The position numbers and the translations under genes are program-made. Under the pieces are notes generated by a model. That model was not told the origin of the DNA, made no database searches, and saw only the letters and a list, made by a program, of their open reading frames with translations. 64,000 bases of DNA, taken from assembly GCA_938045545.1 (NCBI GenBank), contig CALIBN010000012.1, positions 64,001 through 128,000 of the forward strand, in the 5' to 3' direction. Position 1 is the first letter of the stretch; each line of letters begins with the position of its first letter. Shown piece after piece: positions 1-64,000 of this stretch. Source of the DNA: an uncultured archaeon (GTDB lineage Archaea > Thermoproteota > EX4484-205 > JAAOZP01).

Positions 1-11
1 TCAGCGACGAG

Positions 12-254
12 GTGCAGAAACTGTCGAATGAAAGATTTGTTAAGGCTGCCGGGAAAAAAGTGTCAAGCCGGGTTGGAAAAATCCTTCTCGCGTTCTCAGC
101 CTGCCTCCTTATTGCTTCTCCTCTCCCAACAGAAATCGGTGTTTCATTACTGGCTTCAATAAGAAATGTTTCTCCGAGAAAATTTTCAGTAATAGCAGGA
201 ATATTGCATACTGCTGCAATCTTCGTAATCCTGTCGGCCGGAGGTGCTATCTGA
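12..254 (+). CDS. Membrane protein, C-terminal part (probably begins before the window)
   Basis: Two hydrophobic segments with an SPLPTE-type motif; ORF lies at the window edge. Confidence 0.5.
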   Translation: MQKLSNERFVKAAGKKVSSRVGKILLAFSACLLIASPLPTEIGVSLLASIRNVSPRKFSVIAGILHTAAIFVILSAGGAI

Positions 255-969
255 GCATGAGCGCCAGTCCAAATATTTGATTTATGCCTAATACATAGGG
301 ATGTATGGCCAGATGCATGCTATTGCCATATTGCTTTTAGCGAATAGTACGCTGATTTTACTGGCACTTTTAACGAGCAGACGGTTAAAAACCTGAGGGT
401 TAAGCTTTTCCTAGCGTTAATCTTGCTTCGCCCCCGGGAATTCCATATGAATCAAAAAATCTCTTGATAAGATTTTGTTTTTCTTCAAGCGGTTATGGTT
501 CTTAGCAGTGCTCAGCACACACTAGTTGCTTCACACCCCCGCCTCGAATGTTTTAAAGGCTAGCCTTACCCCAGGTTTCCGTACACTGGCTTTGAGATAC
601 TGTTCAGTGCCGGCGTCTATTTTGGCAGGCTTGACGAGACGGCTCCTTGGAAGAAGGGGTAAAAATGGTCTTCACGACGAAGCCCGCTTCACAACTAAAG
701 CCATCCGCCAGGCCTCTGAAAAAAATGGTGTAAACGGCATGAACACACGCCTCAGGCGAACTGAGTGAAGCAAAACGATCCCCTGAAAACGGCTAAATTT
801 TTTCAAACGGATAAGGTTGGTTAAAAGAAGACGGTTGAAAACAAGCTGAATCCAGCGGTTTCCACGCTAAAGGCTGAAAAATAAGTAAGCGAAAAGTTTA
901 AATATCAGTAGGAGAGGGTTGAGTGAAAATGACACCGGCTTTTAAGCTTTTCTGCAGGAGGTTTGAGAG

Positions 970-1902
970 ATGAGCCTCCCAACAGATGAGCTGCAGAGAT
1001 GGGCATGTCCCCAGTGCGGCTCCAAGAAAATAGTAGAGGATAAAAGGTCTGGGGAAATCTACTGTTCAGAATGCGGCTTCGTACTCGTGCAAAAGCTGCT
1101 TGATGAAACAAAAGAATGGAGAGAATTCGGAGACGAGGAGTCTGAAAAAAGAGACAGAGTAGGAAGCCCCCTGTCATCAACAATATACGACTACGGTCTC
1201 TCAACCACGCTTGAAACAGGAATCAAGGACGCAACCGGCAAGGTTCTTTCCGAGAAAGCAATGGCAGAAGCACAGAAGCTTAGACTGTGGCAGCAGAGAA
1301 ACAGAGCATACAACTCGGCGGAGAGAAACCTGCAGGTCGCGAGCAAAGTAATCTCGCAAATAGCAGACCAGCTTAAAGCACCCAAAGCAACATACGTGAG
1401 GGCAGTCCAAATCTACCGTGACGCACTTGAAAGAGGCCTCGTGAGAGGAAGGCCGATAAACAGCCTCGCGGCAGCAGCACTATATGCCGCATGCAGAGAC
1501 AGCGGAATACCAAGAACATTGAAAGAGGTTGCAAACGCTTCAGGACTCAAAAGAAAAGAAGTAGCAAGAAGCTACAGACTACTAATCAGATCATTAGAAA
1601 GCAAAATGCCACTGAGTGACCCAGCAATATACGTCGAAAAAGTCGCAAGCAAACTCAAAGTCGGACCAGAAGTAGAAAGAGAAACATTGAAAATTTTAAA
1701 AGAAGCAAAAGATAAAAAGATTACGGCTGGCAAGGATCCCCTTGGGATGGTCGCCGCAGCCATGTATCTTGCTACGCAGAGGCTTGGTTTACAGTTGTTC
1801 ACTCAGAAGCAGATTGCTGAGGCGAGCAACGTTACTGAGGTCACTGTGAGGAACAGGTATAAGGGTCTGCGTGAAGCATTGGAAGGAATTAAAGAAGTAT
1901 AA
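970..1902 (+). CDS. tfb: Transcription initiation factor IIB
   Basis: Zn ribbon CPQC..CSECG, EWREF, LVRGR, PRTLKEVA, AGKDP, VTEVTVRNRYK. Confidence 0.98.
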   Translation: MSLPTDELQRWACPQCGSKKIVEDKRSGEIYCSECGFVLVQKLLDETKEWREFGDEESEKRDRVGSPLSSTIYDYGLSTTLETGIKDATGKVLSEKAMAEAQKLRLWQQRNRAYNSAERNLQVASKVISQIADQLKAPKATYVRAVQIYRDALERGLVRGRPINSLAAAALYAACRDSGIPRTLKEVANASGLKRKEVARSYRLLIRSLESKMPLSDPAIYVEKVASKLKVGPEVERETLKILKEAKDKKITAGKDPLGMVAAAMYLATQRLGLQLFTQKQIAEASNVTEVTVRNRYKGLREALEGIKEV

Positions 1903-2089
1903 TCTTATTTAAAACTTTTTTTAATTTATTTTTAATATCCTTACCGTTCTTGATTAATTTAAGTATCTTCAACTCTTAAAAGTTTATGAGCAGGACTAAT
2001 CAACTCCGAAAAACCACAAAGGCTTAAGCGCGCTAGTTATGGAGATATGGATATGAAAGTCAGTAGGAGGAAGAAAGAGATTGTAGTAG

Positions 2090-2273
2090 GTGTTTTCAGA
2101 AGCCTTATACTGATGCCTCTGAAAGAAGAAATGCTTGGAGACTTGACAACGCTCTTCCTAACCCTTAAAGAAGCAGCAAATCCTCTTGACATCTTGCTTC
2201 AACATAAGATGCTCCAAGCTTCAACGCCTCTTCTAAAGCCTAAGAGCAGGATTTAGACGTGCTACTTATCCAT
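2090..2273 (-). pseudogene. TldD/PmbA family N-terminal fragment
   Basis: Minus-strand frames read ALEEALKLGASYVEARCQ then LRVRKSVVKSPSISSFRGISIRLL, broken by stops and frameshifts. Confidence 0.55.
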
Positions 2274-2601
2274 CTCCCCAGTTTTATTTAAAATCGGATG
2301 AGACTCAAAAATTACTTGAAACAAGCACATCTCTTCTAATGATTCGAATCGAAAAACTATCTAATTTAGACAAACCTATATGGTTTCCCCAAGGTATTCT
2401 TGAGACACCCGGAGGATGATGAGGTTTTTAACCGCGTAACGAATCTATCGAGAGAAGCCGTTAAACATCTATACTTGCTAAGAATAAAGGGTATTTACGG
2501 CTTGGTTAAGGCTCTAGCATTCTTCAAATGCTTAGGCTCAATCCAGCTTCCGGAAGTGGATTTAACTTCTATTCCGAATTGTTTATTATTCACGAGGACC
2601 A

Positions 2602-4590
2602 CTATGTCAACTTCAGTTTTATGAAGCCTAGCTTAAAGGCTGGCGAGGCTGGCTTTAAGCAGAAATCATCCTCATCGGGTGCGTTAAACAACGGATCTGC
2701 AATAAGAGAGTTCCTATCCATTCCCAGTTCCCGCCATTCTTCCCACGAGAATTTTCCGAAGAGGATTTCGCCACCTCCTTCCCTCCAATACAGGTTATGG
2801 TCGAAAACAAATCCAAGATCATCTATGTTACCCGCCAGCAAGCTGCCCTCTCGCCAGTAGACGATGTTACGCTCAAAGATGAAACTGACGTGCTGCTCCG
2901 GACGTGTACGCTGAATCTGTGCATCCCGTCCGAAAGCAAAGATGTTGTTGCGGATAATGTTTTCCCTACCGTAATGCTGGTGGAATCCCCCATGAGTTGT
3001 ACGGTAGACGATGTTTCCCTCGGCAATAATGTTGGTGCTCCCCTCGTCGAAATAAATCCCCCAGCCTCCGTAGCGGAGACCTGCGACATCATGAATCCGA
3101 TTTAATCTGATGACTGTTCCCGGTTGAACCCCCAGTGTGTAAACCCCACCCATGTCGCTTAAGATTGGCCCTTCCCCATTCGATAGGACACCGATGTGGT
3201 GAATATGGTTTGATTCAACTGTATTCCCCATTGCAATTGATCTTCCGTAGCCCCAGGTCCAGCCGATGGAAACACCCGTGTAGTAGAAATCATGAATATG
3301 ATTATGAATAATGCGGTTGTTATAACTCTGTCCAATATATATCGCGACAGCACTGTGAAAGAAACGCCCTCCCCCGTGTATGTGGCAATCAATAACCTCA
3401 TTGCCGTAGGTTTGCTCGCTTTCAGATTCACGGATCAGGGTTTCCCCTATTTTAACACCTCCAGCCCCCAGGTCGAAAAACTCACATCCGACGATACGGT
3501 TATTCTGGCAGCCGCGTGCCAGCTCTAAAGCATAGTTTCCAAGATGAGTAAAAGTGCATTCTTCGAAGATACAGTTGCGGACTCCTTCCCCGTAAACAGA
3601 TCCAGGCACGCCTATGGCTGCCTGGGGGAACCCTCCAACGCTGGAGCCCTCTGGAAAATACCATTCAGTATGGGAAAATGTTAAGCCTTGGAAAAACAGG
3701 TTTTCAACAAACATGCCTTCCTCGGGCTTGCCCTCAAATCGGATGAGTTCGCTGATCACTGGTACTACAGCCTCCGCGTTAGACGGCTCCTCGCCAGGAA
3801 ACGGAATATAGTGAAGCATCGCGGTCTTAGGGTCTAGAAACCATTCTCCCTGAGAATCAAGCAGCTCGTAAACATTCTCCACATAATATAGGTCACCAGG
3901 GTCCAGACGGAAAACGCTTCTTTTACTGGAGCACACCATATGCTCCTCCTCTTTCACACCGGCTATTGGCAGGCGTGATTCAACCCAACGGTTCATAACC
4001 ACGATCTCCCCCGCGTCCACAGTGCTCCAAGCCTTAAGGTCTCCATCAAAGAATCGGAAGCAGTTTTGCCCTTCATCCCATTTTGTTTCAGGAGTTACGC
4101 CTGGAGCCTCTGCTACTTTAAAGTAGCCCCTGTTAGGGCTGCGGGCGCGAATGCAAGGGTGCCCGTTGACCCAGAGGTGTCGAAAGAACTGTTTGCCTCC
4201 AAATGTTTCAGGAACCCTTGCCACCCACAGCTTCCTTCCATCTACAACAGTTTGCTCCCAACCCGTTAATAATCTTCCACCGCTGATAACCGGTTTCTCA
4301 CCGGGATATGCTGCGAAGCATATTGGATGGTTGAGGGTTCCAGAATCCTCAGGTTTGAAGACCAGAGGATCAGCCAAAAAGTAGATGCCGCCGCGAACCA
4401 GAACGGTGACAGGCTGCCTAAGCGTTCCTCCCTGCTGATGCTTCAACTCGCGAATCGATTCCAAGGCACGATGAAGCGTGGCAAGAGGCCCGTCTGTTTT
4501 AAACTGGTTTGGCGTAGGCGTCTTTCCCGACCAAGAATCACTACCGTTAGGAGCGACATGGATAAAGACGGCGTCTCCACCGCTATTCAT
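2602..4590 (-). CDS. Right-handed parallel beta-helix protein (GH141-like/pectin-lyase fold)
   Basis: APNGSDSWSG..DGPLATL, VRGGIY, repeated NxIH beta-helix turns, SDMGGVY, WGIYFDEGS. Confidence 0.85.
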   Translation of the reverse strand: MNSGGDAVFIHVAPNGSDSWSGKTPTPNQFKTDGPLATLHRALESIRELKHQQGGTLRQPVTVLVRGGIYFLADPLVFKPEDSGTLNHPICFAAYPGEKPVISGGRLLTGWEQTVVDGRKLWVARVPETFGGKQFFRHLWVNGHPCIRARSPNRGYFKVAEAPGVTPETKWDEGQNCFRFFDGDLKAWSTVDAGEIVVMNRWVESRLPIAGVKEEEHMVCSSKRSVFRLDPGDLYYVENVYELLDSQGEWFLDPKTAMLHYIPFPGEEPSNAEAVVPVISELIRFEGKPEEGMFVENLFFQGLTFSHTEWYFPEGSSVGGFPQAAIGVPGSVYGEGVRNCIFEECTFTHLGNYALELARGCQNNRIVGCEFFDLGAGGVKIGETLIRESESEQTYGNEVIDCHIHGGGRFFHSAVAIYIGQSYNNRIIHNHIHDFYYTGVSIGWTWGYGRSIAMGNTVESNHIHHIGVLSNGEGPILSDMGGVYTLGVQPGTVIRLNRIHDVAGLRYGGWGIYFDEGSTNIIAEGNIVYRTTHGGFHQHYGRENIIRNNIFAFGRDAQIQRTRPEQHVSFIFERNIVYWREGSLLAGNIDDLGFVFDHNLYWREGGGEILFGKFSWEEWRELGMDRNSLIADPLFNAPDEDDFCLKPASPAFKLGFIKLKLT

Positions 4591-5032
4591 TTTAGGTTGG
4601 AAAGATTGGAAACTATTTAAAATTACATTAACCTAGCATTTTCTTCAGTTTCAGCTGGAAACGTGTGCAGGATGTTTGAATCAGGCTTGGCCAGCTAATG
4701 CTTGCTGGAGGATGTTGATGGTGCTCGCCAGAGGGAAAATAGCATCGCCCCGAATATCGGCGAGGCCAACACTTTTTAACAACATGGCCCGCCGCAACTC
4801 CTGTGGAGCATCATGCTGGGCTGCGATGATTCATGGTGGTAAGCAGTTGTTTTCGATAAGCAGGCGAAAAGGAGAATTATATTACCATGCATTATGATCA
4901 TTATAAACTAAGCATGTTTCAGCTTCAAATCAAGATTTTAAAAGTCCTGCGAGAAGCATGTGCCTGCTCAACGGTACCACTTGGTGTAGTAAGGGATAGA
5001 GAGCCATGCAGATTCTATCTTAACGCTGTCCT

Positions 5033-5527
5033 TCACGAGGTAGTTTTACTACTCCGAATTCCACCATCCTGTTTTCCGCAGGCCTTGAAAACCCTACCGG
5101 CTTTCGTTAAATAGTATAGTTGCAGTATTGATATGGCTAGCAGCGCTATAAGCAGGATGGAATAGACTGTTCTAACACTAGGATCCCTGACGTAAATGTT
5201 TACCAGTAGGAGCGATACGAGCAGTATTCCAACGGTTACTCTTGCTATTCTCATCATGAAAAGGTTTCTCCGGGCGTTCCGGGCCTCCAGCATTTCGCCT
5301 CTCCGCTTCTCCAGCTGCTTTAACCGCTCTTCGGAAAGATAGTACTTGCCCTCTTTCTCAACGAACACTCCCAGCTTCCCCAAACGGCCGCGCATGAGGC
5401 GTCTGAACCATGGCGGGAGGCCGATTTCCTCCGGGGTCATAGCCTTATCGGGGCTTGTAGCCCCCTTCTCGCGAAACTTTTCAACAAGCTCGAGCAGCCT
5501 CCGCCTGGCTTCAGCCTGTTCCATCAC
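5033..5527 (-). CDS. Hypothetical membrane protein with wHTH-like N-terminus and two TM helices
   Basis: Charged N-terminal domain ending EGKYYLSE; two C-terminal hydrophobic helices. Confidence 0.7.
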   Translation of the reverse strand: MMEQAEARRRLLELVEKFREKGATSPDKAMTPEEIGLPPWFRRLMRGRLGKLGVFVEKEGKYYLSEERLKQLEKRRGEMLEARNARRNLFMMRIARVTVGILLVSLLLVNIYVRDPSVRTVYSILLIALLAISILQLYYLTKAGRVFKACGKQDGGIRSSKTTS

Positions 5528-5573
5528 ACTCTAAACCAAGCCTAGTGGAAATATAACGCTTACTCTGGAGCAA

Positions 5574-6032
5574 CTATGTTTTACCGTGGGCAGCGGTCGT
5601 GTAGGTTGACCTCAACTCCCTGATGAGGCTCAGAAGAGTCTTAACCCGACTGTCAAGATATGCTTCGAGTTCATGCGGCATCTCGCCCCTGGTTTTCCCA
5701 AGGCTCCGCGGGTCTATGTTTTCAACTATGCCCTCCATTTTCCCGAGAAGAATGCTGATCCACATGTAAGTCAGGCTTAGGCTAGGCTCATTTTTGACTC
5801 CAGGGTTGAATCTTTCAATAAATTCGTCGATTATCTGCTCGATACTGTTAAGCTTATTGATGAAGGCTTCTGCGTCGCCGCATGATAGTGCTGCAGGCCT
5901 GCCGGCTATGCCTGAGGCCTCCGGGGGCTCACCCTCGGAAACAAGTTTTCTCAAGTCTTTAACGTATTTCCGGAGGGCGAGGGCGGCGGAGAAGACGAAT
6001 CTCTCATGCTTCCTATCCAGCTGGTTGCTCAA
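5574..6032 (-). CDS. Hypothetical all-alpha protein
   Basis: 152 aa ORF whose start overlaps the stop of the upstream gene by 4 bp. Confidence 0.7.
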   Translation of the reverse strand: MSNQLDRKHERFVFSAALALRKYVKDLRKLVSEGEPPEASGIAGRPAALSCGDAEAFINKLNSIEQIIDEFIERFNPGVKNEPSLSLTYMWISILLGKMEGIVENIDPRSLGKTRGEMPHELEAYLDSRVKTLLSLIRELRSTYTTAAHGKT

Positions 6033-6877
6033 AACGCCTCCACCTTCAGGCCTAGCATTCTTAGAGAGGAAACTGCTTGAAAAGTATACTCGAAAGAGGA
6101 GATGCCGTGCTCCAGGCTCCTTCTGAAACCACCGTTAGTGTTCTGGCAACCCAGGATGAAGCTCAGGGTCTCGTCGTGGTAAAGAGGCTCCTCGTTAAGC
6201 AGTCGGAGGCACGTTAGCCCCATGAAAGTCGGCTCCATGAATGAGGGTTTGGCGCCGGGTTTAAGGGAGAAGCCTCCCTCAGGGTTCTCGTGCAGCCTCA
6301 CGAAGTGCAGCGTGTCCAGCATCCCCCCGACAGGATGGTTCAGCGTTGAAAGCGTTTTGAGAGCGTAAAAGGTCGTGTTTAGGCTTGATTCCACAGTGCC
6401 GAAGCCACCATCAGGATTCTTCAGAGAAAGGACGAATTCTATTATCTTTTCACGGTGCTGCTCAATGTTGAGCATGCTCATAAGCTCTACGCACATGAAT
6501 GTTGTTTCAACCTCTGAAACCGTTTCCACGTCAACCTCGTATGCTCCAAACCTCCCCGTTGAATCCATCAGTTCAAAAACATGCTTGGAAACGTCTACCA
6601 GAGGCTGGTTGAGAATCATTAGAATCCTGTTGACGAGATAGTAGTCCCTAATGTTCATAGCGTTATATTTTCTAACCCATGTTATAGTGTCGTCAACCCT
6701 GGGGGGACTTACTTTAAGAATCCTCAGGGTCTCGAGGGCAAGATAAGTGTCGTAGAGAGTGGAGTCCGTGTACTGGACGGAGGTATAACCCCCGTCGTCA
6801 TTCTGCCTTGCAGTAATATACTCCACTGTTTTCCGCAGCAGAATCCCCCTCTCTATCCTAGCCGCCTCAGTTCCCAA
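6029..6877 (-). CDS. Prenyltransferase/squalene-cyclase repeat protein (COG1689-like)
   Basis: Repeats RQNDDGGY, KNPDGGFG, ENPEGGFS, CQNTNGGFRR. Confidence 0.85.
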   Translation of the reverse strand: MGTEAARIERGILLRKTVEYITARQNDDGGYTSVQYTDSTLYDTYLALETLRILKVSPPRVDDTITWVRKYNAMNIRDYYLVNRILMILNQPLVDVSKHVFELMDSTGRFGAYEVDVETVSEVETTFMCVELMSMLNIEQHREKIIEFVLSLKNPDGGFGTVESSLNTTFYALKTLSTLNHPVGGMLDTLHFVRLHENPEGGFSLKPGAKPSFMEPTFMGLTCLRLLNEEPLYHDETLSFILGCQNTNGGFRRSLEHGISSFEYTFQAVSSLRMLGLKVEAF

Positions 6878-6900
6878 CCATATCGTCCTCCATGAATACA

Positions 6901-6953
6901 GGGTAGGAGCTATCAGCCTCGCTTGAGGCGGTTGGAGGAGAGCTCCATCTCCC
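6901..6953 (-). ncRNA. Fluoride riboswitch (crcB motif)
   Basis: Minus strand GGAGATGGAGCTCTCC-TCCAACC-GCCTCAAGCGAGGC-TGATAGCTCCTACC: P1 GGAGA/UCUCC, pseudoknot GGAGC/GCUCC, hairpin GCCUC/GAGGC, conserved GAUG, AACC and CCUAC. Confidence 0.92.
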
Positions 6954-7341
6954 AGCCGTCCTTGGGGGCGGCTGGCGAGTTTTCGACCAGCGGCTTTATT
7001 AACTTTTCTCCATCGCTATGTAAAGTATTTAGCCGACCTTTCCCCAACTCTCAACTAGCGAGTAGCAAGGCCAAGCCGGAAAACGAAGCCAAATACTCTG
7101 GCGCAGAGCACCGCTGTGGATAGACCGGCGTCAAGCTTTTTCAACCTCAAGCCGGTAGGAGCCTCACACTGCCGGCTGGTGGTGCTAGACTCAGGAGTTG
7201 AACATTAATCAGAATCAGTAATAAAGAAACACCTATTTCAGAGAAACTTTTTAAACCTCGTCTACACGTGGCGCCGGCAAGCATTGAGTGGAAAACCAGT
7301 TGAAGACACATGGCTAAACACGAGTAGCATGGTTAGGCAGG

Positions 7342-9273
7342 ATGCTTCAATTCTGCAACATTTGGGTGAGAAAAATGCAACAGTATCTTGAAGCGTTGAG
7401 AATGAGAATGAGCAGGCCTGACTACCTGAAGCTCTCAGCCATACCTGTCCCCAGGGTTCACCGCTTTATCTCAGAATCCGTGGAGCTGTGCAACCCTGAT
7501 CGAGTGTTCGTCTGCACTGATTCGCCGGAGGACATAGCGTACGTTAGGCGTCAGGCAGTTGTCTCGGGCGAGGAGAGGCCCTTGGCTACCCCGGGGCACA
7601 CGTATCATTTCGACGGCCCGCGTGACCAGGGTAGGGACCGGGAATTAACCAAATACCTCGTGCCCAAGTGGGATTCTCTGGATAAGGCTCTTAACCAGGT
7701 TGAGCGGGAGGAGGGTTTAACCGAGATAAAGGGCCTGTTGAGGAACATTATGCGGGGGCGCACGATGATAGTTCGTTTTCTCTCGCTGGGCCCAGTCGGC
7801 TCAGTATTCAGCATCCCCTGCATGGAGTGCACCGACTCCTGGTATGTCGCCCACTCCGTGGACCTGCTCTACCGTCAAGCATACGAAGCGTTCCGCCGCA
7901 GCGGGGTTCCAGACGACTTTTTCTGCGTACTCCATTCAGCCGGTAGGCTGGATGAAAGGATGATCAGCATGGAGCCGGATAAGAAGCGCATCTACATAGA
8001 CTACGTTGAAAACACTGTTTACAGCGTTAACACTCAGTACGGTGGTAACAGTATCGGCTTCAAGAAGCTTGCTCTACGCTTAACGATCCGCAGGGCTCAC
8101 CGTGAAGGCTGGCTGGCGGAACACATGATGATAACAGGGGTTCACGGTCCAGGTGGGCGTAAAACCTATTTCGCAGGAGCGTTTCCAAGCGGCTGTGGGA
8201 AAACCTCTACCGCGATGATCCCGGGTAACACTATTCTTGCCGACGACATTGCTTACCTGAGAAACATCGATGGGGTTTGCCGTGCGGTTAACGCTGAAGT
8301 CGGGATCTTCGGAATTCTTAAGGACGTCAATCCTGTCGACGATCCTGTAATCTGGGAGGTGCTTACGAAGCCGGGCGAGGTGATTTTTTCAAACGTGCTC
8401 GTTAAAGACGGTAAGCCCTACTGGCTTGGCATGGGCTGCGAGATTCCGAAGGAGGGGGAGAACTACACCGGCTACTGGTGGGAGGGTAAGAAGGATGAGA
8501 ATGGCGAAGAGATCCCACCCGCTAATAAGAACGCCCGCTACACGGTTTCGCTTAAAGCACTGGGGAACTGCGACCCTGAGCTTGACAACCCGATGGGCGT
8601 GGAACTCGGCGGAATCATATACGGGTGTCGTGACGCACGGGGCTATGTGCCTGTTCAACAGAGCTTCAGCTGGGAGCACGGTATTATCGCTTATGGGGCT
8701 GCGCTCGAGACAGAGACTACTTTCACGCTTGTTGAGGACGAGGGCAAGTATGAGATAAACATTATGAGCATTCAGGACTTCGTCTCAATCCCGCTTGGAG
8801 AGTATGTGCGTAACAATCTTGAATTCGGCAGAAGGCTTAGGAAGCAGCCTCTTGTCTTTGGGGTTAACTATTTCCTTAGGGACTTGAAGACGGGAGAGTT
8901 TCTGAACGATAGGCGGGATAAGCAGGTTTGGATGAAATGGATGGAGCTGAGGGTTAACAGAGACGTGGACGCCATAAAATCCCCCACCGGCTGGATTCCC
9001 AAGTACGAGGACTTGAGAAGGCTTTTCCGGGATGTACGTGGCGTCGAGTATTCTAAGGCGGACTACGTGAAACAGTTTACAACGCGTGTCCGTGAAAACC
9101 TGGCTAAAATAAACCGTGTGGAAAGGTTCTTCAAGGAGAATGCGAAAGACACGCCCCAGGAACTATTTGAAATCCTCGAGGAGCAGAGGGTCCGTTTAAC
9201 AAAAGTACAGAAAAAGTTTGGGAACTATGTTTCTCCTGAAAACCTGGAGAAAGAGGACTGGATGGAAGAATAG
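7342..9273 (+). CDS. pckG: GTP-dependent phosphoenolpyruvate carboxykinase (true start may be ATG 7375)
   Basis: YGGNSIGFKKLALR, WLAEHM, AFPSGCGKTS, ADDIA, FGVNYF. Confidence 0.96.
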   Translation: MLQFCNIWVRKMQQYLEALRMRMSRPDYLKLSAIPVPRVHRFISESVELCNPDRVFVCTDSPEDIAYVRRQAVVSGEERPLATPGHTYHFDGPRDQGRDRELTKYLVPKWDSLDKALNQVEREEGLTEIKGLLRNIMRGRTMIVRFLSLGPVGSVFSIPCMECTDSWYVAHSVDLLYRQAYEAFRRSGVPDDFFCVLHSAGRLDERMISMEPDKKRIYIDYVENTVYSVNTQYGGNSIGFKKLALRLTIRRAHREGWLAEHMMITGVHGPGGRKTYFAGAFPSGCGKTSTAMIPGNTILADDIAYLRNIDGVCRAVNAEVGIFGILKDVNPVDDPVIWEVLTKPGEVIFSNVLVKDGKPYWLGMGCEIPKEGENYTGYWWEGKKDENGEEIPPANKNARYTVSLKALGNCDPELDNPMGVELGGIIYGCRDARGYVPVQQSFSWEHGIIAYGAALETETTFTLVEDEGKYEINIMSIQDFVSIPLGEYVRNNLEFGRRLRKQPLVFGVNYFLRDLKTGEFLNDRRDKQVWMKWMELRVNRDVDAIKSPTGWIPKYEDLRRLFRDVRGVEYSKADYVKQFTTRVRENLAKINRVERFFKENAKDTPQELFEILEEQRVRLTKVQKKFGNYVSPENLEKEDWMEE

Positions 9274-9285
9274 GGTTAAACTGTT

Positions 9286-10134
9286 CTAAGCGGTCGCTCC
9301 CTCTAACGACTTGGCACACTCACACTTTTTCTCGTCCGGCGTGTTTTTAACGGCTCTCGCAAGCAGCCTCTTAACGTTGTCTATGTTCCTGTTAAAAATC
9401 TCCTTAACCTCCTCATGCGTGATCTTCACCGGCCCCGTGCCTGCAGCATAGTTGGTGGACATCACTATGCTTGCGTAGCATATTCCGAGCTCTCTCGCCA
9501 AGGCTACCTCGGGGTAGCCTGTCATCCCGACGACGTCAGCGCCCCATGTCCTGTAGGCTGCAATCTCCGCCGGAGACTCGAACCTAGGCCCCTCGGTGCA
9601 TATGTAAGTGCCCCTTGGATGGTGGAATATATTCTCCTCCACGCAGGATTTTATTAAAACCTCTCTAAGCTCTGGGCAATAAGGGTTCGTAAAATCGATG
9701 TGCACCACTCCGCCGACTGGAGGCTTATCCTTGAAGACTTTAACTTTAGTCCTGCCGTTGAAAAAAGTAGGTATTCTCCTCTTAGTCGCGTCTATAACCT
9801 GGTCGACGATGACGAATTCTCCGGGCTTGATATTCGGGTTTATTGAGCCAGCCGCCTGGGTTGTGAATATTCTTTCAACACCCAGCTTCTTAAGGCCATA
9901 AATGTTCGCCCTGTAGTTTATCTCTGACGGTGGAACAGCGTGGGAAACCCTAAGGCTGCCCGGCTTAGCATGTCTCGGCAGGAAGGCAACGGCCTTATCG
10001 CCAATATATCCTAGTTCTACTCTTGGCGTTTTGCCGAAGGGGGTTTCGACAATCCTGTGTCCAACTGCCTCGAGAAGAGTGTAAAGCCCTGATCCGCCTA
10101 TTATCCCTATTCTAACCTCCTTTATCTTAGGCAT
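9286..10134 (-). CDS. mtnP: S-methyl-5'-thioadenosine/purine nucleoside phosphorylase
   Basis: IGIIGGSG, FLPRH, INYRANI, EGPRFES, VVGMT, TNYAAG. Confidence 0.93.
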   Translation of the reverse strand: MPKIKEVRIGIIGGSGLYTLLEAVGHRIVETPFGKTPRVELGYIGDKAVAFLPRHAKPGSLRVSHAVPPSEINYRANIYGLKKLGVERIFTTQAAGSINPNIKPGEFVIVDQVIDATKRRIPTFFNGRTKVKVFKDKPPVGGVVHIDFTNPYCPELREVLIKSCVEENIFHHPRGTYICTEGPRFESPAEIAAYRTWGADVVGMTGYPEVALARELGICYASIVMSTNYAAGTGPVKITHEEVKEIFNRNIDNVKRLLARAVKNTPDEKKCECAKSLEGATA

Positions 10135-10188
10135 GTAAGGTTCTTCAAAGGGGCCCTTAGATAAGTTTTACCGGCTTAACTGCTGCCG

Positions 10189-11880
10189 GTGGAAAAAATA
10201 AATAAGCGTTTAAGCATATACTTAGCCAGCAGGGTCCGCCCAGGGTTGATTAATCCGAGGGAGATAGTGGAGTTCTACCGGCTGAGGCAGCGTGGCTTCA
10301 GCAAGCTATATATAATACTGCTTCTAGTCACGATAAACCTCTTCTCCATCTCAATCCTGCTGGATGTCGCCAAGTTCTTCCTAGCCGTCCCGATGCTTCA
10401 GGCTGGAACAGTTGCCCTAGTCGCGACCCTCGTAGTGGGCGGGGCGGATAAGTTTAGGCTTGAAAGGAGCAGGTCCAATCCTTTCCTAATACTTGTTGAA
10501 AGCCTCCGGGTTACATCCTACACTATTCTGCCTATTCTAATGATTTTCGTTGCAGTTCTGCTCTACCTCGGTAAGCCCAGCTTTCTATACTTTCAGAACC
10601 TTAGGGGTGTGATCTCGATGCTCACAGTCTTCCTAATCCTCTCAGTGCTTGCAAAAATATTCATATTCCAGATCCGGATACTTGTTTCGCCTTTTGAGGA
10701 GAGGAAGAACATAAGATACCTGCTCTACGCGGGAACGCTAGTAATAGGTTTTTCAAGCATAATTTCATTCGTCTTATCCGACGTCCTACTCCCGCGCTAC
10801 CTGACGCAATGGTTCATGTACGAGACCTTCATCTTCTTTCTCGAGCTGATCTTCCTCTACCTGTCCGCCGAGGTGGCTCTAAACTATAGGGCAAGCGTCT
10901 ACGTAATGATGTTTCTAACATATATTGCTGTAGTGTTCTTCTCACTGACCGGTGGTGCTGAAATAATCAGGCTGAGTTACACGGAGTATGACACTGTTTT
11001 CCCTAAGATAGTCACCGGGGTTTTCCTGCTCAGCATAAACACTCAGCTAATGGACTCTAGGGTGAAACAGTTCTCCCTAGGCCAGTTTGAAACCAGAAGC
11101 AGTGAGGAGGCGACGATGGACGATCTACTGAGCATTCTGGAGGGGATTAGGAGGGATGTTGACATAAGCAAGAAGACTATTGAGAAACAGGATAATGCGA
11201 TAAAAGTCTTGACGAGAATAATCGAAAGGATGACTGTTTCAAGCAGCGGGGCGATCGAAGAACTGAGGAAGGAGCTTAAAAGCATCAGGCCATCTCAGAC
11301 AATCAGCAGCCTAAACACTTCCTTCTCGAAAAAGCTCGCTGAAGAAATCCTTAGACTATGGGAGAACCATAAGGAGTTTCCTCTAAGCGACTTAGCAGGG
11401 TTCATCCTCGGCCCCAGGCCGATGCCGGCTGGCAGCAGGAAGGCAGCCGACTTGGAAAACGTCTCGCCCATCCCACTGTTCATAATGGTGTGCATGGCGT
11501 TCCTGGAGCTGCAGAACCCTGGTTCAGCAAGCGGGAAAACCGTTCAACAGAAGAACCTAGCCGAGTTCCTCGTCTCAAACCATCCGCATTTCCGAATGAA
11601 ATGGAGCAGGCGCACAGCGCAGAACTTCGTCAACTCTTTCATACTCAGATACCTCAAGTCCTGCAGGGAGGCGGGACTGTTTTTCTCAATCGGAAACCGT
11701 GGCTCAGTCTCTTTCTCAGCCGACAGCAGTGTGCAGGCACTCTATGAGTCCGTTAGAGAATACGTTTTAGACATTGGCCCGGAAAATATCCCAATAATAC
11801 TTCTCTACATGCCGAAAATAAGAGATTTAACGATAAAAGAGTTGAATATTTCTGAAAATGATTTGAAAAAGATTTTTTAA
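10189..11880 (+). CDS. Hypothetical polytopic membrane protein with coiled coil and C-terminal soluble domain
   Basis: About 8-9 TM segments, a heptad region and a basic C-terminal domain; 563 aa. Confidence 0.75.
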   Translation: MEKINKRLSIYLASRVRPGLINPREIVEFYRLRQRGFSKLYIILLLVTINLFSISILLDVAKFFLAVPMLQAGTVALVATLVVGGADKFRLERSRSNPFLILVESLRVTSYTILPILMIFVAVLLYLGKPSFLYFQNLRGVISMLTVFLILSVLAKIFIFQIRILVSPFEERKNIRYLLYAGTLVIGFSSIISFVLSDVLLPRYLTQWFMYETFIFFLELIFLYLSAEVALNYRASVYVMMFLTYIAVVFFSLTGGAEIIRLSYTEYDTVFPKIVTGVFLLSINTQLMDSRVKQFSLGQFETRSSEEATMDDLLSILEGIRRDVDISKKTIEKQDNAIKVLTRIIERMTVSSSGAIEELRKELKSIRPSQTISSLNTSFSKKLAEEILRLWENHKEFPLSDLAGFILGPRPMPAGSRKAADLENVSPIPLFIMVCMAFLELQNPGSASGKTVQQKNLAEFLVSNHPHFRMKWSRRTAQNFVNSFILRYLKSCREAGLFFSIGNRGSVSFSADSSVQALYESVREYVLDIGPENIPIILLYMPKIRDLTIKELNISENDLKKIF

Positions 11881-12012
11881 AGAAATTTTCGTGAAAATGA
11901 ATTGAAAAAAGGGGGGAAAAGATTTTACAATGGTTTTTAAGGAGATTTATAGGCTGGATTTCATCCATGTGGCAAACACATTTCACCCTGTGAAACATAA
12001 AAACATCCTGCG

Positions 12013-12693
12013 GTGCAGGACCATAGCGACGTCTCCATCATCATTCCAACCCTGAACGAGGAGAAATCGATAGGGCTAGTTATAGAGCGCGTTAGGAGAA
12101 GCCTTCCCGGGGCGGAAATCATAATCGTGGATTCAAGCGACGATAAAACTGCCGAGATAGCCTCATCCCTCGGGGTAATCGTAGTTAAGCAGGAGAGAAA
12201 AGGATACGGGGCGGCGATAAGAAAAGGGCTGGAGAAAGCCAAGGGAAGGGTTCTCGCCTTTATGGATGGGGATGGAACCTATGACCCGGCTGACTTAAAG
12301 AGGCTCGTCGACATTGTTAGGAAGGGGGAGACGGATGTGGCCACAGGCTTAAGGTTCAGCAGCAAGCCGGCAGGCATGAGCACCGCAAGATACGTTGGAA
12401 ACTTCATGATGAACACTCTTTTCTCAATACTTTTCATGAAAAGAATTATGGATACTCAGACGGGAATGAAGGTTTTCTCGAGGGAAGCCTACATGAAGAT
12501 GAGGCTTAGGGAGAACGGGATGCCCTTCTCGACAGAAGTTTTAACCGAAGCGTGCAGGAAGGGTCTTAAAATAGTCGAAGTCAGAATAGGATATTACAAC
12601 AGGATAGGCGTTTCAAAACTAAACCCGCTTAAAGACGGTTTGAAAATCCTCCTGTTCATGATTAGGGGGAGAATAGGTTTCTCAAGAGATTAG
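12013..12693 (+). CDS. GT2 glycosyltransferase (Dol-P-Man synthase-like)
   Basis: IIIPTLNEE, VDSSDDKT, GYGAA, MDGDGTY, DTQTGMK. Confidence 0.93.
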   Translation: MQDHSDVSIIIPTLNEEKSIGLVIERVRRSLPGAEIIIVDSSDDKTAEIASSLGVIVVKQERKGYGAAIRKGLEKAKGRVLAFMDGDGTYDPADLKRLVDIVRKGETDVATGLRFSSKPAGMSTARYVGNFMMNTLFSILFMKRIMDTQTGMKVFSREAYMKMRLRENGMPFSTEVLTEACRKGLKIVEVRIGYYNRIGVSKLNPLKDGLKILLFMIRGRIGFSRD

Positions 12694-12993
12694 GTCGAGA
12701 GTTATTATGACGTTCTGCGGTATCCGTATCGTCGTTAGTGCTCTAAGAGCCTTATCGTTAAGCCCAAGGTAGATCAGCCTCCTGTAGAAACGCATTTCAA
12801 ACTTGTCCCAAGTTATCGTGCCCTGTCCACTAGGGTTCTTTTGAGTGGTAACCTTCAAAACTTTTCTCGGAAGCGGAATAGGGCCTGAAACCTTAACATT
12901 GTTCTCCTTGGCTATCTTAAGTATTTGGTCAACTACTGTTTGAAGATCGTTCAGCTCGTTACTCACTATTTTTATCCTCGCCCTGTCCACCAA
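12682..12993 (-). CDS. rps10: 30S ribosomal protein S10 (uS10)
   Basis: RARIKI, SGPIPLP, KNPSGQGTITWDKFEMR. Confidence 0.95.
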   Translation of the reverse strand: MVDRARIKIVSNELNDLQTVVDQILKIAKENNVKVSGPIPLPRKVLKVTTQKNPSGQGTITWDKFEMRFYRRLIYLGLNDKALRALTTIRIPQNVIITLDLIS

Positions 12994-13467
12994 CTACGGG
13001 TTAAAAGCTTCAAAAGGGTTTTTATGGGTTTTCCTTCTTTGGAAAGCTTAGCAACAACCCATTAAAGATGAGTTTACAGGCCATCTATACAGGGTTAAAG
13101 CAAGGTTAGACACGGCGTCTAGCATGAAATAATTACTGGGTTTCGACCCAATTATTCAATGCTGGTTTGCTCTTTTCATCAGTCGCACGGCTCACGCTGC
13201 TGAACAGTTCGAAAACATTTTGATCATATAAAAGCCCTATAAAAAACAAATCCAGTATACGCATACTTAAATAGGCATCGGATCATCACTTGTTTGAAAC
13301 TTATTTTCATTAAACAGTCGCCTCGTCAACAGATAGAAATTTTTTATCGGTATCTACACTGGCCTTACAGCCAGTCAGGAAAATATGGTTTTCCACATCG
13401 TAGCCTATTCGGATCCATTAAGATTATAGGGAAAGCTTAAATATCATTAGGAAAAAGGTTAACGCTG

Positions 13468-13558
13468 GGGCCGGTAGTTCAGTGGTAGAATACCCGCTTG
13501 GCGACCAGGAAAAAGGCCAGAATGCGGGGGGTCGTGGGTTCGAGTCCCACCCGGTCCA
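13468..13558 (+). tRNA. tRNA-Ala(GGC) with a 19-nt intron at 37/38 (13504-13522)
   Basis: Acceptor GGGCCGG/CCGGTCC with G3:U70; anticodon stem CCCGC/GCGGG; T-loop TTCGAGT; BHB with central helix UUGG/CCAG and bulges CGA and AAU; TATA-like CTTAAATA at 13436. Confidence 0.96.
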
Positions 13559-13564
13559 TTTCTC

Positions 13565-14162
13565 TCAGTGTTTAACCGCCGGAGGACCCAGCCATAAGTA
13601 GACCTTGTCGTTTTCAACGTACACGTCGTCGATTTCTAAATCATCCACATTACCCCATGGGTCGTATCCAAGTATACGTGTAGCAATACCCTGTTCAATT
13701 GCTTTGTTCGCAAGAACATATGGTGAGTTGAGAATGTTTTGAAACTCATAATTGCCAGCATTTATGTTATTTTATTAGCACGTTTAGTCTCGAGTTCACA
13801 GATTATGGTTTTGGAAAAGACAACACGAGCATCCTATTCTCGTTCAGAAGATCCTTGACATTCGGGTGATTACTAAATTTTTGTAAAAAGTACTGCTCAC
13901 GTTTTTTATAAGACTCGCGTAAGGTAGATAAGTCGTTTCTGTATACCCTATTTTCTGAAGCAGTATTATCTTGCAAATCAACAGTAAGAAAGTACAGTTT
14001 GCCTTTCCCCGCTAAGCCCACATCCATTATATCATCAACTATGCCCTCTACTTCTTTAGGCTCACTTAAATACACGGTAATTCCGAAGAACATGTCCTCT
14101 CTATCTTTGCCACTAATTCCAACAGAACATTCTTTCGTCGTAGCACTCCATCGCTTACTCAC
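13565..14162 (-). pseudogene. Frameshifted hypothetical gene in the tRNA-adjacent insert
   Basis: ORF 13803-14162 appears to continue through two frameshifts (TIICELETKRANK / NAGNYEFQNILNSPY..WLGPPAVKH). Confidence 0.5.
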
Positions 14163-14227
14163 ATACTTCTGAACATTTTTTCCAGCCAGCTCTAAGTCCT
14201 CACCTCACCCCCAAACTCTAGCGCCCG

Positions 14228-14560
14228 TCACTTCTTTTCCTCCTCCCGTTTCCTCTTAACACGCACGCTATCCAGGACATTTAGCCAGTAATATCGATCC
14301 CAGGCATAAACCTGGGAAACTTTACCTTCGTCATCTATTTTCCTCCTAAAGATGGTGCCTGCACAGGAGGAGCTGGCCCCCGCCTCCAATCGGGCAATAT
14401 GGCCTAAGTTTGCAGAAACTCCTGGATGCGTTATCCCGGTGTAAGAAGTGGCTTCAATACACCTATCAACTGAGAACGTTTTAATCATGCATCCAATGCA
14501 GGGTTTTCTGAAATAAGGACATTTTTCGCAGTTAGCACTGCATTTCCCCCTCTTCAACAC
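14228..14560 (-). CDS. Small Cys-rich hypothetical protein, possibly degenerate
   Basis: CSANCEKC..CIGC cluster. Confidence 0.45.
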   Translation of the reverse strand: MLKRGKCSANCEKCPYFRKPCIGCMIKTFSVDRCIEATSYTGITHPGVSANLGHIARLEAGASSSCAGTIFRRKIDDEGKVSQVYAWDRYYWLNVLDSVRVKRKREEEKK

Positions 14561-14648
14561 TATTTTATCCTATTATTTCTAGGATTTAAGTAGACATTTC
14601 CAGCGAGCCTTAACCGGGCGAGTTAGATTTTACGTCTTGAATTAAGCG

Positions 14649-14660
14649 CCGGTCCATTTC
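14649..14660 (+). repeat. Direct repeat of the tRNA-Ala 3' end (att-like)
   Basis: CCGGTCCATTTC is identical to 13551-13562; both copies are followed by CTCAG. Confidence 0.65.
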
Positions 14661-14701
14661 CTCAGGTTTTAAAGCTTTATAATTTTCGCTACTAATTCAG
14701 G

Positions 14702-15442
14702 TTGAGAAGTGTAGATATGAGTAGCCTCATCTACTATGTTGACAATAGCGATATTGATCCTGATAGCGGGGAGGCGGAGAAACGCTACGAGAACATGCGT
14801 AGAGAGATTTACCGTGTCTACGCGGGTCCGTGTGTTGTGAGGCACTACAGCAGGTGTTCACTGGAGGAGGTCCAAGAGCTGGAGCCGTTGGCAGTCATCC
14901 TGAGCGGCAGCGGCACTCCATGGGAGCGGTTTGTGAATAACGACTGGGCAAGGGAGTTTAAAATAATTAGAGAGGCTCGGGTCCCTGTTCTAGGGATATG
15001 CGGCGGGCACCAGGTGATCGGTATGGCCTACTGGCATCCGCGCCGCGAGCTTGGTTGTTCGCCCATTCGCCGTATAAAACCTGGGGAGGAGGATAGAAAC
15101 GTGGGTACGCATCTTGAAGGATACTTTGTAGAGAAAGGCTTCCTGCCGGTTAGGATTGTTAAGAGAGATCCCCTTTTCAATGGCCTTGGGGACGTTATCT
15201 GCGTTGACGAGCACCATTACTGCGAGGTCAAGGAGCTTCCCTCGGGCTTCGACCTCTTAGCATCTACGGAGGAATGCCGTATTCAGGCGATGAAGCATAG
15301 GATGCGCCCACTATACGGGGTTCAGTTTCACCCGCAAATCTTTGACGAGGAGCATCCTGATGGAAAAAGGATTCTAGAAAACTTCTTTGAAATAGCTCAG
15401 CAGTACTGGAAAAACCGGCAGCATCATTATGCAAACTTTTGA
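14702..15442 (+). CDS. Class I glutamine amidotransferase (GuaA-A-like)
   Basis: ILSGS, PVLGICGGHQ, GVQFHPQ. Confidence 0.9.
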   Translation: MRSVDMSSLIYYVDNSDIDPDSGEAEKRYENMRREIYRVYAGPCVVRHYSRCSLEEVQELEPLAVILSGSGTPWERFVNNDWAREFKIIREARVPVLGICGGHQVIGMAYWHPRRELGCSPIRRIKPGEEDRNVGTHLEGYFVEKGFLPVRIVKRDPLFNGLGDVICVDEHHYCEVKELPSGFDLLASTEECRIQAMKHRMRPLYGVQFHPQIFDEEHPDGKRILENFFEIAQQYWKNRQHHYANF

Positions 15443-15583
15443 GCCACTGTTCACGATCGTGAATTAAAACAGCCGAGACATAGAAGGGCGTTCTAGATTC
15501 TTACGGGCACTAAGGGTTCAATGCAGTTGCAAGCATGACATTCTGCAAAGGTTAATCCGTTAAGACAACGCGTATCCCATTCT

Positions 15584-16489
15584 TTATTTCCTGTATCCTA
15601 TTTGCTCTAAAACTGTTATGATGCTTTCAGCAGCCTTCTTTAACATGTTTACTTCGTTCTCACTCAGCTTTTCCTGAACTACTTTGAAGCCTTCTCTCCC
15701 TGCTTTAACAGGCACCCCTAGGCAAACATCCTTTATCCCGTATTCACCGTCTAAGACGGCTGACGCCGGCAGGACTTCTCCCTTATCTGACAGCACTGCT
15801 TTAACCATTCTGGCTATCGACGCGCCCGGTCCGTGGACCGTGGCTCCCTTCATGCTTATTATCTCGGCTGCTGCCTTAACAGTCTCGCTTAAAACCATAT
15901 CTAGGTCTGTGTCGCTCAACCCGTATTCTTCACGCATCCTATCTCTAAGAATCACCATGTTCTCACCGTGCTCCCCCAGGACGAACGAGCATAGGCCGCT
16001 TATCCTGATTCCCCTGCTCACCCACATTATCGTTTTTAAACGGCTCGAATCCAGGATGCCGCTTAAGCCCGCCACCTTATGTCTCTCAACACCGCTTCTC
16101 CTCCAGAAAACGTAGGTTAAAACGTCAACAGGGTTCGTCACGATTATGAATACCGTTTCACGGTCTCTCCCACCACCGTATTCTTTAGCTATCCCCTCGA
16201 TTATTGGAAGATTCCTGTTTAAAAGGTCCATCCTGCTCATCCCCGGGGTTCTTCCAAATCCCGCTGTTACGACAACAATATCTAGGCCGTGGAGAAGGGA
16301 AATATCGTTAGTCCCCTTAACCTCAACGTTTAAACCAAGAGCCTCAGCCGCGTTCTGCAAGTCCAGGGCTTCTCCAAATGACAGCTTGGGGACAATGTCG
16401 TAAAGCACTATTTCGTCAGCCTCAGTTAATAGGAAAGTTGCTGCAGAGCACCCTACTTTTCCAGAGCCTATTATCCCGATTCTCCTCAA
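15584..16489 (-). CDS. mdh: Malate dehydrogenase (LDH-like)
   Basis: GSGKVG, AGFGRTPGMSRMDL, VTNPVD, LDSSR, LGEHG. Confidence 0.9.
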   Translation of the reverse strand: MRRIGIIGSGKVGCSAATFLLTEADEIVLYDIVPKLSFGEALDLQNAAEALGLNVEVKGTNDISLLHGLDIVVVTAGFGRTPGMSRMDLLNRNLPIIEGIAKEYGGGRDRETVFIIVTNPVDVLTYVFWRRSGVERHKVAGLSGILDSSRLKTIMWVSRGIRISGLCSFVLGEHGENMVILRDRMREEYGLSDTDLDMVLSETVKAAAEIISMKGATVHGPGASIARMVKAVLSDKGEVLPASAVLDGEYGIKDVCLGVPVKAGREGFKVVQEKLSENEVNMLKKAAESIITVLEQIGYRK

Positions 16490-16559
16490 GTCTGAGTAGC
16501 ATTATCTAAACGGTAAACTTAAAAGTATCAGTTGGGAGGGTTGGGGAAAGGAAGCAGTA

Positions 16560-17942
16560 TTGCATGACGTGATAATAGTGGGAGGGGGCCCGGCTGGAAT
16601 ATTCTGTGCTCTAAGCGTCCTTGAAAAGCATTCGGACGCGTCGATCCTGATTCTTGAAAAGGGGCGTGACATTAGGGATAGAACATGTCCCGCGAGGAGG
16701 CTTAACAAGCTGTGCGTCAGGTGTGGCGTCTGCAACGTTTACAGCGGCTGGGGTGGTGCAGGAGCTTTCTCAGACGGGAAGATTACTCTTGACCCGGACA
16801 TCGGAGGCTGGCTTCCAGAGATCTTGTCGTCTGAGAAGACCCGTCAATACATAAAGAGGGTTGACGATATTTTCCTTAGCTACGGGGCGCCGGAGAAGGT
16901 TTACGGTGAAGACGAGGATTCCTTCGAAGAGTGGAGAAGGAGGGCTAGCCTAGCGGGCTTGAAGCTTCAGAGGAATCCTGTTAGACACATGGGGTCAGAC
17001 CTCTCGTTTAAAATACTGAGCCGGATGAAGGATGATCTTGAAAAGAGCATCGAAGTAAGAGTTATGACTGAAGTTGAAAGCTTCATCGTTGAAAACGGTG
17101 TTGCCAAGGGTGTTAAGACAAAGAATGGTGAAAACATGTTTGGAAGGTTCATCGTAGTCGCCCCAGGTAGGTCTGGAGCAGGATGGCTGAGGAAGGAGTT
17201 TACGAGGCTCAACATTCCTATGAAACGTAACCCTGTGGACCTCGGTGTCAGAGTCGAGGTTCCGGCGGAAATAATGGATGACATTACTCGCGACCTGTAT
17301 GAGCCGAAGCTTAAGTACGTTTCGAAAAGGTTTGACGACAACGTGAGGACTTTCTGCGTCAACCCGCATGGGGAGGTTTTAACTGAGTTCTACGAAGATA
17401 TTGTCACTGTGAATGGCCACAGCTATAACAGTTACAGGACTGACAACACTAATTTTGCGGTGCTTGTTTCAACGGATTTCACAGAGCCTTTTAAAGAGCC
17501 CATTGAATACGGAATGTCGATAGCTAAGCTTGCAAACCTTATTTCAAACGGCGTGGTGGTTCAAAGACTAGGCGATCTCCTGCAGGGGAGAAGGTCTACT
17601 CACGAGCGTCTCAGCAGGAGCCTTATAACCCCGACGCTGCCCGATGCAACGCCCGGAGACCTCAGTTTCATCCTGCCCTACAGGATTCTTTCAAACATTG
17701 TTGAAATGCTCAGGGCCTTGGACACCTTTATCCCGGGGGTTTTCTCGAAGCACGACACGCTTCTCTACGGTGTTGAAGCCAAGTTCTACTCATCTAGGGT
17801 TGAGGTCGACGAGCATGGCGAGACACCTGTCAAAAACCTTTTCGCAGTTGGAGACGGCGCCGGCATCACTAGGGGGTTGTCTCAAGCAGCCGCCTCAGGC
17901 CTCTACGTGGGTCACGTGGTCTCCGAGAGGCTTAAAGCCTGA
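16560..17942 (+). CDS. FAD-dependent oxidoreductase (COG2509-like)
   Basis: VGGGPAG, GWGGAGAFSDGK, RTFCVNP, GVEAKFYS, GDGAGITRG. Confidence 0.9.
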   Translation: MHDVIIVGGGPAGIFCALSVLEKHSDASILILEKGRDIRDRTCPARRLNKLCVRCGVCNVYSGWGGAGAFSDGKITLDPDIGGWLPEILSSEKTRQYIKRVDDIFLSYGAPEKVYGEDEDSFEEWRRRASLAGLKLQRNPVRHMGSDLSFKILSRMKDDLEKSIEVRVMTEVESFIVENGVAKGVKTKNGENMFGRFIVVAPGRSGAGWLRKEFTRLNIPMKRNPVDLGVRVEVPAEIMDDITRDLYEPKLKYVSKRFDDNVRTFCVNPHGEVLTEFYEDIVTVNGHSYNSYRTDNTNFAVLVSTDFTEPFKEPIEYGMSIAKLANLISNGVVVQRLGDLLQGRRSTHERLSRSLITPTLPDATPGDLSFILPYRILSNIVEMLRALDTFIPGVFSKHDTLLYGVEAKFYSSRVEVDEHGETPVKNLFAVGDGAGITRGLSQAAASGLYVGHVVSERLKA

Positions 17943-18005
17943 GCCTGCAGCAAGAGGCTTTCAAGCACCTGCCCTTCAACATTGATTGGGATCCCATCCA
18001 AGATT

Positions 18006-18860
18006 TTAATTGGGAGTGTATTCTCCAAATATGCTTTCTCCGGCTTCGCCTTCCTCCCGGATTTCCCCCTCGCCTTCCAGTCGCCCGGCCTTCTCTAAAG
18101 TTTTCTCCAGCCTCTCAATCCTTTCCTCCAGTTTTTCAAGCCTGCTCTCTATATCTGGCGGCGGCGGGGGGAGCTGCTCACCGCCGGACAGTGGTGTGCC
18201 ACACTGGCTGCAGAACTTGGATCCTCCAGTTGTCTGCCTCCCGCAGACAGGACAAACTACCGCCTCCACAGTCAAAGCCTCCTCAGTCTTCCTAGGCTTC
18301 ACGGGTTTCAGCCTGGCTCCGCATTTGAAGCAGAACTTGTAGCTCGCACTATTTACTGCTCCACACTCCGGGCAGATTATGGATTCCTCAGTTTCACTCA
18401 CCTGCACTTTAGACAAATAGGGTGACGAGGGTAAATGCTTCCTCCTTAATTCAAGCATGGCTCCGGCGACGCAGAGTATAACACCCACTATCCCTATGGT
18501 GGACGGTATAAAGCCTCCTAGAAAATCTATGAGGCCTGACGTGCCTAGGCTGCGGGGCATAAAAATATACGGTACGTATCTTCCAGCGTAAGGCAGGAAA
18601 ACGGGCAGCAGGGAGAAGCAGAAAACAATCGTCGATAGGCCTAGGACTATTGCCGAGCCGGCTACAATCTTCTTCTCGCCCTCTTGGGCGGTTAACAGTG
18701 CTCCCGCTAGAATGATTGCTGCGAGAATCAGAGTGGCTAGGTAAAGAACAGGCTGAAGAGACAAGTAGTGGCTGCTGAAGGCAAGAATAAAGACTCCTGT
18801 AAGAATCAGCACCGCCCCAGTTGTTGAAAGTACGAAAGGGCCGGAATTTTTTCCAGCCAT
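18006..18860 (-). CDS. Membrane protein with double zinc ribbon and coiled-coil tail
   Basis: Four TM segments; CPECG..FCFKCG and CPVCG..FCSQCG. Confidence 0.8.
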   Translation of the reverse strand: MAGKNSGPFVLSTTGAVLILTGVFILAFSSHYLSLQPVLYLATLILAAIILAGALLTAQEGEKKIVAGSAIVLGLSTIVFCFSLLPVFLPYAGRYVPYIFMPRSLGTSGLIDFLGGFIPSTIGIVGVILCVAGAMLELRRKHLPSSPYLSKVQVSETEESIICPECGAVNSASYKFCFKCGARLKPVKPRKTEEALTVEAVVCPVCGRQTTGGSKFCSQCGTPLSGGEQLPPPPPDIESRLEKLEERIERLEKTLEKAGRLEGEGEIREEGEAGESIFGEYTPN

Positions 18861-19696
18861 TTTTCAACTACGCTCCTCACAGGACTTTTATAAGTTTTGA
18901 TTCGCTGAGACACGCTTAGTTTTACACTGGCATAATGTATGGTAATATAATTTCTCCGTTTTTGCTGCTTCTTGAAACACCCATAGCCCATGATTATTGC
19001 AGCCAAGCATTATGCTTTACAGAAGTATCGCGAGCGTATTATTACGCCGGGTTAGCCTCGTCGAGTGTGCGGCGATGCTTTTCCCTGAGTGCTCATCCCA
19101 CTGTCGAGCGAGCGCTACCAGTCTGGATTTAATCGTCATACACATTTATCCTATTTTCGGAAAACTTTTTACAACATAGACGCCATCTCTGAGACCGCGA
19201 GACGACATAGCAGGGGATCATGGTTAATGAACTAGGCTCTATAAGTTTGACAGGTAAGTTGCAAATATTGCTGCTGAAGAAGTTTTCCGCCTAGACACCT
19301 TCGGCTTCTAGGCTCCTTTGGATCAACAATTTCTCGCCGTGTTAGCGAAACCCGAAAGCAAACGGGACAGAGTATGTCTCACCTTCTGGAGCACATACTT
19401 TTTCCTTGACCATGCTTGGAACACTGTCCAACTGTCATACCGTGAATTAACGAGAGGACGAGCATGGAAGCCGGTAAGAACATCATGGCTGTAGAATTCT
19501 CTTCGACAGTAGAGTTATAGAGAATTGATGAAGCATCAAGACGCGGGAGATTAAACCGGCCATGTTTACTGCTTAAATATGGCTTCCGGTTTTTCAGCAT
19601 TATTATATGGAAGGATTTAAGCTGGTTGCTATTTTAACCAGTTGTTTGAGGATGCGAGAAAGCTTAATATAACCATGTTATAAATCGCCCTTAGAA

Positions 19697-20608
19697 ATGA
19701 GGGTTGCAAACGACATCACCGGCCTAATAGGGGGAACTCCCATGGTTAGGATAAACAGGCTTACTCAGCCCGGAGACGCAACGGTTTACGCTAAGCTGGA
19801 ATGGTACAACATAGGGGGGTCGGTTAAAGACAGGATGGCGCTCTACCTCATGGAGTATGCAGAGGCTTCAGGAAGGCTCAGCAGGGACAGGACTATTCTT
19901 GAAGCAACATCCGGGAACACTGGGATAGCTCTGGCTATGCTGGCAGCAGCCAAGGGCTATAGGATCACGATAGTAATGCCTGAGTCAGTAAGCGTCGAGA
20001 GGAGGAAGATGATAAGGGCTTACGGCGCTGAGCTCATTCTTTCCCCTGGGGAGAGAGGGACCGGTGGAGCGATAGAGTTGAAACAGAAAATCCTGAAGGA
20101 GAATCCTGACAAGTATGTCGACCTAGACCAGTTTAAGGATCCCGCGAACATTCTGGCGCACTACCAGACGACTGGGAGGGAAATCTTGGAGCAGACTGGT
20201 GGGAAAGTGGACATGATCGTGGTGGGAATAGGGACAGCCGGAACCGGGGTGGGCGTATCGATGCGCGTTAAAAAGTTTAACCCCAGTATTAAGATGGTGG
20301 GCGTAACCCCGAGGCTCGGCGTTAGCATCCAGGGAATAAGGAACCCGGGTGAGCCCTATCCGACCCAGCTTTTCAAAAGAGAATGGTTCGACGAGATAGT
20401 TGAGATCGGCGAGGAGGAGAAGAAGGAGGCTTTCATGGTTGCCAGGGAAGCAGCTAGGAGAGAAGGGCTGCTCATCGGAATGAGCTCCGGCGCGATAATG
20501 CTTGTAACCCTCAGAAAGGCGAGGGAGCTGGGAAAGGATAAGACGATAGTTGCGGTTCTTCCAGATGGCGGTGAGAAGTATCTAAGCACAGATTTGTTCG
20601 AATCTTGA
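19697..20608 (+). CDS. cysK: Cysteine synthase (O-acetylserine sulfhydrylase family)
   Basis: GGSVKDR, EATSGNTG, GIGTAGT, GMSSGA, PDGGEKYLST. Confidence 0.93.
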   Translation: MRVANDITGLIGGTPMVRINRLTQPGDATVYAKLEWYNIGGSVKDRMALYLMEYAEASGRLSRDRTILEATSGNTGIALAMLAAAKGYRITIVMPESVSVERRKMIRAYGAELILSPGERGTGGAIELKQKILKENPDKYVDLDQFKDPANILAHYQTTGREILEQTGGKVDMIVVGIGTAGTGVGVSMRVKKFNPSIKMVGVTPRLGVSIQGIRNPGEPYPTQLFKREWFDEIVEIGEEEKKEAFMVAREAARREGLLIGMSSGAIMLVTLRKARELGKDKTIVAVLPDGGEKYLSTDLFES

Positions 20609-20683
20609 AGCCAACTCTGCGAAACAGTTTAACTTCGTTTACAGGCCTTGCACGAAAATGCTATTAGCTGCTTTTAAAATTAT

Positions 20684-20870
20684 TTTATGTCTTCACTGGG
20701 TCGATGTGAATCATGCAGTGTTAACAACACGTTTCACGGCTAACTCTTTCCCTAACTTCTTCCGCTATTCTGCCTGCTTCCACTATGGGCCGCTCTTCGC
20801 CACAACCATATGGAAGCCTGCGTGAACAACGTTTGGTTTAACAAACTCAGCCTTTAAACAATGTCGTGTT
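20684..20870 (-). pseudogene. Cation diffusion facilitator C-terminal domain remnant
   Basis: PNVVHAGFHMVV..EVRERV..HCMIHIDP with internal stops. Confidence 0.5.
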
Positions 20871-21047
20871 TAGAATGCCTTCTAAGGTTTCGCTATTAAT
20901 TGCTGTCACGAGTGATTCTAAACCTTCCCTGAGGGCCAACAGAAACTACGATCAACAAAAGGCCGTTGATTTTTCACCAATCCCGATTCTGCTGTTCTCA
21001 TAGACTGTGTTTTGCCTATGCACTTTCCCCATCCTGCTTCTTTACTT

Positions 21048-21629
21048 CTAATGCTTCTTCAGTGTTTGTATGTAGGCTCCATGCCAGTTATGATACCAGA
21101 CTTCTCCAGTATATCCGTTAACACTGAGCATGCCGAAGATCCTTCCGTCTTTAATAATGTGGATGGTGTAATATCCATAGAAGGTGTGTGGGTCCTCAGC
21201 AAGGGCTCCAGGGTAGACTCTGTCCAAGAATTTCTGTGCTATGGATACCGCGTACTCTTGGCTAACTGGCATTTCTCCTGAAGGCATACGCGTCCAACCA
21301 TGCATCATTCTTCCGTGACCGTATTTCGTGTTCCACATCATGTTAGGCCCGTATTCCTTGAAGATGCATCCCGTATTTTTGTCTATGAGCATTTCGAAGG
21401 CGCCGACGCCTGTGGTTTTTTCGTAGTAGATTATGTAGAAATTGCGTTCGAATTCCATGATCTCATCAATAGCAATGTTCGCATCGTTTAGGAATGCAAG
21501 GTATCTCTCAGCTATGAGGCTTGCGGCATCAATATTGTATGTGCCAGGGTTAGACAAGGCAAACGTCAACAATCCTGTTACGCCGACTAGGATTAAGACG
21601 AACCCTAGAGCCGAACTTCCCATGTTCAC
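21048..21629 (-). CDS. Exported PepSY-like protein with Met/Gly/His-rich segment
   Basis: Signal/TM helix, EYGPNMMWNTKYG, FYGYYT, GMLSVNGYTGEVWYHNWHG. Confidence 0.8.
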   Translation of the reverse strand: MNMGSSALGFVLILVGVTGLLTFALSNPGTYNIDAASLIAERYLAFLNDANIAIDEIMEFERNFYIIYYEKTTGVGAFEMLIDKNTGCIFKEYGPNMMWNTKYGHGRMMHGWTRMPSGEMPVSQEYAVSIAQKFLDRVYPGALAEDPHTFYGYYTIHIIKDGRIFGMLSVNGYTGEVWYHNWHGAYIQTLKKH

Positions 21630-21928
21630 TCCTCTATCCGCCTTCTCATTTCATCATACTGGTCTTTCGTGATTTCACCTCTAGCGTACCGTTCTTTAAG
21701 TATTTGGATCGCGCTTCTATCCCGATCTGCGGATTTGCCTGACACCGTCAGCCCGGCTACCAAATAGTATATCCCTATTCCGATAAGAATTAGAAACGCT
21801 ATCGGCACGAAGATCATATGGCTCCAGCCGAACCCCATCATGCCTCCGCACACCGGCGACCAAACTAGCAAGGGAAGTAAGACCGCTAGAGATGCGACGA
21901 GTATAAGAATCGAGGCCATTTCTCTCAT
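21626..21928 (-). CDS. SHOCT-domain membrane protein
   Basis: GGMMGFG, TM helix, AIQILKERYARGEITKDQY. Confidence 0.9.
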   Translation of the reverse strand: MREMASILILVASLAVLLPLLVWSPVCGGMMGFGWSHMIFVPIAFLILIGIGIYYLVAGLTVSGKSADRDRSAIQILKERYARGEITKDQYDEMRRRIEE

Positions 21929-22338
21929 TTCAATTTACCGTATAACTGGGTTATAACCTGTATTTAAATATTATACGAAAATTTCCGAATTAACATTAGA
22001 ACAATAAAGAAAAATAAACACCTGTACTAGAATCCCCATGATTATTTCCAAGGATTTCGAAGCCTTGACTGTGACATATACGTGGGGCCTTGGTCAGGTT
22101 GCCGTCACGGCAAAGCATGTGCTAAGGGTTGCTACTGTAGCCTCTATTATTTCAACCGTAGCTTAAGCCAGAAAATCGAAGCAAGCAAGAAGTAAATGCG
22201 ATGAAGCTGAAAAACTTAAAGATGCTCTTTCCCATAAGGCTCCTAAATTAGTTAGATTACCTATCCTATTTAAGTTTCACACGTGCCTTAGTCTGGTTTA
22301 AGAAAAACTTGACACAATGATTGCAAAAGAGCATATGG

Positions 22339-23136
22339 CTAAACAAGCATTAAGAATGCTTCTATGATCCATAATTGGATTGCTACTATCGCCCATACAG
22401 TAGTGTTCCACGCCAGAATTTTCCTACCATCTAAACTCCCTAATGGAATCATGTTAAAGGATGCAAGCCACAGGTTTACTTGAAAACCTATTTCGCCAAC
22501 CAGACCAGACAAGCCGCCCAACCCGCTTAAGAGAAAGAATGCAGCAGCCCAGACAACGTTAGATAAAGGACCAGCTAAAGAAATCAGCCCTATCCGCTTT
22601 TTTTCAGAAGCTTCAGTCCATTCAAAAGCATGGTAACGTGGCGCCACGTATGTTGCACCTGGAGCAGCGAAGATGAATGAGCCTAGTGTAAGCAGAGAGG
22701 ATAGTAAAGCCATCGCCAGCCCCCAGGGCCAGAGTCTGAATTCAGACCAGTAGCCGTATCTCTGGGCAGTAAACTTATGCGCCAGCTCGTGAAATATGAA
22801 TCCTGTTCCAACTACGCATAAGTAGATTGCAAACACTAGGAATAGAGTTGAACGCATGCTTAAAAAGTATCCGATAGAAAAGCATAGGCTTAGAACAACC
22901 CACGCGACCAACAGGTGTGTGATCTCAGTCTTACTGGTGATTCTTCCAATCCGAGGCTTACTCTTAGGCCGAGGCGGTGGGATCTCGCTATATACTGGTT
23001 TTTGAATTCTGGCTAAGTGCAGCATTCGACAGTTATGTGCTTCAGGAAGCCTATGGTGGGAGCAGAACGTGCCCTTACAGTAAGAGCAGACGAAGGGCAA
23101 TATTACTTCTGAACCACAGACCTCACATTTAGCCAT
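22339..23136 (-). CDS. AN1-type zinc finger fused to site-2 (M50) intramembrane protease
   Basis: CEVC..FVCSYCKGTFCSHHRLPEAHNC; HELAH; AGPLSN; NMIPLGSLDG. Confidence 0.9.
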   Translation of the reverse strand: MAKCEVCGSEVILPFVCSYCKGTFCSHHRLPEAHNCRMLHLARIQKPVYSEIPPPRPKSKPRIGRITSKTEITHLLVAWVVLSLCFSIGYFLSMRSTLFLVFAIYLCVVGTGFIFHELAHKFTAQRYGYWSEFRLWPWGLAMALLSSLLTLGSFIFAAPGATYVAPRYHAFEWTEASEKKRIGLISLAGPLSNVVWAAAFFLLSGLGGLSGLVGEIGFQVNLWLASFNMIPLGSLDGRKILAWNTTVWAIVAIQLWIIEAFLMLV

Positions 23137-23379
23137 TTGAATCTCCTCGTTTAAATGCTGAACATGGATTTATGCCGAGTAGTACTGGAGCATAACAAGC
23201 TAAGCAGCGGATTATTATTCTTGTTTTATTGTTCAAGTTTCATTAGTCACGTAAAAACGGTGAAGTATAAAGTTTACTTTAGCGCACGCACTGAGAGAAA
23301 ATTTTAAAACTTATAACGGTTATGGTTGGAACAGGAATTTGGGTAAGAAAAATGAATTGGCTTATCACAGCAGCTTCAA

Positions 23380-26325
23380 CTATCCTTTAACCACGCCTAG
23401 TGGCACTAGCCTAGCAACCTTAAGTGAAATCCCCGCTCTATCTGTGACCTCCACAACCTCGTCAGGATCCTTATACGCACCCGGTGCTTCTTCGGCAACA
23501 AGGTTCATGTCTGCAACCCTAAGGTAGACACCCCTTTCCTCAAGCATCCCCCTTATCTGCCTGCTCGTAAACCTCCGCATCGCCTCATGCCTGCTCAGCA
23601 TCCTTCCGGCACCATGCGCAGTCGAGCCGAAGCTTGCCTCCATCGCAGTCTCAGTCCCAACGAGAACCCAGCTTGCTGAGCCCATTGAACCGGGTATTAG
23701 AACCGGTTGGCCATACTCTCTATATTTTGAGGGGATATGACTGCTTCCGGGCGGGAAAGATCTAGTCGCGCCCTTCCTGTGGACGACAACCCTTTTCTTC
23801 TCCCCGTTAACCCTGTGGTCCTCAATCTTAGCGATGTTGTGTGCAACATCATACAGAATATTCAAGCCGAACTCGGAAGCATCCTTTTTGAAAACCTTCG
23901 CGAAGCTCTCCCTGACCCAGTGGGTGATAACCTGCCTGTTAAGGAAAGCATAGTTTACGGCGCAAGCCATAGCAGCAAAGTAGTCCCTGGCCTCGTGGCT
24001 CTCAACAGGAACGGCTGCTAGCTCCCTATCCGGCAACCAGATGTTATGCTTCCTGCTAGCCACCTCCATTGTTTTAAGATAATCTGAGCAAACCTGATGG
24101 CCGTATCCTCGACTTCCCGTATGTATTAATACCACGATCTGACCGGTTCTCTCGATTCCGAATCCTCTGGCCACTTCCCCGTCGATAATTCTCTCCACGT
24201 AATCTATTTCGAGAAAATGGTTTCCGCTTCCCAGGCTGCCCAACTGGGGAAGGCCACGCCTCTTAGCGGTGACGCTGACCCTGCTCGGGTCCGCTCCCCT
24301 TAGGCAGCCGTTCTCCTCGATGAATTCCGCGTCCTCCTTCCAGCCGTATCCCCGCTTAATAGCCCAATCGACGCCTTCTCTGACAGCACTATCCAGCTCG
24401 TCGAAGCTCATTCTAAGCTTGCCTTCAGAGCCAAGGCCTGAAGGTACATTATGGAATATCTCGTCGAGAAGCTCTCTCAGAACAGGCTTAACGTTGTCAA
24501 CATTCAGATTCGTCAGCAGGAGGCGTACGCCACAGTTTGAAACCACGAAGCCGTTGGCTATGAAATTATGAACGTCTTCTTTAACAGTAAAATCGTAAAC
24601 ATCTTCGTTGAACAGTAGTTCCTCCTTCTTAACAACCCTATCCCAGACGACGCCTGTTTTGCCGAGACCCTTCGTCACTGACTCTAGAAAATCCTCGAAG
24701 GAGGGGAGGTTTAACGGTGCTCTCGGAAGACTTTTCCTGCCCTCATATAGAGATCTTTCAATAAACCTTCTGTTCACGTATTCAGACTCCAGAGCTTCAT
24801 ATATAGTTACATTAGACGAGCCTCCGTTCTTCATAGCGATAGCTACCTGCTGTACGTTTTCTCTAGCTTTTATCACGCGCATCTTCAGCTTCAAGTAGTG
24901 GATGGCGACGTTTGCAAGATGCTTCTTCTCCCTGTTATACTCAAACCCTACTTTACTCCATAGTTTGACCAAATTTTTCGGAGAACCGGATATTATTAGG
25001 CGGAGCCTGGTTGAAACACCTTGTTTCCCTTTAACCGCTTCAGGCTCCATGGTTATTTTCTTAACTTTAACTCCGAATTCTCTTAAAAGGAGGGCGATTT
25101 GCTTAAGGAGCTTTACGCCGGCTTCCTCACGACCCTTTTTCTTGTTAAGGCACAGGACAGGCATATAGAAGTTAAATGGATTTGCTGTGACTGTTTTTGG
25201 CTTAGAAAGCTCTGCTCCGAAGAACGCGGCGAGGAAAAGCCTCTTCTGCCAGAGAGGAAGCCGGAATAGCCATTCAGGCAACGCATAGTTCTGCGAGGTC
25301 TTGTTTCCCAAGGGAACACCCATTGCAGCCATAAGCGAGATAAGGCTCCTTGAACAAACCTTAATGCTGTGCTCAATCGTTGTAAAATCATACTTGCCGT
25401 ATTTAGTTTCAACCCTGTGTCTTCTAGCTCTTGAATAGATTTTAGAAGGTTTGAAGCCTACGCGTAAAATATCACTCCCTATATCCTCTAAGTCCTCAGG
25501 CCCGGCGAAGAACCAAGCTGCATGACTCTTCTCGGTATACAGGAGCACGCCGTCACCGAGTATAAAGCCCATTAGCTTAAGCAGATATGGAAACTTACTG
25601 TTGTCGCTCCTCAATGGGAGAAGCCCTCTTTTCCTAAGTTCAGAGATCACTAGCTCTTTTCGGCCGGGAACCTTAAGACGCTTTATATCTTCCTCAGACA
25701 CTATAGTTATGGGCTCAGCACTTTCATACAATACTCCTTCAAAAGGGTAGACAGCCACATCCTCACATCCTATCTCGCTCAACGGCACCATCCCCCGACG
25801 TGTGAGGAAAGGATGGTCCTCCGTAGCTATTATCTCCCTGCCCGATTCTGTTTCAACCCTGAAAACCCTCCGGTTTGGACGAATCTTAATGAAACGCATT
25901 ATCTCAGTAGGTTTGACACCCTTCTCAAGACTAACGCACGTAACCCGTTCACTGTTCCAACTCTTTAAGAACCCCTTAATGGGAAGCCTATAGCCATGTT
26001 CGTGAAGAATCAGGCTGTCCCCGGATAGGCAGTTAATGTCGTAACCCACTCCACCGGGCGACACAACTCCATCTTTAACGTCGAAAGCACCGACTCCTCC
26101 TATTGGGAAACCGTATCCTTCGTGTCCGTCGGGGAGAATGATTGAACTCTTATATATTCCTGGAAGCGTTGCCACGTTTAAACCTTGTTCAACAGTCTTA
26201 TCCTGGGTCATTTTCTGCAAGAGTGTTTCGTTCGCGAAAATTTTAAGCGGCACCCGCATCCCCTTTTTAGCTCCCACATCTACTCGATACTCTACGTCTG
26301 AAACCTTTTCAAACCTGTAGCTCAT
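23380..26325 (-). CDS. rtcB: tRNA-splicing ligase RtcB precursor with intein
   Basis: PDGHEGYGFPIGG, GYDIN|CGVR, GSGNHF, HTGSRG, HRKGATR, HGAGR, EEAPGAYKD; 482 aa after intein removal. Confidence 0.97.
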   Translation of the reverse strand: MSYRFEKVSDVEYRVDVGAKKGMRVPLKIFANETLLQKMTQDKTVEQGLNVATLPGIYKSSIILPDGHEGYGFPIGGVGAFDVKDGVVSPGGVGYDINCLSGDSLILHEHGYRLPIKGFLKSWNSERVTCVSLEKGVKPTEIMRFIKIRPNRRVFRVETESGREIIATEDHPFLTRRGMVPLSEIGCEDVAVYPFEGVLYESAEPITIVSEEDIKRLKVPGRKELVISELRKRGLLPLRSDNSKFPYLLKLMGFILGDGVLLYTEKSHAAWFFAGPEDLEDIGSDILRVGFKPSKIYSRARRHRVETKYGKYDFTTIEHSIKVCSRSLISLMAAMGVPLGNKTSQNYALPEWLFRLPLWQKRLFLAAFFGAELSKPKTVTANPFNFYMPVLCLNKKKGREEAGVKLLKQIALLLREFGVKVKKITMEPEAVKGKQGVSTRLRLIISGSPKNLVKLWSKVGFEYNREKKHLANVAIHYLKLKMRVIKARENVQQVAIAMKNGGSSNVTIYEALESEYVNRRFIERSLYEGRKSLPRAPLNLPSFEDFLESVTKGLGKTGVVWDRVVKKEELLFNEDVYDFTVKEDVHNFIANGFVVSNCGVRLLLTNLNVDNVKPVLRELLDEIFHNVPSGLGSEGKLRMSFDELDSAVREGVDWAIKRGYGWKEDAEFIEENGCLRGADPSRVSVTAKRRGLPQLGSLGSGNHFLEIDYVERIIDGEVARGFGIERTGQIVVLIHTGSRGYGHQVCSDYLKTMEVASRKHNIWLPDRELAAVPVESHEARDYFAAMACAVNYAFLNRQVITHWVRESFAKVFKKDASEFGLNILYDVAHNIAKIEDHRVNGEKKRVVVHRKGATRSFPPGSSHIPSKYREYGQPVLIPGSMGSASWVLVGTETAMEASFGSTAHGAGRMLSRHEAMRRFTSRQIRGMLEERGVYLRVADMNLVAEEAPGAYKDPDEVVEVTDRAGISLKVARLVPLGVVKG
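24535..26031 (-). mobile_element. 499-aa intein with LAGLIDADG homing endonuclease in RtcB
   Basis: Block A CLSGDS, block B ATEDHPF, GFILGDG, block F VYDFTV, terminus FVVSN followed by extein Cys. Confidence 0.95.
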
Positions 26326-26330
26326 TTCTC

Positions 26331-26372
26331 GGGATCACCCTTTAGGGTTTCCAGATTTCCCCGGGTGACCCC
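26331..26372 (-). promoter_or_regulatory. rtcB 5' leader stem hiding the SD site, with BHB/BHL-like motif
   Basis: GGGGUCACCC-GGGG-AAA-UCUGGAAA-CCCU-AAA-GGGUGAUCCC ends 5 nt before the AUG; TATA-like TTTAATAA at 26424-26417. Confidence 0.6.
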
Positions 26373-26741
26373 CAGGGACTCAACCTTAAAACTATGGTCT
26401 TCTTCTGCTTCTGGGATTATTAAAGTTTTCTACCAAGTCTTGCTGTAGGCTTCCTTGGCCTTTGGAATTCTTAATCTTTAGGTTGAGTTGTGAAAGATAG
26501 AAGTGCAGGAGAGTAGGAAACACCGGTCGTTGGGGCAAGATATATTTTAAGCCTTTTGGCATTTCTAGATTGCGAGCAGTTCAAACGAAATAAAAGGGTG
26601 ATTAAGTTTGAAAGACTTCAACTTTAATAGTAGCCTAGGTGTTTCGTAACCGTAAGCATGCTGAAAATGCGATGCGAAGCACCAGCCAAAAAATCCTTGC
26701 CAATTTCATCAATGCAGCCTAACAAAAACACGAAAGAAAAA

Positions 26742-28558
26742 ATGTGGGTATACTACTTAATTCTTGTGGTTCTCATAGCCGCTTTACTTCTAATCCTCCG
26801 GCAGCTTTATATAGAACAACTACTCTATCTAAAAGAAACTCTGAAAGAACCTATGGAGCCTGCGAAACTCTCTTTCGCTGAAGTTCAATTATCTAACTAG
26901 AATCCTAGGGTTTATGAGCTTGTAGAGGTGAACATCAGACTCGATGGCAACATAAGCGATCCGTTTGATGAAAACGAGGTGAGTATAAAATCTGAGGTAG
27001 TTCTTCCAGATGGTAGGAAATGGAATATTCAAGCCTTCTTTTACCAAGATTATGAGAGAAGCCTCGCGAACGATATGGAGGTCTTGGTTCCCTCAGGAAA
27101 GCCATATTGGAAGTTGAGGTTTACACCCATATTAGAGGGGGAGTATTCTGTGAATTTATACGTCTATTCTAGAGGTAGACCTATGGATTCATATGAACTA
27201 TCTTTAGGCGCGAGTGGTTATTCGCATGACGCGGGTTTTGTAAGGTTAAAAGATAATTACCTAGTTTGTGATAACGGATCCGACCTTTTTCTAATCGGTC
27301 AGAATGTTTGTTAGTATGGCCCATCTAAGAAAACATACGATTATGACATTTGGTTGGAAAAATGGCGGAGAATGGTATGAATTACGCAAGAATATGGATG
27401 GCCCCTTGGGCGTTTGCAGTAGAGTGGAATAATAAGGCAGGCAAGTATGATTTGAAAGAGGCATGGAGACTAGACTATATCCTAAGGCTTGCGGAGGAGA
27501 AGGGAATATACTTGATGCTGTGCCTAGTCAACCATGGGCAACTTAGGGAAAGCGATAACTGGAGTGGGAATCCTTATAATAAGGCTAGGGTAGGACCATT
27601 ATCCTCGCCTGAGAAATTCTTCATGGATTCTACTGCAAAGGACCTTTTCAAGAAAAGGCTTAGATACTTAGTCTCAAGATATGCTTACAGCACCCATCTG
27701 TTAGCCTGGGAGTTTTTCAACGAAGTCGAGTTAACAGACAACTATAACCCTTCCAACGTGGCGAACTGGCATAAAGAGATGGCGGACTACTTGAGAAGCA
27801 TCGACCCATATAAACATTTAATCACTACAAGTTTCGGGGGACCAAGGGAAGGAGATCTAATTCGGAGAACATTCGGTTTAGATTCCACGCAGACGCACAT
27901 GTATGGTCCAGACGTTAAGGATCTTGCAGGAGTGATTTCACGCGAAATAAAAAGGAAGCTATCAACATATGGAAAGCCAACCCTATTCGGAGAATTTGGC
28001 GCCGACTGGAGATGGTTCGACTCCCCATTATATTATAAGGATAAGGAAGGTGTCGAGGTCCATGAGGGTATATGGGCCTCTCTTATGAGCGGATCCTTTG
28101 GAACAGCGATGTTATGGTGGTGGGATGTTTACGTCGACCCATATAACCTATACTATCATTACAATGCTTTGAGAAAATTCGTGGCAAAACATTAGCTTCA
28201 GCAGATCCGGATTTACTGAGCTCAAGTATAGGCTGGTTGACAATAAGAAGATTAATGCGTCGAACATTAATTTCGAGATTTTTGGTCTTAGAAACGAAAC
28301 GTTCGCAATGGGTTGGGTGAGAAACAAAGATTACAACTGGTTTAATGCTATCAGCAACGTTACTCTTAAGCTAGTTGGAGGAATGATGTAGAGTTCGTAG
28401 AATTTAACCCGGGAAGCTACTTATTGGAGGTATGGAATACGTATACTGGGGAAAGAACGGGACTTAGCAAAATAGAATCCGCTAACGGTAAGCTTGTGGT
28501 GGAGATTCCTTCTTTTCTTAAAGACATATCCTTTAAAGTAATCATGGTTGAAAAATAA
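26742..28558 (+). pseudogene. Secreted DUF5060 plus GH5-like glycoside hydrolase pseudogene
   Basis: DPFD, WKLRFTP, WEFFNE, TLFGEFG; in-frame TAGs at 26898 and 27312 and frameshifts near 27360, 28190 and 28385. Confidence 0.85.
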
Positions 28559-28610
28559 GGTGGCCTCTTCATAAGCTTTATAATACTGCTGGAGGTTTCA
28601 TACGCAGAGT

Positions 28611-29093
28611 ATGAAACAGCTTGTCGTCTATTATTCGAGGACAGGGACCACGAGGAGGGTTGCACAGGCCATCGCGGAGGTTTTAAAATGCGATGCTGAG
28701 GAAATACGGGATTTGAAGAATAGGGCTGGTGTCTTTGGCTGGCTGAGTTCAGGCATGGATGCGACCATGAAGAGGCTAACCAAGATAGCGAAGCCTGAGA
28801 AGCCCCCTGAGCTTTACGAATTAATAATAATCGGCACTCCCGTATGGAACAGTACTATGTCAACACCTATCAGAACGTACATAGTGGAATACAGGGATCG
28901 GTTTAAACAAGTCGCGTTCTTCTGCACCCAATACGGTTCCAAGAGCGATGCGTTAAAAGAAATGGAAGCCCTTTGCGGCAGAAAACCGGTTGCAACGCTT
29001 ATGCTGAGGAGAAGACGAGTAGAAACTGGAGAGTATGCTGACTTGGTTAAGCAATTCTGCACCTATATAACTCGGCGACCAGTGATCTCTTGA
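28611..29093 (+). CDS. Flavodoxin-like protein
   Basis: VYYSRTGTT, IGTPVW, VAFFCT. Confidence 0.9.
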   Translation: MKQLVVYYSRTGTTRRVAQAIAEVLKCDAEEIRDLKNRAGVFGWLSSGMDATMKRLTKIAKPEKPPELYELIIIGTPVWNSTMSTPIRTYIVEYRDRFKQVAFFCTQYGSKSDALKEMEALCGRKPVATLMLRRRRVETGEYADLVKQFCTYITRRPVIS

Positions 29094-29371
29094 TAAAAGT
29101 TTTGCTGAAATCGCTCTCTTAAGAAAAAATTGGGAAGGCTAGCAATTAGGGTACTACTGACAAGTATGACCTAGACGCCCCGAGTTCCAACACCATTTTT
29201 CCGAAACTTCTGTCTCTATCTTATCCCCAGTCATTTTCTGCAGCAGTATTTTCGTTTACGAATATTCAGAAAACACGGCATACTGAGAGATCCTATAAAT
29301 TGCTCTGAAAACCTAGTTTTTCAAAATTTCTTTCCCAAAACCAATTTAAAGCCAGGAGAAGAGTGATAACG

Positions 29372-29691
29372 GTGATACTATTAGAAGAAGTTAACAGTAA
29401 AATTGAAGAAGCAATCGTACACGCATTGGCTCATAAGGCTAGGCGTAACCCTCTGAGGATTGTTCGCTCTAGTGAAGGCGGTGATTCTACATCGAGTTGC
29501 TTAACGAGCCTGGATTACTTGAGAGGAAAATAAACTATCGCCTTAGACAGCTTAAAGGATTGGTTGAGAAGACTGACGAGAAGAAATACGTTTTAACGCC
29601 CCTTGGAGAGAGCAATAAATCTTTTCAATTGTACGAGAGGACGGCGTCTACGAGCCTTATGTCAAAATCCGGAGTTTACTCAAAGAAGTAA
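29372..29691 (+). pseudogene. ArsR-like winged-helix regulator remnant
   Basis: ALAHKARR..INYRLRQLKGLVEK..YVLTPLG split by frameshifts. Confidence 0.6.
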
Positions 29692-29895
29692 TATTCACCC
29701 GTTGTGTGCCGGTTCCTTTATATGAGTGTCGTAAGTATTCCGGTAGTGTACGCCGAAAGAGGTTTCTACAAAACCTCTTTGCGCACGCACTTTGTTTTCC
29801 AGCGTGGAGCCTGAAAAAGAGCCTCTAATACTTGAAGAAGCAGCATAAATTAAATACAAGCGAGGCCCATATCTATTTTGGTTTAAAAACCGCTT

Positions 29896-30587
29896 TTAGC
29901 CCAAATTAAACATAACCTTGTTACCTGCAGCTCTCATCCTTAGGAATAGGACAACCAGCTCTTTAACATCCCCCTCGTCTAAGAGCGCGATCTCCCTTAG
30001 CGAATGCTTTTCCTCCAAGCTTCTGATGAACTCATTGCCAAGGAAATATCCTGTCTGCTTTATTCCCTTCCCAAGATCCGAAGAAATCTCTCATCTGAGA
30101 CTTAGATTCCGGTTTTTCAACTCCCTCGCCAAACCGCTTCTATGCGCTTTATACCAGTTACTCAGTCATCATCCTGAGCCTGATGCCAACTCTTCCTTCC
30201 TAATGAAACATGTTCACATTTTTTGGCAAAGCCTTCAATTTATGGTAGGACCAGGGATCCCGCTCCATTTCCTTAAAACGCTCCCACTCGTTCCTCCATG
30301 CCATATGAGCGAGGTGCTCGATTTCGTGAACCATAAGGCCTTGAAGCCTATTCATCATCAGTATGTTCTCTGAAAGCCTTGAGAAAACCTTCTCTCTTGC
30401 AATTGTCCTCCAGTCTAAGCCTTCACCCTCATAGTTCTCCAATTGTTTCCTCAGCAACTCAGGGTACTTCTCCATGTACGATGCCTGCCAGAGATGGATT
30501 TGATGCTCCATGTCCATTGAGGAGGCAGTATACCAGTAAGTTAAGGAAGTTTTCATACGTGTCAATCATTTTAACCCTTAGGCTCAT
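29896..30587 (-). pseudogene. Decayed hypothetical gene (putative metalloprotease-like)
   Basis: Fragments YPELLRKQ, HEIEHLAH and GYFLGNEFI lie in different frames. Confidence 0.55.
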
Positions 30588-30718
30588 CTCATCGTTACCA
30601 GTTAAACGTGGGCCTTCTTATCTTTATTGATCTTTTTAAAAAGCACATGCAAGAAGGCTGTGTTCCCACAGAATTTTTCAAGCTTAATGAAATTGGGAAA
30701 CAGGTGGCAGGGTAACCA

Positions 30719-32206
30719 TTAGGAGAAGAGGCGAAGCCATTTTGCAATCCGTTCCACGAGGAAAATGACTGTTTTCAAAGAGATTTTTACAAAGGGGTTT
30801 GTTTTGTTAAAGTACCATCCTGAGAGATCCTTTATCCAGTGGAGGTCATGCTTCAAGCAAGCCTTCATCACCTCCAGCTGTATCCCGGTAGGCCTAACCC
30901 TGTACCATTCCCCGTTCTTAAGAACACCCATGGGCACGAAATACATCGGTACTATCAGGCTTCTAAACCCTTTAAGCTCGTCTATAAGCTCAAGGGTTTT
31001 AACAAGGTCCTCAGGTTTCTCCTGGGGCATGCCAATTATTATTGTTGCTGCAGGCACTATTCTAGACTCGTGCATTATGGAAAAAGCCTCTTTCACGATG
31101 CCCGGCCAAGACTCCGCTGGGTAGGGAGCAGCTTTCGCAGGCATTGTTTTTTCAGCCAGCCTCGGGGACCCTGTTTCAACACCGACTTCAACCCCTATGT
31201 AGTCATGCTCATCCTGAAGAATTATTTCAGATAGGCGTGTTATGAGGGAATGATTCTCCTGGGCATACTTGATTGCAGAGAGGCTCACGTGGCTCCATCC
31301 GACAACCTTGAAAAGCCGCCTCGCCATCTGATGCAGCCTTATCAACGGTTCAGGCTTCGGCTTGACTCCGTCAGCCCCATATAGCAGAATGTCTTCAGCA
31401 TGCAGGAGACACCTGTCTAGCCCGCAAGCCTTATTCACCTGAAGCTCCTTCTCAATCATTTCAAGGGGGTACTGCCTCAAGGGTCTTAGAGTTACTGAGC
31501 AAAACCTGCATCCCCTTGGGCAGCCCCTCATTATTTCAACCAGCCCGTTTACCGAGGCATTTTTAATCGTAGGGATCTCGTTGAGCGTTGGAGCATCTTG
31601 GATGCCGACGTGCACATACCTCGGAAGAGGCTTGCCTTCAAGCACATGCTGCACGAGTGAAACCATAACCTTCTCAGCCTCTCCCTCAACAACCGTGTCC
31701 ACGCCCCATTTCTCAGCGTACTCGGGCATCCAGAGCCACTGCCACGCGGCGGGCCCGCCAACGATTATCTTAAGCCCGTTTTTCTTAGCCGCCCTTATCT
31801 CAGGCTTCTCCATAAACCTTTTGAAATACTTTGAGTTAACCGGCTCCTTCCCAGTTAGAACCCACCATTCGCTGCTCGGAGGCCCGAGCGCGAAATAATC
31901 ATGGTGACCTATTCCAAGAACCTTAGCGTTTTTCAAGTGTTTCCCAAGATAATCAGGGTCTATCACAGCGGTCTTAATGCCTGCTTCAAGCAGTGCAGCC
32001 TCTATTTTCCTAAGCCCATACGGGGCCTCTAAGGGTCTTCCTAAATCATCCACCTTCACCCTGGGGGCGGCGACAGCCATCCAAACCCTTTCCGGAACCA
32101 TAACCGGCGGACCGGTTGCTAGGAAGCCTAGAAACTCTTTACCGTGGTGGTTACTCATGAGGGTTCTGTCGACGGAAAGCACCACGTCGAAACGTTCGCC
32201 GACCAT
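30719..32206 (-). CDS. Radical SAM protein with B12-binding-like N-terminal domain
   Basis: APYGLRKIEA, IVGGP, EGEAE, RGCPRGCRFC, GVETGS. Confidence 0.92.
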   Translation of the reverse strand: MVGERFDVVLSVDRTLMSNHHGKEFLGFLATGPPVMVPERVWMAVAAPRVKVDDLGRPLEAPYGLRKIEAALLEAGIKTAVIDPDYLGKHLKNAKVLGIGHHDYFALGPPSSEWWVLTGKEPVNSKYFKRFMEKPEIRAAKKNGLKIIVGGPAAWQWLWMPEYAEKWGVDTVVEGEAEKVMVSLVQHVLEGKPLPRYVHVGIQDAPTLNEIPTIKNASVNGLVEIMRGCPRGCRFCSVTLRPLRQYPLEMIEKELQVNKACGLDRCLLHAEDILLYGADGVKPKPEPLIRLHQMARRLFKVVGWSHVSLSAIKYAQENHSLITRLSEIILQDEHDYIGVEVGVETGSPRLAEKTMPAKAAPYPAESWPGIVKEAFSIMHESRIVPAATIIIGMPQEKPEDLVKTLELIDELKGFRSLIVPMYFVPMGVLKNGEWYRVRPTGIQLEVMKACLKHDLHWIKDLSGWYFNKTNPFVKISLKTVIFLVERIAKWLRLFS

Positions 32207-32208
32207 TC

Positions 32209-32466
32209 CTACGGCACCGTTACTTCCTCATCGTAAGCCTCCGGATCCCTTTTCTCACCACTATAAACCATGATGGTTGCCCAAACGTTCTTGTTTGAAA
32301 GAGGCCTAATCGCCTCCAGAAGCTCTCTGCACTTAAACCCCTGCATGTCGATGGTTATGCTTCTGTATTTCGTAAGCAAAGGAACAAGCTTCTTAACCAA
32401 TCCTCCGGTCTCACCCAAATAATTCTCCTTCCTAACGGTAACGTGAAGCCTTTTATCGTTGCCCAT
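32209..32466 (-). CDS. Small hypothetical protein
   Basis: 85 aa ORF packed between the wHTH and radical SAM genes. Confidence 0.65.
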   Translation of the reverse strand: MGNDKRLHVTVRKENYLGETGGLVKKLVPLLTKYRSITIDMQGFKCRELLEAIRPLSNKNVWATIMVYSGEKRDPEAYDEEVTVP

Positions 32467-32877
32467 TTAAACCACCTCTTCTAGGATTTTTTCGAAACGC
32501 TGCAATACCTTGTACTTCGCGTAATCCTTGATGAACTGAGAAACCTCTTCTTCGACAAGCCTCCTGTATATTGAAATGTATTTTAAAGCGATTCGCGCAG
32601 CCTTCCTCCTGCTGAGCCTCTCCTCTAGCCTCTCCTCACTCATCTTTTCCAAAACTTTGATTACAACGCTCTCAGCCATGATTATCTTTCTCTGCCTATG
32701 TTTCGGGTCTCTGGCGATTCTTAAAACGCCTTTCCGTGAAAGATTCTGAACCTCTCTGGAAAGCACTACTCTTGATAGTTTCCCTTTAAGTCTGTCGGCC
32801 AGCCTGTTAAACGAGGTCCCGCCCGGATGGCTCGCCACTTCGTCTATTATCCTTCCCTGGATATGGGTTAAGCTCAT
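32467..32877 (-). CDS. Winged-helix transcription regulator
   Basis: TSFNRLADRL..SRVVLSREVQNLSRKGVL; ATG 32877 fits the TATA at about 32909-32916. Confidence 0.75.
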   Translation of the reverse strand: MSLTHIQGRIIDEVASHPGGTSFNRLADRLKGKLSRVVLSREVQNLSRKGVLRIARDPKHRQRKIIMAESVVIKVLEKMSEERLEERLSRRKAARIALKYISIYRRLVEEEVSQFIKDYAKYKVLQRFEKILEEVV

Positions 32878-32885
32878 CGTGAAAA

Positions 32886-32907
32886 ACCGGTACATCAATG
32901 AACCGGT
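32886..32907. promoter_or_regulatory. Palindromic operator candidate
   Basis: ACCGGTACAT-CA-ATGAACCGGT (one mismatch) between the TATA and the start codon. Confidence 0.6.
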
Positions 32908-33000
32908 ATTTAAATATATCGGTAATTATTCTGGACACTCAAGATGGTCTAGTTCGCGCCGGCCCCTGTCAATCCGTGCACACCGCCGTAATCCCTACGG

Positions 33001-34449
33001 TCAGCAGTGGAGCCTCACGACGTTTACCGAGTGAGGTTTCAATACTATGTTTATCTTTCCATCGGCTGCTTCAACCCGGGCCTGTTCTATTCTAACCCTG
33101 TCCGGCTCTTCAAGCGTATTCCTGTCCTCAGCCGATTCCCCTGCGATAAACTGTTGCACGCCGCTCTTCGGGGTAAATCCTTTGAAATCTACCTGGAGCT
33201 CAACACTGTCATCCTCACTCCTGTTTAAAACATATAGGTATAATGTCTCCCCGTCTTTCGAGATTGTTGCTGAAGCATCCAGGTAAGGTATGTATCCGCC
33301 GACATCGGTGGACATGTAGTGCTCTGAATCAACCAGTGTTCTAAGAACACTAGCACCCTTATTGTTGCTGTACATTTTGAAAACAAAGTATTGGGGTGTT
33401 AGAACCATGCGTCCATCAGAAGCAGCTATTGCAAGTGGCAGGACGTTCACAGTCTGTGCGAAATTACTTATTGGAACGATGTTACATAGTCTTTGAAGCA
33501 TATTCAGAACCCCTCCTGTGAAAACAGCATCCCTCACGCGCGTAATTTGTGTTACCAAGGGTTCCTTAGCTTCAGGATACCAGACGTTCCATTCGTCGAA
33601 GGCTATTTTTATCTCGTGCTCTATCCCGTATTTTATCCTAGCGGCTTTAATCAAGCCATAAACATTCTTAAGCTTCTGCTCAATCTCTTCCGGAAGAGCA
33701 ACCAGCTCCCCGTATGGCATGCTTCCCGAAGCATAGAAATGAACAGAAAGATAGTTGAAGTATCTCCCTGCTCCCTTAAGCATTTCAAGGTTCCACTCAG
33801 GATCTTCACACCCAACAGCCACAAGCTCTATGTCCGGGTCAACCTTAAGCATCTCGTTCGCATACTCAACAGTTCTCCTAGCGCATTCAGCACCATCCAT
33901 GCAGAACCCTATCTGCCATTTTCCGTGCAGCTCGTTACCTATACCCCAGAGTTTGACACGGTAAGGCTCCTCATGGCCATACTCGCGTCTTAGGGAAGAA
34001 TAGTATGTGTTCATGTTCGAATTACAGTATTCAACCCATCGCGCAGCCTCCTCAGGCGTCCCGTTTCCAGCGTTTACAACTATGAACGGCTCCGCACCTA
34101 TCAGCCTACACCACTCTATGAACTCGTCCGTGCCGAAAAGATTAGGCTCCTCAGCTCTCCACGCCATGTCGAAACGCCTCGGCCTCCGGCTTAATGGTCC
34201 AACACCATCCTCCCAGTGATAGCCGCTTGCAAAATTTCCACCGGGCCACCTTACGAGAGGAGTATTCAAATCTTTAACAGCTTTTAGAACATCAAGACGA
34301 TAACCCTTCACATTAGGTATTTCAGAATCCCTGCCCACCCAGATGCCTCCGTAGATACACTTACCCAAGTGTTCAATAAACTGGCCGTAGCATCTCTTGC
34401 TAAGAGTCCCGACCGGCGTCGTTGCGTCAACAATCACCCTGCCCTTCAA
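33001..34449 (-). CDS. abfA: GH51 alpha-L-arabinofuranosidase
   Basis: YGQFIEHLG, RWPGGNF, FGTDEF, WGIGNE, AFDEWNVWY. Confidence 0.95.
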   Translation of the reverse strand: MKGRVIVDATTPVGTLSKRCYGQFIEHLGKCIYGGIWVGRDSEIPNVKGYRLDVLKAVKDLNTPLVRWPGGNFASGYHWEDGVGPLSRRPRRFDMAWRAEEPNLFGTDEFIEWCRLIGAEPFIVVNAGNGTPEEAARWVEYCNSNMNTYYSSLRREYGHEEPYRVKLWGIGNELHGKWQIGFCMDGAECARRTVEYANEMLKVDPDIELVAVGCEDPEWNLEMLKGAGRYFNYLSVHFYASGSMPYGELVALPEEIEQKLKNVYGLIKAARIKYGIEHEIKIAFDEWNVWYPEAKEPLVTQITRVRDAVFTGGVLNMLQRLCNIVPISNFAQTVNVLPLAIAASDGRMVLTPQYFVFKMYSNNKGASVLRTLVDSEHYMSTDVGGYIPYLDASATISKDGETLYLYVLNRSEDDSVELQVDFKGFTPKSGVQQFIAGESAEDRNTLEEPDRVRIEQARVEAADGKINIVLKPHSVNVVRLHC

Positions 34450-34548
34450 TCCTATTCACCCTGTAAATAGAGCCATAGTAATCTAATAAAGGTATTTTTC
34501 AGACTGCTCGATAATGATCTGGAAATGGAATACCCGGCGGGCTTCACT

Positions 34549-35187
34549 CTAGAATGTTTTAGATTCGAAGTATTTCTCCAAAAGTTTACGGATACCGCTC
34601 CTAGTTATCTCCGAGAAGGTTGAAGGAACTATTCCAAGTGTTTTCGCAAGCTCCCTGGTGCCGATTTTCCTGGGAGTGTCGAAGTAGCCCATTTTCAAGG
34701 AAAGCCAGAGCACGTTCTCCTGCTTCTCGGTTAAAACATCCTCCTTATGCTCATGCTTCGTTAAACCGAGAATTCTATACTTAAACCCTAGGGACTCAAG
34801 GGTCGTTAGTATTTGCTTAAAGACCTCGTAGCCTGGTGCTATGAACTCGTAGATCATCCGGTATCCCTCTACGTGCCTGCCTGAAATAAGGAAGGCGCCT
34901 TGAGAAAGCATCGTGTTGCAGACGTTACATCCCTCTGTTTTGAAGGAAGCGAGCACGGAGCCCTTAGAGCTTTTCAGAACCCTAAGATTCTCCCCAGAGG
35001 TCTTTCGGAGCTCGCTGGCAGGGAACCGGACCAGGTGTCTCACAGAGCCCTCAGGCAGCCTTCTAACGTCGATAAGCTTGCAATCGTTAATGCCAAGCTT
35101 CGACATGAGCTCCAACCCTTTGCACTGGCTGTTCTCAACTTCGATAGTCGCATAGTACATTGCTTGTTCAAGAGCCATCCGGTCCAC
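34549..35187 (-). CDS. HTH_10 (Bat-type) transcription regulator
   Basis: LTEKQ..MGYFDTPRK..ELAKTLGI..TFSE. Confidence 0.9.
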   Translation of the reverse strand: MDRMALEQAMYYATIEVENSQCKGLELMSKLGINDCKLIDVRRLPEGSVRHLVRFPASELRKTSGENLRVLKSSKGSVLASFKTEGCNVCNTMLSQGAFLISGRHVEGYRMIYEFIAPGYEVFKQILTTLESLGFKYRILGLTKHEHKEDVLTEKQENVLWLSLKMGYFDTPRKIGTRELAKTLGIVPSTFSEITRSGIRKLLEKYFESKTF

Positions 35188-35300
35188 CTTTCCTGTAGGA
35201 TAGCTGTCCGATTAATATTAAAACCTATCTGGCCGGGTAAAAGGTTTTCTTCGGCATCGAGTTTATCTTTAAATAGGCATGCCAGAAGCATAGGCGTCAG

Positions 35301-35969
35301 ATGCTGAAAACCCTGCTTGACGCCCAGCAATTCTTAGAATGGATGGAGCGGCTTGCCTACCAATATGGATACTTAGGGGTATTCTTCCTGTCCTTCATCG
35401 GAGCCGTTTCTGTAGTCTTCCCAATACCCTATACCGTCGTGATCTACCTGATGGGTTCCGTGATAGATCCTCTTCTGATAGCCGTCTCAGGAGGCTTAGG
35501 CTCTGCCTTCGGAGAGCTAGCCGGCTACGCCCTAGGATACTACGGCAGGATGCTGATAGGCGAGGAGCGTAGGAGGAAGATGGATTACATGCTTAAGATA
35601 TTCGACCGTTACGGTGTTGCAGCAATATTCCTGTTCGCCCTAACCCCTCTGCCTGACGACCTGCTGATAATCCCGCTTGGCATAATGCGCTACAACCCGG
35701 TTAAGTTTCTCATACCGTGCATCCTGGGTAAAACCCTGATGTGTTTCATACTGGCGCTCGGAGGAAGGTTTTCGGTAAGCCTGATTAAAAGTCTTTTCGG
35801 CGGGGAGGGAGGATGGGCTGCAACCCTAGTGACTTTTGTGCTTCTAGCGGGAGTAATAATGTTGATGATGAAGATAGACTGGGAGGAAATCTTCTTCAAA
35901 TACGTTGAGAAGCAGGGTAAAGCGGGGTCAAAACAATTAAATAAGGGGTTTGGAGCCACTACTGTTTAA
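35301..35969 (+). CDS. DedA/VTT (SNARE-associated) membrane protein
   Basis: YGYLGVF, FPIPY, GELAGYALG, FALTPLPDD. Confidence 0.9.
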   Translation: MLKTLLDAQQFLEWMERLAYQYGYLGVFFLSFIGAVSVVFPIPYTVVIYLMGSVIDPLLIAVSGGLGSAFGELAGYALGYYGRMLIGEERRRKMDYMLKIFDRYGVAAIFLFALTPLPDDLLIIPLGIMRYNPVKFLIPCILGKTLMCFILALGGRFSVSLIKSLFGGEGGWAATLVTFVLLAGVIMLMMKIDWEEIFFKYVEKQGKAGSKQLNKGFGATTV

Positions 35970-36877
35970 TGGAAAACTTTGAAAAAGAATACTGGCTTGA
36001 GGTTGAACTGCAACACCCTAAAGGATGGGTGTTAGCAGCGGAGTCAGGGGGGATGTTAGACGGGTATTTCCGGGTAGACTCGAAAACCGCGGTTAAGCTT
36101 GAGGTAAAGTGGGAGAAACAGGCTTCTGACAGGAGGGCGAAGGCGAAAGTGCAACCGATGGTTGTGATAAACAAGTTTATCGAAGACTATATGACGCGGG
36201 CTAAGAGAAAAGGGAAGGCTGAAGTATATGAGCGGGGGAGTGCAAGGATCTGCGAGCACAACGCTTACTTCGCAAGATGGCGGGATGTTGGCGACATAGT
36301 TACCCTCTCTTGGGTGTGTGAAGACGAGAAAAAGGTTTTCCTTCTCAACTATTATCTGGAGCCGGGTGAGAAATGGGAGGATGTTGCAAGCTGGCTGATC
36401 CCAGGGTTTGTATGCCATACTTCGGAAAAATTCTGGCGGTACCGTCTGATTGGCGTGGAGTTCAAAGTGCCTAAGGGGTATGCTCTTCAAACAAGGAAGC
36501 TTCTACTCGGTAAGCCGATAGTCGTTTTCAAAGCAGGGGGGAAAACACTGCTGATCCACTGGTCTACTTTCGCCAGAGAAACCCTTGCTAAGTATAAGAA
36601 CCTTGTCGAATGGGCGAAGAAGGAGGTTCCGAAAGAAGTCGGCAGCATCATGAAGGGGTTGAAATACGATAAGCTTAAGCCCGAGGAGGAGACGGGGAAA
36701 ATGATGCTGGAGGAAACGGAGCGAACATTCTTCAGCGGCAAGACGACTGTTAAAACGTTAAGGATTTGGCATGACTCGGATTCGAACAGAATATTCTTAA
36801 CAGGCTACACCGGCCCCAGGGAAAACATGATCGACCTAGAGGAGCTTGAGAAAAGCATAGTGTTTAAGCCGGAATAG
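35969..36877 (+). CDS. Hypothetical two-domain soluble protein
   Basis: 302 aa; two beta-rich halves starting HPKGW and VPKGY. Confidence 0.75.
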   Translation: MENFEKEYWLEVELQHPKGWVLAAESGGMLDGYFRVDSKTAVKLEVKWEKQASDRRAKAKVQPMVVINKFIEDYMTRAKRKGKAEVYERGSARICEHNAYFARWRDVGDIVTLSWVCEDEKKVFLLNYYLEPGEKWEDVASWLIPGFVCHTSEKFWRYRLIGVEFKVPKGYALQTRKLLLGKPIVVFKAGGKTLLIHWSTFARETLAKYKNLVEWAKKEVPKEVGSIMKGLKYDKLKPEEETGKMMLEETERTFFSGKTTVKTLRIWHDSDSNRIFLTGYTGPRENMIDLEELEKSIVFKPE

Positions 36878-36887
36878 GTGAACAGAG

Positions 36888-37424
36888 ATGCCGCTTTTCG
36901 GAAAAAAGAAGGAGCCCCCGAGGGTTTCGCCGGGAAGGCTGTACAGGAGCATACCCATCGTAAACCCGAGGGTTAAGCACGAGGAGGATGCTGACGGCAT
37001 CGTCACGATCCTTATCCCCGTCCCGACGGGCGACCCTAAAAAGCCCGAGAGAACGGCGAGGATAAAGCTCGACGCGATAGGGAGCAAGGTTTGGAAGAGA
37101 ATAGACGGGAAAACCGCGCTGAACGAAATGGTTCAGTGGATGAAGCAGGAATTCATGCTGACCGAGAGGGAGGCGGAGGTCTCGCTATCCATGTTCATGA
37201 AGAGCCTTGTAGACAAAAAACTTGTGGCACTTGCCCTGCCGCCGCCGACGCCTGGAACACCTGAGGTTCAGGAGGAAATAGAGAGAATAAGGTTTGAAAT
37301 AGAGGAGCTTGAAAAAGCCTTTAGAAAGAAGAAGGTGGATGAGAAAACCTTCAGAGAGCTTAAAGAGAAATACGAACAAGCCATCAGGGAGCTTAAGGAG
37401 AAAGAAGCCGGCGGAGATTCTTGA
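36888..37424 (+). CDS. PqqD/RRE-family protein with C-terminal coiled coil
   Basis: LDAIGSKVWKRIDGKTALNEMV..FMKSLVDKKLV. Confidence 0.8.
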   Translation: MPLFGKKKEPPRVSPGRLYRSIPIVNPRVKHEEDADGIVTILIPVPTGDPKKPERTARIKLDAIGSKVWKRIDGKTALNEMVQWMKQEFMLTEREAEVSLSMFMKSLVDKKLVALALPPPTPGTPEVQEEIERIRFEIEELEKAFRKKKVDEKTFRELKEKYEQAIRELKEKEAGGDS

Positions 37425-37521
37425 AGCCAGCCTACATGTTTTAGCAACAATCCTACGCTTCCCTATTGTAAGAGTCGCGCATGCTTGGTAATAGCATGCT
37501 TTTAAAGGAGTAGGCAATAAT

Positions 37522-37546
37522 ATGATTTAGGCATGCACTAAATCAT
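37522..37546. promoter_or_regulatory. Inverted repeat upstream of the carB promoter
   Basis: ATGATTTAG-N7-CTAAATCAT just 5' of TTTAAATA (about 37556). Confidence 0.55.
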
Positions 37547-37719
37547 CTGGAAACGTTTAAATAGTGTGAAATCCCTTTTCCTTCTCCTCAGATACTTCAG
37601 TGGCGAAACCAATACGAGGAAGCGGAAGAATAGGCGTAAGCAGGTTTTCAGCAATATGTATTCATTTCTCTTGCGCAGGGATTTTTCTTGAAGCCTATTG
37701 GGTTAAGAGGTGTTTTTAA

Positions 37720-40700
37720 ATGCCTAGGATGAGTAACATAAGAAGAGCGCTCGTCATAGGAAGCGGGGGAATCGTTATTGCTCAAGCAGCGGAATTCGAT
37801 TACAGCGGAAGCCAGGCTTTGAAGGCTTTGAAGGAGGAGGGTATAGAGACGGTGATCGTGAACCCGAATATTGCGACGATTCAGACGAGCAGGAGGATGG
37901 CTGACAAGGTGTATCTTGAGCCGTTAACCGTTAAATCGGTTTCAAGAATAATCGAGAAGGAGAGGGTTGACGGTATTCTGCTTGGCTTCGGGGGTCAGAC
38001 GGCTCTCAACCTTGGCATAGGCCTGCATGAGGCAGGTGTCTTAGACAAGTATGGTGTTAAAGTATTGGGGTGCTCCATTGAAACCATTAGGATGGCTGAG
38101 GACAGGGACCTGTTTAGGAGGGCCATGTGGGAGATAGGTTTGGAGGTTCCTCCGAGCAGTATTGCAAGAACCCCGGAGGAGGCGATCGAAGCCTCGGAGA
38201 GCCTGGGTTTTCCGCTTCTCGTCAGAACCTCTTTCACGCTCGGGGGTCAGAGCTCAGGCATAGCTAGGAACCCGAGTGAGCTTTACGATGCGGTTTCAAA
38301 GGCTTTGAAATGGAGCATTAACGGGGAGGTTTTGATAGAGAGGTCCTACTACGGGTGGAAGGAGCTTGAATACGAGTATATGAGGGACTACTATGGGAAC
38401 AGTGTTTCAGTCGCGACTATGGAGGGTTTCGACCCTCTAGGCGTCCACACGGGTGAGAAAATAGTTGTGGTTCCGATTCAGACGCTTACTAACAAGGAGT
38501 ACCATAGGCTTAGGGAGGCTGGCCTCAGAATCGTGGATAAGCTTGGAATAGTTGGAGAGTGCAACATTCAGTTCGGCTTGAATCCTGAAAACGGGGATCT
38601 CATCGTCGTCGAGGTCAACCCGAGGCTTTCAAGGTCTAGCGCGCTGGCGTCTAAGGCCACCGGCTATCCTCTGGCATACCTTGCAGCGAAGCTCGCCCTA
38701 GGATACCGGATAGAGGAGCTTACGAACAAAGTTACTGGAGTTACGAAGGCTAGTTTCGAGCCGGCACTGGACTATGTGGTTGTAAAGATCCCCCGGTGGG
38801 ATTTCAAAAAGTTCGGGAACGTTGATAGAACCATAGGAACCATGATGAAATCGGTGGGCGAGGTGATGGCCATTGGCAGGACCTTTGAAGAAGCCTTGCA
38901 GAAGGCTGTCAGAATGCTTCAGGTAGGCAGGGTCGGCGTAGTGGGGAATGAGGGCGAGGAAGACGGGGTTCCATCCGATTTAACGGAGTTTCTTAAGCCG
39001 AGTGATGAGAGGCTTTTCAACATCGTCAGGGCGTTGAAGGCTGGTGTTAGCGTAGACGAGATAAGCAGTGTGACGGGCATAGACAAATGGTTTCTCTACA
39101 GAATACTGAGCATAATCCGTGTTGACTCTGAGCTCAAATCCCTCCGTGGTGTGAAGGATGAGGAAGAGATCGTTGAGAAGATTAAGGAGGCTAAGAGGCT
39201 TGGCTTCTCAGACGTTCAGATAGCAAGAAGGCTCGGGTGGAGCGAAGACGAGGTTAGGAGTTTCAGGATTAAACATGGTGTCAAACCAGTATTCAAACTG
39301 ATAGACACGATGGCTGCTGAATGGGAGTCGGTTACAAACTATCTTTACGCTACCTATGGGGACGAGGCCAATGATGTTTCAGAAACCACTGGCAGAAGGA
39401 AGGTGGTGATTCTTGGAGCTGGGACGAACAGGATTGGGAGCAGCGTCGAGTTTGACTATTGCACGATGCACACCGTATGGTCTATGAAGGAGGAGGGTTT
39501 CGACGAGGCTATCGTCGTTAACAATAATCCTGAAACAGTCTCCACGGACTACGACATGTCGGATAAGCTGTATTTCGAAGAACTGTCGTTTGAAAGAGTT
39601 ATGGATATTGTGGAGGCTGAGAAGCCTGAGGGCGTTGTAGTGACTATGGGCGGGCAGGATCCGATCAACATTAGCCAAAAACTCTATGAGCATGGTGTTA
39701 GAATCCTTGGAACATCTCCGCTTAGCATAGATTTCGCTGAGGACAGGGCTAAGTTCAGCCTCCTGCTTGATAATCTAGGCATAAAGCAACCGGTCTGGAC
39801 AAGAGTGACCAGCATGGAGGAGGCTGTTGCGAAAGCAAGGGAGATAGGATACCCTGTTCTAATAAGGCCTTCCTACGTGCTGTCTGGGGCTGCGATGAAC
39901 GTTGCTGCAAACGAGGAGGAGCTTGTAGAATATATTCGCAACGCAACCAGAATATCCCCGGAGCACTCCGTGGTCATAAGCAAGTTTTTTGAGCAGGCTT
40001 ATGAAGCGGAGGTTGACGCTGTTAGTGACGGCGAGGAGGTTTTCATAGGCGGGGTGATGGAGCACCTGGAGTATGCTGGAACACACAGCGGAGACGCTAC
40101 CATCGTCCTCCCACCGCAGAGGCTTACTGAAGACATTGTTGAAAAGATTAAGGATTACACTGTTAGAATTGCGAAGGAGCTCCGGATAATCGGGGCTTTT
40201 AACATACAGTACTTGGTTAAGGGTTCGGAGGTCTACGTGATAGAGGCCAACGTTAGAGCCAGTAGAACCATGCCTTTCGTAAGCAAGACGAGGGGCATCC
40301 CACTCATATGGCTTGCAGGAAAGCTTATTGCTAGGCGGAAGCTTAGCGAGTTTAAAGATTCGCTGAAGTACAACAGTAGGACGATCGGCGTTAAAGTACC
40401 TGTCTTCTCGTTCGTCAGGCTTAAAGGAGCCGATCCTGTTCTAGGCGTTGAAATGAGGTCGACTGGCGAAGTAGCGTGCATAGGCTACAACTTCATAAAT
40501 ACTTTCATCCGGGCCTGGGAGTCTTCAGGTCTAAGACTACCGTCTAAAAACGACATCATATTCATAACGGTTAGAGACGAGGATAAGCCTAAGGCTTTAA
40601 AACTAGCTTTAAACCTTAAAGAAATGGGGTTCACAATAGCCGCCACTCGACGAACAAGGGACTTTCTGGTTTCTAACGGTTTGAACGACGTGGTGCTGGT

Positions 40701-40992
40701 TAGGAGGCTTAGCGAGAAGTCTGATGACGGAGTAGACGCGACAAGTTTCCTCGCAAGCGGGAGAATAGGCATGGTAGTAAACACTCCAGACCCCAAGGAT
40801 AAGAGTACTCTTGAAGACATGTATACGATAAGGAGGACGGCTGTAGAATTCGCTATACCCGTGATCACAAGCCTCGAGGTTGCGGAGAAGATTGTTGAAG
40901 CAATACGTTTCAAAAACAATAATGGCGGCGAGCAGGAGCCGTATTCTTTAGACGAGTACCACCGTGACCTGCCTCTGTCAATATACGTTTAG
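37720..40992 (+). CDS. carB: Carbamoyl-phosphate synthase large subunit
   Basis: AEFDYSGSQA, EVNPRLSRSSALASKATGYP, NNNPETVSTDYD, C-terminal MGS domain. Confidence 0.98.
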   Translation: MPRMSNIRRALVIGSGGIVIAQAAEFDYSGSQALKALKEEGIETVIVNPNIATIQTSRRMADKVYLEPLTVKSVSRIIEKERVDGILLGFGGQTALNLGIGLHEAGVLDKYGVKVLGCSIETIRMAEDRDLFRRAMWEIGLEVPPSSIARTPEEAIEASESLGFPLLVRTSFTLGGQSSGIARNPSELYDAVSKALKWSINGEVLIERSYYGWKELEYEYMRDYYGNSVSVATMEGFDPLGVHTGEKIVVVPIQTLTNKEYHRLREAGLRIVDKLGIVGECNIQFGLNPENGDLIVVEVNPRLSRSSALASKATGYPLAYLAAKLALGYRIEELTNKVTGVTKASFEPALDYVVVKIPRWDFKKFGNVDRTIGTMMKSVGEVMAIGRTFEEALQKAVRMLQVGRVGVVGNEGEEDGVPSDLTEFLKPSDERLFNIVRALKAGVSVDEISSVTGIDKWFLYRILSIIRVDSELKSLRGVKDEEEIVEKIKEAKRLGFSDVQIARRLGWSEDEVRSFRIKHGVKPVFKLIDTMAAEWESVTNYLYATYGDEANDVSETTGRRKVVILGAGTNRIGSSVEFDYCTMHTVWSMKEEGFDEAIVVNNNPETVSTDYDMSDKLYFEELSFERVMDIVEAEKPEGVVVTMGGQDPINISQKLYEHGVRILGTSPLSIDFAEDRAKFSLLLDNLGIKQPVWTRVTSMEEAVAKAREIGYPVLIRPSYVLSGAAMNVAANEEELVEYIRNATRISPEHSVVISKFFEQAYEAEVDAVSDGEEVFIGGVMEHLEYAGTHSGDATIVLPPQRLTEDIVEKIKDYTVRIAKELRIIGAFNIQYLVKGSEVYVIEANVRASRTMPFVSKTRGIPLIWLAGKLIARRKLSEFKDSLKYNSRTIGVKVPVFSFVRLKGADPVLGVEMRSTGEVACIGYNFINTFIRAWESSGLRLPSKNDIIFITVRDEDKPKALKLALNLKEMGFTIAATRRTRDFLVSNGLNDVVLVRRLSEKSDDGVDATSFLASGRIGMVVNTPDPKDKSTLEDMYTIRRTAVEFAIPVITSLEVAEKIVEAIRFKNNNGGEQEPYSLDEYHRDLPLSIYV

Positions 40993-42669
40993 CTAGGGTT
41001 GAACATACGTGAGTATCTTCCTTAGAAACCTTGTTTTTTCAAGAGAATCCCGAATGTTAAGGATTATGCTCAGCATCGGGGAGACGATTCCTGGTGAAAC
41101 AGACATTGTTTTCCCGCTTGCCATTCTACCGCCGACAATACTGTTGAACAAGAGGTCGAACTTGCCGTCAATCTCGTCCTGCGTAGAGGACACTACTGTG
41201 GCGGAGAAATCAGCCATCATCTCCTGAATCTTCATGATTCTTTCAAGAATCGGGGTCAATGCTTTTCTAGTCTTGCCGACAACATACTTCCATTCCGCCA
41301 GATTATTGGATAAAACTGTTGTCTGAAGCAGGGCTGGTTTCTTCCTTCTAAGCTCCTGCAGCAGTTTATAAGCCTCAACGGATTCGCTGATCGAGCTTAG
41401 AATAACATCTTCCTCCTCCAGGATGCTGCTTAATGCTTGTCTAAGCATGCTCAGCTGCATCGCCCTATCCGGAAGCCGGGCAGCATAGAGCCAAGGTACG
41501 ACGCTCTCCATCTGGTCGACAACCTTGCTAGCAGAGTCGCGAACCAGCTTCAGCATCCTGCAGGATTCAGACGCTTCCCTAAGGGTCTCCTGGCCTACAG
41601 CCTCTGCGGATGGCATGCTAACCTTCTCCCTGCTCAAGTAATCTTTCAGCAGCACAGCATTTCCGAGCAGGCCATGCGTGAAAGGAGTTTTACAGCTCTC
41701 CACGTGAGAGAAGAAGAGAACGATCTTTCCAGATCCATGTTCAGTAAACCCGATGCTGCTAGCGCCCCCTATTTTTTTAAGCGCTTCCTCGTATGGTACA
41801 CCATACTCCACGCTAGTAGAAGGCAGCACCATTTTTGCGAAAACCTGTTTAGCGTTAGTGATTTTAGCAATCGGGCCCGTGTGAAACATCGTGAGCTCAC
41901 CCCTGTACCCTAGTGTCAACATTCCTCTCCGCGTAATCCTCGACTTGACGAGGCCTGTTACAGGGTAAGTCCTTAAAACCCCGCTTAGCCGCCTTCCTGA
42001 GAAAACAGGCCAAGAAGGCTCTGAAACCGTGTCGCTCAGGAGCTTGCACTCAACAACCTGCAGCTCGCTCCAGGCCTCTATCTCTCCGTACGCGGATATT
42101 GGCAGGTTAACTGGTTTAAGTGGAAGCAGTGCACCGGCGCATATTCCAACGTATATGCCTCCGGACTCTACGAATTGCCTGACCATCCTAGCTTCCTCTT
42201 TCCCGAGCGACCTGAGAATTTCAAAGCTATCTCCGCCGCCAACTATCAAGACGTCTAGAGCACGCAGGTCCTCCAGCGTTAACGGCCCTGGGAGTAGAGA
42301 TATCCTCCTGAAACCCATGTTGAACAAAGCCTCCACAGTTTCTTTCAAGCAGGATACTGAAACCCCGTTTCCACTGTATAATCCGATGAGCGGGCTGCGC
42401 AACCAGGCAACGCTTTGCTGATCCATGGTTTTTAAAGGCTTCAACTCTACACCGTACTCTTCACCAAGATTCTTCGCCAAGTATTCCGAATAAACGTCTT
42501 CTACACCGATCACGAAGTCCCCGGGCTTAAGAACAGAGTCTCTGGAACCTCTTAGCTTCACGGCCCTGCCAACTTTAAACCCTGATTCGAGAAGATTATT
42601 TACAAGCCTATATGCGTTAGAATAGGCTTCTCCACCGCCTTTCTTAAACCGTGTCCTCCACCACTTCAA
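40993..42669 (-). CDS. BPL-N/class I glutamine amidotransferase-like domain protein
   Basis: IGLYSG, DVLIVGGG, FVESGGIYVGICAGA, SHVE; helical C-terminal half. Confidence 0.75.
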   Translation of the reverse strand: MKWWRTRFKKGGGEAYSNAYRLVNNLLESGFKVGRAVKLRGSRDSVLKPGDFVIGVEDVYSEYLAKNLGEEYGVELKPLKTMDQQSVAWLRSPLIGLYSGNGVSVSCLKETVEALFNMGFRRISLLPGPLTLEDLRALDVLIVGGGDSFEILRSLGKEEARMVRQFVESGGIYVGICAGALLPLKPVNLPISAYGEIEAWSELQVVECKLLSDTVSEPSWPVFSGRRLSGVLRTYPVTGLVKSRITRRGMLTLGYRGELTMFHTGPIAKITNAKQVFAKMVLPSTSVEYGVPYEEALKKIGGASSIGFTEHGSGKIVLFFSHVESCKTPFTHGLLGNAVLLKDYLSREKVSMPSAEAVGQETLREASESCRMLKLVRDSASKVVDQMESVVPWLYAARLPDRAMQLSMLRQALSSILEEEDVILSSISESVEAYKLLQELRRKKPALLQTTVLSNNLAEWKYVVGKTRKALTPILERIMKIQEMMADFSATVVSSTQDEIDGKFDLLFNSIVGGRMASGKTMSVSPGIVSPMLSIILNIRDSLEKTRFLRKILTYVQP

Positions 42670-42717
42670 CGTTCCCAGAGAAGCATCAGCCAGTATTTAA
42701 TCTCATCTGAATAACTC

Positions 42718-44262
42718 CTACAACCCTATTTTAATAGGTGTTTTCCCTGCTGGTTTAAACTTGCCCTTTAAAACCTTCAAAGCAGCCTTGACGGCGGTTA
42801 AACTCGGGGTGAAAGCAGCAACACAGATCTTAGCACTGCTCAACTGGGGCAGATCCTCAGGGGCTCCGAGCGAGATGACTATGCTCTCCCTAAAGAACTC
42901 CACAAGCTTTTTAAGCATGGATAGCTCCCGCCTGTTTTCCTGGGTGTTGTAAGCCAGTGCTAAGAGAAGCGTGTTGCTAGGGGTGCTTCTGTAAATCTCA
43001 CCCAGCTTCTTGCCAGAAATCTCTTCGAAGCGCTCTAAAAGGTTGAACCCTCCAAGCTCTTCCCTCAAGACTTCTTCAAGGGCGATCCTGCCTGGCTCCC
43101 CCAGCTGGTCTTCAAACTTACCTGTGACGACGACTAGAGGTTTACCCAGCCATCTTAAGGGGAGTTCCTCAACACCCTTCACCAGCGTTATGCTCCGAAT
43201 AAATATCTTCCAAGCCTTAGTCCGGTTTATAATGCTGCCACGTGTTTTCTCAGGAGTCTTTTTAAACTTTTCAAACTTTCTAAGTTTAAAACTGAGCACT
43301 TCTAAAGCACTGCTTCTTATCCTTTCATATAAACTCCTGTCCCCTTTAGCTTTCTCAAGAATACTGTTCAAAACCTCCTGTGTTTTTTCCATTCTTCTCG
43401 AAGGCACCACTATATGGTTGCCCGCCTTCAAGGCTTTCACCACAGCTTCTTCCAGGTCAAAGTTTTCCGATACCTGCTTATCATCCAAATAATCCGTCAC
43501 GAGAAGATTTTTAAAACCCATTTCCCGCTTAACTATTCTCTCAACAACCTTTGGCGATAACGAGGAGGGTGTGTCCACGTCCCCCGCAGCCGGAAGAGGG
43601 CTGTGCCCAATCACAACCCCCTCGACGCCCGATTTAAATGCCTGTTGAAAAGGCTTGAAGTCTCTTCTGAGAAGCCCGTTAAGGTCTTCAGCCTCGCCAC
43701 CATGCTTCTCAAGCCTACCAGGGAAATATTTGACGAAAGATAAGACACCACCGTTTCTAAGACCCCTTATGTAGCTGACAACGTAGCCGGATACTTCATC
43801 AGGCTCATCCCCAAAGCAGTTTTCACCCATTCCGGGGGAATAAAGGTTCGCCACCGGCGCCAAGTTAGTGTTAATGCTGAGCGTCCTTAATTCTAAGGCG
43901 GTCACGTAACCGGTCATGTAGGCTGACTTCACCTCTCCGGTTGCACTCACGCCCATTTGGCTGGGCAACTCGGTTAAAGGCGGGTGAAGACCCTCAAGCC
44001 CCTTGCCCTCGTGCTCAGCAGCAATTATGAGGGAGAAGCCTAGGGCTCTCCTGTATGAGGCAGCCAGCTCCTTCAACAAGTAGCCTGGATTCTTAAGCCC
44101 GGAAAGGGCTTTCCTTCCGATTATCACGCCGCTTAAAGCGTTATCCAAAACAATTTTTTCAAGCTCGCTGAAGTTTTTCACCTCGTTAACATAGCCCATC
44201 ACTGTTTGGCCGGCGATTTTTTCGAAAGGCGTTCTCTGAACGATCCGCTCCAGCGTGACCAT
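42718..44262 (-). CDS. GH3 (NagZ-like) protein with degenerate active-site motifs
   Basis: NLAPV, FGDEP, KYFPG, PSSLS, MGFKNLLVTD, ALKAG; C-terminal GAPEDL. Confidence 0.85.
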   Translation of the reverse strand: MVTLERIVQRTPFEKIAGQTVMGYVNEVKNFSELEKIVLDNALSGVIIGRKALSGLKNPGYLLKELAASYRRALGFSLIIAAEHEGKGLEGLHPPLTELPSQMGVSATGEVKSAYMTGYVTALELRTLSINTNLAPVANLYSPGMGENCFGDEPDEVSGYVVSYIRGLRNGGVLSFVKYFPGRLEKHGGEAEDLNGLLRRDFKPFQQAFKSGVEGVVIGHSPLPAAGDVDTPSSLSPKVVERIVKREMGFKNLLVTDYLDDKQVSENFDLEEAVVKALKAGNHIVVPSRRMEKTQEVLNSILEKAKGDRSLYERIRSSALEVLSFKLRKFEKFKKTPEKTRGSIINRTKAWKIFIRSITLVKGVEELPLRWLGKPLVVVTGKFEDQLGEPGRIALEEVLREELGGFNLLERFEEISGKKLGEIYRSTPSNTLLLALAYNTQENRRELSMLKKLVEFFRESIVISLGAPEDLPQLSSAKICVAAFTPSLTAVKAALKVLKGKFKPAGKTPIKIGL

Positions 44263-44386
44263 TACCTACTCGTTCACCATCCTTCCACCGCCTGACGTTT
44301 TTATCAGATGGCTCACCGTGTCACTCTGCTTTGAAATCCCTATAAGGATTTCCATATCGTTTAAAAACGGTTTTCCCAGGGCGTGT

Positions 44387-44716
44387 TCAACATTTTTCCA
44401 TGAACTCTCTCAGCCGGATGCCTCCTTGCCTACTAATCTTTTCACCGGGTGTGAAAACCCTTATGTCGCCGTATCCGAAGTCCACTACGACGTAGAGTGG
44501 AAACCCCTCGATTTCACGGGGAATCGACCCATGCACGTATAACAAGCGTTTACTAGTGGACTTAACCTGCATCAGGATACACTTGCCCCTCCTGAGGCAA
44601 ACCAGGTCTGCCGGCCCAAGGCTTCCTCCCGACCTAACGGTCGTCCAGCCGTACTTGCGGAGAAACATTCTGATCTTACGCTCAGCAAGATAGCCTTTCC
44701 TCCTAGGAGGAGCCAT
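44387..44716 (-). CDS. hjc: Holliday junction resolvase Hjc
   Basis: KGYLAER, VRSGGS, ADLV, MQVKS. Confidence 0.8.
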   Translation of the reverse strand: MAPPRRKGYLAERKIRMFLRKYGWTTVRSGGSLGPADLVCLRRGKCILMQVKSTSKRLLYVHGSIPREIEGFPLYVVVDFGYGDIRVFTPGEKISRQGGIRLREFMEKC

Positions 44717-44726
44717 GGGGCGCGAC

Positions 44727-45914
44727 CTAAACCCTTCTAATCAATTTAACGATTTCCATCCCGTCGACGAGCCCAAACGACCCTCTAAGCCCAGAATCCT
44801 CGTCGAAAGGAAGCCCGTCTCCGTTCAACCCTGGTTTCATCACGGCGAAAGGAGTCGGGTCTAACGTATGGTTTCTAACAGAAACGGGTGTCGGATGGTC
44901 TATCAGGATGCTTATCGAAACGTTTTCCTCAACGCTGGCAAGTACGCTGTCAAGTATTTTCTTGAAAAGCCTCTTATCCATCTCTTCAATAACCTTCACC
45001 TTGGTTTCGAAAGAGCCCTCGTGACCCGCCTCGTCGGGAGACTCGACATGCAGATATACGAAGTCTGATTCCTCGAGAGCTTTAACCGCGTAAACCGCCT
45101 TGTTCTCGTAGCTAGTATCGTAGTAGCCGGTTGCGCCAGGTACGTCAGGCACATGCATCTGGGCGAGCCTACCAATTCCCTTTATCAGGTCCACTGCAGC
45201 TATAACCGCACCTCTTAAGCCGTGTTTCAAGACGAAAGGCTCCAGATTTGGCATTCTGCCCTGCCCCCATATCCAGGCCATGTTCGCAGGCTTCTCCCCC
45301 TTATTTTGCCTACGGATGTTCACCTGGGTTTCAGACAGAACACTGATCGACTCAACCATCATCCTGTTGAGCAGCCTAGAGTCCTCGTTATCTGGCTTCA
45401 ACAAGTGCTTACCGTATTCCTCGCCGACAATATCGTGCGGCGGAGTAGCCTTCAACCCCTGCCCCCGCTTGGAGACGAAAATATTCCTGTAGCTGACACC
45501 CGTATAAAACCTTCCGATACTGCTGAACCTCTTGTTCAACTCCGATATCAAAACTTCAGCCTCGCTCGTAGTAATATGGCCCCCCGAGTAATCTGCAACC
45601 CTGTTTTCTTCAACAGTTATGAGATTACACCTGAAAACAACCTCGTCATCCCCGGCCCTTATGCCTCTGGCCGCAGCCTCCAACGGGCCTCTCCCAGTGT
45701 AGCAAGAGCTAGGATCATACCCAAGCATGATGAGGTTTGCAACATCGCTTCCACGAGGCAGGCCCGGCCGGAGTGTTCGGAGCATACCCATTCTCCCTCT
45801 CCTAGCTATTTCATCCATGTTTGGCTTCTCCGCCACTTGAAGAGGGGTTTTACCGTTCACCTCCTCAACTGGGTAGTCCGCCATTCCGTCGCCAACTATT
45901 ACCAGGTACTTCAA
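44727..45914 (-). CDS. apgM: Cofactor-independent phosphoglycerate mutase
   Basis: GDGMAD, TPLQ, GSDVAN, YTGRGPLEA, PDEAGH, DHPTP. Confidence 0.95.
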   Translation of the reverse strand: MKYLVIVGDGMADYPVEEVNGKTPLQVAEKPNMDEIARRGRMGMLRTLRPGLPRGSDVANLIMLGYDPSSCYTGRGPLEAAARGIRAGDDEVVFRCNLITVEENRVADYSGGHITTSEAEVLISELNKRFSSIGRFYTGVSYRNIFVSKRGQGLKATPPHDIVGEEYGKHLLKPDNEDSRLLNRMMVESISVLSETQVNIRRQNKGEKPANMAWIWGQGRMPNLEPFVLKHGLRGAVIAAVDLIKGIGRLAQMHVPDVPGATGYYDTSYENKAVYAVKALEESDFVYLHVESPDEAGHEGSFETKVKVIEEMDKRLFKKILDSVLASVEENVSISILIDHPTPVSVRNHTLDPTPFAVMKPGLNGDGLPFDEDSGLRGSFGLVDGMEIVKLIRRV

Positions 45915-45999
45915 GCCTCCTCTCCAACTATTAGAAAAGTTTTAAGATTTTCGAGCATGTTGAATAAACTTATTAGGCTTACGCATTTGAAAAACCAGG

Positions 46000-46317
46000 T
46001 TGAAGAGGAAGACGGAACAGTTGGATAAAATACTCGAGATGCTCGCTAGGAAAAGGCTTGAAGAGGCTGAGAAGCAGCTGGATGCTTTTAAGCCCAGCGG
46101 AGGATACGAGGCTGGCTACCTTAGAGGCTTAAGAGGCATTCTTCAAACGCTTAGGAGGCCTGTTGAAGGAAGCATTATGGGAGAGCCTGCAGAGGAATTG
46201 GAGAAGCATGTGAAAAGCCTCATGGAAACGGTTGAAACACATTACTTAAGTCAGGAGGAGGAGGGGTTTTTCGCAGCCTGGGTTGACTTTCTTGGGAAAC
46301 TATCCGGAGGGGAATAG
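46000..46317 (+). CDS. Hypothetical protein
   Basis: GYLRGLRGIL and EEGFFAAW motifs; 105 aa. Confidence 0.7.
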   Translation: MKRKTEQLDKILEMLARKRLEEAEKQLDAFKPSGGYEAGYLRGLRGILQTLRRPVEGSIMGEPAEELEKHVKSLMETVETHYLSQEEEGFFAAWVDFLGKLSGGE

Positions 46318-46590
46318 AATGTTATACACTAGGAACCATGTGAAGAGCCAGGCTAGGAAGAAGCTTCCCACGCCTTCTTTCCAAGTTGCGCTCTCATCCT
46401 TAAGCCTACCCCTATATATTCTTTTGAAAAAATAGTAGGTTAAAAAGTATGCCAGAACCATGTTTAGGAAGGCGCTTATTATCGTGGAAGGGGGACGCCA
46501 GAAGAAGGCGTGTAAAACACCCAGAATGGCTCCTAGAGCAACCCTCGTCCAGTAAATGAGGCTTTCAGGTTTAAATCTGTACTCGCCCAT
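46300..46590 (-). CDS. Small 3-TM protein (EMC6/Rab5ip-like)
   Basis: YWTRVALG..EGVGSFFLAWLFTWFLVYN. Confidence 0.7.
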   Translation of the reverse strand: MGEYRFKPESLIYWTRVALGAILGVLHAFFWRPPSTIISAFLNMVLAYFLTYYFFKRIYRGRLKDESATWKEGVGSFFLAWLFTWFLVYNILFPSG

Positions 46591-46610
46591 TCATCTTGAG
46601 CTTGAAAGCA

Positions 46611-46627
46611 CCGAAAATAAGTCTTTC
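46611..46627 (+). repeat. attL core CCGAAAATAAGTCTTTC
   Basis: Identical to 57457-57473; in frame with TTG 46602 (MKAPKISLS). Confidence 0.9.
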
Positions 46628-46845
46628 TAAGAAGAATGGAGAAATCTCCCCGGCAACCCTCTTTTTTTCTCAACACCTCAGTCTAATTTCAAAAGAAGAC
46701 CTCTAAGTCTTAGGTCTCTGAACACACTAATCAAGCACTCTTACAACAATGTTCGGGAAGGTAGGAAGGGCGACAGGAAAGGCTTCGAAAAATTGGCACA
46801 TGTTGAAGTTTAAAGTGTTTTAACGATCTTCATGCCTAACAATTT

Positions 46846-48537
46846 CTATGTCTTCCTAAAGAACTTCCAAGGTTTCCATTTTCGGGGAGGTCCTTCCCAT
46901 TCAACCATTTTCTTCCTCTTATTTGGCTTCTGCGACCTTTCTTTCCATTCGATATCTTTCTTCTCCTCATTCAGCTTTTGCGATTTCTTTAAGCACTCAT
47001 ATACGAGTGCCTGCTCAGTTGGTGCATACACATCGCAGCTTTGACAGTAAAATGGAATTTGATCCTCCTTCGTAGCTGGAACAGGTTTTTCCTTCACTTT
47101 ACCTTCTCTTCTACTTCCTATTTCAAAGGTTTCGAATTCTCCTACTTTGACTTCTCCGCGTGCCAAGGGGACTTCTCCATAACCCTCAAGGTCTTTCTTT
47201 ATCTCACTGGACCCTACGGGACTTTTTCCAATTTCAACTCGCTCCGCAACATTTTCATGCCTAGAGGCCTCTGTGAAATCGATAAGAACAGCATAAGGTT
47301 CGCTCCGTAGTTTGAGGCTGTCCTCAGCTGCTTTCTCATCCGGTTTCCTAAGCACCCTTCCACGGATCTGGATGTAGCTCAGGGGGGACCTAACTGGTCT
47401 GGCAATTATCAATACCTCTAGGTTCTTATCGTCAAAACCCATTTTAGCCATGTCCACAGTAACGAGAATTCCCTCTTTCTTTTTTCTAAATTCTGAAAGA
47501 ACCTCCTCCGCTTCGTCAATATTATAGTGTGCTACAGAGACTAGGTTATTCCTGTGACAAAGATCTCTAATCTTGCTATCCAATTCCTTCTTTATCAAAT
47601 CAGCCTCTCCCGTATTGGCTGCAACGACTAGGGTTTTAGGGATCCTCCTCTTAAGCGATTCTTCCCCAACCTCTTTCTTAAGGACTTCGATTATTTTCTC
47701 CGCATATTTCTCTGCCCTTTCATATATTGCGACCTGCCATTCATCTAATCTCCAAACCGGTTCTGAAAAACGATCTTTCTCTTCCAAGCGAATGCTATCT
47801 TTAACGACTTTTGTTATCGTCCGATATATCTTCAAACGCTCCATAAGGATGCCCATATCCATGGCCTTTCTAGTTGAGCAAGAATAGACGGGCTCTCCGA
47901 GGGCCTCCTTTGCCTCTTTAGTTGGCGTCGCGGACAATCCTAAGATGAATCTAATGTTCGCGATTTCTTGAAGAGTCTCGATTACTTTTCTGATTTCAGG
48001 ACCCCAGTATGTGTGATGGACTTCGTCAAGAATTGCTGCGTATACTTCAGTGATCATGTCCTTAAATTCAGAACCCTTCTCTGAGAATTGCCGGTTGAGT
48101 AGTTGTGGGGTAGTTGGAATCACCACGCTTATTATTCCTTCGTCTTTCAAAAGATATTGCAGATGTTTACCCTTAGTCTCCCACAACTCATTTGAGATAG
48201 GAGTATAAATCTGCATCTGTAAATCTTTTAGCTTTTTTAATAAAAGATCTCCCTCCTCTTTTGCTTGATCTAGAAGTATTTCTAGTGGAGCCAGCCAGAG
48301 CACTTTATCACCTTTCCTCAAATCCTCTCTAAGGAAAAGGTAGAGGAGAAAAGTGAATGCGAGCCTAGTCTTTCCCGTGCCGGTGGGCATGGCGATAATT
48401 CCAGATAGTTTATCGTGTTCCTTCTTAAGCAATTCATCCAACCGCTTGAGAGCCTCTTTCTGAATGTCGTTTAATTCATGGCCAGTTATCTCCTTCACCA
48501 GCTCGTTAAGCTGCTCTGGAGACACCACATTAGCCAA
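46846..48537 (-). CDS. SF2 (ResIII/HsdR-like) helicase with no evident nuclease domain; start uncertain
   Basis: MPTGTGKT, LDEVHH, GLSATP, MGFD, YIQIRGRVLR, LIDF. Confidence 0.9.
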   Translation of the reverse strand: MANVVSPEQLNELVKEITGHELNDIQKEALKRLDELLKKEHDKLSGIIAMPTGTGKTRLAFTFLLYLFLREDLRKGDKVLWLAPLEILLDQAKEEGDLLLKKLKDLQMQIYTPISNELWETKGKHLQYLLKDEGIISVVIPTTPQLLNRQFSEKGSEFKDMITEVYAAILDEVHHTYWGPEIRKVIETLQEIANIRFILGLSATPTKEAKEALGEPVYSCSTRKAMDMGILMERLKIYRTITKVVKDSIRLEEKDRFSEPVWRLDEWQVAIYERAEKYAEKIIEVLKKEVGEESLKRRIPKTLVVAANTGEADLIKKELDSKIRDLCHRNNLVSVAHYNIDEAEEVLSEFRKKKEGILVTVDMAKMGFDDKNLEVLIIARPVRSPLSYIQIRGRVLRKPDEKAAEDSLKLRSEPYAVLIDFTEASRHENVAERVEIGKSPVGSSEIKKDLEGYGEVPLARGEVKVGEFETFEIGSRREGKVKEKPVPATKEDQIPFYCQSCDVYAPTEQALVYECLKKSQKLNEEKKDIEWKERSQKPNKRKKMVEWEGPPRKWKPWKFFRKT

Positions 48538-48667
48538 GACTCTGTCATACTGACTGGTGTTTCTCCAAAATAAGTTTTCCTTAAGGCCAGAGAAACGAGG
48601 GAAATAAACCCTTAGAGCATGATTTCCAAGATTTATAAGTAGTTGGAATATAGGAAGAGACAGCACT

Positions 48668-51600
48668 ATGCTTAGGGGAGTAATAAGAGAGGCTAAGGTT
48701 GAAGAGGAGCTTTTCAGGATATTTAAAAACGTTCTAGAGAAGAAAAATCGTGAAATAGAGGGTGTATTTTTTCATGATTTGGAACCCCAATATCCGGTTG
48801 ACTCAGGAGAGGCGGATCTGGTTCTTTTCACGGATAGGCCGAGGAAACCAATTCTTGTCATAGAGTGTAAGAGGAAGGATTTGAAGACCAGGAGGGAAAT
48901 AAGAAGCATAGACCCAATGAGTCCAAAGGTCATCGATCAAGCTCTATTCTATGCCACGAAAATAGGTGCACCACTGTTTTCAACGACTAATGGAAGGGTT
49001 TTCACACTGTTCATTAAGCCTAAACCCGATGAGCCGTTCAGCATTGAAAGACATAGGCTTCTAATAAAAGAGATAGAGTTGAGGGAGGAAAGCATAGAAG
49101 AAATCCTAGGTCTTGTAGCGAAATGGAAAGCAGGAGTCCCGGTCACTAGGACTGCAATAGACTGGACGTTCATAATTAGGCTGAGGAGCTTTGTAGAATG
49201 GCTTTCCGAACAGCTCCTTCCAGCCATAGAAAAAAAGGCTAAGCAGAAGGGCGAATTCGCGGCTAAACTGAAGGAGCATGAGGATAAATTGGGAAAAATA
49301 AGCTCTGAAATATTTGCAAGAGAAGCCGCCTACTTACTGATGAACAAGATAGTTTTCTATAAGATTCTTGAAAGACATTATCCGCTGGAGGAGCTTAAGG
49401 GCATAGTTGCGTCAAATTCGGAAAGCTATATGAATGCACTTAAAGAATACTTCAATAAGGCTATAGAAGTAACTGATGACTTTGAACCGATATTCTCAAC
49501 AGGCGTTTACGATTATGTTCCAATGCCGGATGAGGAATGGGTTCTTGAGGAGATAAACGCGTTCATCGAAGATATGGGAAAATACAGGCTTGAAGAAATC
49601 GGAAGCGATGTTGTCGGCTTCATCTATGAGAATCTAATTCCTCCGGCGGAAAGACATAGCTTAGGACAATTCTACACTCCTCCTCCAATAGCGGAGCTCA
49701 TAGTTAAATGGGCAGTAAGAAGCCCTGAGGACAAGATTTTAGATCCAGCTGTTGGAAGCGGAACTTTCCTGATTAAAGCCTATCAAAGGTTGAAGGAGCT
49801 TAAGAAAGAACCTTCTCACGAAGAAATTTTAAAGCAGATTTACGCCCTGGACATTAATCCTTTCCCAGCCCACTTGACTGCGATGAATCTTGCGATGAGA
49901 GATGTGAAACATCCCGTGAGTGAGATGAATATTTTGGTTCGAGACTTCTTTCAACTGATGTATGGTCAGAAGTACTTTGTTGCTTATTCGGTGAAAACTC
50001 CAAGAGGAGAAAGAGAGAGAAAAATATCAATACCTTTATTTGATGCTATAGTGGCGAATCCCCCCTATACTAGATGGACCGAAATCCCTGAGAAAACAAG
50101 AATGCTCATTGGAGAAACAATAGGAGAAACTCTAAAGAAATATAACTTGACAGCTAGGGTGAGACAGGGAATAGAACCTGGAATCTATATGCACTTCATA
50201 ATGTGGGGATTAAACTTTCTGAGAGAGGGAGGTAGACTTGGAATGATAATCTCTGATAGCTGGCTCCAAACAGATTACGGGGTTGACTTCGGAAAATTCT
50301 TACTGGATAATTTTAAGGTTAAGGCTTTGATTGACATTTCTTCAAGGGTCTTTCCCGTCCCGCTGATAGGCACATGTATAATACTTCTAGAAAAATGCAG
50401 CAGAAAAGAGGAAAGGGAGGAAAACAAAGCTGTTTTCATGTATCTGAACATAGAGAAAGAAGGAAGCCTCCAGGTTGAGGAAATTCTAGACGCTATTGAA
50501 AGACCTGAGCATTATGAAGAAAAATACATGGTGAAAGTTGTTAAGCAGAGCGAAATAAGCAGAGACCAAAAATGGATAAACATAATATTCGACACCGAAG
50601 GCATCCTAGAAAAGCTTGGAGAAAAAACTACTTCCATGAAAGAATACTTTGAACTAAGTAGAGGAAACAGCCTATGGTCAATATGGTCCATGAAACATGG
50701 AAGGAGACCTGATGTTGGTGCAAAAGACTTCTTTTATCTTAACGAGGGCAAAGTTAAACAATGGGGTTTAGAGGATTATGCCTATCCCGCTTTAACGAGC
50801 TCAAGGTATGCGGCAAACTTCACATTCACTAAAAAAGATTGGGAAGAGCTTAGAGAAAGAGGGGCAGATTGCTACTTATTCATTTGTCATAAGAAGAGGA
50901 ATGAGTTACCAAGTAATGCTAGGGATTACATAAAGTGGGGAGAAACAGAGTGCAGAACTCAAATTAGAGGAACTAGGGGAGGAGGAAAGATCTGCAGTGA
51001 AGCACTTGCCTGTCAAGAAAGGGAAAAACTAGCAAGACGGCCTAAAGGTGAAAGGCTCTTCTACGGATGGTATGACCTTGGAGGGGTAGAAAAAGCATCA
51101 ATAATGGCAGTACGTCAATCAAGATATAAAACAAGGTTCATTTTATGTCAATACCCAATTGTTACTTATGATGCGATAATAACCTTTATTCCAAAGGTAA
51201 GGCTTTCAGAATCACAACTTAAAGCTTTGTTAGCCTACTTGAACTCAAGCGTTGTTCAACTGTATATAGAGTCTACGGGAAGGACAACAGGTGCAGTAGG
51301 TCCCATAGGATTAGAAGTGAAACATGCCCAAGAGATTCCGGTCATAGATGTTAATTCTTTAGATAAAAAGGACCTTGAAAGGCTTTCAAACCTGTTTGAG
51401 AAGCTAGAAAAAAAGGCTAGAGAGCTCGGAGGGGCAGACAAGCAGGAGAATGTAGAAAACCTCTGGGATAGCGTAGTAGCAGAAATAGATGAAGAAGTCG
51501 CGAGGATACTGCAGTTTCCGAAGAGATTAGCAAGGGATTCGAGAGTTTTAGCCAAGGCGATGATGGGGAGGAGGCTCTCGAGGACAGTAGAAGTCGCACC

Positions 51601-51703
51601 GGAGGCAATAGGCGGTGAAGAGATAAAGAGAATGAGGATTCCTAGGAAAAGCGGGAAAACTGCGGAAAATAAAGAACTTTCGTCTCTCAAAGAATGGTTT
51701 TAG
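48668..51703 (+). CDS. Type IIG restriction endonuclease/N6-methyltransferase fusion
   Basis: ADLV..VIECK nuclease motif, GQFYTP, LDPAVGSGTF, NPPY, C-terminal TRD-like LLAYLNS. Confidence 0.92.
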   Translation: MLRGVIREAKVEEELFRIFKNVLEKKNREIEGVFFHDLEPQYPVDSGEADLVLFTDRPRKPILVIECKRKDLKTRREIRSIDPMSPKVIDQALFYATKIGAPLFSTTNGRVFTLFIKPKPDEPFSIERHRLLIKEIELREESIEEILGLVAKWKAGVPVTRTAIDWTFIIRLRSFVEWLSEQLLPAIEKKAKQKGEFAAKLKEHEDKLGKISSEIFAREAAYLLMNKIVFYKILERHYPLEELKGIVASNSESYMNALKEYFNKAIEVTDDFEPIFSTGVYDYVPMPDEEWVLEEINAFIEDMGKYRLEEIGSDVVGFIYENLIPPAERHSLGQFYTPPPIAELIVKWAVRSPEDKILDPAVGSGTFLIKAYQRLKELKKEPSHEEILKQIYALDINPFPAHLTAMNLAMRDVKHPVSEMNILVRDFFQLMYGQKYFVAYSVKTPRGERERKISIPLFDAIVANPPYTRWTEIPEKTRMLIGETIGETLKKYNLTARVRQGIEPGIYMHFIMWGLNFLREGGRLGMIISDSWLQTDYGVDFGKFLLDNFKVKALIDISSRVFPVPLIGTCIILLEKCSRKEEREENKAVFMYLNIEKEGSLQVEEILDAIERPEHYEEKYMVKVVKQSEISRDQKWINIIFDTEGILEKLGEKTTSMKEYFELSRGNSLWSIWSMKHGRRPDVGAKDFFYLNEGKVKQWGLEDYAYPALTSSRYAANFTFTKKDWEELRERGADCYLFICHKKRNELPSNARDYIKWGETECRTQIRGTRGGGKICSEALACQEREKLARRPKGERLFYGWYDLGGVEKASIMAVRQSRYKTRFILCQYPIVTYDAIITFIPKVRLSESQLKALLAYLNSSVVQLYIESTGRTTGAVGPIGLEVKHAQEIPVIDVNSLDKKDLERLSNLFEKLEKKARELGGADKQENVENLWDSVVAEIDEEVARILQFPKRLARDSRVLAKAMMGRRLSRTVEVAPEAIGGEEIKRMRIPRKSGKTAENKELSSLKEWF

Positions 51704-52040
51704 CACATGCTAAAAAGCAGGAGTTAATTATAATGGCCTGAACCATCCCCTGCTAATGATGCATATATACCGTTGGCATTCCATGATTGACCCATAAAGT
51801 CCAGTCTGACTGCTGATGTCCTTAGAGTAATCAAATGAAAGAAGGAAAGGAGGAACCGGAGAGACCTAGAGGGGGAAATGGTCCTGACCCAAAAAGCTTT
51901 AGCCGGGATGTGCTTGGCCTTAGGGGATTCTAGATGGCCCATGAGAATAGGCATGCATAGTAAGCCTGTATGAGGGGCCTTCCATGGCTAACTATTGGCT
52001 TTGTGGGAAGCCCACCGTTATAGCATGCTCATTCCTTCTT

Positions 52041-52106
52041 CACGTTCTCGAAACGTCGAAAACGATGGAGAACGAGACTAAAACGTTGCAGAACGATGAA
52101 AACGTT
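52041..52106 (+). repeat. Helically phased AACG array
   Basis: AACG at 52052, 52061, 52071, 52082, 52092 and 52101 (spacing 9,10,11,10,9). Confidence 0.7.
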
Positions 52107-52136
52107 AAAAATACTTAGCGTCTCTCTGTTGGAGAA

Positions 52137-52850
52137 GTGTCGATGAAACACCAAATAGTCCAATTCGTCCAGGAGTTCCATAAGCAAAATGGCAGGGCTC
52201 CGAGCGTCAATGAGATTCTTAAACACTTTAAGAATAATGGGTTATGCTCCTCCACCTTTTACCAATTTTTCCCAAAAGGCTTAAAAGAACTTTGTAGCCT
52301 CGCCGGTATTCCAGTTCCGGTTGAACGCATTCGAAAAACAGCGAAAGCCACAGCAGCCCTCAGAGAGGGTAGAAAGGGGGATGTGCATCGAGAAACAGCC
52401 TTGAGCCGCCTAATTCTGACGGAGGAGCAGACAAAGAGGCTCCTCGGCCTAAGCCACTTGGAGGGAGGAAGGGACCCGCTTCTGATAATGGACCAGTTGC
52501 TGGATTTGGACACTGTGTTGAGGAAAGAGTTTAAACTTACACTTGAGGATATCGCTCGCGTAGCTGTTTTCCTAAAGTACGCTGTGTCCATCGGCTGGAG
52601 GATCAAGCAGGATCCAGACCTGCTCGATTGCCTGACGAGAGCCTGGAATCTAGGGCTGCTTGGGCTCGAGCCCAGGGCCGTGCAGTACCTCGTCGAAGTC
52701 CTAGAGGATGCTCAGGCAAGGGGATGGAAGCCGAATGAGTTCGCTAATTATGTTACCAAGTTCTATAATGGAATTCTGGCTTACATCATGTACGAGAAGG
52801 GTTTAATATGCTTCGAAGAATTCAGGAGGAGGGTCGAAACTCATGTCTAA
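52137..52850 (+). CDS. Hypothetical protein with LexA-like N-terminal wHTH
   Basis: QIVQFVQEFHKQNGRAPSVNEI. Confidence 0.7.
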   Translation: MSMKHQIVQFVQEFHKQNGRAPSVNEILKHFKNNGLCSSTFYQFFPKGLKELCSLAGIPVPVERIRKTAKATAALREGRKGDVHRETALSRLILTEEQTKRLLGLSHLEGGRDPLLIMDQLLDLDTVLRKEFKLTLEDIARVAVFLKYAVSIGWRIKQDPDLLDCLTRAWNLGLLGLEPRAVQYLVEVLEDAQARGWKPNEFANYVTKFYNGILAYIMYEKGLICFEEFRRRVETHV

Positions 52851-53493
52851 GCCTGACGGCCTAGCTGAGTTCCTACTCAAAAGAGCTGAGCAGGTTGAGG
52901 CAGAGAGGAGGGCTGAGGCTGAAAGACAAGCAGCGATAATGGCACATAAGATATGGCTTCACCACCAGGCTGCAAACAGGGCTAGGAAGGAGCTTGAGGA
53001 ATACCGGAAGCTCCTTAACGATTCCAGGGGCCTCATATCCTCACGAGATATCAAGGCCAATGAGATTCTCATAGAAGAGCTCCAGGGCAGGCTAATGTCC
53101 GATCCGGAGGGGGCTGAGGAGGAAGCGAGGATCTATCGAAAGTTCCTGGAGGCTAACGTCAAGAGAATCAGGAGGGCTGGGGAGAATAAGAGGGGGAGGG
53201 CACTCGAACGTAAAAGTGATGAGGCGATGCTCCATTCTCTCAGGTACGTAGCGGGGCTGAACGAACTATCGAAGAGCATTGATGAGCTATGTAACAAATG
53301 GCTTTCAATAAGCAGGGACAATTCTCAGGCGGGGAGGCTTTATGTCCTGTTGCTCAGACATATGGGGTTCAACGTCAACAGCCTTTCAGAAGCGAGGAGT
53401 GTCTTAAAGAAAGAGCTAAGGGAAGCGTTTGAGAAGAGGCTTACGGAGAAGATAAAAGCCTTCCATGAGTCCGGAGGTTTTAGCACCTGCTAA
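52843..53493 (+). CDS. Hypothetical coiled-coil protein
   Basis: E/R/A-rich helices; overlaps the upstream gene. Confidence 0.7.
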   Translation: MSKPDGLAEFLLKRAEQVEAERRAEAERQAAIMAHKIWLHHQAANRARKELEEYRKLLNDSRGLISSRDIKANEILIEELQGRLMSDPEGAEEEARIYRKFLEANVKRIRRAGENKRGRALERKSDEAMLHSLRYVAGLNELSKSIDELCNKWLSISRDNSQAGRLYVLLLRHMGFNVNSLSEARSVLKKELREAFEKRLTEKIKAFHESGGFSTC

Positions 53494-53749
53494 ATCTGAG
53501 AAGACATTTATCAGGTTGAGTTGCTCTAGCTAAAGTTCTCCTAAGCCGAGAAGAAGGGTTATTTTCCAGGTTAGAATGCCTTTTCCCTTAGGCCTGTTCT
53601 TCCATGTTAAAATCCATATCTTGCTCGATTTTTCGCATGAATCATGAAATGACTTTTGCAGTTAAAACATGTCATATGTTTTTCTATATAAATTTTTCTG
53701 TTGATAAGATTAAATATTTATCTTTAGAGTTAATCAAAGTTAACTTTAA

Positions 53750-53773
53750 AAATTTAGTGTATACACTAAATTT
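53750..53773. repeat. Perfect 24-bp palindrome in an AT-rich intergenic region
   Basis: AAATTTAGTGTATACACTAAATTT. Confidence 0.85.
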
Positions 53774-53853
53774 AGAAGAAACCAAATAGTTAGCTTTAAA
53801 TATCGGTGATAAAAAAGTACGACTAATATGAAAAAACTTAAAAGTACGCTTAC

Positions 53854-54093
53854 ATGCAAAGTATCATAATGAGTAAAGTGAAGGTAGTTAAGGTTTCAAG
53901 TAACGGTACAACAAGCCTAGTTTACATTCCGAAGAAATTTGCGAAAGAATTGGAAATTAAAAAAGGTAATTACATCAAGATGATTTTAGCAGGTGGGCAA
54001 ATCATTATTCAGCCACTCGACCTCGGCTATGAATGCGGGCCCGGTCGAGTGGGCAGGCCCTCCAGCAGGAGTGAACCTGCAAATGAAGGATGA
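53854..54093 (+). CDS. AbrB/MazE/SpoVT-family DNA-binding protein
   Basis: KVVKV..SLVYIPKKFAKELEIKKGNYI..IIIQPL. Confidence 0.85.
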   Translation: MQSIIMSKVKVVKVSSNGTTSLVYIPKKFAKELEIKKGNYIKMILAGGQIIIQPLDLGYECGPGRVGRPSSRSEPANEG

Positions 54094-56077
54094 GGAGGAT
54101 GTACTACTTAAACATTTCTCCAGCAATGTTAAGAAGGCCCAAGAGTTCGTGGTGAGAGAAATAGAAAAGGAAGAAAGCAAAGAAAACAAGAAGACGATTA
54201 AAACTATCTTTGAAGATCTGAACGATTTCATCGTCCAAGAGATTTGGAGCAATGGGCCAAAGCTTCTAATCTGGGATAAGAGGGATGGGAAGGTTAATGT
54301 TTGTGAAGAATTCGAATGGGGAAATATCGTTTACAAGCCTCATAACATACCGATCGGGAGGAAAGGCAGACCACTTGTTACTTTGGCGTCAAAACCCATA
54401 CCTTATAGAAACGAGAAAGACCTGCTTGAAAGGATCAGAGAGTTCATTGATCGCTATTCGGATTTAGAGCCATGGGCTTTAGAATTTACATCGAGGTTCG
54501 TCATGCATAGCTGGGTTTATGACATGGGAGATTATGCAATCCAATTATGGATAAAGGGGCTCACGGGCTCAGGTAAAACGAGGTTTCTTAAGCTTCTCGC
54601 CCTGCTCTGCTATAATGCCCTTTATGTCGGTGGTAATGCAAGTTTCTCGGCCTATAAAAGGCTAATCTCGAAATATAGGGGCACGTTGTTGATCAACGAG
54701 TTCGAGCTAAAGGATGAAGATGACTCCAACGAGGTCATAATTTGGCTCAACAATGGATTCGAAAAGGATAATGAATTTCCATTAAGCAGAAAAAACCAAC
54801 CTGAGAAACAAGATTTTTTCGACCCTTTTGGTCCTAAGGTGATAGCATCCAGAAGCCTGATCTCAAACCCCGCCACTCTTTCGAGGATGGTCGTTATTGA
54901 GATGCATAAGACATCGAGAAAAGACATTCCTATCAAATTGCCTGCTGAAGCCTATCGTGAAGCTGAAGAGATTAGAAACATGCTCCTATTCTTCAGGCTT
55001 AAACACTACAAGAGTGATTATGCGTTACGCTCTGATCTCGATGAGAGGCTTAGAAACGATGAGGTTATCGATGGACGCTTTAAGCAACAGGCTTACCCCA
55101 TGCTCGAGCTCTATGAGATAGCAGGTCTAGATGTCAACGAGGTTTTCAACTTCTATAGGAAGCTCACCCTGGACTTTAAGAAGAGGCAGGCGGAGTCAAC
55201 GCCTGAAGGCGTGATCTTCCATGCGATCATGGAGTTATGCAGCCTCCAAGATTGTAACAACCCCGATTTCTCAGGCCACATCGTTAAGGAGGAGGTAAAG
55301 GATGAAACCGGCCAGGAGAAAAAGGTCTATGGATTGGTGGGCATAACAACCAGGCTTTTGGAAGACAAAACTGGCTTCTCGAAGTATACCATAACAAAGG
55401 CCTTAAGCCACATAGGGATGGTTCAAGAGAGGAGGAAGACGAAGGTTATAATCTATGACCTCAGAGGAGATTTTACCGAACGAACTAGATATTTAAGACT
55501 CTGGAAGTTTAAGAGTGAAAGAACTTGGAAGGAGGCCCTCGACCAATACTATGTGGGGGATGTGTCCCTAGCGAGTGGCACCACCGACACCTTTGACACC
55601 TTGCCCATTCCGGAGATTCTAAAAAGTAGGGACTTTAACTCTGAAAAGATGCCAGAAAATGTCCTTTTAAATAGCACAAACAATGTGGAAAATGCCAATA
55701 AAAAGTCATCTTTCTTCGAGAGCCCTGACCTGGAGAAAGATGTCCAGGTGGCGAAGGTGCCAGAGGTGCCACTTGATGGAGACACATATGTTCCCGAGCA
55801 GGAGGGCAAGGCTGAACTCCAGAGTTTAAGTCCCTCTTTTGAGAATCTAATTATCAGGTCTGGAAGCTACATCCGAAAATCTCTTAAAGATTTCTCCAAG
55901 TACCATTACGCTGAGCTGGTTTGTCAGATTTGTAACTCTATCGACGAAGTCTTCGCCAGAAAAGTTAGCGATACCCAAATAGCTTACCTGTGCGATGAGT
56001 GTGTGAAGAAGGCCTCTGACCTGAGGATCAGCCTCGAGGAACTTCTCGAAAAGAGTCAAAGAGGCGAAGCGGCCTAA
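54083..56077 (+). CDS. P-loop ATPase, probable replication helicase, with C-terminal CxxC-CxxC
   Basis: GLTGSGKTR, GTLLINE, FGPKVIAS, TLSR; CQIC..CDEC; GGAGTGA SD before ATG 54083. Confidence 0.8.
   Translation: MKDEEDVLLKHFSSNVKKAQEFVVREIEKEESKENKKTIKTIFEDLNDFIVQEIWSNGPKLLIWDKRDGKVNVCEEFEWGNIVYKPHNIPIGRKGRPLVTLASKPIPYRNEKDLLERIREFIDRYSDLEPWALEFTSRFVMHSWVYDMGDYAIQLWIKGLTGSGKTRFLKLLALLCYNALYVGGNASFSAYKRLISKYRGTLLINEFELKDEDDSNEVIIWLNNGFEKDNEFPLSRKNQPEKQDFFDPFGPKVIASRSLISNPATLSRMVVIEMHKTSRKDIPIKLPAEAYREAEEIRNMLLFFRLKHYKSDYALRSDLDERLRNDEVIDGRFKQQAYPMLELYEIAGLDVNEVFNFYRKLTLDFKKRQAESTPEGVIFHAIMELCSLQDCNNPDFSGHIVKEEVKDETGQEKKVYGLVGITTRLLEDKTGFSKYTITKALSHIGMVQERRKTKVIIYDLRGDFTERTRYLRLWKFKSERTWKEALDQYYVGDVSLASGTTDTFDTLPIPEILKSRDFNSEKMPENVLLNSTNNVENANKKSSFFESPDLEKDVQVAKVPEVPLDGDTYVPEQEGKAELQSLSPSFENLIIRSGSYIRKSLKDFSKYHYAELVCQICNSIDEVFARKVSDTQIAYLCDECVKKASDLRISLEELLEKSQRGEAA
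55560..55787. repeat. Intragenic inverted iteron array (putative origin)
   Basis: 42-bp arms at 55560-55601 and 55746-55787, each with three 9-bp-period GRCACCT-like units, around an AT-rich spacer. Confidence 0.75.
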
Positions 56078-56080
56078 GCC

Positions 56081-57430
56081 TTGATCTTAAGCTGTCCCTA
56101 TTGCGGTTCTTCGAAACTATTTAAAGCAGGTTTTAGAAAAACGAAGAGTGGCGAGAAGATCCAACGCTACTTATGTAGAAGCTGCTTTCGAAGGTTTGGC
56201 CTTCCTGGAAACCCTGAGGTAAAGCTCAACGTCTCCAGGGGGCTCGTCGAAGACTCTAAAGTTGTAAAGCAGCCTCCTGATGCTCCCTCTGTCGTAGGGC
56301 CTGCCCTCGAGCCAAGCCCTGAGGACTCTACGCTCCCTCTCGCTAAAGATCCTGGTGTGCATAGTACACGAATCTCGAGACAAGGGTTTTATAGTTTGCG
56401 TCTCGAAGCTAAGGACAGCAGGAGGGCAGGGAGTGAAAAGCATCCTCCTGCAGAAGGTGAAATGGATAACATGAGCAACCCTGAAGGGGTTGTGAAGAGC
56501 ATCCTGGTCCAGCGACCGGGGGCTGGGCAGGATGACAAGAAAGAGGAGCTCGAGGGCAAGCTCATAAGCTTCGCATGGTGGCTTAAGAAACAGGGACTGC
56601 GTGAGTCCACGGTAAAGCAGTATTGCAAAATACTCCGCCAGCTTGTTAAGAGCAGTGTCAACTTAGATGATCCTGAAGCGGTAAAGGAGGCTTTAGCAAG
56701 GAATGGTAGAAGCGAAAGGTGGAAGGCTCTGATAGTGCATGCCTACTCCGCATACTTAAAGATGAAGGGAAAGCACTGGGATCCCCCACGGTTCGATGTG
56801 GTTAGAAAGATTCCCTTCATACCCTTGGAGAGCGAGATCGATGCACTGATAGCCGGTTGCGGACCTAAGACTGCAGCACTGCTCCAATTGCTTAAGGAAA
56901 CCGGCATGAGGATAGGCGAGGCGTTGAGGCTGACCTGGAAGGATGTGGACCTCGAGAGAAGAGTCATAATCTTTAACGAGCCGGAGAAAAACAGCAATCC
57001 GAGAATCTTTAAAATCAGCCCCAGGCTTATCAGCATGTTGAGCATGCTTCCGAGAAACGGAGTGAGGGTGTTTCCAACGAGCTATCACAGCGTTAAAAAC
57101 AACTTTAAGCATTCTCGGAGACGCTTGGCGGAGAGACTTAATAATCCCAGACTTCTAAACATTAGTTTCCACACCTTCAGGCACTGGAAGGCCACCATGG
57201 AGTACCACAAAACAAAGGATTTGTTGCATGTCAAGGAGCTGCTCGGACATAAGAATGTAGACAACACGATGGTTTACATTCAGATCGAAAGGGCTCTTTT
57301 CAACGAGACGGATGCCGAGTTCACAGTTAGGATCGCTAAGACTCCTGACGAGATTAAAGAGCTTCTGGAAGCTGGTTTTGAGTATGTTTGCGAGAAGGAT
57401 GGCTTCCTCTTCTTCAGGAGGAGGAAATGA
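56081..57430 (+). CDS. Tyrosine integrase with N-terminal zinc ribbon; alternative start ATG 56462
   Basis: CPYC..CRSC; ETGMRIGE, K, HTFRH, LLGHK, TMVY. Confidence 0.95.
   Translation: MILSCPYCGSSKLFKAGFRKTKSGEKIQRYLCRSCFRRFGLPGNPEVKLNVSRGLVEDSKVVKQPPDAPSVVGPALEPSPEDSTLPLAKDPGVHSTRISRQGFYSLRLEAKDSRRAGSEKHPPAEGEMDNMSNPEGVVKSILVQRPGAGQDDKKEELEGKLISFAWWLKKQGLRESTVKQYCKILRQLVKSSVNLDDPEAVKEALARNGRSERWKALIVHAYSAYLKMKGKHWDPPRFDVVRKIPFIPLESEIDALIAGCGPKTAALLQLLKETGMRIGEALRLTWKDVDLERRVIIFNEPEKNSNPRIFKISPRLISMLSMLPRNGVRVFPTSYHSVKNNFKHSRRRLAERLNNPRLLNISFHTFRHWKATMEYHKTKDLLHVKELLGHKNVDNTMVYIQIERALFNETDAEFTVRIAKTPDEIKELLEAGFEYVCEKDGFLFFRRRK
56171..56362 (-). CDS. 63-aa antisense protein nested in the integrase N-terminal linker
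   Basis: MHTRIFSERERRVLRAWLEG..; TATAAAA 25-31 bp upstream (56393-56387). Confidence 0.6.
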   Translation of the reverse strand: MHTRIFSERERRVLRAWLEGRPYDRGSIRRLLYNFRVFDEPPGDVELYLRVSRKAKPSKAAST

Positions 57431-59343
57431 GAATGTCCGGAAATAGTCTAAAAACTCCGAAAATAAGTCTTTCCAGCATCGACTACCGGGTGCTCTCCAA
57501 GGAGCTTTCTAAAGAGCTGCAGGGAGCATGGGTTGACAACGTGTACAAACATCCTGATTACGGATACTATCTGATGGTTTTCAGAAGCAGCGGGATTGTC
57601 AAGAAGCTAGTCATAATACCTGGGGAATCATTGTTTCTAACTCGCCGAGATTATCCTGTCCCGAGTACTCCCGAGGGCAGCGTATTGCAGCTGAGGAGAA
57701 TAGTCTGCAACCTTAGGGTTGAGAGCGTGGAGCAGCATGACTTTGACAGGATTATAATCATGAGTCTTTCCAGAGGAGGGTTTAAAACCAGGCTTATCGT
57801 GGAGGGATTGAAACGAGGCGTGATCGCCCTTGTATCTGAAGACTGGCGTATCCTCTTCACTTCTCAAAGAATCGAGATGGTAGCCAGATCGCTCAGAGAG
57901 GGGGAGAAATACGTTTTCCCACCGTCAAACATTTTCGACCCCATGTGCATCCCGGGAAGCCTGGAAGCCCTGCAGAAGTATTCCTCGGAAAAGCTTGGCA
58001 GGCTGATAGCTGGTAGGCTTGGCTTCGGGTCTAAAACAATGAGTGAGATATGCAGAAGGATAGGGCTTGATCCTGACTCAAGCGTTGAAGGAAAGATCCC
58101 TATCGTAATCGAGACCATACGTATGCTCATCAAGGAGGCTGAAGAGTCTCCGAAGCCGCGGATCTACTATCGCGAGGGACGACCGGTCGATGTGTCTGCG
58201 ATAAGGCTTCTCTCCTTGGAGAACATGGAGCAGAAGGAGGTTGAAACCGTTTCAGAGGCTTTGGATGAATACTATGCTACACTCGGGTTTGAGGCTGCTG
58301 GTGATGAAAAATCATCATTAGAGCTGAGTAGGCTGGTTAGAATAAGAGAGAACCTTGCTTCCGAAGTAGAGGCGTTGAGGAATAAGGCTAGGATGATCAT
58401 GGAGAACCTTGCGGTCTTTCAGGCAGTTTTAGACGCTGTAAGGAATAAAGTGGAAGCGCCAGCTGGTTTCAAGATTCTTGAAACCGACTACGGGAGGAGA
58501 ACTGTTAAAGTATTGTTCAACGATTCAGAGTTGAAGCTTAGCTTGGATTCCTCGGCGGCGTCAAACGCCTCCAGCATGTTTGAGGAGGCTAAGAAAATCG
58601 AGAAGCATCTTTCCGAGATTGATGGCAAGATTCTTCTGCTTAAGGAGAAGGCTTCTGCCGAAAGCAGGAGAATGGTTCCTGGGAAGAGGGTTGAAAGAAA
58701 ATGGTTTGAAAAGTTCCGATGGAACGTATCGGTTAACGGAAACTTGATTCTGGCCGGTAGAGACGCTGGGACGAACGAGCTTCTCGTCAAGAAGTATGTT
58801 TCAGATAGAAGCGTGGTGTTTCACGCGGACTTCATAGGAGCACCGTTCGTAACCATACATAATGTTGAAAACCCTTCAGAGGAGGAGCTTGAGGAGGCTG
58901 CGCTCATGGCGGCATGCTACACTGCAAGAGCTTGGGAGAACAAGTATGCTTCCCTAGACGTCTACTGGGTCAGGGGAAGCCAAGTCGGCAAGCAGGCCCC
59001 CCCAGGCCAGTACCTACCCAAGGGAGCGTTCATGATAAGGGGGGAGAAGAACTTCATTAGAAATGTTGAGCTTAAGCTTTGGATCGGAGTTTCAGATAAT
59101 GGCGAAGTGGCTTACGGGAGTCTAAGCAAGGTAAAGGCAAGGTGTAGAAAGTATGCAGTAATCCTTCCTGGAGACAAGGATAAGAATCATGAAGCTGCTT
59201 TACTCGCAAGGAAGTTTCTTAAAGACATGTCTCTTCCCCGTGAAGCATTGCCAGAGCTGCTTGAGAGGATTCGAAGCATTATTCCAGGGCGACACTGTGA
59301 AGCTCGCTACATGCCGCCCATTCCTCCGGGGCAAGGGAAATAG
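57427..59343 (+). CDS. rqcH: Ribosome quality control factor Rqc2/RqcH (NEMF family) with element-derived N-terminus
   Basis: LSSID, VEQHDFDRII, KWFEKFRW, GRDA..NE, FHAD, YLPKGAFMIRG. Confidence 0.93.
   Translation: MRMSGNSLKTPKISLSSIDYRVLSKELSKELQGAWVDNVYKHPDYGYYLMVFRSSGIVKKLVIIPGESLFLTRRDYPVPSTPEGSVLQLRRIVCNLRVESVEQHDFDRIIIMSLSRGGFKTRLIVEGLKRGVIALVSEDWRILFTSQRIEMVARSLREGEKYVFPPSNIFDPMCIPGSLEALQKYSSEKLGRLIAGRLGFGSKTMSEICRRIGLDPDSSVEGKIPIVIETIRMLIKEAEESPKPRIYYREGRPVDVSAIRLLSLENMEQKEVETVSEALDEYYATLGFEAAGDEKSSLELSRLVRIRENLASEVEALRNKARMIMENLAVFQAVLDAVRNKVEAPAGFKILETDYGRRTVKVLFNDSELKLSLDSSAASNASSMFEEAKKIEKHLSEIDGKILLLKEKASAESRRMVPGKRVERKWFEKFRWNVSVNGNLILAGRDAGTNELLVKKYVSDRSVVFHADFIGAPFVTIHNVENPSEEELEEAALMAACYTARAWENKYASLDVYWVRGSQVGKQAPPGQYLPKGAFMIRGEKNFIRNVELKLWIGVSDNGEVAYGSLSKVKARCRKYAVILPGDKDKNHEAALLARKFLKDMSLPREALPELLERIRSIIPGRHCEARYMPPIPPGQGK
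57457..57473 (+). repeat. attR core CCGAAAATAAGTCTTTC
   Basis: Identical to 46611-46627; 26 bp after the integrase stop. Confidence 0.9.
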
Positions 59344-59410
59344 AGATCCTTACGTCTAGTCTAAAAGGATTAATGCTTAAAAAGGAGGACGCATTTAGGA
59401 AAAAGCCGGG

Positions 59411-60556
59411 TTGAAAATAGCTGCCAGAACAAGCAGGATTGTCGAGCCGCCTCACAGAAGGATTTTGAAGGAAGCCTTGTCTAGAAGGAGCGTTGTGATG
59501 AACCTTAGCGTGGGGGATATTTTCATAGAGCCCCACCCGTTAGTTAAGGATGCCGTTAGGAAAGCCTCTGAGGAAAGCAGCCTCACATACCCCCCGGTGG
59601 AAGGGTTCAGCGAGCTTAGAAGCCTGATAGCCGAATACTTGGTGGAGAGCAGGAGTTTAGACGTGAAGGCTGAGAACATTCTGGTGACAGCGGGGGCTTC
59701 GGAAGCGTTTCTCGTAGCATTAATGACTGTGCTTGACCCTGGGGAAAGGATTATTCTCCCAGATCCAACTTACCCTCAGCACACTCTGGCGGCGAACCTT
59801 TTCGACAGCATTACGATAAACTATTACAGTCAGTATTCAGATGTTAGCAAACAGGTTACTGGAGGAAAAGACGGGCGCAGCCTCATACTGGTTTGCTCTC
59901 CAAACAACCCGACTGGGAGGATTATTTCAACAAAAGACATGGAGATGCTTGTCGAGCATGCTCGGGAAAACGGTTCTACGATTGTTTCCGACGAGACTTA
60001 CTTAGAAATATTTTTCAGTGGAAACAAGCCCGTGAGCCCAGGAAGCTTCGACACCGGCCTTGAAAACACCATCATCATAGGAAGCTTCTCTAAGAACATG
60101 GGGATAACCGGCTTGAGAGTAGGTTTCATAGCTTCTGAAAAAAGCATGATCAGCAGGGCAAGCATGGTTAGGTACGCTACTTCGCTAACTTCAAACACGC
60201 TGGGGCAGCGCGTAGTTTTGAAAACGCTTCCCCTCATAAACGAGATATCCGAGTATGTAAGGATGAACGTTGAGAAACGCCTAAGAATGTTCATACAGGG
60301 CTTTAAGAGAAGCGATTTGCTGAAGGTCTACGAGCCCCAGGGGTCGCTCTACATATTCCCATACGTGCCGTTCAAATCCTTCGAGTTCTGTCTCGAGCTG
60401 GCTAGGGAGACGGGGGTCGTAATGGCCCCGGGTCAAGGGTTTGGGCCGTCGGGTGAAAACCACGTTAGGATTAGCTTTGGAGCGAGAGAGGAAGACATAA
60501 TAAATTCAATAGAGTTGTTAAACGGGTTTGAGCCTAAGGTTGAACGATGCTTTTAA
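59411..60556 (+). CDS. PLP-dependent aminotransferase class I/II
   Basis: VTAGASEA, SPNNPTG, SDETY, GSFSK..GLRVG. Confidence 0.92.
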   Translation: MKIAARTSRIVEPPHRRILKEALSRRSVVMNLSVGDIFIEPHPLVKDAVRKASEESSLTYPPVEGFSELRSLIAEYLVESRSLDVKAENILVTAGASEAFLVALMTVLDPGERIILPDPTYPQHTLAANLFDSITINYYSQYSDVSKQVTGGKDGRSLILVCSPNNPTGRIISTKDMEMLVEHARENGSTIVSDETYLEIFFSGNKPVSPGSFDTGLENTIIIGSFSKNMGITGLRVGFIASEKSMISRASMVRYATSLTSNTLGQRVVLKTLPLINEISEYVRMNVEKRLRMFIQGFKRSDLLKVYEPQGSLYIFPYVPFKSFEFCLELARETGVVMAPGQGFGPSGENHVRISFGAREEDIINSIELLNGFEPKVERCF

Positions 60557-61319
60557 AGAAGGCGAGGACGTTCTCCTAATCTCATCTAAAGGGAAGAAAA
60601 GAGTCGTGAAAATACAGGGAGACCGGATTCACACTCATAAAGGATATATTCAGGTTGGAGACATCGTTGGCAACCAGCCCGGAATACTGGTTAGAACACA
60701 CACTGGAGACGAGTTTCTTGCCCTTAAACCCCTGGTTGCAGACTATATTCCTAAGCTGGCTAGGAGGACGCAGGTGATGTATCCCAAGGACCTAGGCTAC
60801 ATGGTTTTAAGCCTAGGGGTATCGCCGGGCTTCAAGGTTCTGGACGCGGGTACCGGAAGCGGGGCTGCCGCCATGGTTATGGCGAGCCTCGTAAAGCCGA
60901 ATGGAAAAGTCTTCTCCTACGATGTGGATGAGGAATCCATAGTGGTTGCCAGGAGGAACCTTGAAAGGGTCGGCCTCCTTGAGTATGTTGAACTAGTGCA
61001 CGAAGACGTTAAGACAGCTGTTTTCAAAGAGTTTTTCGACGCTGCTTTGATGGATCTTCCAGACCCTTGGGAAGCCCTTGGTAATGTTTCAAGGTTCCTT
61101 AAGCCTTCAGCCAGAATATGCGTCGTACTCCCCACCATGAACCAGCTGGAGAAGGCTTACTCGGCGCTGGTAGCTTCGGGGATGGCGCATCTTGAAACAG
61201 TGGAAATATTTCTCAGGAGGATAAGGCCATTCCCAGGGAAGATTAGGCCTGAGTCTCTTATGATTGGGCATACCGCCTACCTTATGATTGGCGTTAAGGT
61301 TTCGAGAGAAAACGTTTAA
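60528..61319 (+). CDS. trmI: tRNA (adenine-N1) methyltransferase TrmI
   Basis: RRTQVMYPKD, DAGTGSG, MDLPDPW, IGHTAYL. Confidence 0.95.
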   Translation: MSLRLNDAFKEGEDVLLISSKGKKRVVKIQGDRIHTHKGYIQVGDIVGNQPGILVRTHTGDEFLALKPLVADYIPKLARRTQVMYPKDLGYMVLSLGVSPGFKVLDAGTGSGAAAMVMASLVKPNGKVFSYDVDEESIVVARRNLERVGLLEYVELVHEDVKTAVFKEFFDAALMDLPDPWEALGNVSRFLKPSARICVVLPTMNQLEKAYSALVASGMAHLETVEIFLRRIRPFPGKIRPESLMIGHTAYLMIGVKVSRENV

Positions 61320-61346
61320 AAAGAACATGGATAGAGTAGCGTCGGA

Positions 61347-61934
61347 TTGGAGAAGAAGGATGCGGTTTACTCGGTAGGAAACCTGTTGGCGCTGGTAGGT
61401 TTAGTTGTTCTTTCAGTATTCACATTCGGCACCAGCCTCCAAGTCACCGGCTTTCTAAGAACAAGCGTTAACCTTTTCAGCTCCGTCCTCATGTTCCTAG
61501 GCTCAGCGCTCCCATTCCTGCTTAAAGAGATGGACGCCCAGCGCAGAATGAGGAGCATTGGGCTAAGATGCTTCACGTCAAGCTTCATAATATCAATACT
61601 GCTTCTGGCTCAGACAATAGTGAGGGGATTCGCCTCCACGGTTCCGATTCTAGCGTCGCTAGCATTAGGATTATCCGGCATGGCGGCATATCTTCTTTCG
61701 AGAACTGGAAGAATCGCCCCGCCCCCTGCCAGGGAAATACTTTTATTCGTCTCAGTGATAATAGTGTTTTCAGCGCCGATGATACACTTGCTTCTGGAGG
61801 ACCTCGCGATGGATATTAATGTTGCCAGAATAATGTCGGTCAGCCTACTGGTCGTCTTCACGGGAGTAATGTATTTTTCGCTCAAGAGGCCGGGCAACCC
61901 TTCTGTAACCGGTTCAGATGAGAAAAAGACCTAA
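61347..61934 (+). CDS. Hypothetical 6-TM membrane protein
   Basis: Six hydrophobic segments. Confidence 0.7.
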   Translation: MEKKDAVYSVGNLLALVGLVVLSVFTFGTSLQVTGFLRTSVNLFSSVLMFLGSALPFLLKEMDAQRRMRSIGLRCFTSSFIISILLLAQTIVRGFASTVPILASLALGLSGMAAYLLSRTGRIAPPPAREILLFVSVIIVFSAPMIHLLLEDLAMDINVARIMSVSLLVVFTGVMYFSLKRPGNPSVTGSDEKKT

Positions 61935-62259
61935 GCCGCCGGATACGTAACGCTTAATACCGTCTTGAAAAAGGCATGAACAGGGTAGACCAGGCTCCTG
62001 CCGAGCGGGAAACCCTGAAGCAGGCCTCAACATCTTGAGGAGGGTACAAGCCGCCTTGACCATGGGGATTGGGCTCGAAACCCGTGGAGAGGTTGAAGCA
62101 GCCTTCCCAAGGTGTTGCGGAGTAAAAGCATCCTCCCCAGGCTTGTTGAAAAGCGGATTGGGGAGATGAACCTACTAGCCTGGGCCCAAAGCCGGATGCA
62201 GTAAAGCACGCTTGGAGAAAAAGGCAAGCCTTATTAAAGGGACTGTGTGAAACAAGCTA

Positions 62260-64000
62260 GTGCTTTCGAACCCTGAGATGAACAGCCAGCCGGTTAAGCA
62301 TTCGGAGGCTCTTTTAACCCTCACGAGAATTGAACAGCTTCTCAGAGACCTAAAGGATAAGCCCTCCTACTACGTTGACATGCATATTCATTCAAAGTAT
62401 AGCAGGGCTACAAGCTTAGACATGACTCTGGAGAATATTGCTTTCTCCGCCAAGTTGAAGGGCCTTAACATCGTCGGCACAGGTGACTGCACACACCCCA
62501 GGTGGCTAAAAGAACTTGAGAAGAGCCTTGTGGAGGAGAACCCTGGGCTCTTCAGGCTCAGGAGTGAAAAGAATCCTGAGAACGCTACTCTTTTCCTAAT
62601 CCAAGGCGAGGTTAACACTGTTTACCAGGAGGGGGATATGGTTAAGAGGATTCACCACGTGGTTCTCTTCCCTGATTTCGACACTGTTAAACAGGCCTGT
62701 GATGTTTTGAAACATGTTGGCGACCTAAGTGCTGACGGCAGGCCCCTGCTGAAATGCAGCTCGCCGGAACTCGTGGAAATTCTTAAAAGCGTTTCGAGAA
62801 GCGTTGAGGTTTTCCCCGCCCACGTGTGGACCCCGCATTTCAGCATCTTCGGCGTCCATGGCTACATCAGCGTTAGGGAGTGCTATAAGGATAAGACTGG
62901 TGAGATACACGCGTTGGAAACAGGGCTCTCTTGCTATGATGAAGAGACGGAAGTCTTAACAGAGGATGGGTGGAAAAAAATTCCTGAAATACAACCAAGC
63001 GATAAAATATACACTCTCAATCCTGAAACGAGTGAAATCGAACTTCAATATCCCAGAGGAATATTCTCCTATACGTATGAAGGTAAAATGTACAGGTTGA
63101 AAACCCGACGAGTTGATTTGCTTGTCACGCCGAATCATAATCTCTTCATCGCCACGTGTGATTTCAGAAAACCGAAACCATTCTTCTTGAAGCAAGCAAG
63201 AGAAGTATTTGGAAAGCCTAAGTGTTTTAAGAAGGATGGAAAATGGAACGGTGAAGAGGAAGAATATTTTATCCTTCCCTCCGTAGAGATTAGACATGGA
63301 AACAGGTACTATTCCGGCCTGGGGAGGGAGCCTGAGAAAAAGATACCGATGAAAGATTGGTTAAAATTCTTTGGATTTTGGCTGGCTGAAGGCTGGACAA
63401 CCAAGGGGAAAGATGGAGACTATAATGTTTGCATTTCTTGCACTAATGAGAAGCTAATTTCCCAAATGAAAAGATTGGTTCGAAGCTTCGGGTATAGGCC
63501 CCTTTATAACAGGAAAACCCACGTGCTTAGAGTTAAAAGCTATCAGTTGTTCACATACCTTAAGCAATTTGGTAGATGTCACGAGAAATTTGTTCCGAAA
63601 GAGGTGAAATCGCTTTCAAAAGACCTTCTCACTATATTGCTTAACTATTACCTTAAAGGCGATGGCCATGTTTATGGGAGGACTAATAAGGGATTATCGG
63701 CAACTACAACCTCCATAAGGCTCAGGGATGACTTGCAGGAAATAGCTTTAAAAGTCGGGATATCTGCCTATTTTAAGCTTGATAAGAAAAAGGACACTCC
63801 CTTGCGAGATTCCTCCCCAGGAAAAATTTATAGACGAGACCATGATTCCTGGACGGTTTACTTCATTAGAAAAAACACACATATTGTTATCCCTTCATCT
63901 ATAAAGAAAAATAACTATGTAGAAAAATGGGTAGATTTTAAAGGAAGAGTATATTGCGTTTCGGTTCCTAACAGAGTAATTTATGTGAGGAGAAATGGGA
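62260..64000 (+). CDS. EndoQ/PHP-family nuclease with intein; runs off the window end and is absent from the ORF track
   Basis: Open frame from GTG 62260/ATG 62278: DMHIHSKYSRATS, GTGDCTHPRW, DGRP, PAHVWTP, LETGLS. Confidence 0.9.
   Translation, partial: MLSNPEMNSQPVKHSEALLTLTRIEQLLRDLKDKPSYYVDMHIHSKYSRATSLDMTLENIAFSAKLKGLNIVGTGDCTHPRWLKELEKSLVEENPGLFRLRSEKNPENATLFLIQGEVNTVYQEGDMVKRIHHVVLFPDFDTVKQACDVLKHVGDLSADGRPLLKCSSPELVEILKSVSRSVEVFPAHVWTPHFSIFGVHGYISVRECYKDKTGEIHALETGLSCYDEETEVLTEDGWKKIPEIQPSDKIYTLNPETSEIELQYPRGIFSYTYEGKMYRLKTRRVDLLVTPNHNLFIATCDFRKPKPFFLKQAREVFGKPKCFKKDGKWNGEEEEYFILPSVEIRHGNRYYSGLGREPEKKIPMKDWLKFFGFWLAEGWTTKGKDGDYNVCISCTNEKLISQMKRLVRSFGYRPLYNRKTHVLRVKSYQLFTYLKQFGRCHEKFVPKEVKSLSKDLLTILLNYYLKGDGHVYGRTNKGLSATTTSIRLRDDLQEIALKVGISAYFKLDKKKDTPLRDSSPGKIYRRDHDSWTVYFIRKNTHIVIPSSIKKNNYVEKWVDFKGRVYCVSVPNRVIYVRRNG
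62932..64000 (+). mobile_element. LAGLIDADG intein in the EndoQ-like gene (C-terminus just beyond the window)
   Basis: CYDEETEVLTEDGW, VTPNH, GFWLAEG, YLKGDG, VYCVSVPN..YVRRNG. Confidence 0.92.

Follow-up and report, generated by a model that had tools for sequence, protein, structure and literature searches.

A conserved hairpin over the Shine-Dalgarno site of rtcB in an uncultured archaeal genus: a candidate target of EndA and RtcB in the ligase's own message

Introduction

The rtcB gene of an uncultured archaeon is preceded by a short hairpin that covers the ribosome-binding site and, at the same time, has the look of the motifs that EndA recognizes. This raises the question of whether the message of the ligase RtcB is itself a substrate of the splicing machinery, being cut by EndA and resealed by its own product, or whether the likeness is the by-product of a different kind of control. 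The genome has a heavy need for both enzymes, with introns in many of its tRNA genes and in its cbf5 mRNA. Here, we describe the leader as it appears in the window, i.e., the whole stretch of 64,000 nucleotides that was analysed, which belongs to an assembly of 2.03 Mb in 51 contigs, and compare it with its counterparts in related genomes and metagenomes. The comparison identifies a real and new cis-regulatory leader before rtcB. In a search of mainly open-access literature, no BHB or BHL motif was found tied to an rtcB leader, to its autoregulation or to the masking of a Shine-Dalgarno (SD) site.

The rtcB gene, its promoter and the leader hairpin

The coordinates of the features discussed below are collected in Table 1. 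The rtcB gene of the window carries an intein, which is also found in some relatives (proteins of 984-985 aa), and other species of the genus have an intein-free protein of 485 aa behind the same leader. Upstream of the leader, a purine-rich run followed by a T/A-rich octamer, resembling a BRE/TATA element, stands out among diverging flanks in the 15 genus loci, with a mean identity of 75% compared with 45% downstream of it. Taking the usual archaeal spacing, transcription would start near 26395, and the conserved element at 26430-26417 thus places the whole hairpin inside the 5' untranslated region. A previous reading of the window, made from the sequence alone and called here the sequence-only reading, had cautioned that a second TATA-like site at 26391-26386 would start transcription inside the stem; the exact hexamer is limited to 7 of the 15 loci, and the site was therefore rejected as the main promoter. 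The promoter region is also overlapped by an open reading frame of 56 aa (26392-26562, minus strand), which has no Pfam match. Its conservation is limited to the three closest genomes, and it probably does not represent a gene.

Table 1. Features of the rtcB locus and the comparison tRNA gene, in window coordinates
Feature	Position	Strand	Remarks
BRE/TATA-like element, GAAAAC + TTTAATAA	26417..26430	minus	Aligned position in 15/15 genus loci
Upstream partner UCCCUGGG	26371..26378	minus	5' strand of alternative 8-bp hairpin with 26365-26358
BHL hairpin before rtcB	26372-26331	minus	MFE fold and RNAalifold consensus agree
Outer stem, 5' arm GGGGUCACCC	26363..26372	minus	16S 3' end-like; each of the 10 pairs present in every sequence
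Central 4-bp helix, 5' strand GGGG	26359..26362	minus	Length invariant in all variants
Apical loop, 11 nt	26348..26358	minus	9-14 nt among variants; 51% identity
Predicted excised segment, 15 nt	26342..26356	minus	Predicted by the BHB/BHL rule
Central helix, 3' strand CCCU	26344..26347	minus	CCUC/CCCC in relatives; pairing with GGGG kept in all variants
3-nt bulge AAA on the 3' strand	26341..26343	minus	AGA/AUA in relatives
Outer stem, 3' arm, extended SD site GGGUGAUCCC	26331..26340	minus	100% identity in 15 loci
Spacer GAGAA between hairpin and ATG	26330-26326	minus	5 nt
rtcB start codon ATG	26325-26323	minus	
rtcB coding sequence, 981 aa with intein	23380..26325	minus	Pfam RtcB 2.6e-164; Intein_splicing 7.4e-18
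tRNA-Ala(GGC), 19-nt intron	13468..13558	plus	Comparison substrate in the window

The outer stem of the hairpin comprises 10 bp, including one G-U pair (26372-26363 with 26340-26331). Its 3' arm contains GGUGAUCC, an 8-nt match to the complement of the 3' end of this genome's 16S rRNA, and the extended SD site GGGUGAUCCC is complementary to the 16S 3' end GGATCACC; the ribosome-binding site is therefore sequestered by the outer stem, and the 5' arm GGGGUCACCC reads as a cis-acting anti-SD. The proposal that a 10-bp outer stem buries the SD site was thus reproduced, both by the MFE fold of the window sequence and by the consensus fold.

According to its folds, the motif is a relaxed BHL (hBH-L) and not a strict BHB. 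The central helix is exactly 4 bp long in all 17 distinct variants described below, in the MFE and the consensus folds alike (in one of them, L014, an extra A-U pair could lengthen it to 5 bp), a single 3-nt bulge lies beside an outer helix of 10 bp, where 2 bp would be enough, and the other cut site falls in the loop. Past the first three loop bases, one or two pairs at most are possible in the loops of the 17 variants, and these are not conserved, so that the strict hBHBh' layout is absent. The sequence-only reading had described two staggered AAA bulges around the 4-bp helix, with a 1-bp inner helix, and had likened the whole to the BHB of the tRNA-Ala of the window. However, the AAA on the 3' side is the single true bulge, and that on the 5' side makes up the first three bases of the loop. 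The assignment as a BHB/BHL-like motif consequently stands for BHL and falls for strict BHB, as the inner helix is not conserved. As regards the tRNA-Ala, in which the anticodon stem is followed by a 4-bp helix, by a loop or a short inner helix, by a 3-nt bulge and by the stem, the order of stem, 4-bp helix and 3-nt bulge is shared. The dominant fold of the leader is built like the anticodon arm of a pre-tRNA with a canonical mini-intron.

Conservation inside the genus

The leader is present in 14 of the 16 other species of the genus. Both leader-less species, whose genomes are 70% and 82% complete, also lack any RtcB match, so that the leader accompanies rtcB in 15 of the 15 genus genomes that have the gene. 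A pattern scan of metagenomes, in which stems and helix were fixed by the pattern and the bulge and the loop were allowed to range over 1-6 nt and 6-18 nt, respectively, added 16 contigs, all 16 with a 3-nt bulge and all followed by an rtcB start. With L200 and L206 truncated by the ends of their contigs, 29 of the 31 loci remained for parsing, and these represent the 17 distinct variants, among which the loop measures 9-14 nt and varies in sequence, the bulge, A(A/G/U)A, is always 3 nt, and the helix is always 4 bp.

The mean pairwise identities among the 15 genome loci follow the same division, with 100% in the SD arm, 94% in the 5' arm plus helix and 93% in the CCCU strand, compared with 51% in the loop, 45% in the upstream spacer and 54% in the third codon positions of rtcB. 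Each of the 196 pair cells is paired, and none of the five substitutions (G-U to A-U, C-G to U-G, G-U to G-C) breaks a pair. No pair is changed on both sides in the alignment of relatives (RNAalifold), i.e., it contains no double-compensatory changes, and a shuffle control for covariation (500/500) did not separate the structure from the shuffles. The structure is thus backed by selective constraint and by the pattern of indels, and not by classical covariation; with no double-compensatory change and no discrimination in the shuffle control, the near-invariant sequence could equally mean a protein-binding site. The sequence-only reading had suggested looking for covariation across related rtcB leaders, and the outcome is a divided one: stem, 4-bp helix and 3-nt bulge proved to be conserved, and the double-compensatory changes did not appear. 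Each genome carries a single copy of the element, a covariance model built from the relatives scoring 79.9 bits at the rtcB of the window and 14.2 bits at its next match.

The leader exceeds chance in its context, not on its single sequence alone. As a single sequence, the 85-nt fold is unexceptional (z = -1.62; 12 of 200 shuffles at least as stable), and the bare BHL geometry is about equally frequent in the genome (876 matches) and in a reversed-sequence control (830 matches). In terms of stability, the leader ranks first among 762 crudely called ORF starts preceded by an SD site (-27.3 kcal/mol, with a mean of -11.5 and a standard deviation of 4.4). A genome scan that required 7 bp or more in the outer stem, a 4-bp helix that could not be extended, a 3-nt bulge and 6-20 nt in the loop gave four real matches and none in the control at -20 kcal/mol or below, and, among the matches in which the BHL is the MFE fold, the best two are the rtcB leader (-22.3 kcal/mol) and the cbf5 intron (-21.7 kcal/mol).

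Distribution outside the genus

Beyond the genus, the covariance model located the element in none of nine genomes from the other three families of the class, and a sample of 151 genomes of the phylum yielded only three weak matches outside the genus, of 17.5-22 bits (G046, G034 and G140), the first two of which sit on contigs other than that of rtcB. A strict descriptor of a BHL over an SD site recovered 8 of 8 genus loci and, in the same set, none of 75 rtcB leaders from outside the genus (26 plus 49, the latter examined by a coordinate-based descriptor scan), most of these leaders being short. A loose hairpin pattern run against genome contigs returned, among the matches listed, only chance matches in GC-rich bacteria. 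By these searches, the element is confined to one genus, which counts against its being a splicing substrate.

One relative is G022, from a sister family in the same order, whose rtcB leader (L061) folds into a different 10-bp SD-masking hairpin preceded by AGA. This hairpin may be a diverged homologue of the rtcB element. In this leader, a BHL-like fold, with a helix of 3 bp, comes out 0.9 kcal/mol less stable than the MFE fold, so that the case was not taken as support and stands as no more than a hint.

Splicing enzymes and substrates of the host

Two EndA paralogues are encoded in the genome, on contigs C40 and C42, according to Pfam. The one of 187 aa can be aligned with the catalytic alpha subunit of Aeropyrum pernix EndA with no gap, also in the crenarchaeal-specific loop, where the equivalent of Lys44 is present, and Tyr/His/Lys are retained. 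The other, of 200 aa, has a Pro at the position of the catalytic His and is therefore a structural beta subunit. From these alignments, the EndA of the host is of the (alpha-beta)2 crenarchaeal type with the loop lysine, and thus belongs to the enzymes that accept BHL motifs, which are either (alpha-beta)2 or epsilon2 with a loop lysine (PMC3241643). The gene of the beta subunit (L037, contig C42, 1207-1809) overlaps that of histidyl-tRNA synthetase (1806-3101) by 4 nt, an arrangement that parallels the endA-trpS1 operon described in Haloferax volcanii.

What such an enzyme can do is illustrated by the (alpha-beta)2 EndA of A. pernix, which, as reported in PMC3241643, excises in vitro a BHL intron from a mini-helix mimicking the anticodon arm alone, and needs its loop lysine for the cut in the loop. 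The same source assigns the cbf5 intron to the BHL type. It also describes BHL motifs as being cut more slowly than BHB motifs in vitro, which counts against cleavage of the leader, and mentions a group that obtained little cutting of the BHL of A. pernix cbf5 (PMC3241643).

The host has many substrates of its own. Introns were called by aragorn in 21 of 39 tRNA calls, a few of them spurious (kilobase "introns") and 17 under 60 nt. The cbf5 gene on contig C10 is split into two adjacent pieces that are out of frame, and the junction between them (C10:59563-59594) has an MFE fold that combines a stem with a 4-bp CCCU:GGGG helix, a loop of 9 nt and a bulge of 3 nt (AGA). Removal of 13 nt by the cutting rule applied to the leader restores a single cbf5 frame of 327 aa that passes through the conserved motif of the active site, where the intron lies. 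This element of 13 nt recurs in 15 of the 15 parsed cbf5 loci of the genus (L266-L280), a further locus, L281, giving no parse. Since the cbf5 frame needs the removal of these 13 nt, the genus must splice an mRNA BHL with a geometry like that of the leader, and the known cbf5 mRNA intron extends, by sequence, to this uncultured lineage.

The assembly also contains a second copy of cbf5 (C32:333-1325, on a contig of 2.6 kb) with a different intron of about 36 nt, as well as two 16S rRNA genes (C36:171-1653 and C16:29805-31302) with an identity of only 77.7%. A second archaeon, binned together with the host, is probably the source of the short contigs C36 and C32. The G+C content of the 16S genes is 62% and, as the G+C content of rRNA correlates with growth temperature, this suggests that the host is a thermophile.

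A conserved upstream partner and two mutually exclusive folds

The sequence-only reading had overlooked the role of the octamer UCCCUGGG, which opens the alternative hairpin of Table 1. This second hairpin takes up three bases of the outer stem, the whole GGGG strand and the first base of the loop, and its energy goes from -16.2 kcal/mol at 37 °C to -6.8 kcal/mol at 75 °C. It is predicted, with 7-9 bp, in all 17 distinct variants, and the CCCUG within UCCCUGGG is invariant (100% identity in the 15 genome loci). At 37 °C, the SD-locking fold has an advantage of no more than 0.5-6.7 kcal/mol among the 17 variants and of 1.9 kcal/mol in the window; in L004, the alternative fold is the MFE. The leader thus combines an SD site held in a stable helix with a conserved fold that excludes it, which defines an SD-sequestering bistable platform, and the intact rtcB leader is, in these models, bistable. 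In addition to making the leader bistable, UCCCUGGG would free the 5' fragment after a cut. In the second state, the bulge together with U44 could form the tetraloop of another small hairpin, which gives the fixed length of the bulge a second possible rationale.

A splicing-based feedback loop as a candidate mechanism

The mechanism that we propose as the most likely one combines these elements into a loop whose steps, from cleavage of the leader and release of the fragment to translation of a message with a 5'-OH end, resealing and the direction of control, we infer as follows. The (alpha-beta)2 EndA would recognize the BHL and cut it after the second loop base (26357|26356) and after the second bulge base (26342|26341). 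Once cut off, the 5' fragment would fold on itself, forming its conserved 8-bp hairpin, and would release the 3' fragment, which would start one base before a ribosome-binding site that is now free, and could be translated. RtcB, in turn, would reseal the two exons into a 10-bp hairpin with a 7-nt loop, in which the SD site is masked again, and thus more ligase activity would mean a smaller fraction of open messages.

The excision of 15 nt between 26356 and 26342, as had already been predicted, agrees with the analysis in that the same rule restores the cbf5 frame. The predicted excised segments of the relatives measure 13-18 nt, and the cbf5 intron and small tRNA introns of the genome 13-19 nt. 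After the cut, the 5' exon would end one base beyond the alternative hairpin. The net association of the cut halves is predicted at only -4.5 kcal/mol at 75 °C, which corresponds to a millimolar Kd, and this weak association, along with the self-folding of the 5' exon (-6.8 kcal/mol), is the reason why the 3' fragment would be released. Contrary to what had been proposed, resealing would not give a tighter hairpin, the predicted stability at 75 °C being slightly lower after it (-9.2 kcal/mol) than in the unspliced form (-10.9 kcal/mol). The SD site is masked in the unspliced and the resealed forms alike, which counts against the splicing reading.

With these points on both sides, we regard the processing of the rtcB leader by EndA as an evenly balanced proposition. 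The complete circuit, in which the leader would act as a decoy of the anticodon arm of a pre-tRNA, the cut by EndA would open the message as the 5' exon ejects the SD fragment, RtcB would close it, and the synthesis of ligase would track the amount of unligated ends, is a tentative and, taken as a whole, somewhat unlikely proposal. The data agree just as well with complete splicing having an activating role, as has been suggested for HVO_1309 (see below).

Alternative explanations

Even though the leader has the geometry of a BHL, it could work as a bistable switch without any cleavage, with the SD-locking hairpin on one side and UCCCUGGG capturing the 5' arm on the other, and with the likeness to a BHL being incidental or serving for binding only. 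The state of such a switch would be set by the kinetics of co-transcriptional folding, by a protein (possibly RtcB, archease or a non-cutting EndA) or by an RNA acting in trans. The small energy gap between the states and the invariance of the upstream partner, described above, speak for this explanation, and so does the order of transcription, since the alternative hairpin is transcribed first and can form ahead of the SD arm. A near-invariant sequence without covariation would also suit overlapping pairing constraints or a protein site, and the tetraloop that the bulge can form in the second state belongs to the same picture. However, the 3' hairpin of this second state is not predicted in L008, L010, L014 and L201 and, as it is missing in several variants, the conserved CCYY strand and the fixed 3-nt bulge are best explained by the BHL. 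Besides, EndA must cut the equivalent BHL of cbf5 in the same cell, so that it would be expected to see the leader as well, and no ligand-type family matches it: in Rfam 15, there is no match at the gathering score, and the best match in E-value mode, with 15.7 bits and E = 0.88, is far below the cut-off. We thus hold a cleavage-independent switch to be a real possibility, albeit one that falls short of being probable. An RNA thermometer was not favoured, given that the gap between the two states of the window sequence is nearly constant from 37 to 85 °C.

A simpler explanation would be that of a plain structural leader, i.e., a 5' hairpin of a thermophile that damps translation or protects the end of the mRNA, with its bulge and helix kept by mere descent. 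Its stability at high temperature (still -8.7 kcal/mol at 75 °C), its restriction to one genus and the different 10-bp SD-masking hairpin of G022, which has no clean BHL, would all fit such a clamp. Nevertheless, descent would hardly preserve bulge and helix where neutral sites are saturated, as the flanks, the loop and the third codon positions are (45-54% identity), and the indels are restricted to the loop and never affect the bulge or the helix. Moreover, a simple clamp would have no use for the conserved upstream partner, and the first rank among 762 SD contexts argues for a specific control, all of which makes the plain leader improbable. Two other candidates were rejected on structural grounds. 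K-turns consist of a 3-nt bulge followed by tandem sheared G-A and A-G pairs; here, Watson-Crick G-C pairs flank the bulge on both sides and there is no GA/AG tandem, which discards a kink-turn or K-loop as a site for L7Ae. As for an intrinsic terminator or attenuator, the hairpin leads directly into GAGAA and the ATG, and a U-run is absent.

Relation to known systems

The splicing-based loop proposed for rtcB would have partial precedents in bacteria and eukaryotes. In Escherichia coli thrS, an mRNA leader beside the ribosome site mimics the anticodon arm of the tRNA that is the substrate of the enzyme, leading to autoregulation. The rtcB leader would likewise be a substrate mimic next to a ribosome site; unlike the proposed circuit, that of thrS is bacterial and works by binding only, with no cleavage or ligation. 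In the case of HAC1/XBP1, a structure-specific endonuclease switches translation, its cuts leaving 2',3'-cyclic phosphate and 5'-OH ends for a tRNA ligase to seal. A message switched by an endonuclease cut and by sealing with a tRNA ligase is what is proposed here for the leader. However, HAC1/XBP1 is a eukaryotic system with another nuclease and other stem-loops, where ligation activates and the ligase is not the regulated gene. This unconventional mRNA splicing by IRE1 and a tRNA ligase is mentioned in PMC5824351 and PMC8718801.

Among archaea, the closest case is the intron of the crenarchaeal cbf5 pre-mRNA (Watanabe 2002; Yokobori 2009; PMC2738675, PMC3241643). Like the leader, it is a relaxed BHB/BHL in a protein-coding transcript; the cbf5 motif is cut by EndA (PMC2738675, PMC3241643). 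The cbf5 intron of the genus shares the layout of the leader, with an outer stem, a 4-bp helix, a 9-nt loop, a 3-nt A(G/A)A bulge and 13 nt removed. However, it lies within the coding sequence, where its removal is obligatory for the frame, whereas the rtcB element is placed in the 5' untranslated region over the ribosome site, causes no change in the protein, has a self-folding 5' exon and belongs to the ligase's own mRNA.

The second archaeal case, and a precedent for an EndA target in a leader, is HVO_1309 of Haloferax volcanii, where EndA excises a canonical BHB of 46 nt from a 5' untranslated region of 192 nt (Schwarz et al. 2020, PMC7714728). According to the same report, the excision was confirmed in vitro and the expression falls upon depletion of EndA, which suggests a regulatory role (PMC7714728). 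Both are EndA-type segments in an mRNA leader, that of HVO_1309 being experimental and that of rtcB predicted. Contrary to the rtcB leader, HVO_1309 contains a canonical BHB in the gene of an M24 peptidase unrelated to splicing, and its description mentions neither masking of an SD site nor bistability.

If the loop proposed for rtcB operates, the chemistry of EndA and RtcB would serve as a regulatory switch on an mRNA, beyond its function in maturation, and the leader would be only the third class of EndA targets in mRNA, after cbf5 and HVO_1309. It would also represent a prokaryotic counterpart of the control of XBP1 by IRE1 and RtcB, as well as an enzymatic feedback loop based on substrate mimicry that dispenses with a dedicated regulator, the first such circuit described for archaeal RNA processing. 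Even without cleavage, the leader would be a compact and conserved bistable SD switch in an uncultured, thermophilic archaeal lineage.

Additional observations

There are two further hairpins in which the BHL is the MFE fold: one on contig C11 (708-749, minus strand, -18.9 kcal/mol), upstream of the promoter region of a methyltransferase-like gene, and one in the window at 62133-62165 (plus strand, -15.9 kcal/mol). The window also includes a fluoride riboswitch (crcB motif) at 6897-6961 on the minus strand, with 49.2 bits, above the gathering score.

Follow-up and report, generated by a model that had tools for sequence, protein, structure and literature searches.

An integrative element in the first codons of an archaeal rqc2 supplies the gene with a new in-frame start

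What becomes of a host gene when an integrative element settles in its first codons is the question raised by the window analysed here, a 64,000-nucleotide stretch of DNA from the metagenome-assembled genome (51 contigs) of a Brockarchaeota-like archaeon. Our account covers one element in one such genome, lodged in codons 4-9 of the sole rqc2 gene of the host. As a preliminary description of this DNA had proposed, rqc2 loses its native promoter and start, gains a new N-terminal tail and sits directly behind the integrase gene (Table 1).

The element is delimited by two copies of a 17-bp core, CCGAAAATAAGTCTTTC, which carries a GAAA-7 bp-TTTC dyad recognized by inspection. These copies were the only matches in the window at up to two mismatches, with 0.02 expected, and two or more matches occurred in none of 100 shuffles; the whole 2.03-Mb assembly holds the same two copies and no others. 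The match can be extended to 23 nt (91% identity). The copies are spaced 10,846 bp apart and bracket 10,829 bp of lower GC content (0.40-0.44 vs. 0.48-0.51 outside) ending in an intact tyrosine integrase gene. In all 14 genomes of the same genus with a readable locus the site is empty and colinear, 46610 being joined to 57457, and contigs from two other runs, X2 and X4 (95-99% likeness), skip 46611-57456, the joint sharing 17 letters. These data bear out the earlier view of a site-specific integrative element, and we consider its insertion in rqc2 and the anatomy of its 10.8 kb to be practically certain. As the genome is metagenome-assembled and the depth of the element is about three-fold different from that of its flanks, an artefact could also be suspected, with the element joined to rqc2 by mis-binning or by a chimera at a short shared word. 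We regard this as barely credible, as independent unitigs span both junctions (one from 46598 into the element, another over 57354-57486), the geometry is that of the integrase family, both in the distance of the core from the integrase gene and in a left-end motif lying 15 nt inside attL, and the tail of the element is in frame with rqc2. In run X1, attL and attR are covered by separate junction unitigs.

Table 1. Features of the element and of its rqc2 target (positions in the window).
Feature	Position	Strand	Remarks
Divergent 96-aa membrane-protein gene	46300-46590	-	Host DNA, left flank; ORF and translation
Native rqc2 TATA box TTTAAAT	46570-46576	+	32 nt 5' of the TTG start
attL stub	46602-46706	+	TTG and 8 native codons, 25 element codons, stop (translation)
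attL core copy	46611-46627		Minus strand GAAAGACTTATTTTCGG resembles BRE/TATA of the divergent gene
Left-end motif AAATCTCCCCG..CTTTTTTTC, including the T7 tract	46642-46669	+	4 copies in the genome
Superfamily-2 helicase (ResIII/DEAD/Helicase_C)	46846-48666	-	Cargo; Pfam
1011-aa N6-adenine DNA methyltransferase, Eco57I/type IIG-like	48668-51703	+	Cargo
237-aa protein and overlapping 216-aa protein	52137-53493	+	Cargo
Promoter-like AAAACTTAAAAG	53833-53844	+	About 30 nt 5' of ATG 53869; hexamer enrichment scan
AbrB/MazE-type small DNA-binding protein (predicted)	53869-54093	+	Alternative start 53854
664-aa backbone protein	54083-56077	+	ATG 54083, AGGAGT at -15
449-aa tyrosine integrase, intact, with N-terminal zinc ribbon	56081-57430	+	
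AGGAGGAGG	57416-57424	+	Integrase-tail RRR codons, placed as a Shine-Dalgarno site for rqc2
rqc2 as now read	57427-59343	+	Element-supplied ATG (57427 or 57433) with tail; host gene body beginning at the core
attR core copy	57457-57473		Encodes Rqc2 PKISLS; begins 26 nt past the integrase stop

On the left side, the native start of rqc2 is the TTG at 46602, which is of the leaderless type and conserved in the genus. This start and its TATA box had been presumed native, and the congeners agree: TTTAAA is kept at -32 of the TTG in 13 of the 14, and in 12 the TTG is found 9 nt 5' of the P codon. Across the genome, the peak of TATA-like hexamers falls at -35 to -29 from starts, and TTAAAT is enriched 13.7-fold at promoter distance. 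In the occupied locus this start opens a stub of 34 codons, (M)KAPKISLSKKNGEISPATLFFSQHLSLISKEDL*, whose frame crosses a T7 tract at 46662-46668 and meets a stop at 46704-46706, as had been noticed before. The tract is present, but it is not a device specific to rqc2, belonging instead to the left-end motif, which sibling elements at other targets share. Each of the four copies of this motif in the genome marks the left end of a sibling element or lies close to it; the element of genome G007 bears a variant of this motif at its left end. The motif could represent a terminator or an arm site.

The left flank contains a divergent gene for a 96-aa membrane protein, which directly adjoins rqc2 in the congeners. 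This adjacency had been anticipated together with an EMC6-like identity, which did not fare as well: the Pfam search of the protein gave a best E of 0.033 and no EMC6 match. Its language-model (Atlas) neighbours at 0.89-0.90 include archaeal EMC6-bearing clusters, with PF07019 (EMC6) in 16%, or PF19094 (EMC6_arch) in 30%, of the members, and the protein is possibly EMC6-like, a lead only. Within the attL core, ACTTAT, CTTATT and TTATTT, which are enriched 5-7-fold at promoter distance, begin -32 to -30 from the ATG of this gene at 46590, suggesting that the attL core acts as its promoter.

On the right side, the element supplies AGGAGGAGG, two in-frame ATGs and an ATGA overlap with the integrase stop, all of them seen as previously reported. 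The first ATG (57427) shares bases with the integrase TGA (57428-57430), the second lies at 57433, and the reading across attR is MRMSGNSLKT-PKISLSSIDY (MSGNSLKT from the second ATG). In this protein an 8- or 10-residue tail takes the place of the three variable residues after the initiator, while the invariant KISLSSIDY is retained. The new tail is 5-7 residues longer than the native one and might impair Rqc2; natural N-terminal variants in the genus comprise KAP, KPS, RTP, SNR, RRR and DKTR. The single-copy rqc2 is free of internal stops, and its NFACT_N (4.1e-34, 118.6 bits) and NFACT-R_1 (8.3e-28, 97.6 bits) domains both score above the Pfam cut-offs.

This arrangement might also be read as a tolerated knock-down, in which rqc2 is silent or weak in carriers, the in-frame ATG and the SD-like RRR codons arose by chance, and Rqc2 is dispensable enough for the element to persist at low frequency. 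RqcH/Rqc2 is indeed non-essential in model organisms, and the ATGA overlap is not special, arising commonly by chance from ..AAA TGA: 18 of 142 integrase relatives end in ..AAATGA, and in the sibling element on contig C11 an ATGA start opens an ORF of about 11 codons (read by eye). What argues against a fortuitous start is the state of the integrase tail, since GGAGG in the final 21 nt of the gene is a rare derived state, found in 2 of the 142 family members (the tail is FRKRK in most relatives and includes RRR in the integrase of the window), and it is placed at -16/-13 of ATG 57433, inside the -17 to -11 peak of SD-like words that marks the preferred distance in this genome. Moreover, no stop interrupts the frame between the element ATG and the end of the core, and NFACT_N is retained in 387 of the 401 genomes of the phylum.

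The knock-down reading also draws on the hexamer enrichment scan, which found no strong promoter-like hexamers in the final ~290 nt of the integrase gene before the new start. The earlier remark that no TATA lies just upstream is correct for that interval; further upstream, promoter-like hexamers do occur at 57004-57010, 57093-57106 and 57136-57143, at a density similar to that of coding DNA generally. As these lie 290-420 nt upstream, rqc2 could use a promoter internal to the integrase gene and not depend on coupling to it. Nevertheless, co-transcription with the AbrB, 664-aa and integrase genes is the likeliest expression route of rqc2, because these genes are tightly packed: the first two overlap by 11 nt, a 3-nt gap precedes the integrase gene, and the latter overlaps rqc2 by 4 nt. 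The lack of strong promoter-like hexamers close to the new start likewise speaks for this route. AAAACTTAAAAG is a candidate promoter of this backbone operon. The AbrB-like protein scores 27.7 bits with Pfam MazE_antitoxin (cut-off 24.7); the 664-aa protein has a homologue, 52% identical, adjoining a sibling integrase on contig C23, and possibly serves replication, a lead based on DUF3631/DUF3854 clusters among its Atlas neighbours.

The remaining genes are cargo. The helicase matched PADLOC PbeA (PbeA-like, 1.3e-20) and a PHROG DNA helicase, and the methyltransferase matched Pfam N6_Mtase (1.1e-29) and Eco57I (8.3e-19) as well as PADLOC MTase_II (2e-45) and REase_MTase_IIG (2.6e-34); its residues 1-300 yielded no recognizable nuclease domain. 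The 237-aa protein has a DsrC-like N-terminus (Pfam DsrC, 8.3e-08), and its 216-aa neighbour had no family match in the Pfam, PADLOC or PHROG searches.

The integrase was recognized by Pfam Phage_integrase (PF00589; 3.9e-19, 69.5 bits against a cut-off of 27.1), by a PHROG integrase profile (1.3e-32) and by comparison with XerA 4a8e (1.8e-13), with R, HxxR and H..Y visible; its GMRIGE, HTFRH and GH..(8)..Y align with the XerA motifs and contain the putative catalytic residues. It belongs to a large, mostly Bathyarchaeia family, with 243 relatives counted in genome contigs, 2 in viral and 570 in metagenome sequences, and falls in a clade of six (SH-aLRT 100). In this family the attachment site is located some tens of bases past the integrase stop, often within a tRNA gene. 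A tRNA gene adjoins the integrase gene at 52 of 178 family loci, starting 24-76 bp after it in nearly all of them and at 313 bp in one, and the core follows the integrase gene at offsets of 29, 37 and 78 nt in the same genome and of 37 nt in G007. Judged from sequence, the genome has two sibling elements, each of which repairs a protein gene at its 3' end: that on C23 restores the ..KPRKA* end of gar1, and that on C11 leaves a HerA-like ATPase unchanged except for its two final residues. That siblings restore their targets speaks against a knock-down, whereas the uniqueness of the arrangement among the 178 loci speaks for it: a survey of integrase homologues for adjacency to rqc2, suggested earlier, yielded none at the 177 other loci examined, and with a single case selection for the arrangement is not demonstrable by recurrence.

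How the element is distributed in the host population bears on the same question. In the probable source sample its k-mer depth is about 1/4 to 1/3 of that of the flanks, and the empty-site junction word is also present; in run X1, a 13-letter loose end after 46627 leads on into the right flank. Occupied and empty sites are found together in one sample, apparently sharing their flanking unitigs (27 kb left, 11.6 kb right, no variants listed), and the host population is a mixture of both. The depth ratio is compatible with an insertion that is recent, rare or mildly costly. Being a minority form would suit a knock-down; the rqc2 in the shared flank unitig, on the other hand, is intact and identical. 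Weighing all these points, we hold a tolerated knock-down to be fairly unlikely.

This coexistence might likewise reflect an excision switch, by which ribosome quality control would be turned on and off, or tuned like a rheostat, in a programmed manner as the element excises and re-integrates with conditions. The integrase is intact, the cores are identical and the native promoter would return on excision, an expectation of the preliminary description that the empty congeneric loci illustrate. In the skin/sigK, comK and mutL prophage switches the gene is non-functional while occupied and excision restores it. The present element resembles them as a site-specific element inside a host gene that is given back on excision; it was not assigned to this class, because the rqc2 frame of the occupied locus is open over its full length and encodes both Pfam domains. 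The comparison with switches such as that in comK, made earlier, is not supported, as those elements break the gene and here the frame is repaired, leaving no clear off state. In addition, all 14 congeners lack the element, which therefore does not qualify as a fixed device of regulation; we identified no recombination directionality factor for it, and strain heterogeneity explains the coexistence equally well. Of the two att products sought, the empty-site junction was found and the attP circle junction was not seen in the assembly or in the contigs and loose ends listed, where rare forms can be missed. We consider a switch highly improbable. Enforced retention of the element, also put forward before, is not supported, given flanks about three times as deep as the element and the empty junction word; because exact excision would give back rqc2 intact and under its native promoter, loss of the element would carry no rqc2 penalty.

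The explanation that we favour is that the element mends its target gene, as its siblings do at 3' ends. From the sequence, integration severs rqc2 from the leaderless promoter and the TTG that are conserved in the genus and joins its body in frame to the element ATG behind AGGAGGAGG at the end of the integrase gene; rqc2 would then close the AbrB-664aa-integrase operon as its final cistron, be transcribed from promoters of the element and be translated via the new Shine-Dalgarno site, so that the supply of Rqc2 might be tied to the integrase operon. The core kept at attL would preserve the promoter of the divergent gene, and its conservation may be due to its doubling as the BRE/TATA of that gene. 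We find this whole explanation, expression route included, reasonably probable. A stronger version seems distinctly unlikely to us, namely that rqc2 was turned from a constitutive leaderless gene into an operon cistron ruled by the AbrB-type regulator, with ribosome quality control capacity tracking the integrase and replication programme and the core doubling as the neighbour's promoter as part of the design; if true, this process would for the first time be seen under the regulatory control of a mobile element.

If the favoured reading holds, the targets open to archaeal integrative elements include the 5' ends of protein genes, where the element reconstructs the start of translation. Because such a repair exchanges a leaderless start with TATA box and TTG for an ATG led by a Shine-Dalgarno site, it would provide a natural experiment on the interchangeability of initiation modes. 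The host has no other rqc2, and carriers would therefore differ from non-carriers of the same population in their ribosome-rescue wiring.

The known systems are compared here as described in the available portions of the cited sources. The integrated elements of Thaumarchaeota share with ours an archaeal host, a tyrosine integrase, short att sites (median 17 bp) and protein-gene targets whose end is re-created (PMC6563490), and both siblings in this genome behave alike; nevertheless, in that survey, 14 of 68 insertions lay in protein genes, all of them 3'-distal and none, in the portions available, at a 5' end (PMC6563490). SSV-type integrases are also archaeal tyrosine recombinases of integrative elements (PMC7253208, PMC8371274), with attP inside the integrase gene, which is split on integration; this type I class was rejected for the window's integrase, a single open frame of 449 codons with the core past its stop. 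The element shows two features of the 5'-end gene-restoring class, with the core in the first codons and an in-frame start and N-terminus supplied by the element. Such an arrangement is documented in bacteria; for archaea we did not find a description in the available parts of the surveys, including the archaeal recombinase review (PMC8371274).

By analogy, the closest counterparts are bacterial, namely SXT in prfC and the dusA islands. The tyrosine integrase of SXT/R391 inserts at the 5' coding end of prfC, a conserved translation-factor gene (PMC8409611, PMC2791158), and the element of the window likewise uses a tyrosine integrase and the 5' end of a conserved translation-related gene. SXT/R391 differs in being bacterial, about 100 kb long and conjugative, with a promoter supply proven by experiment, while in the window rqc2 would go from leaderless and TATA-driven to Shine-Dalgarno-led, abutting the integrase gene and served by a predicted promoter. 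With dusA-specific elements such as IMEVchUSA3, dusA is still expressed, below its native level (PMC8409611). These elements are bacterial, are mobilisable by IncC plasmids and have the excision factor RdfN, and they provide DusA with a new N-terminus of the same length as the native one, in contrast to the longer tail that rqc2 acquires here.

The 17-bp core occurs once at each end of the 10.8-kb element (attL on the left, attR on the right), the two copies lying 10,846 bp apart, with similarity that stretches to 23 nt at 91% identity. When up to two mismatches were allowed, these were the two matches found in the window, against 0.02 expected and with none of 100 shuffles giving two or more; the 2.03-Mb assembly likewise holds two copies, both at the element ends. 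The GC content was 0.40-0.44 across much of the interval and 0.48-0.51 outside; it also fell to 0.39 over 63000-64000, where the window ends on the right. The gene to the right of the element, rqc2, encodes NFACT_N and NFACT-R_1 domains and is the sole Rqc2 homologue of this genome.

A search for Rqc2 across 31 related genomes found it in 30. Sixteen belong to the same genus, two of which were left out as the gene was at a contig end (G011) or on two contigs (G001). All of the 14 readable loci were empty: a common left flank, comprising a divergent 96-aa gene, TTTAAAT and a TTG, led through one core copy into ..CAGCATCGACTAC.. of rqc2, and the closest congener (97% protein identity) differed by one synonymous base from the expected empty site. 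Contigs from two read runs (X2 and X4; 95-99% likeness) lacked 46611-57456 and had 17 letters common at the joint; these reads agree with the insertion independently of the assembly. The preliminary description's proposal that 46610 joins 57457 in element-free relatives was therefore borne out in congeners and reads alike. Run X1, from which the window probably derives, is not independent. In it one unitig ended at 46627 (depth 34.6) and another began at 57457 (depth 37.1), the element and both junctions were on separate unitigs (depth 8.6-12.9), and a 13-letter loose end, CAGCATCGACTAC, followed 46627, as expected of an empty-site junction in a 31-mer graph. Occupied and empty sites thus coexist in X1, seemingly on the same flanks, the element being the minority form by k-mer depth, a quantity not equal to the share of cells. 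The joint of a circular form (attP) was absent among the joints and loose ends listed for the four runs, whose contigs may miss rare forms, and neither an attP- nor an attB-type (empty-site) 33-mer was found in the assembly. The insertion can be regarded as solid, as can its anatomy.

Among viral contigs the Rqc2 query found no relative and the 17-mer core had six matches. A 24-nt match to the expected attP (4 nt, core and 3 nt) in two of these contigs, L201 and L202, was judged to be due to chance; both are phage-like, with 33% GC, and carry no homologue of the element proteins or of Rqc2.

Features of the element and of related elements (G000, own genome; G007, related genome; C11, C12 and C23, contigs; L numbers, loci)
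Feature	Position	Strand	Remarks
attL core	46611-46627		17 bp, CCGAAAATAAGTCTTTC
Superfamily-2 helicase	46846-48666	minus	cargo
N6-adenine methyltransferase, Eco57I/type IIG kind	48668-51703	plus	1011 aa; cargo
DsrC-like protein; second protein without family match	inside element		237 aa; 216 aa
AbrB/MazE-type small protein	ATG 53869
664-aa protein	ATG 54083		backbone
Tyrosine integrase (int)	56081-57430		449 aa; backbone
attR core	57457-57473		17 bp, CCGAAAATAAGTCTTTC
C23 sibling	G000 C23:32721-38252		5.5 kb (L026, L208, L209); 17-bp repeat TTTAAGCCCAGAAAAGC; 3' end of Gar1-family gene gar1
C11 sibling	G000 C11 ~43560-53020		9.5 kb (L028, L205, L206, L210); 13-bp repeat; 3' end of HerA/DUF87-like ATPase
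G007 sister element	G007:C12:224592-232953		8.3 kb (L211, L212); 16-bp core GGTTAATAAGGATTAA; integrase 63-64% identical

The 664-aa protein, a homologue of which (52% identical) accompanies the C23 integrase, forms the element backbone together with int, and the helicase and methyltransferase block is cargo. As called, these two cargo ORFs stand back to back with starts 1 nt apart (48664-48670); unless the true starts are more internal, the promoter of each must be within the coding region of the other.

In 12 of the 14 congeners the native rqc2 start is a TTG placed 9 nt before the proline codon (6 and 12 nt in the others), and in 13 a TTTAAA begins 32 nt before the TTG. In a genome-wide scan of 1,237 ORFs of at least 200 aa, TATA-like hexamers peaked at -35 to -29 relative to the start codon and SD-like pentamers between -17 and -11, and TTAAAT was 13.7-fold enriched at promoter distance. 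As the native spacing and hexamer fit this pattern, native rqc2 is most likely leaderless. At attL the native promoter and start now drive a stub of 34 codons, which crosses a T7 tract.

At attR the integrase ends in ..FFRRRK* (TTC AGG AGG AGG AAA TGA). An ATG at 57427 overlaps its stop codon and a second one follows at 57433, both in frame through the core (MRMSGNSLKT-PKISLSSIDY). A GGAGG is located at -13/-16 of ATG 57433 and at -7/-10 of ATG 57427; since the former distance falls inside the genome SD peak, ATG 57433 is the favoured candidate for the start used in carriers. The residues swapped are naturally variable among members of the genus (KAP, KPS, RTP, SNR, RRR, DKTR), and the invariant KISLSS(I/F/V)DY is still host-encoded after integration. 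Among 142 distinct family members with an aligned C-terminus, the integrase tail is mostly ..FRKRK*, and only this element and one tRNA-Asn-adjacent relative have GGAGG in the last 21 nt of int. The ATGA overlap alone means little, because 18 of the 142 members have one; in the C11 sibling the same ATG opens, by eye, an ORF of about 11 codons. The AGGAGGAGG stretch arose by K-to-R and CGT-to-AGG changes, and this rare derived state is suggestive, without being proof, of a designed new start.

The absence of a TATA just upstream of the new start, as initially noticed, was confirmed: no strongly enriched promoter hexamer was present within the final 290 nt of int, and the weaker ones found 290-420 nt upstream occurred at about the density of coding DNA. 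A candidate promoter, AAAACTTAAAAG, lies about 30 nt before the ATG of the AbrB-like gene. The 370-bp AT-rich stretch upstream of this gene (53500-53870, GC ~0.37) is dense in promoter-like hexamers and probably serves to control the element backbone. The 664-aa gene has AGGAGT at -15 and shares 11 nt with the AbrB gene, int begins with a TTG 3 nt after the upstream stop, and rqc2 overlaps int by 4 nt. Given this close packing, the simplest reading is that rqc2 would be co-transcribed with the integrase operon, and we infer, on well-founded sequence grounds, that its expression is rewired by the element. The runs listed as containing the int-rqc2 junction included no RNA run.

Read on the minus strand, the core is GAAAGACTTATTTTCGG. 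It contains ACTTAT, CTTATT and TTATTT, hexamers for which this genome shows 5-7-fold enrichment at promoter distance, and they begin 32-30 nt upstream of the ATG at 46590 that opens the divergent 96-aa gene. The core may thus double as rqc2 codons 4-9 and as the BRE/TATA of the divergent gene, whose putative promoter the attL copy would leave whole. Across the genus, whose Rqc2 proteins go down to 61% identity, the DNA sequence of this stretch is conserved; such double duty would explain both this conservation and the stability of the site as a target. The G007 core, GGTTAATAAGGATTAA, is likewise TATA-like on the minus strand, about 30 nt upstream of the ATG of a divergent 630-aa gene, and the integrase clade of the two elements may favour promoter-like AT-rich cores. 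In the window, the attR copy of the core also has the promoter-like ACTTATTTT on its minus strand, which is aimed into the 3' end of int and could give an antisense transcript over this gene, also in the free form.

Integrase relatives were found in 243 stretches of species-representative genomes, mostly titled Bathyarchaeia (the host congeners are titled Candidatus Brockarchaeota), in two viral contigs and at least 570 times in metagenomes. We compared 178 loci, some of which repeat the same place; at least 300 bp downstream of int was available in 126. A tRNA gene followed the int stop in 52 of the 178, at 24-76 bp except for one at 313 bp. In a quick tree of 112 distinct full-length proteins, from the 122 loci aligned in one piece, the window's integrase fell in a six-member clade (SH-aLRT 100) whose sequences come from this genus and one metagenome and of which none has a tRNA neighbour. 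Tblastn with Rqc2 detected no second rqc2 beside int in the 177 other loci (97 in L022-L118, 80 metagenomic in L119-L198).

The C23 sibling restores the ..KPRKA* end of gar1 exactly, re-creating the last Ala codon and the stop, and the C11 sibling alters the ATPase end from RS* to KH*. The C11 integrase, whose alignment falls into two pieces, may be broken; two left-end motif copies, 797 bp apart, suggest a remnant or a tandem element. For an element on C63 of the related genome G002 no flanking repeat was found within the 7.3 kb searched. A motif, AAATCTCCCCG..CTTTTTTTC, lies just inside the core at all left ends, in this element and its G000 siblings alike, with a variant in G007. The T-tract thus belongs to the family and is common to other targets, and the idea that it is an rqc2-specific device was not upheld; it may be an arm site or serve to terminate transcription reading in from outside. 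The exact motif had no match in 16 congeners, which reflects the strict pattern, as the diverged G007 copy indicates.

Section 19 of a review of archaeal recombinases (PMC8371274) describes targets in protein genes without naming a 5'-end case, and in a survey of Thaumarchaeota (PMC6563490) 14 of 68 elements occupy protein genes, in their 3'-distal parts. Literature searches for Rqc2/NFACT with integration and for Brockarchaeota with integrase gave nothing relevant among the matches listed, and survey supplements might list 5'-end targets. The element is not of the SSV type, in which int is split, since its int is intact. Nor is it a switch of the comK/sigK type, because the rqc2 frame is repaired in carriers; the regulatory switch proposed at first is thus not supported, and neither is the enforcement of element retention. 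The closest functional analogues of this repair of a gene at its 5' end are bacterial.
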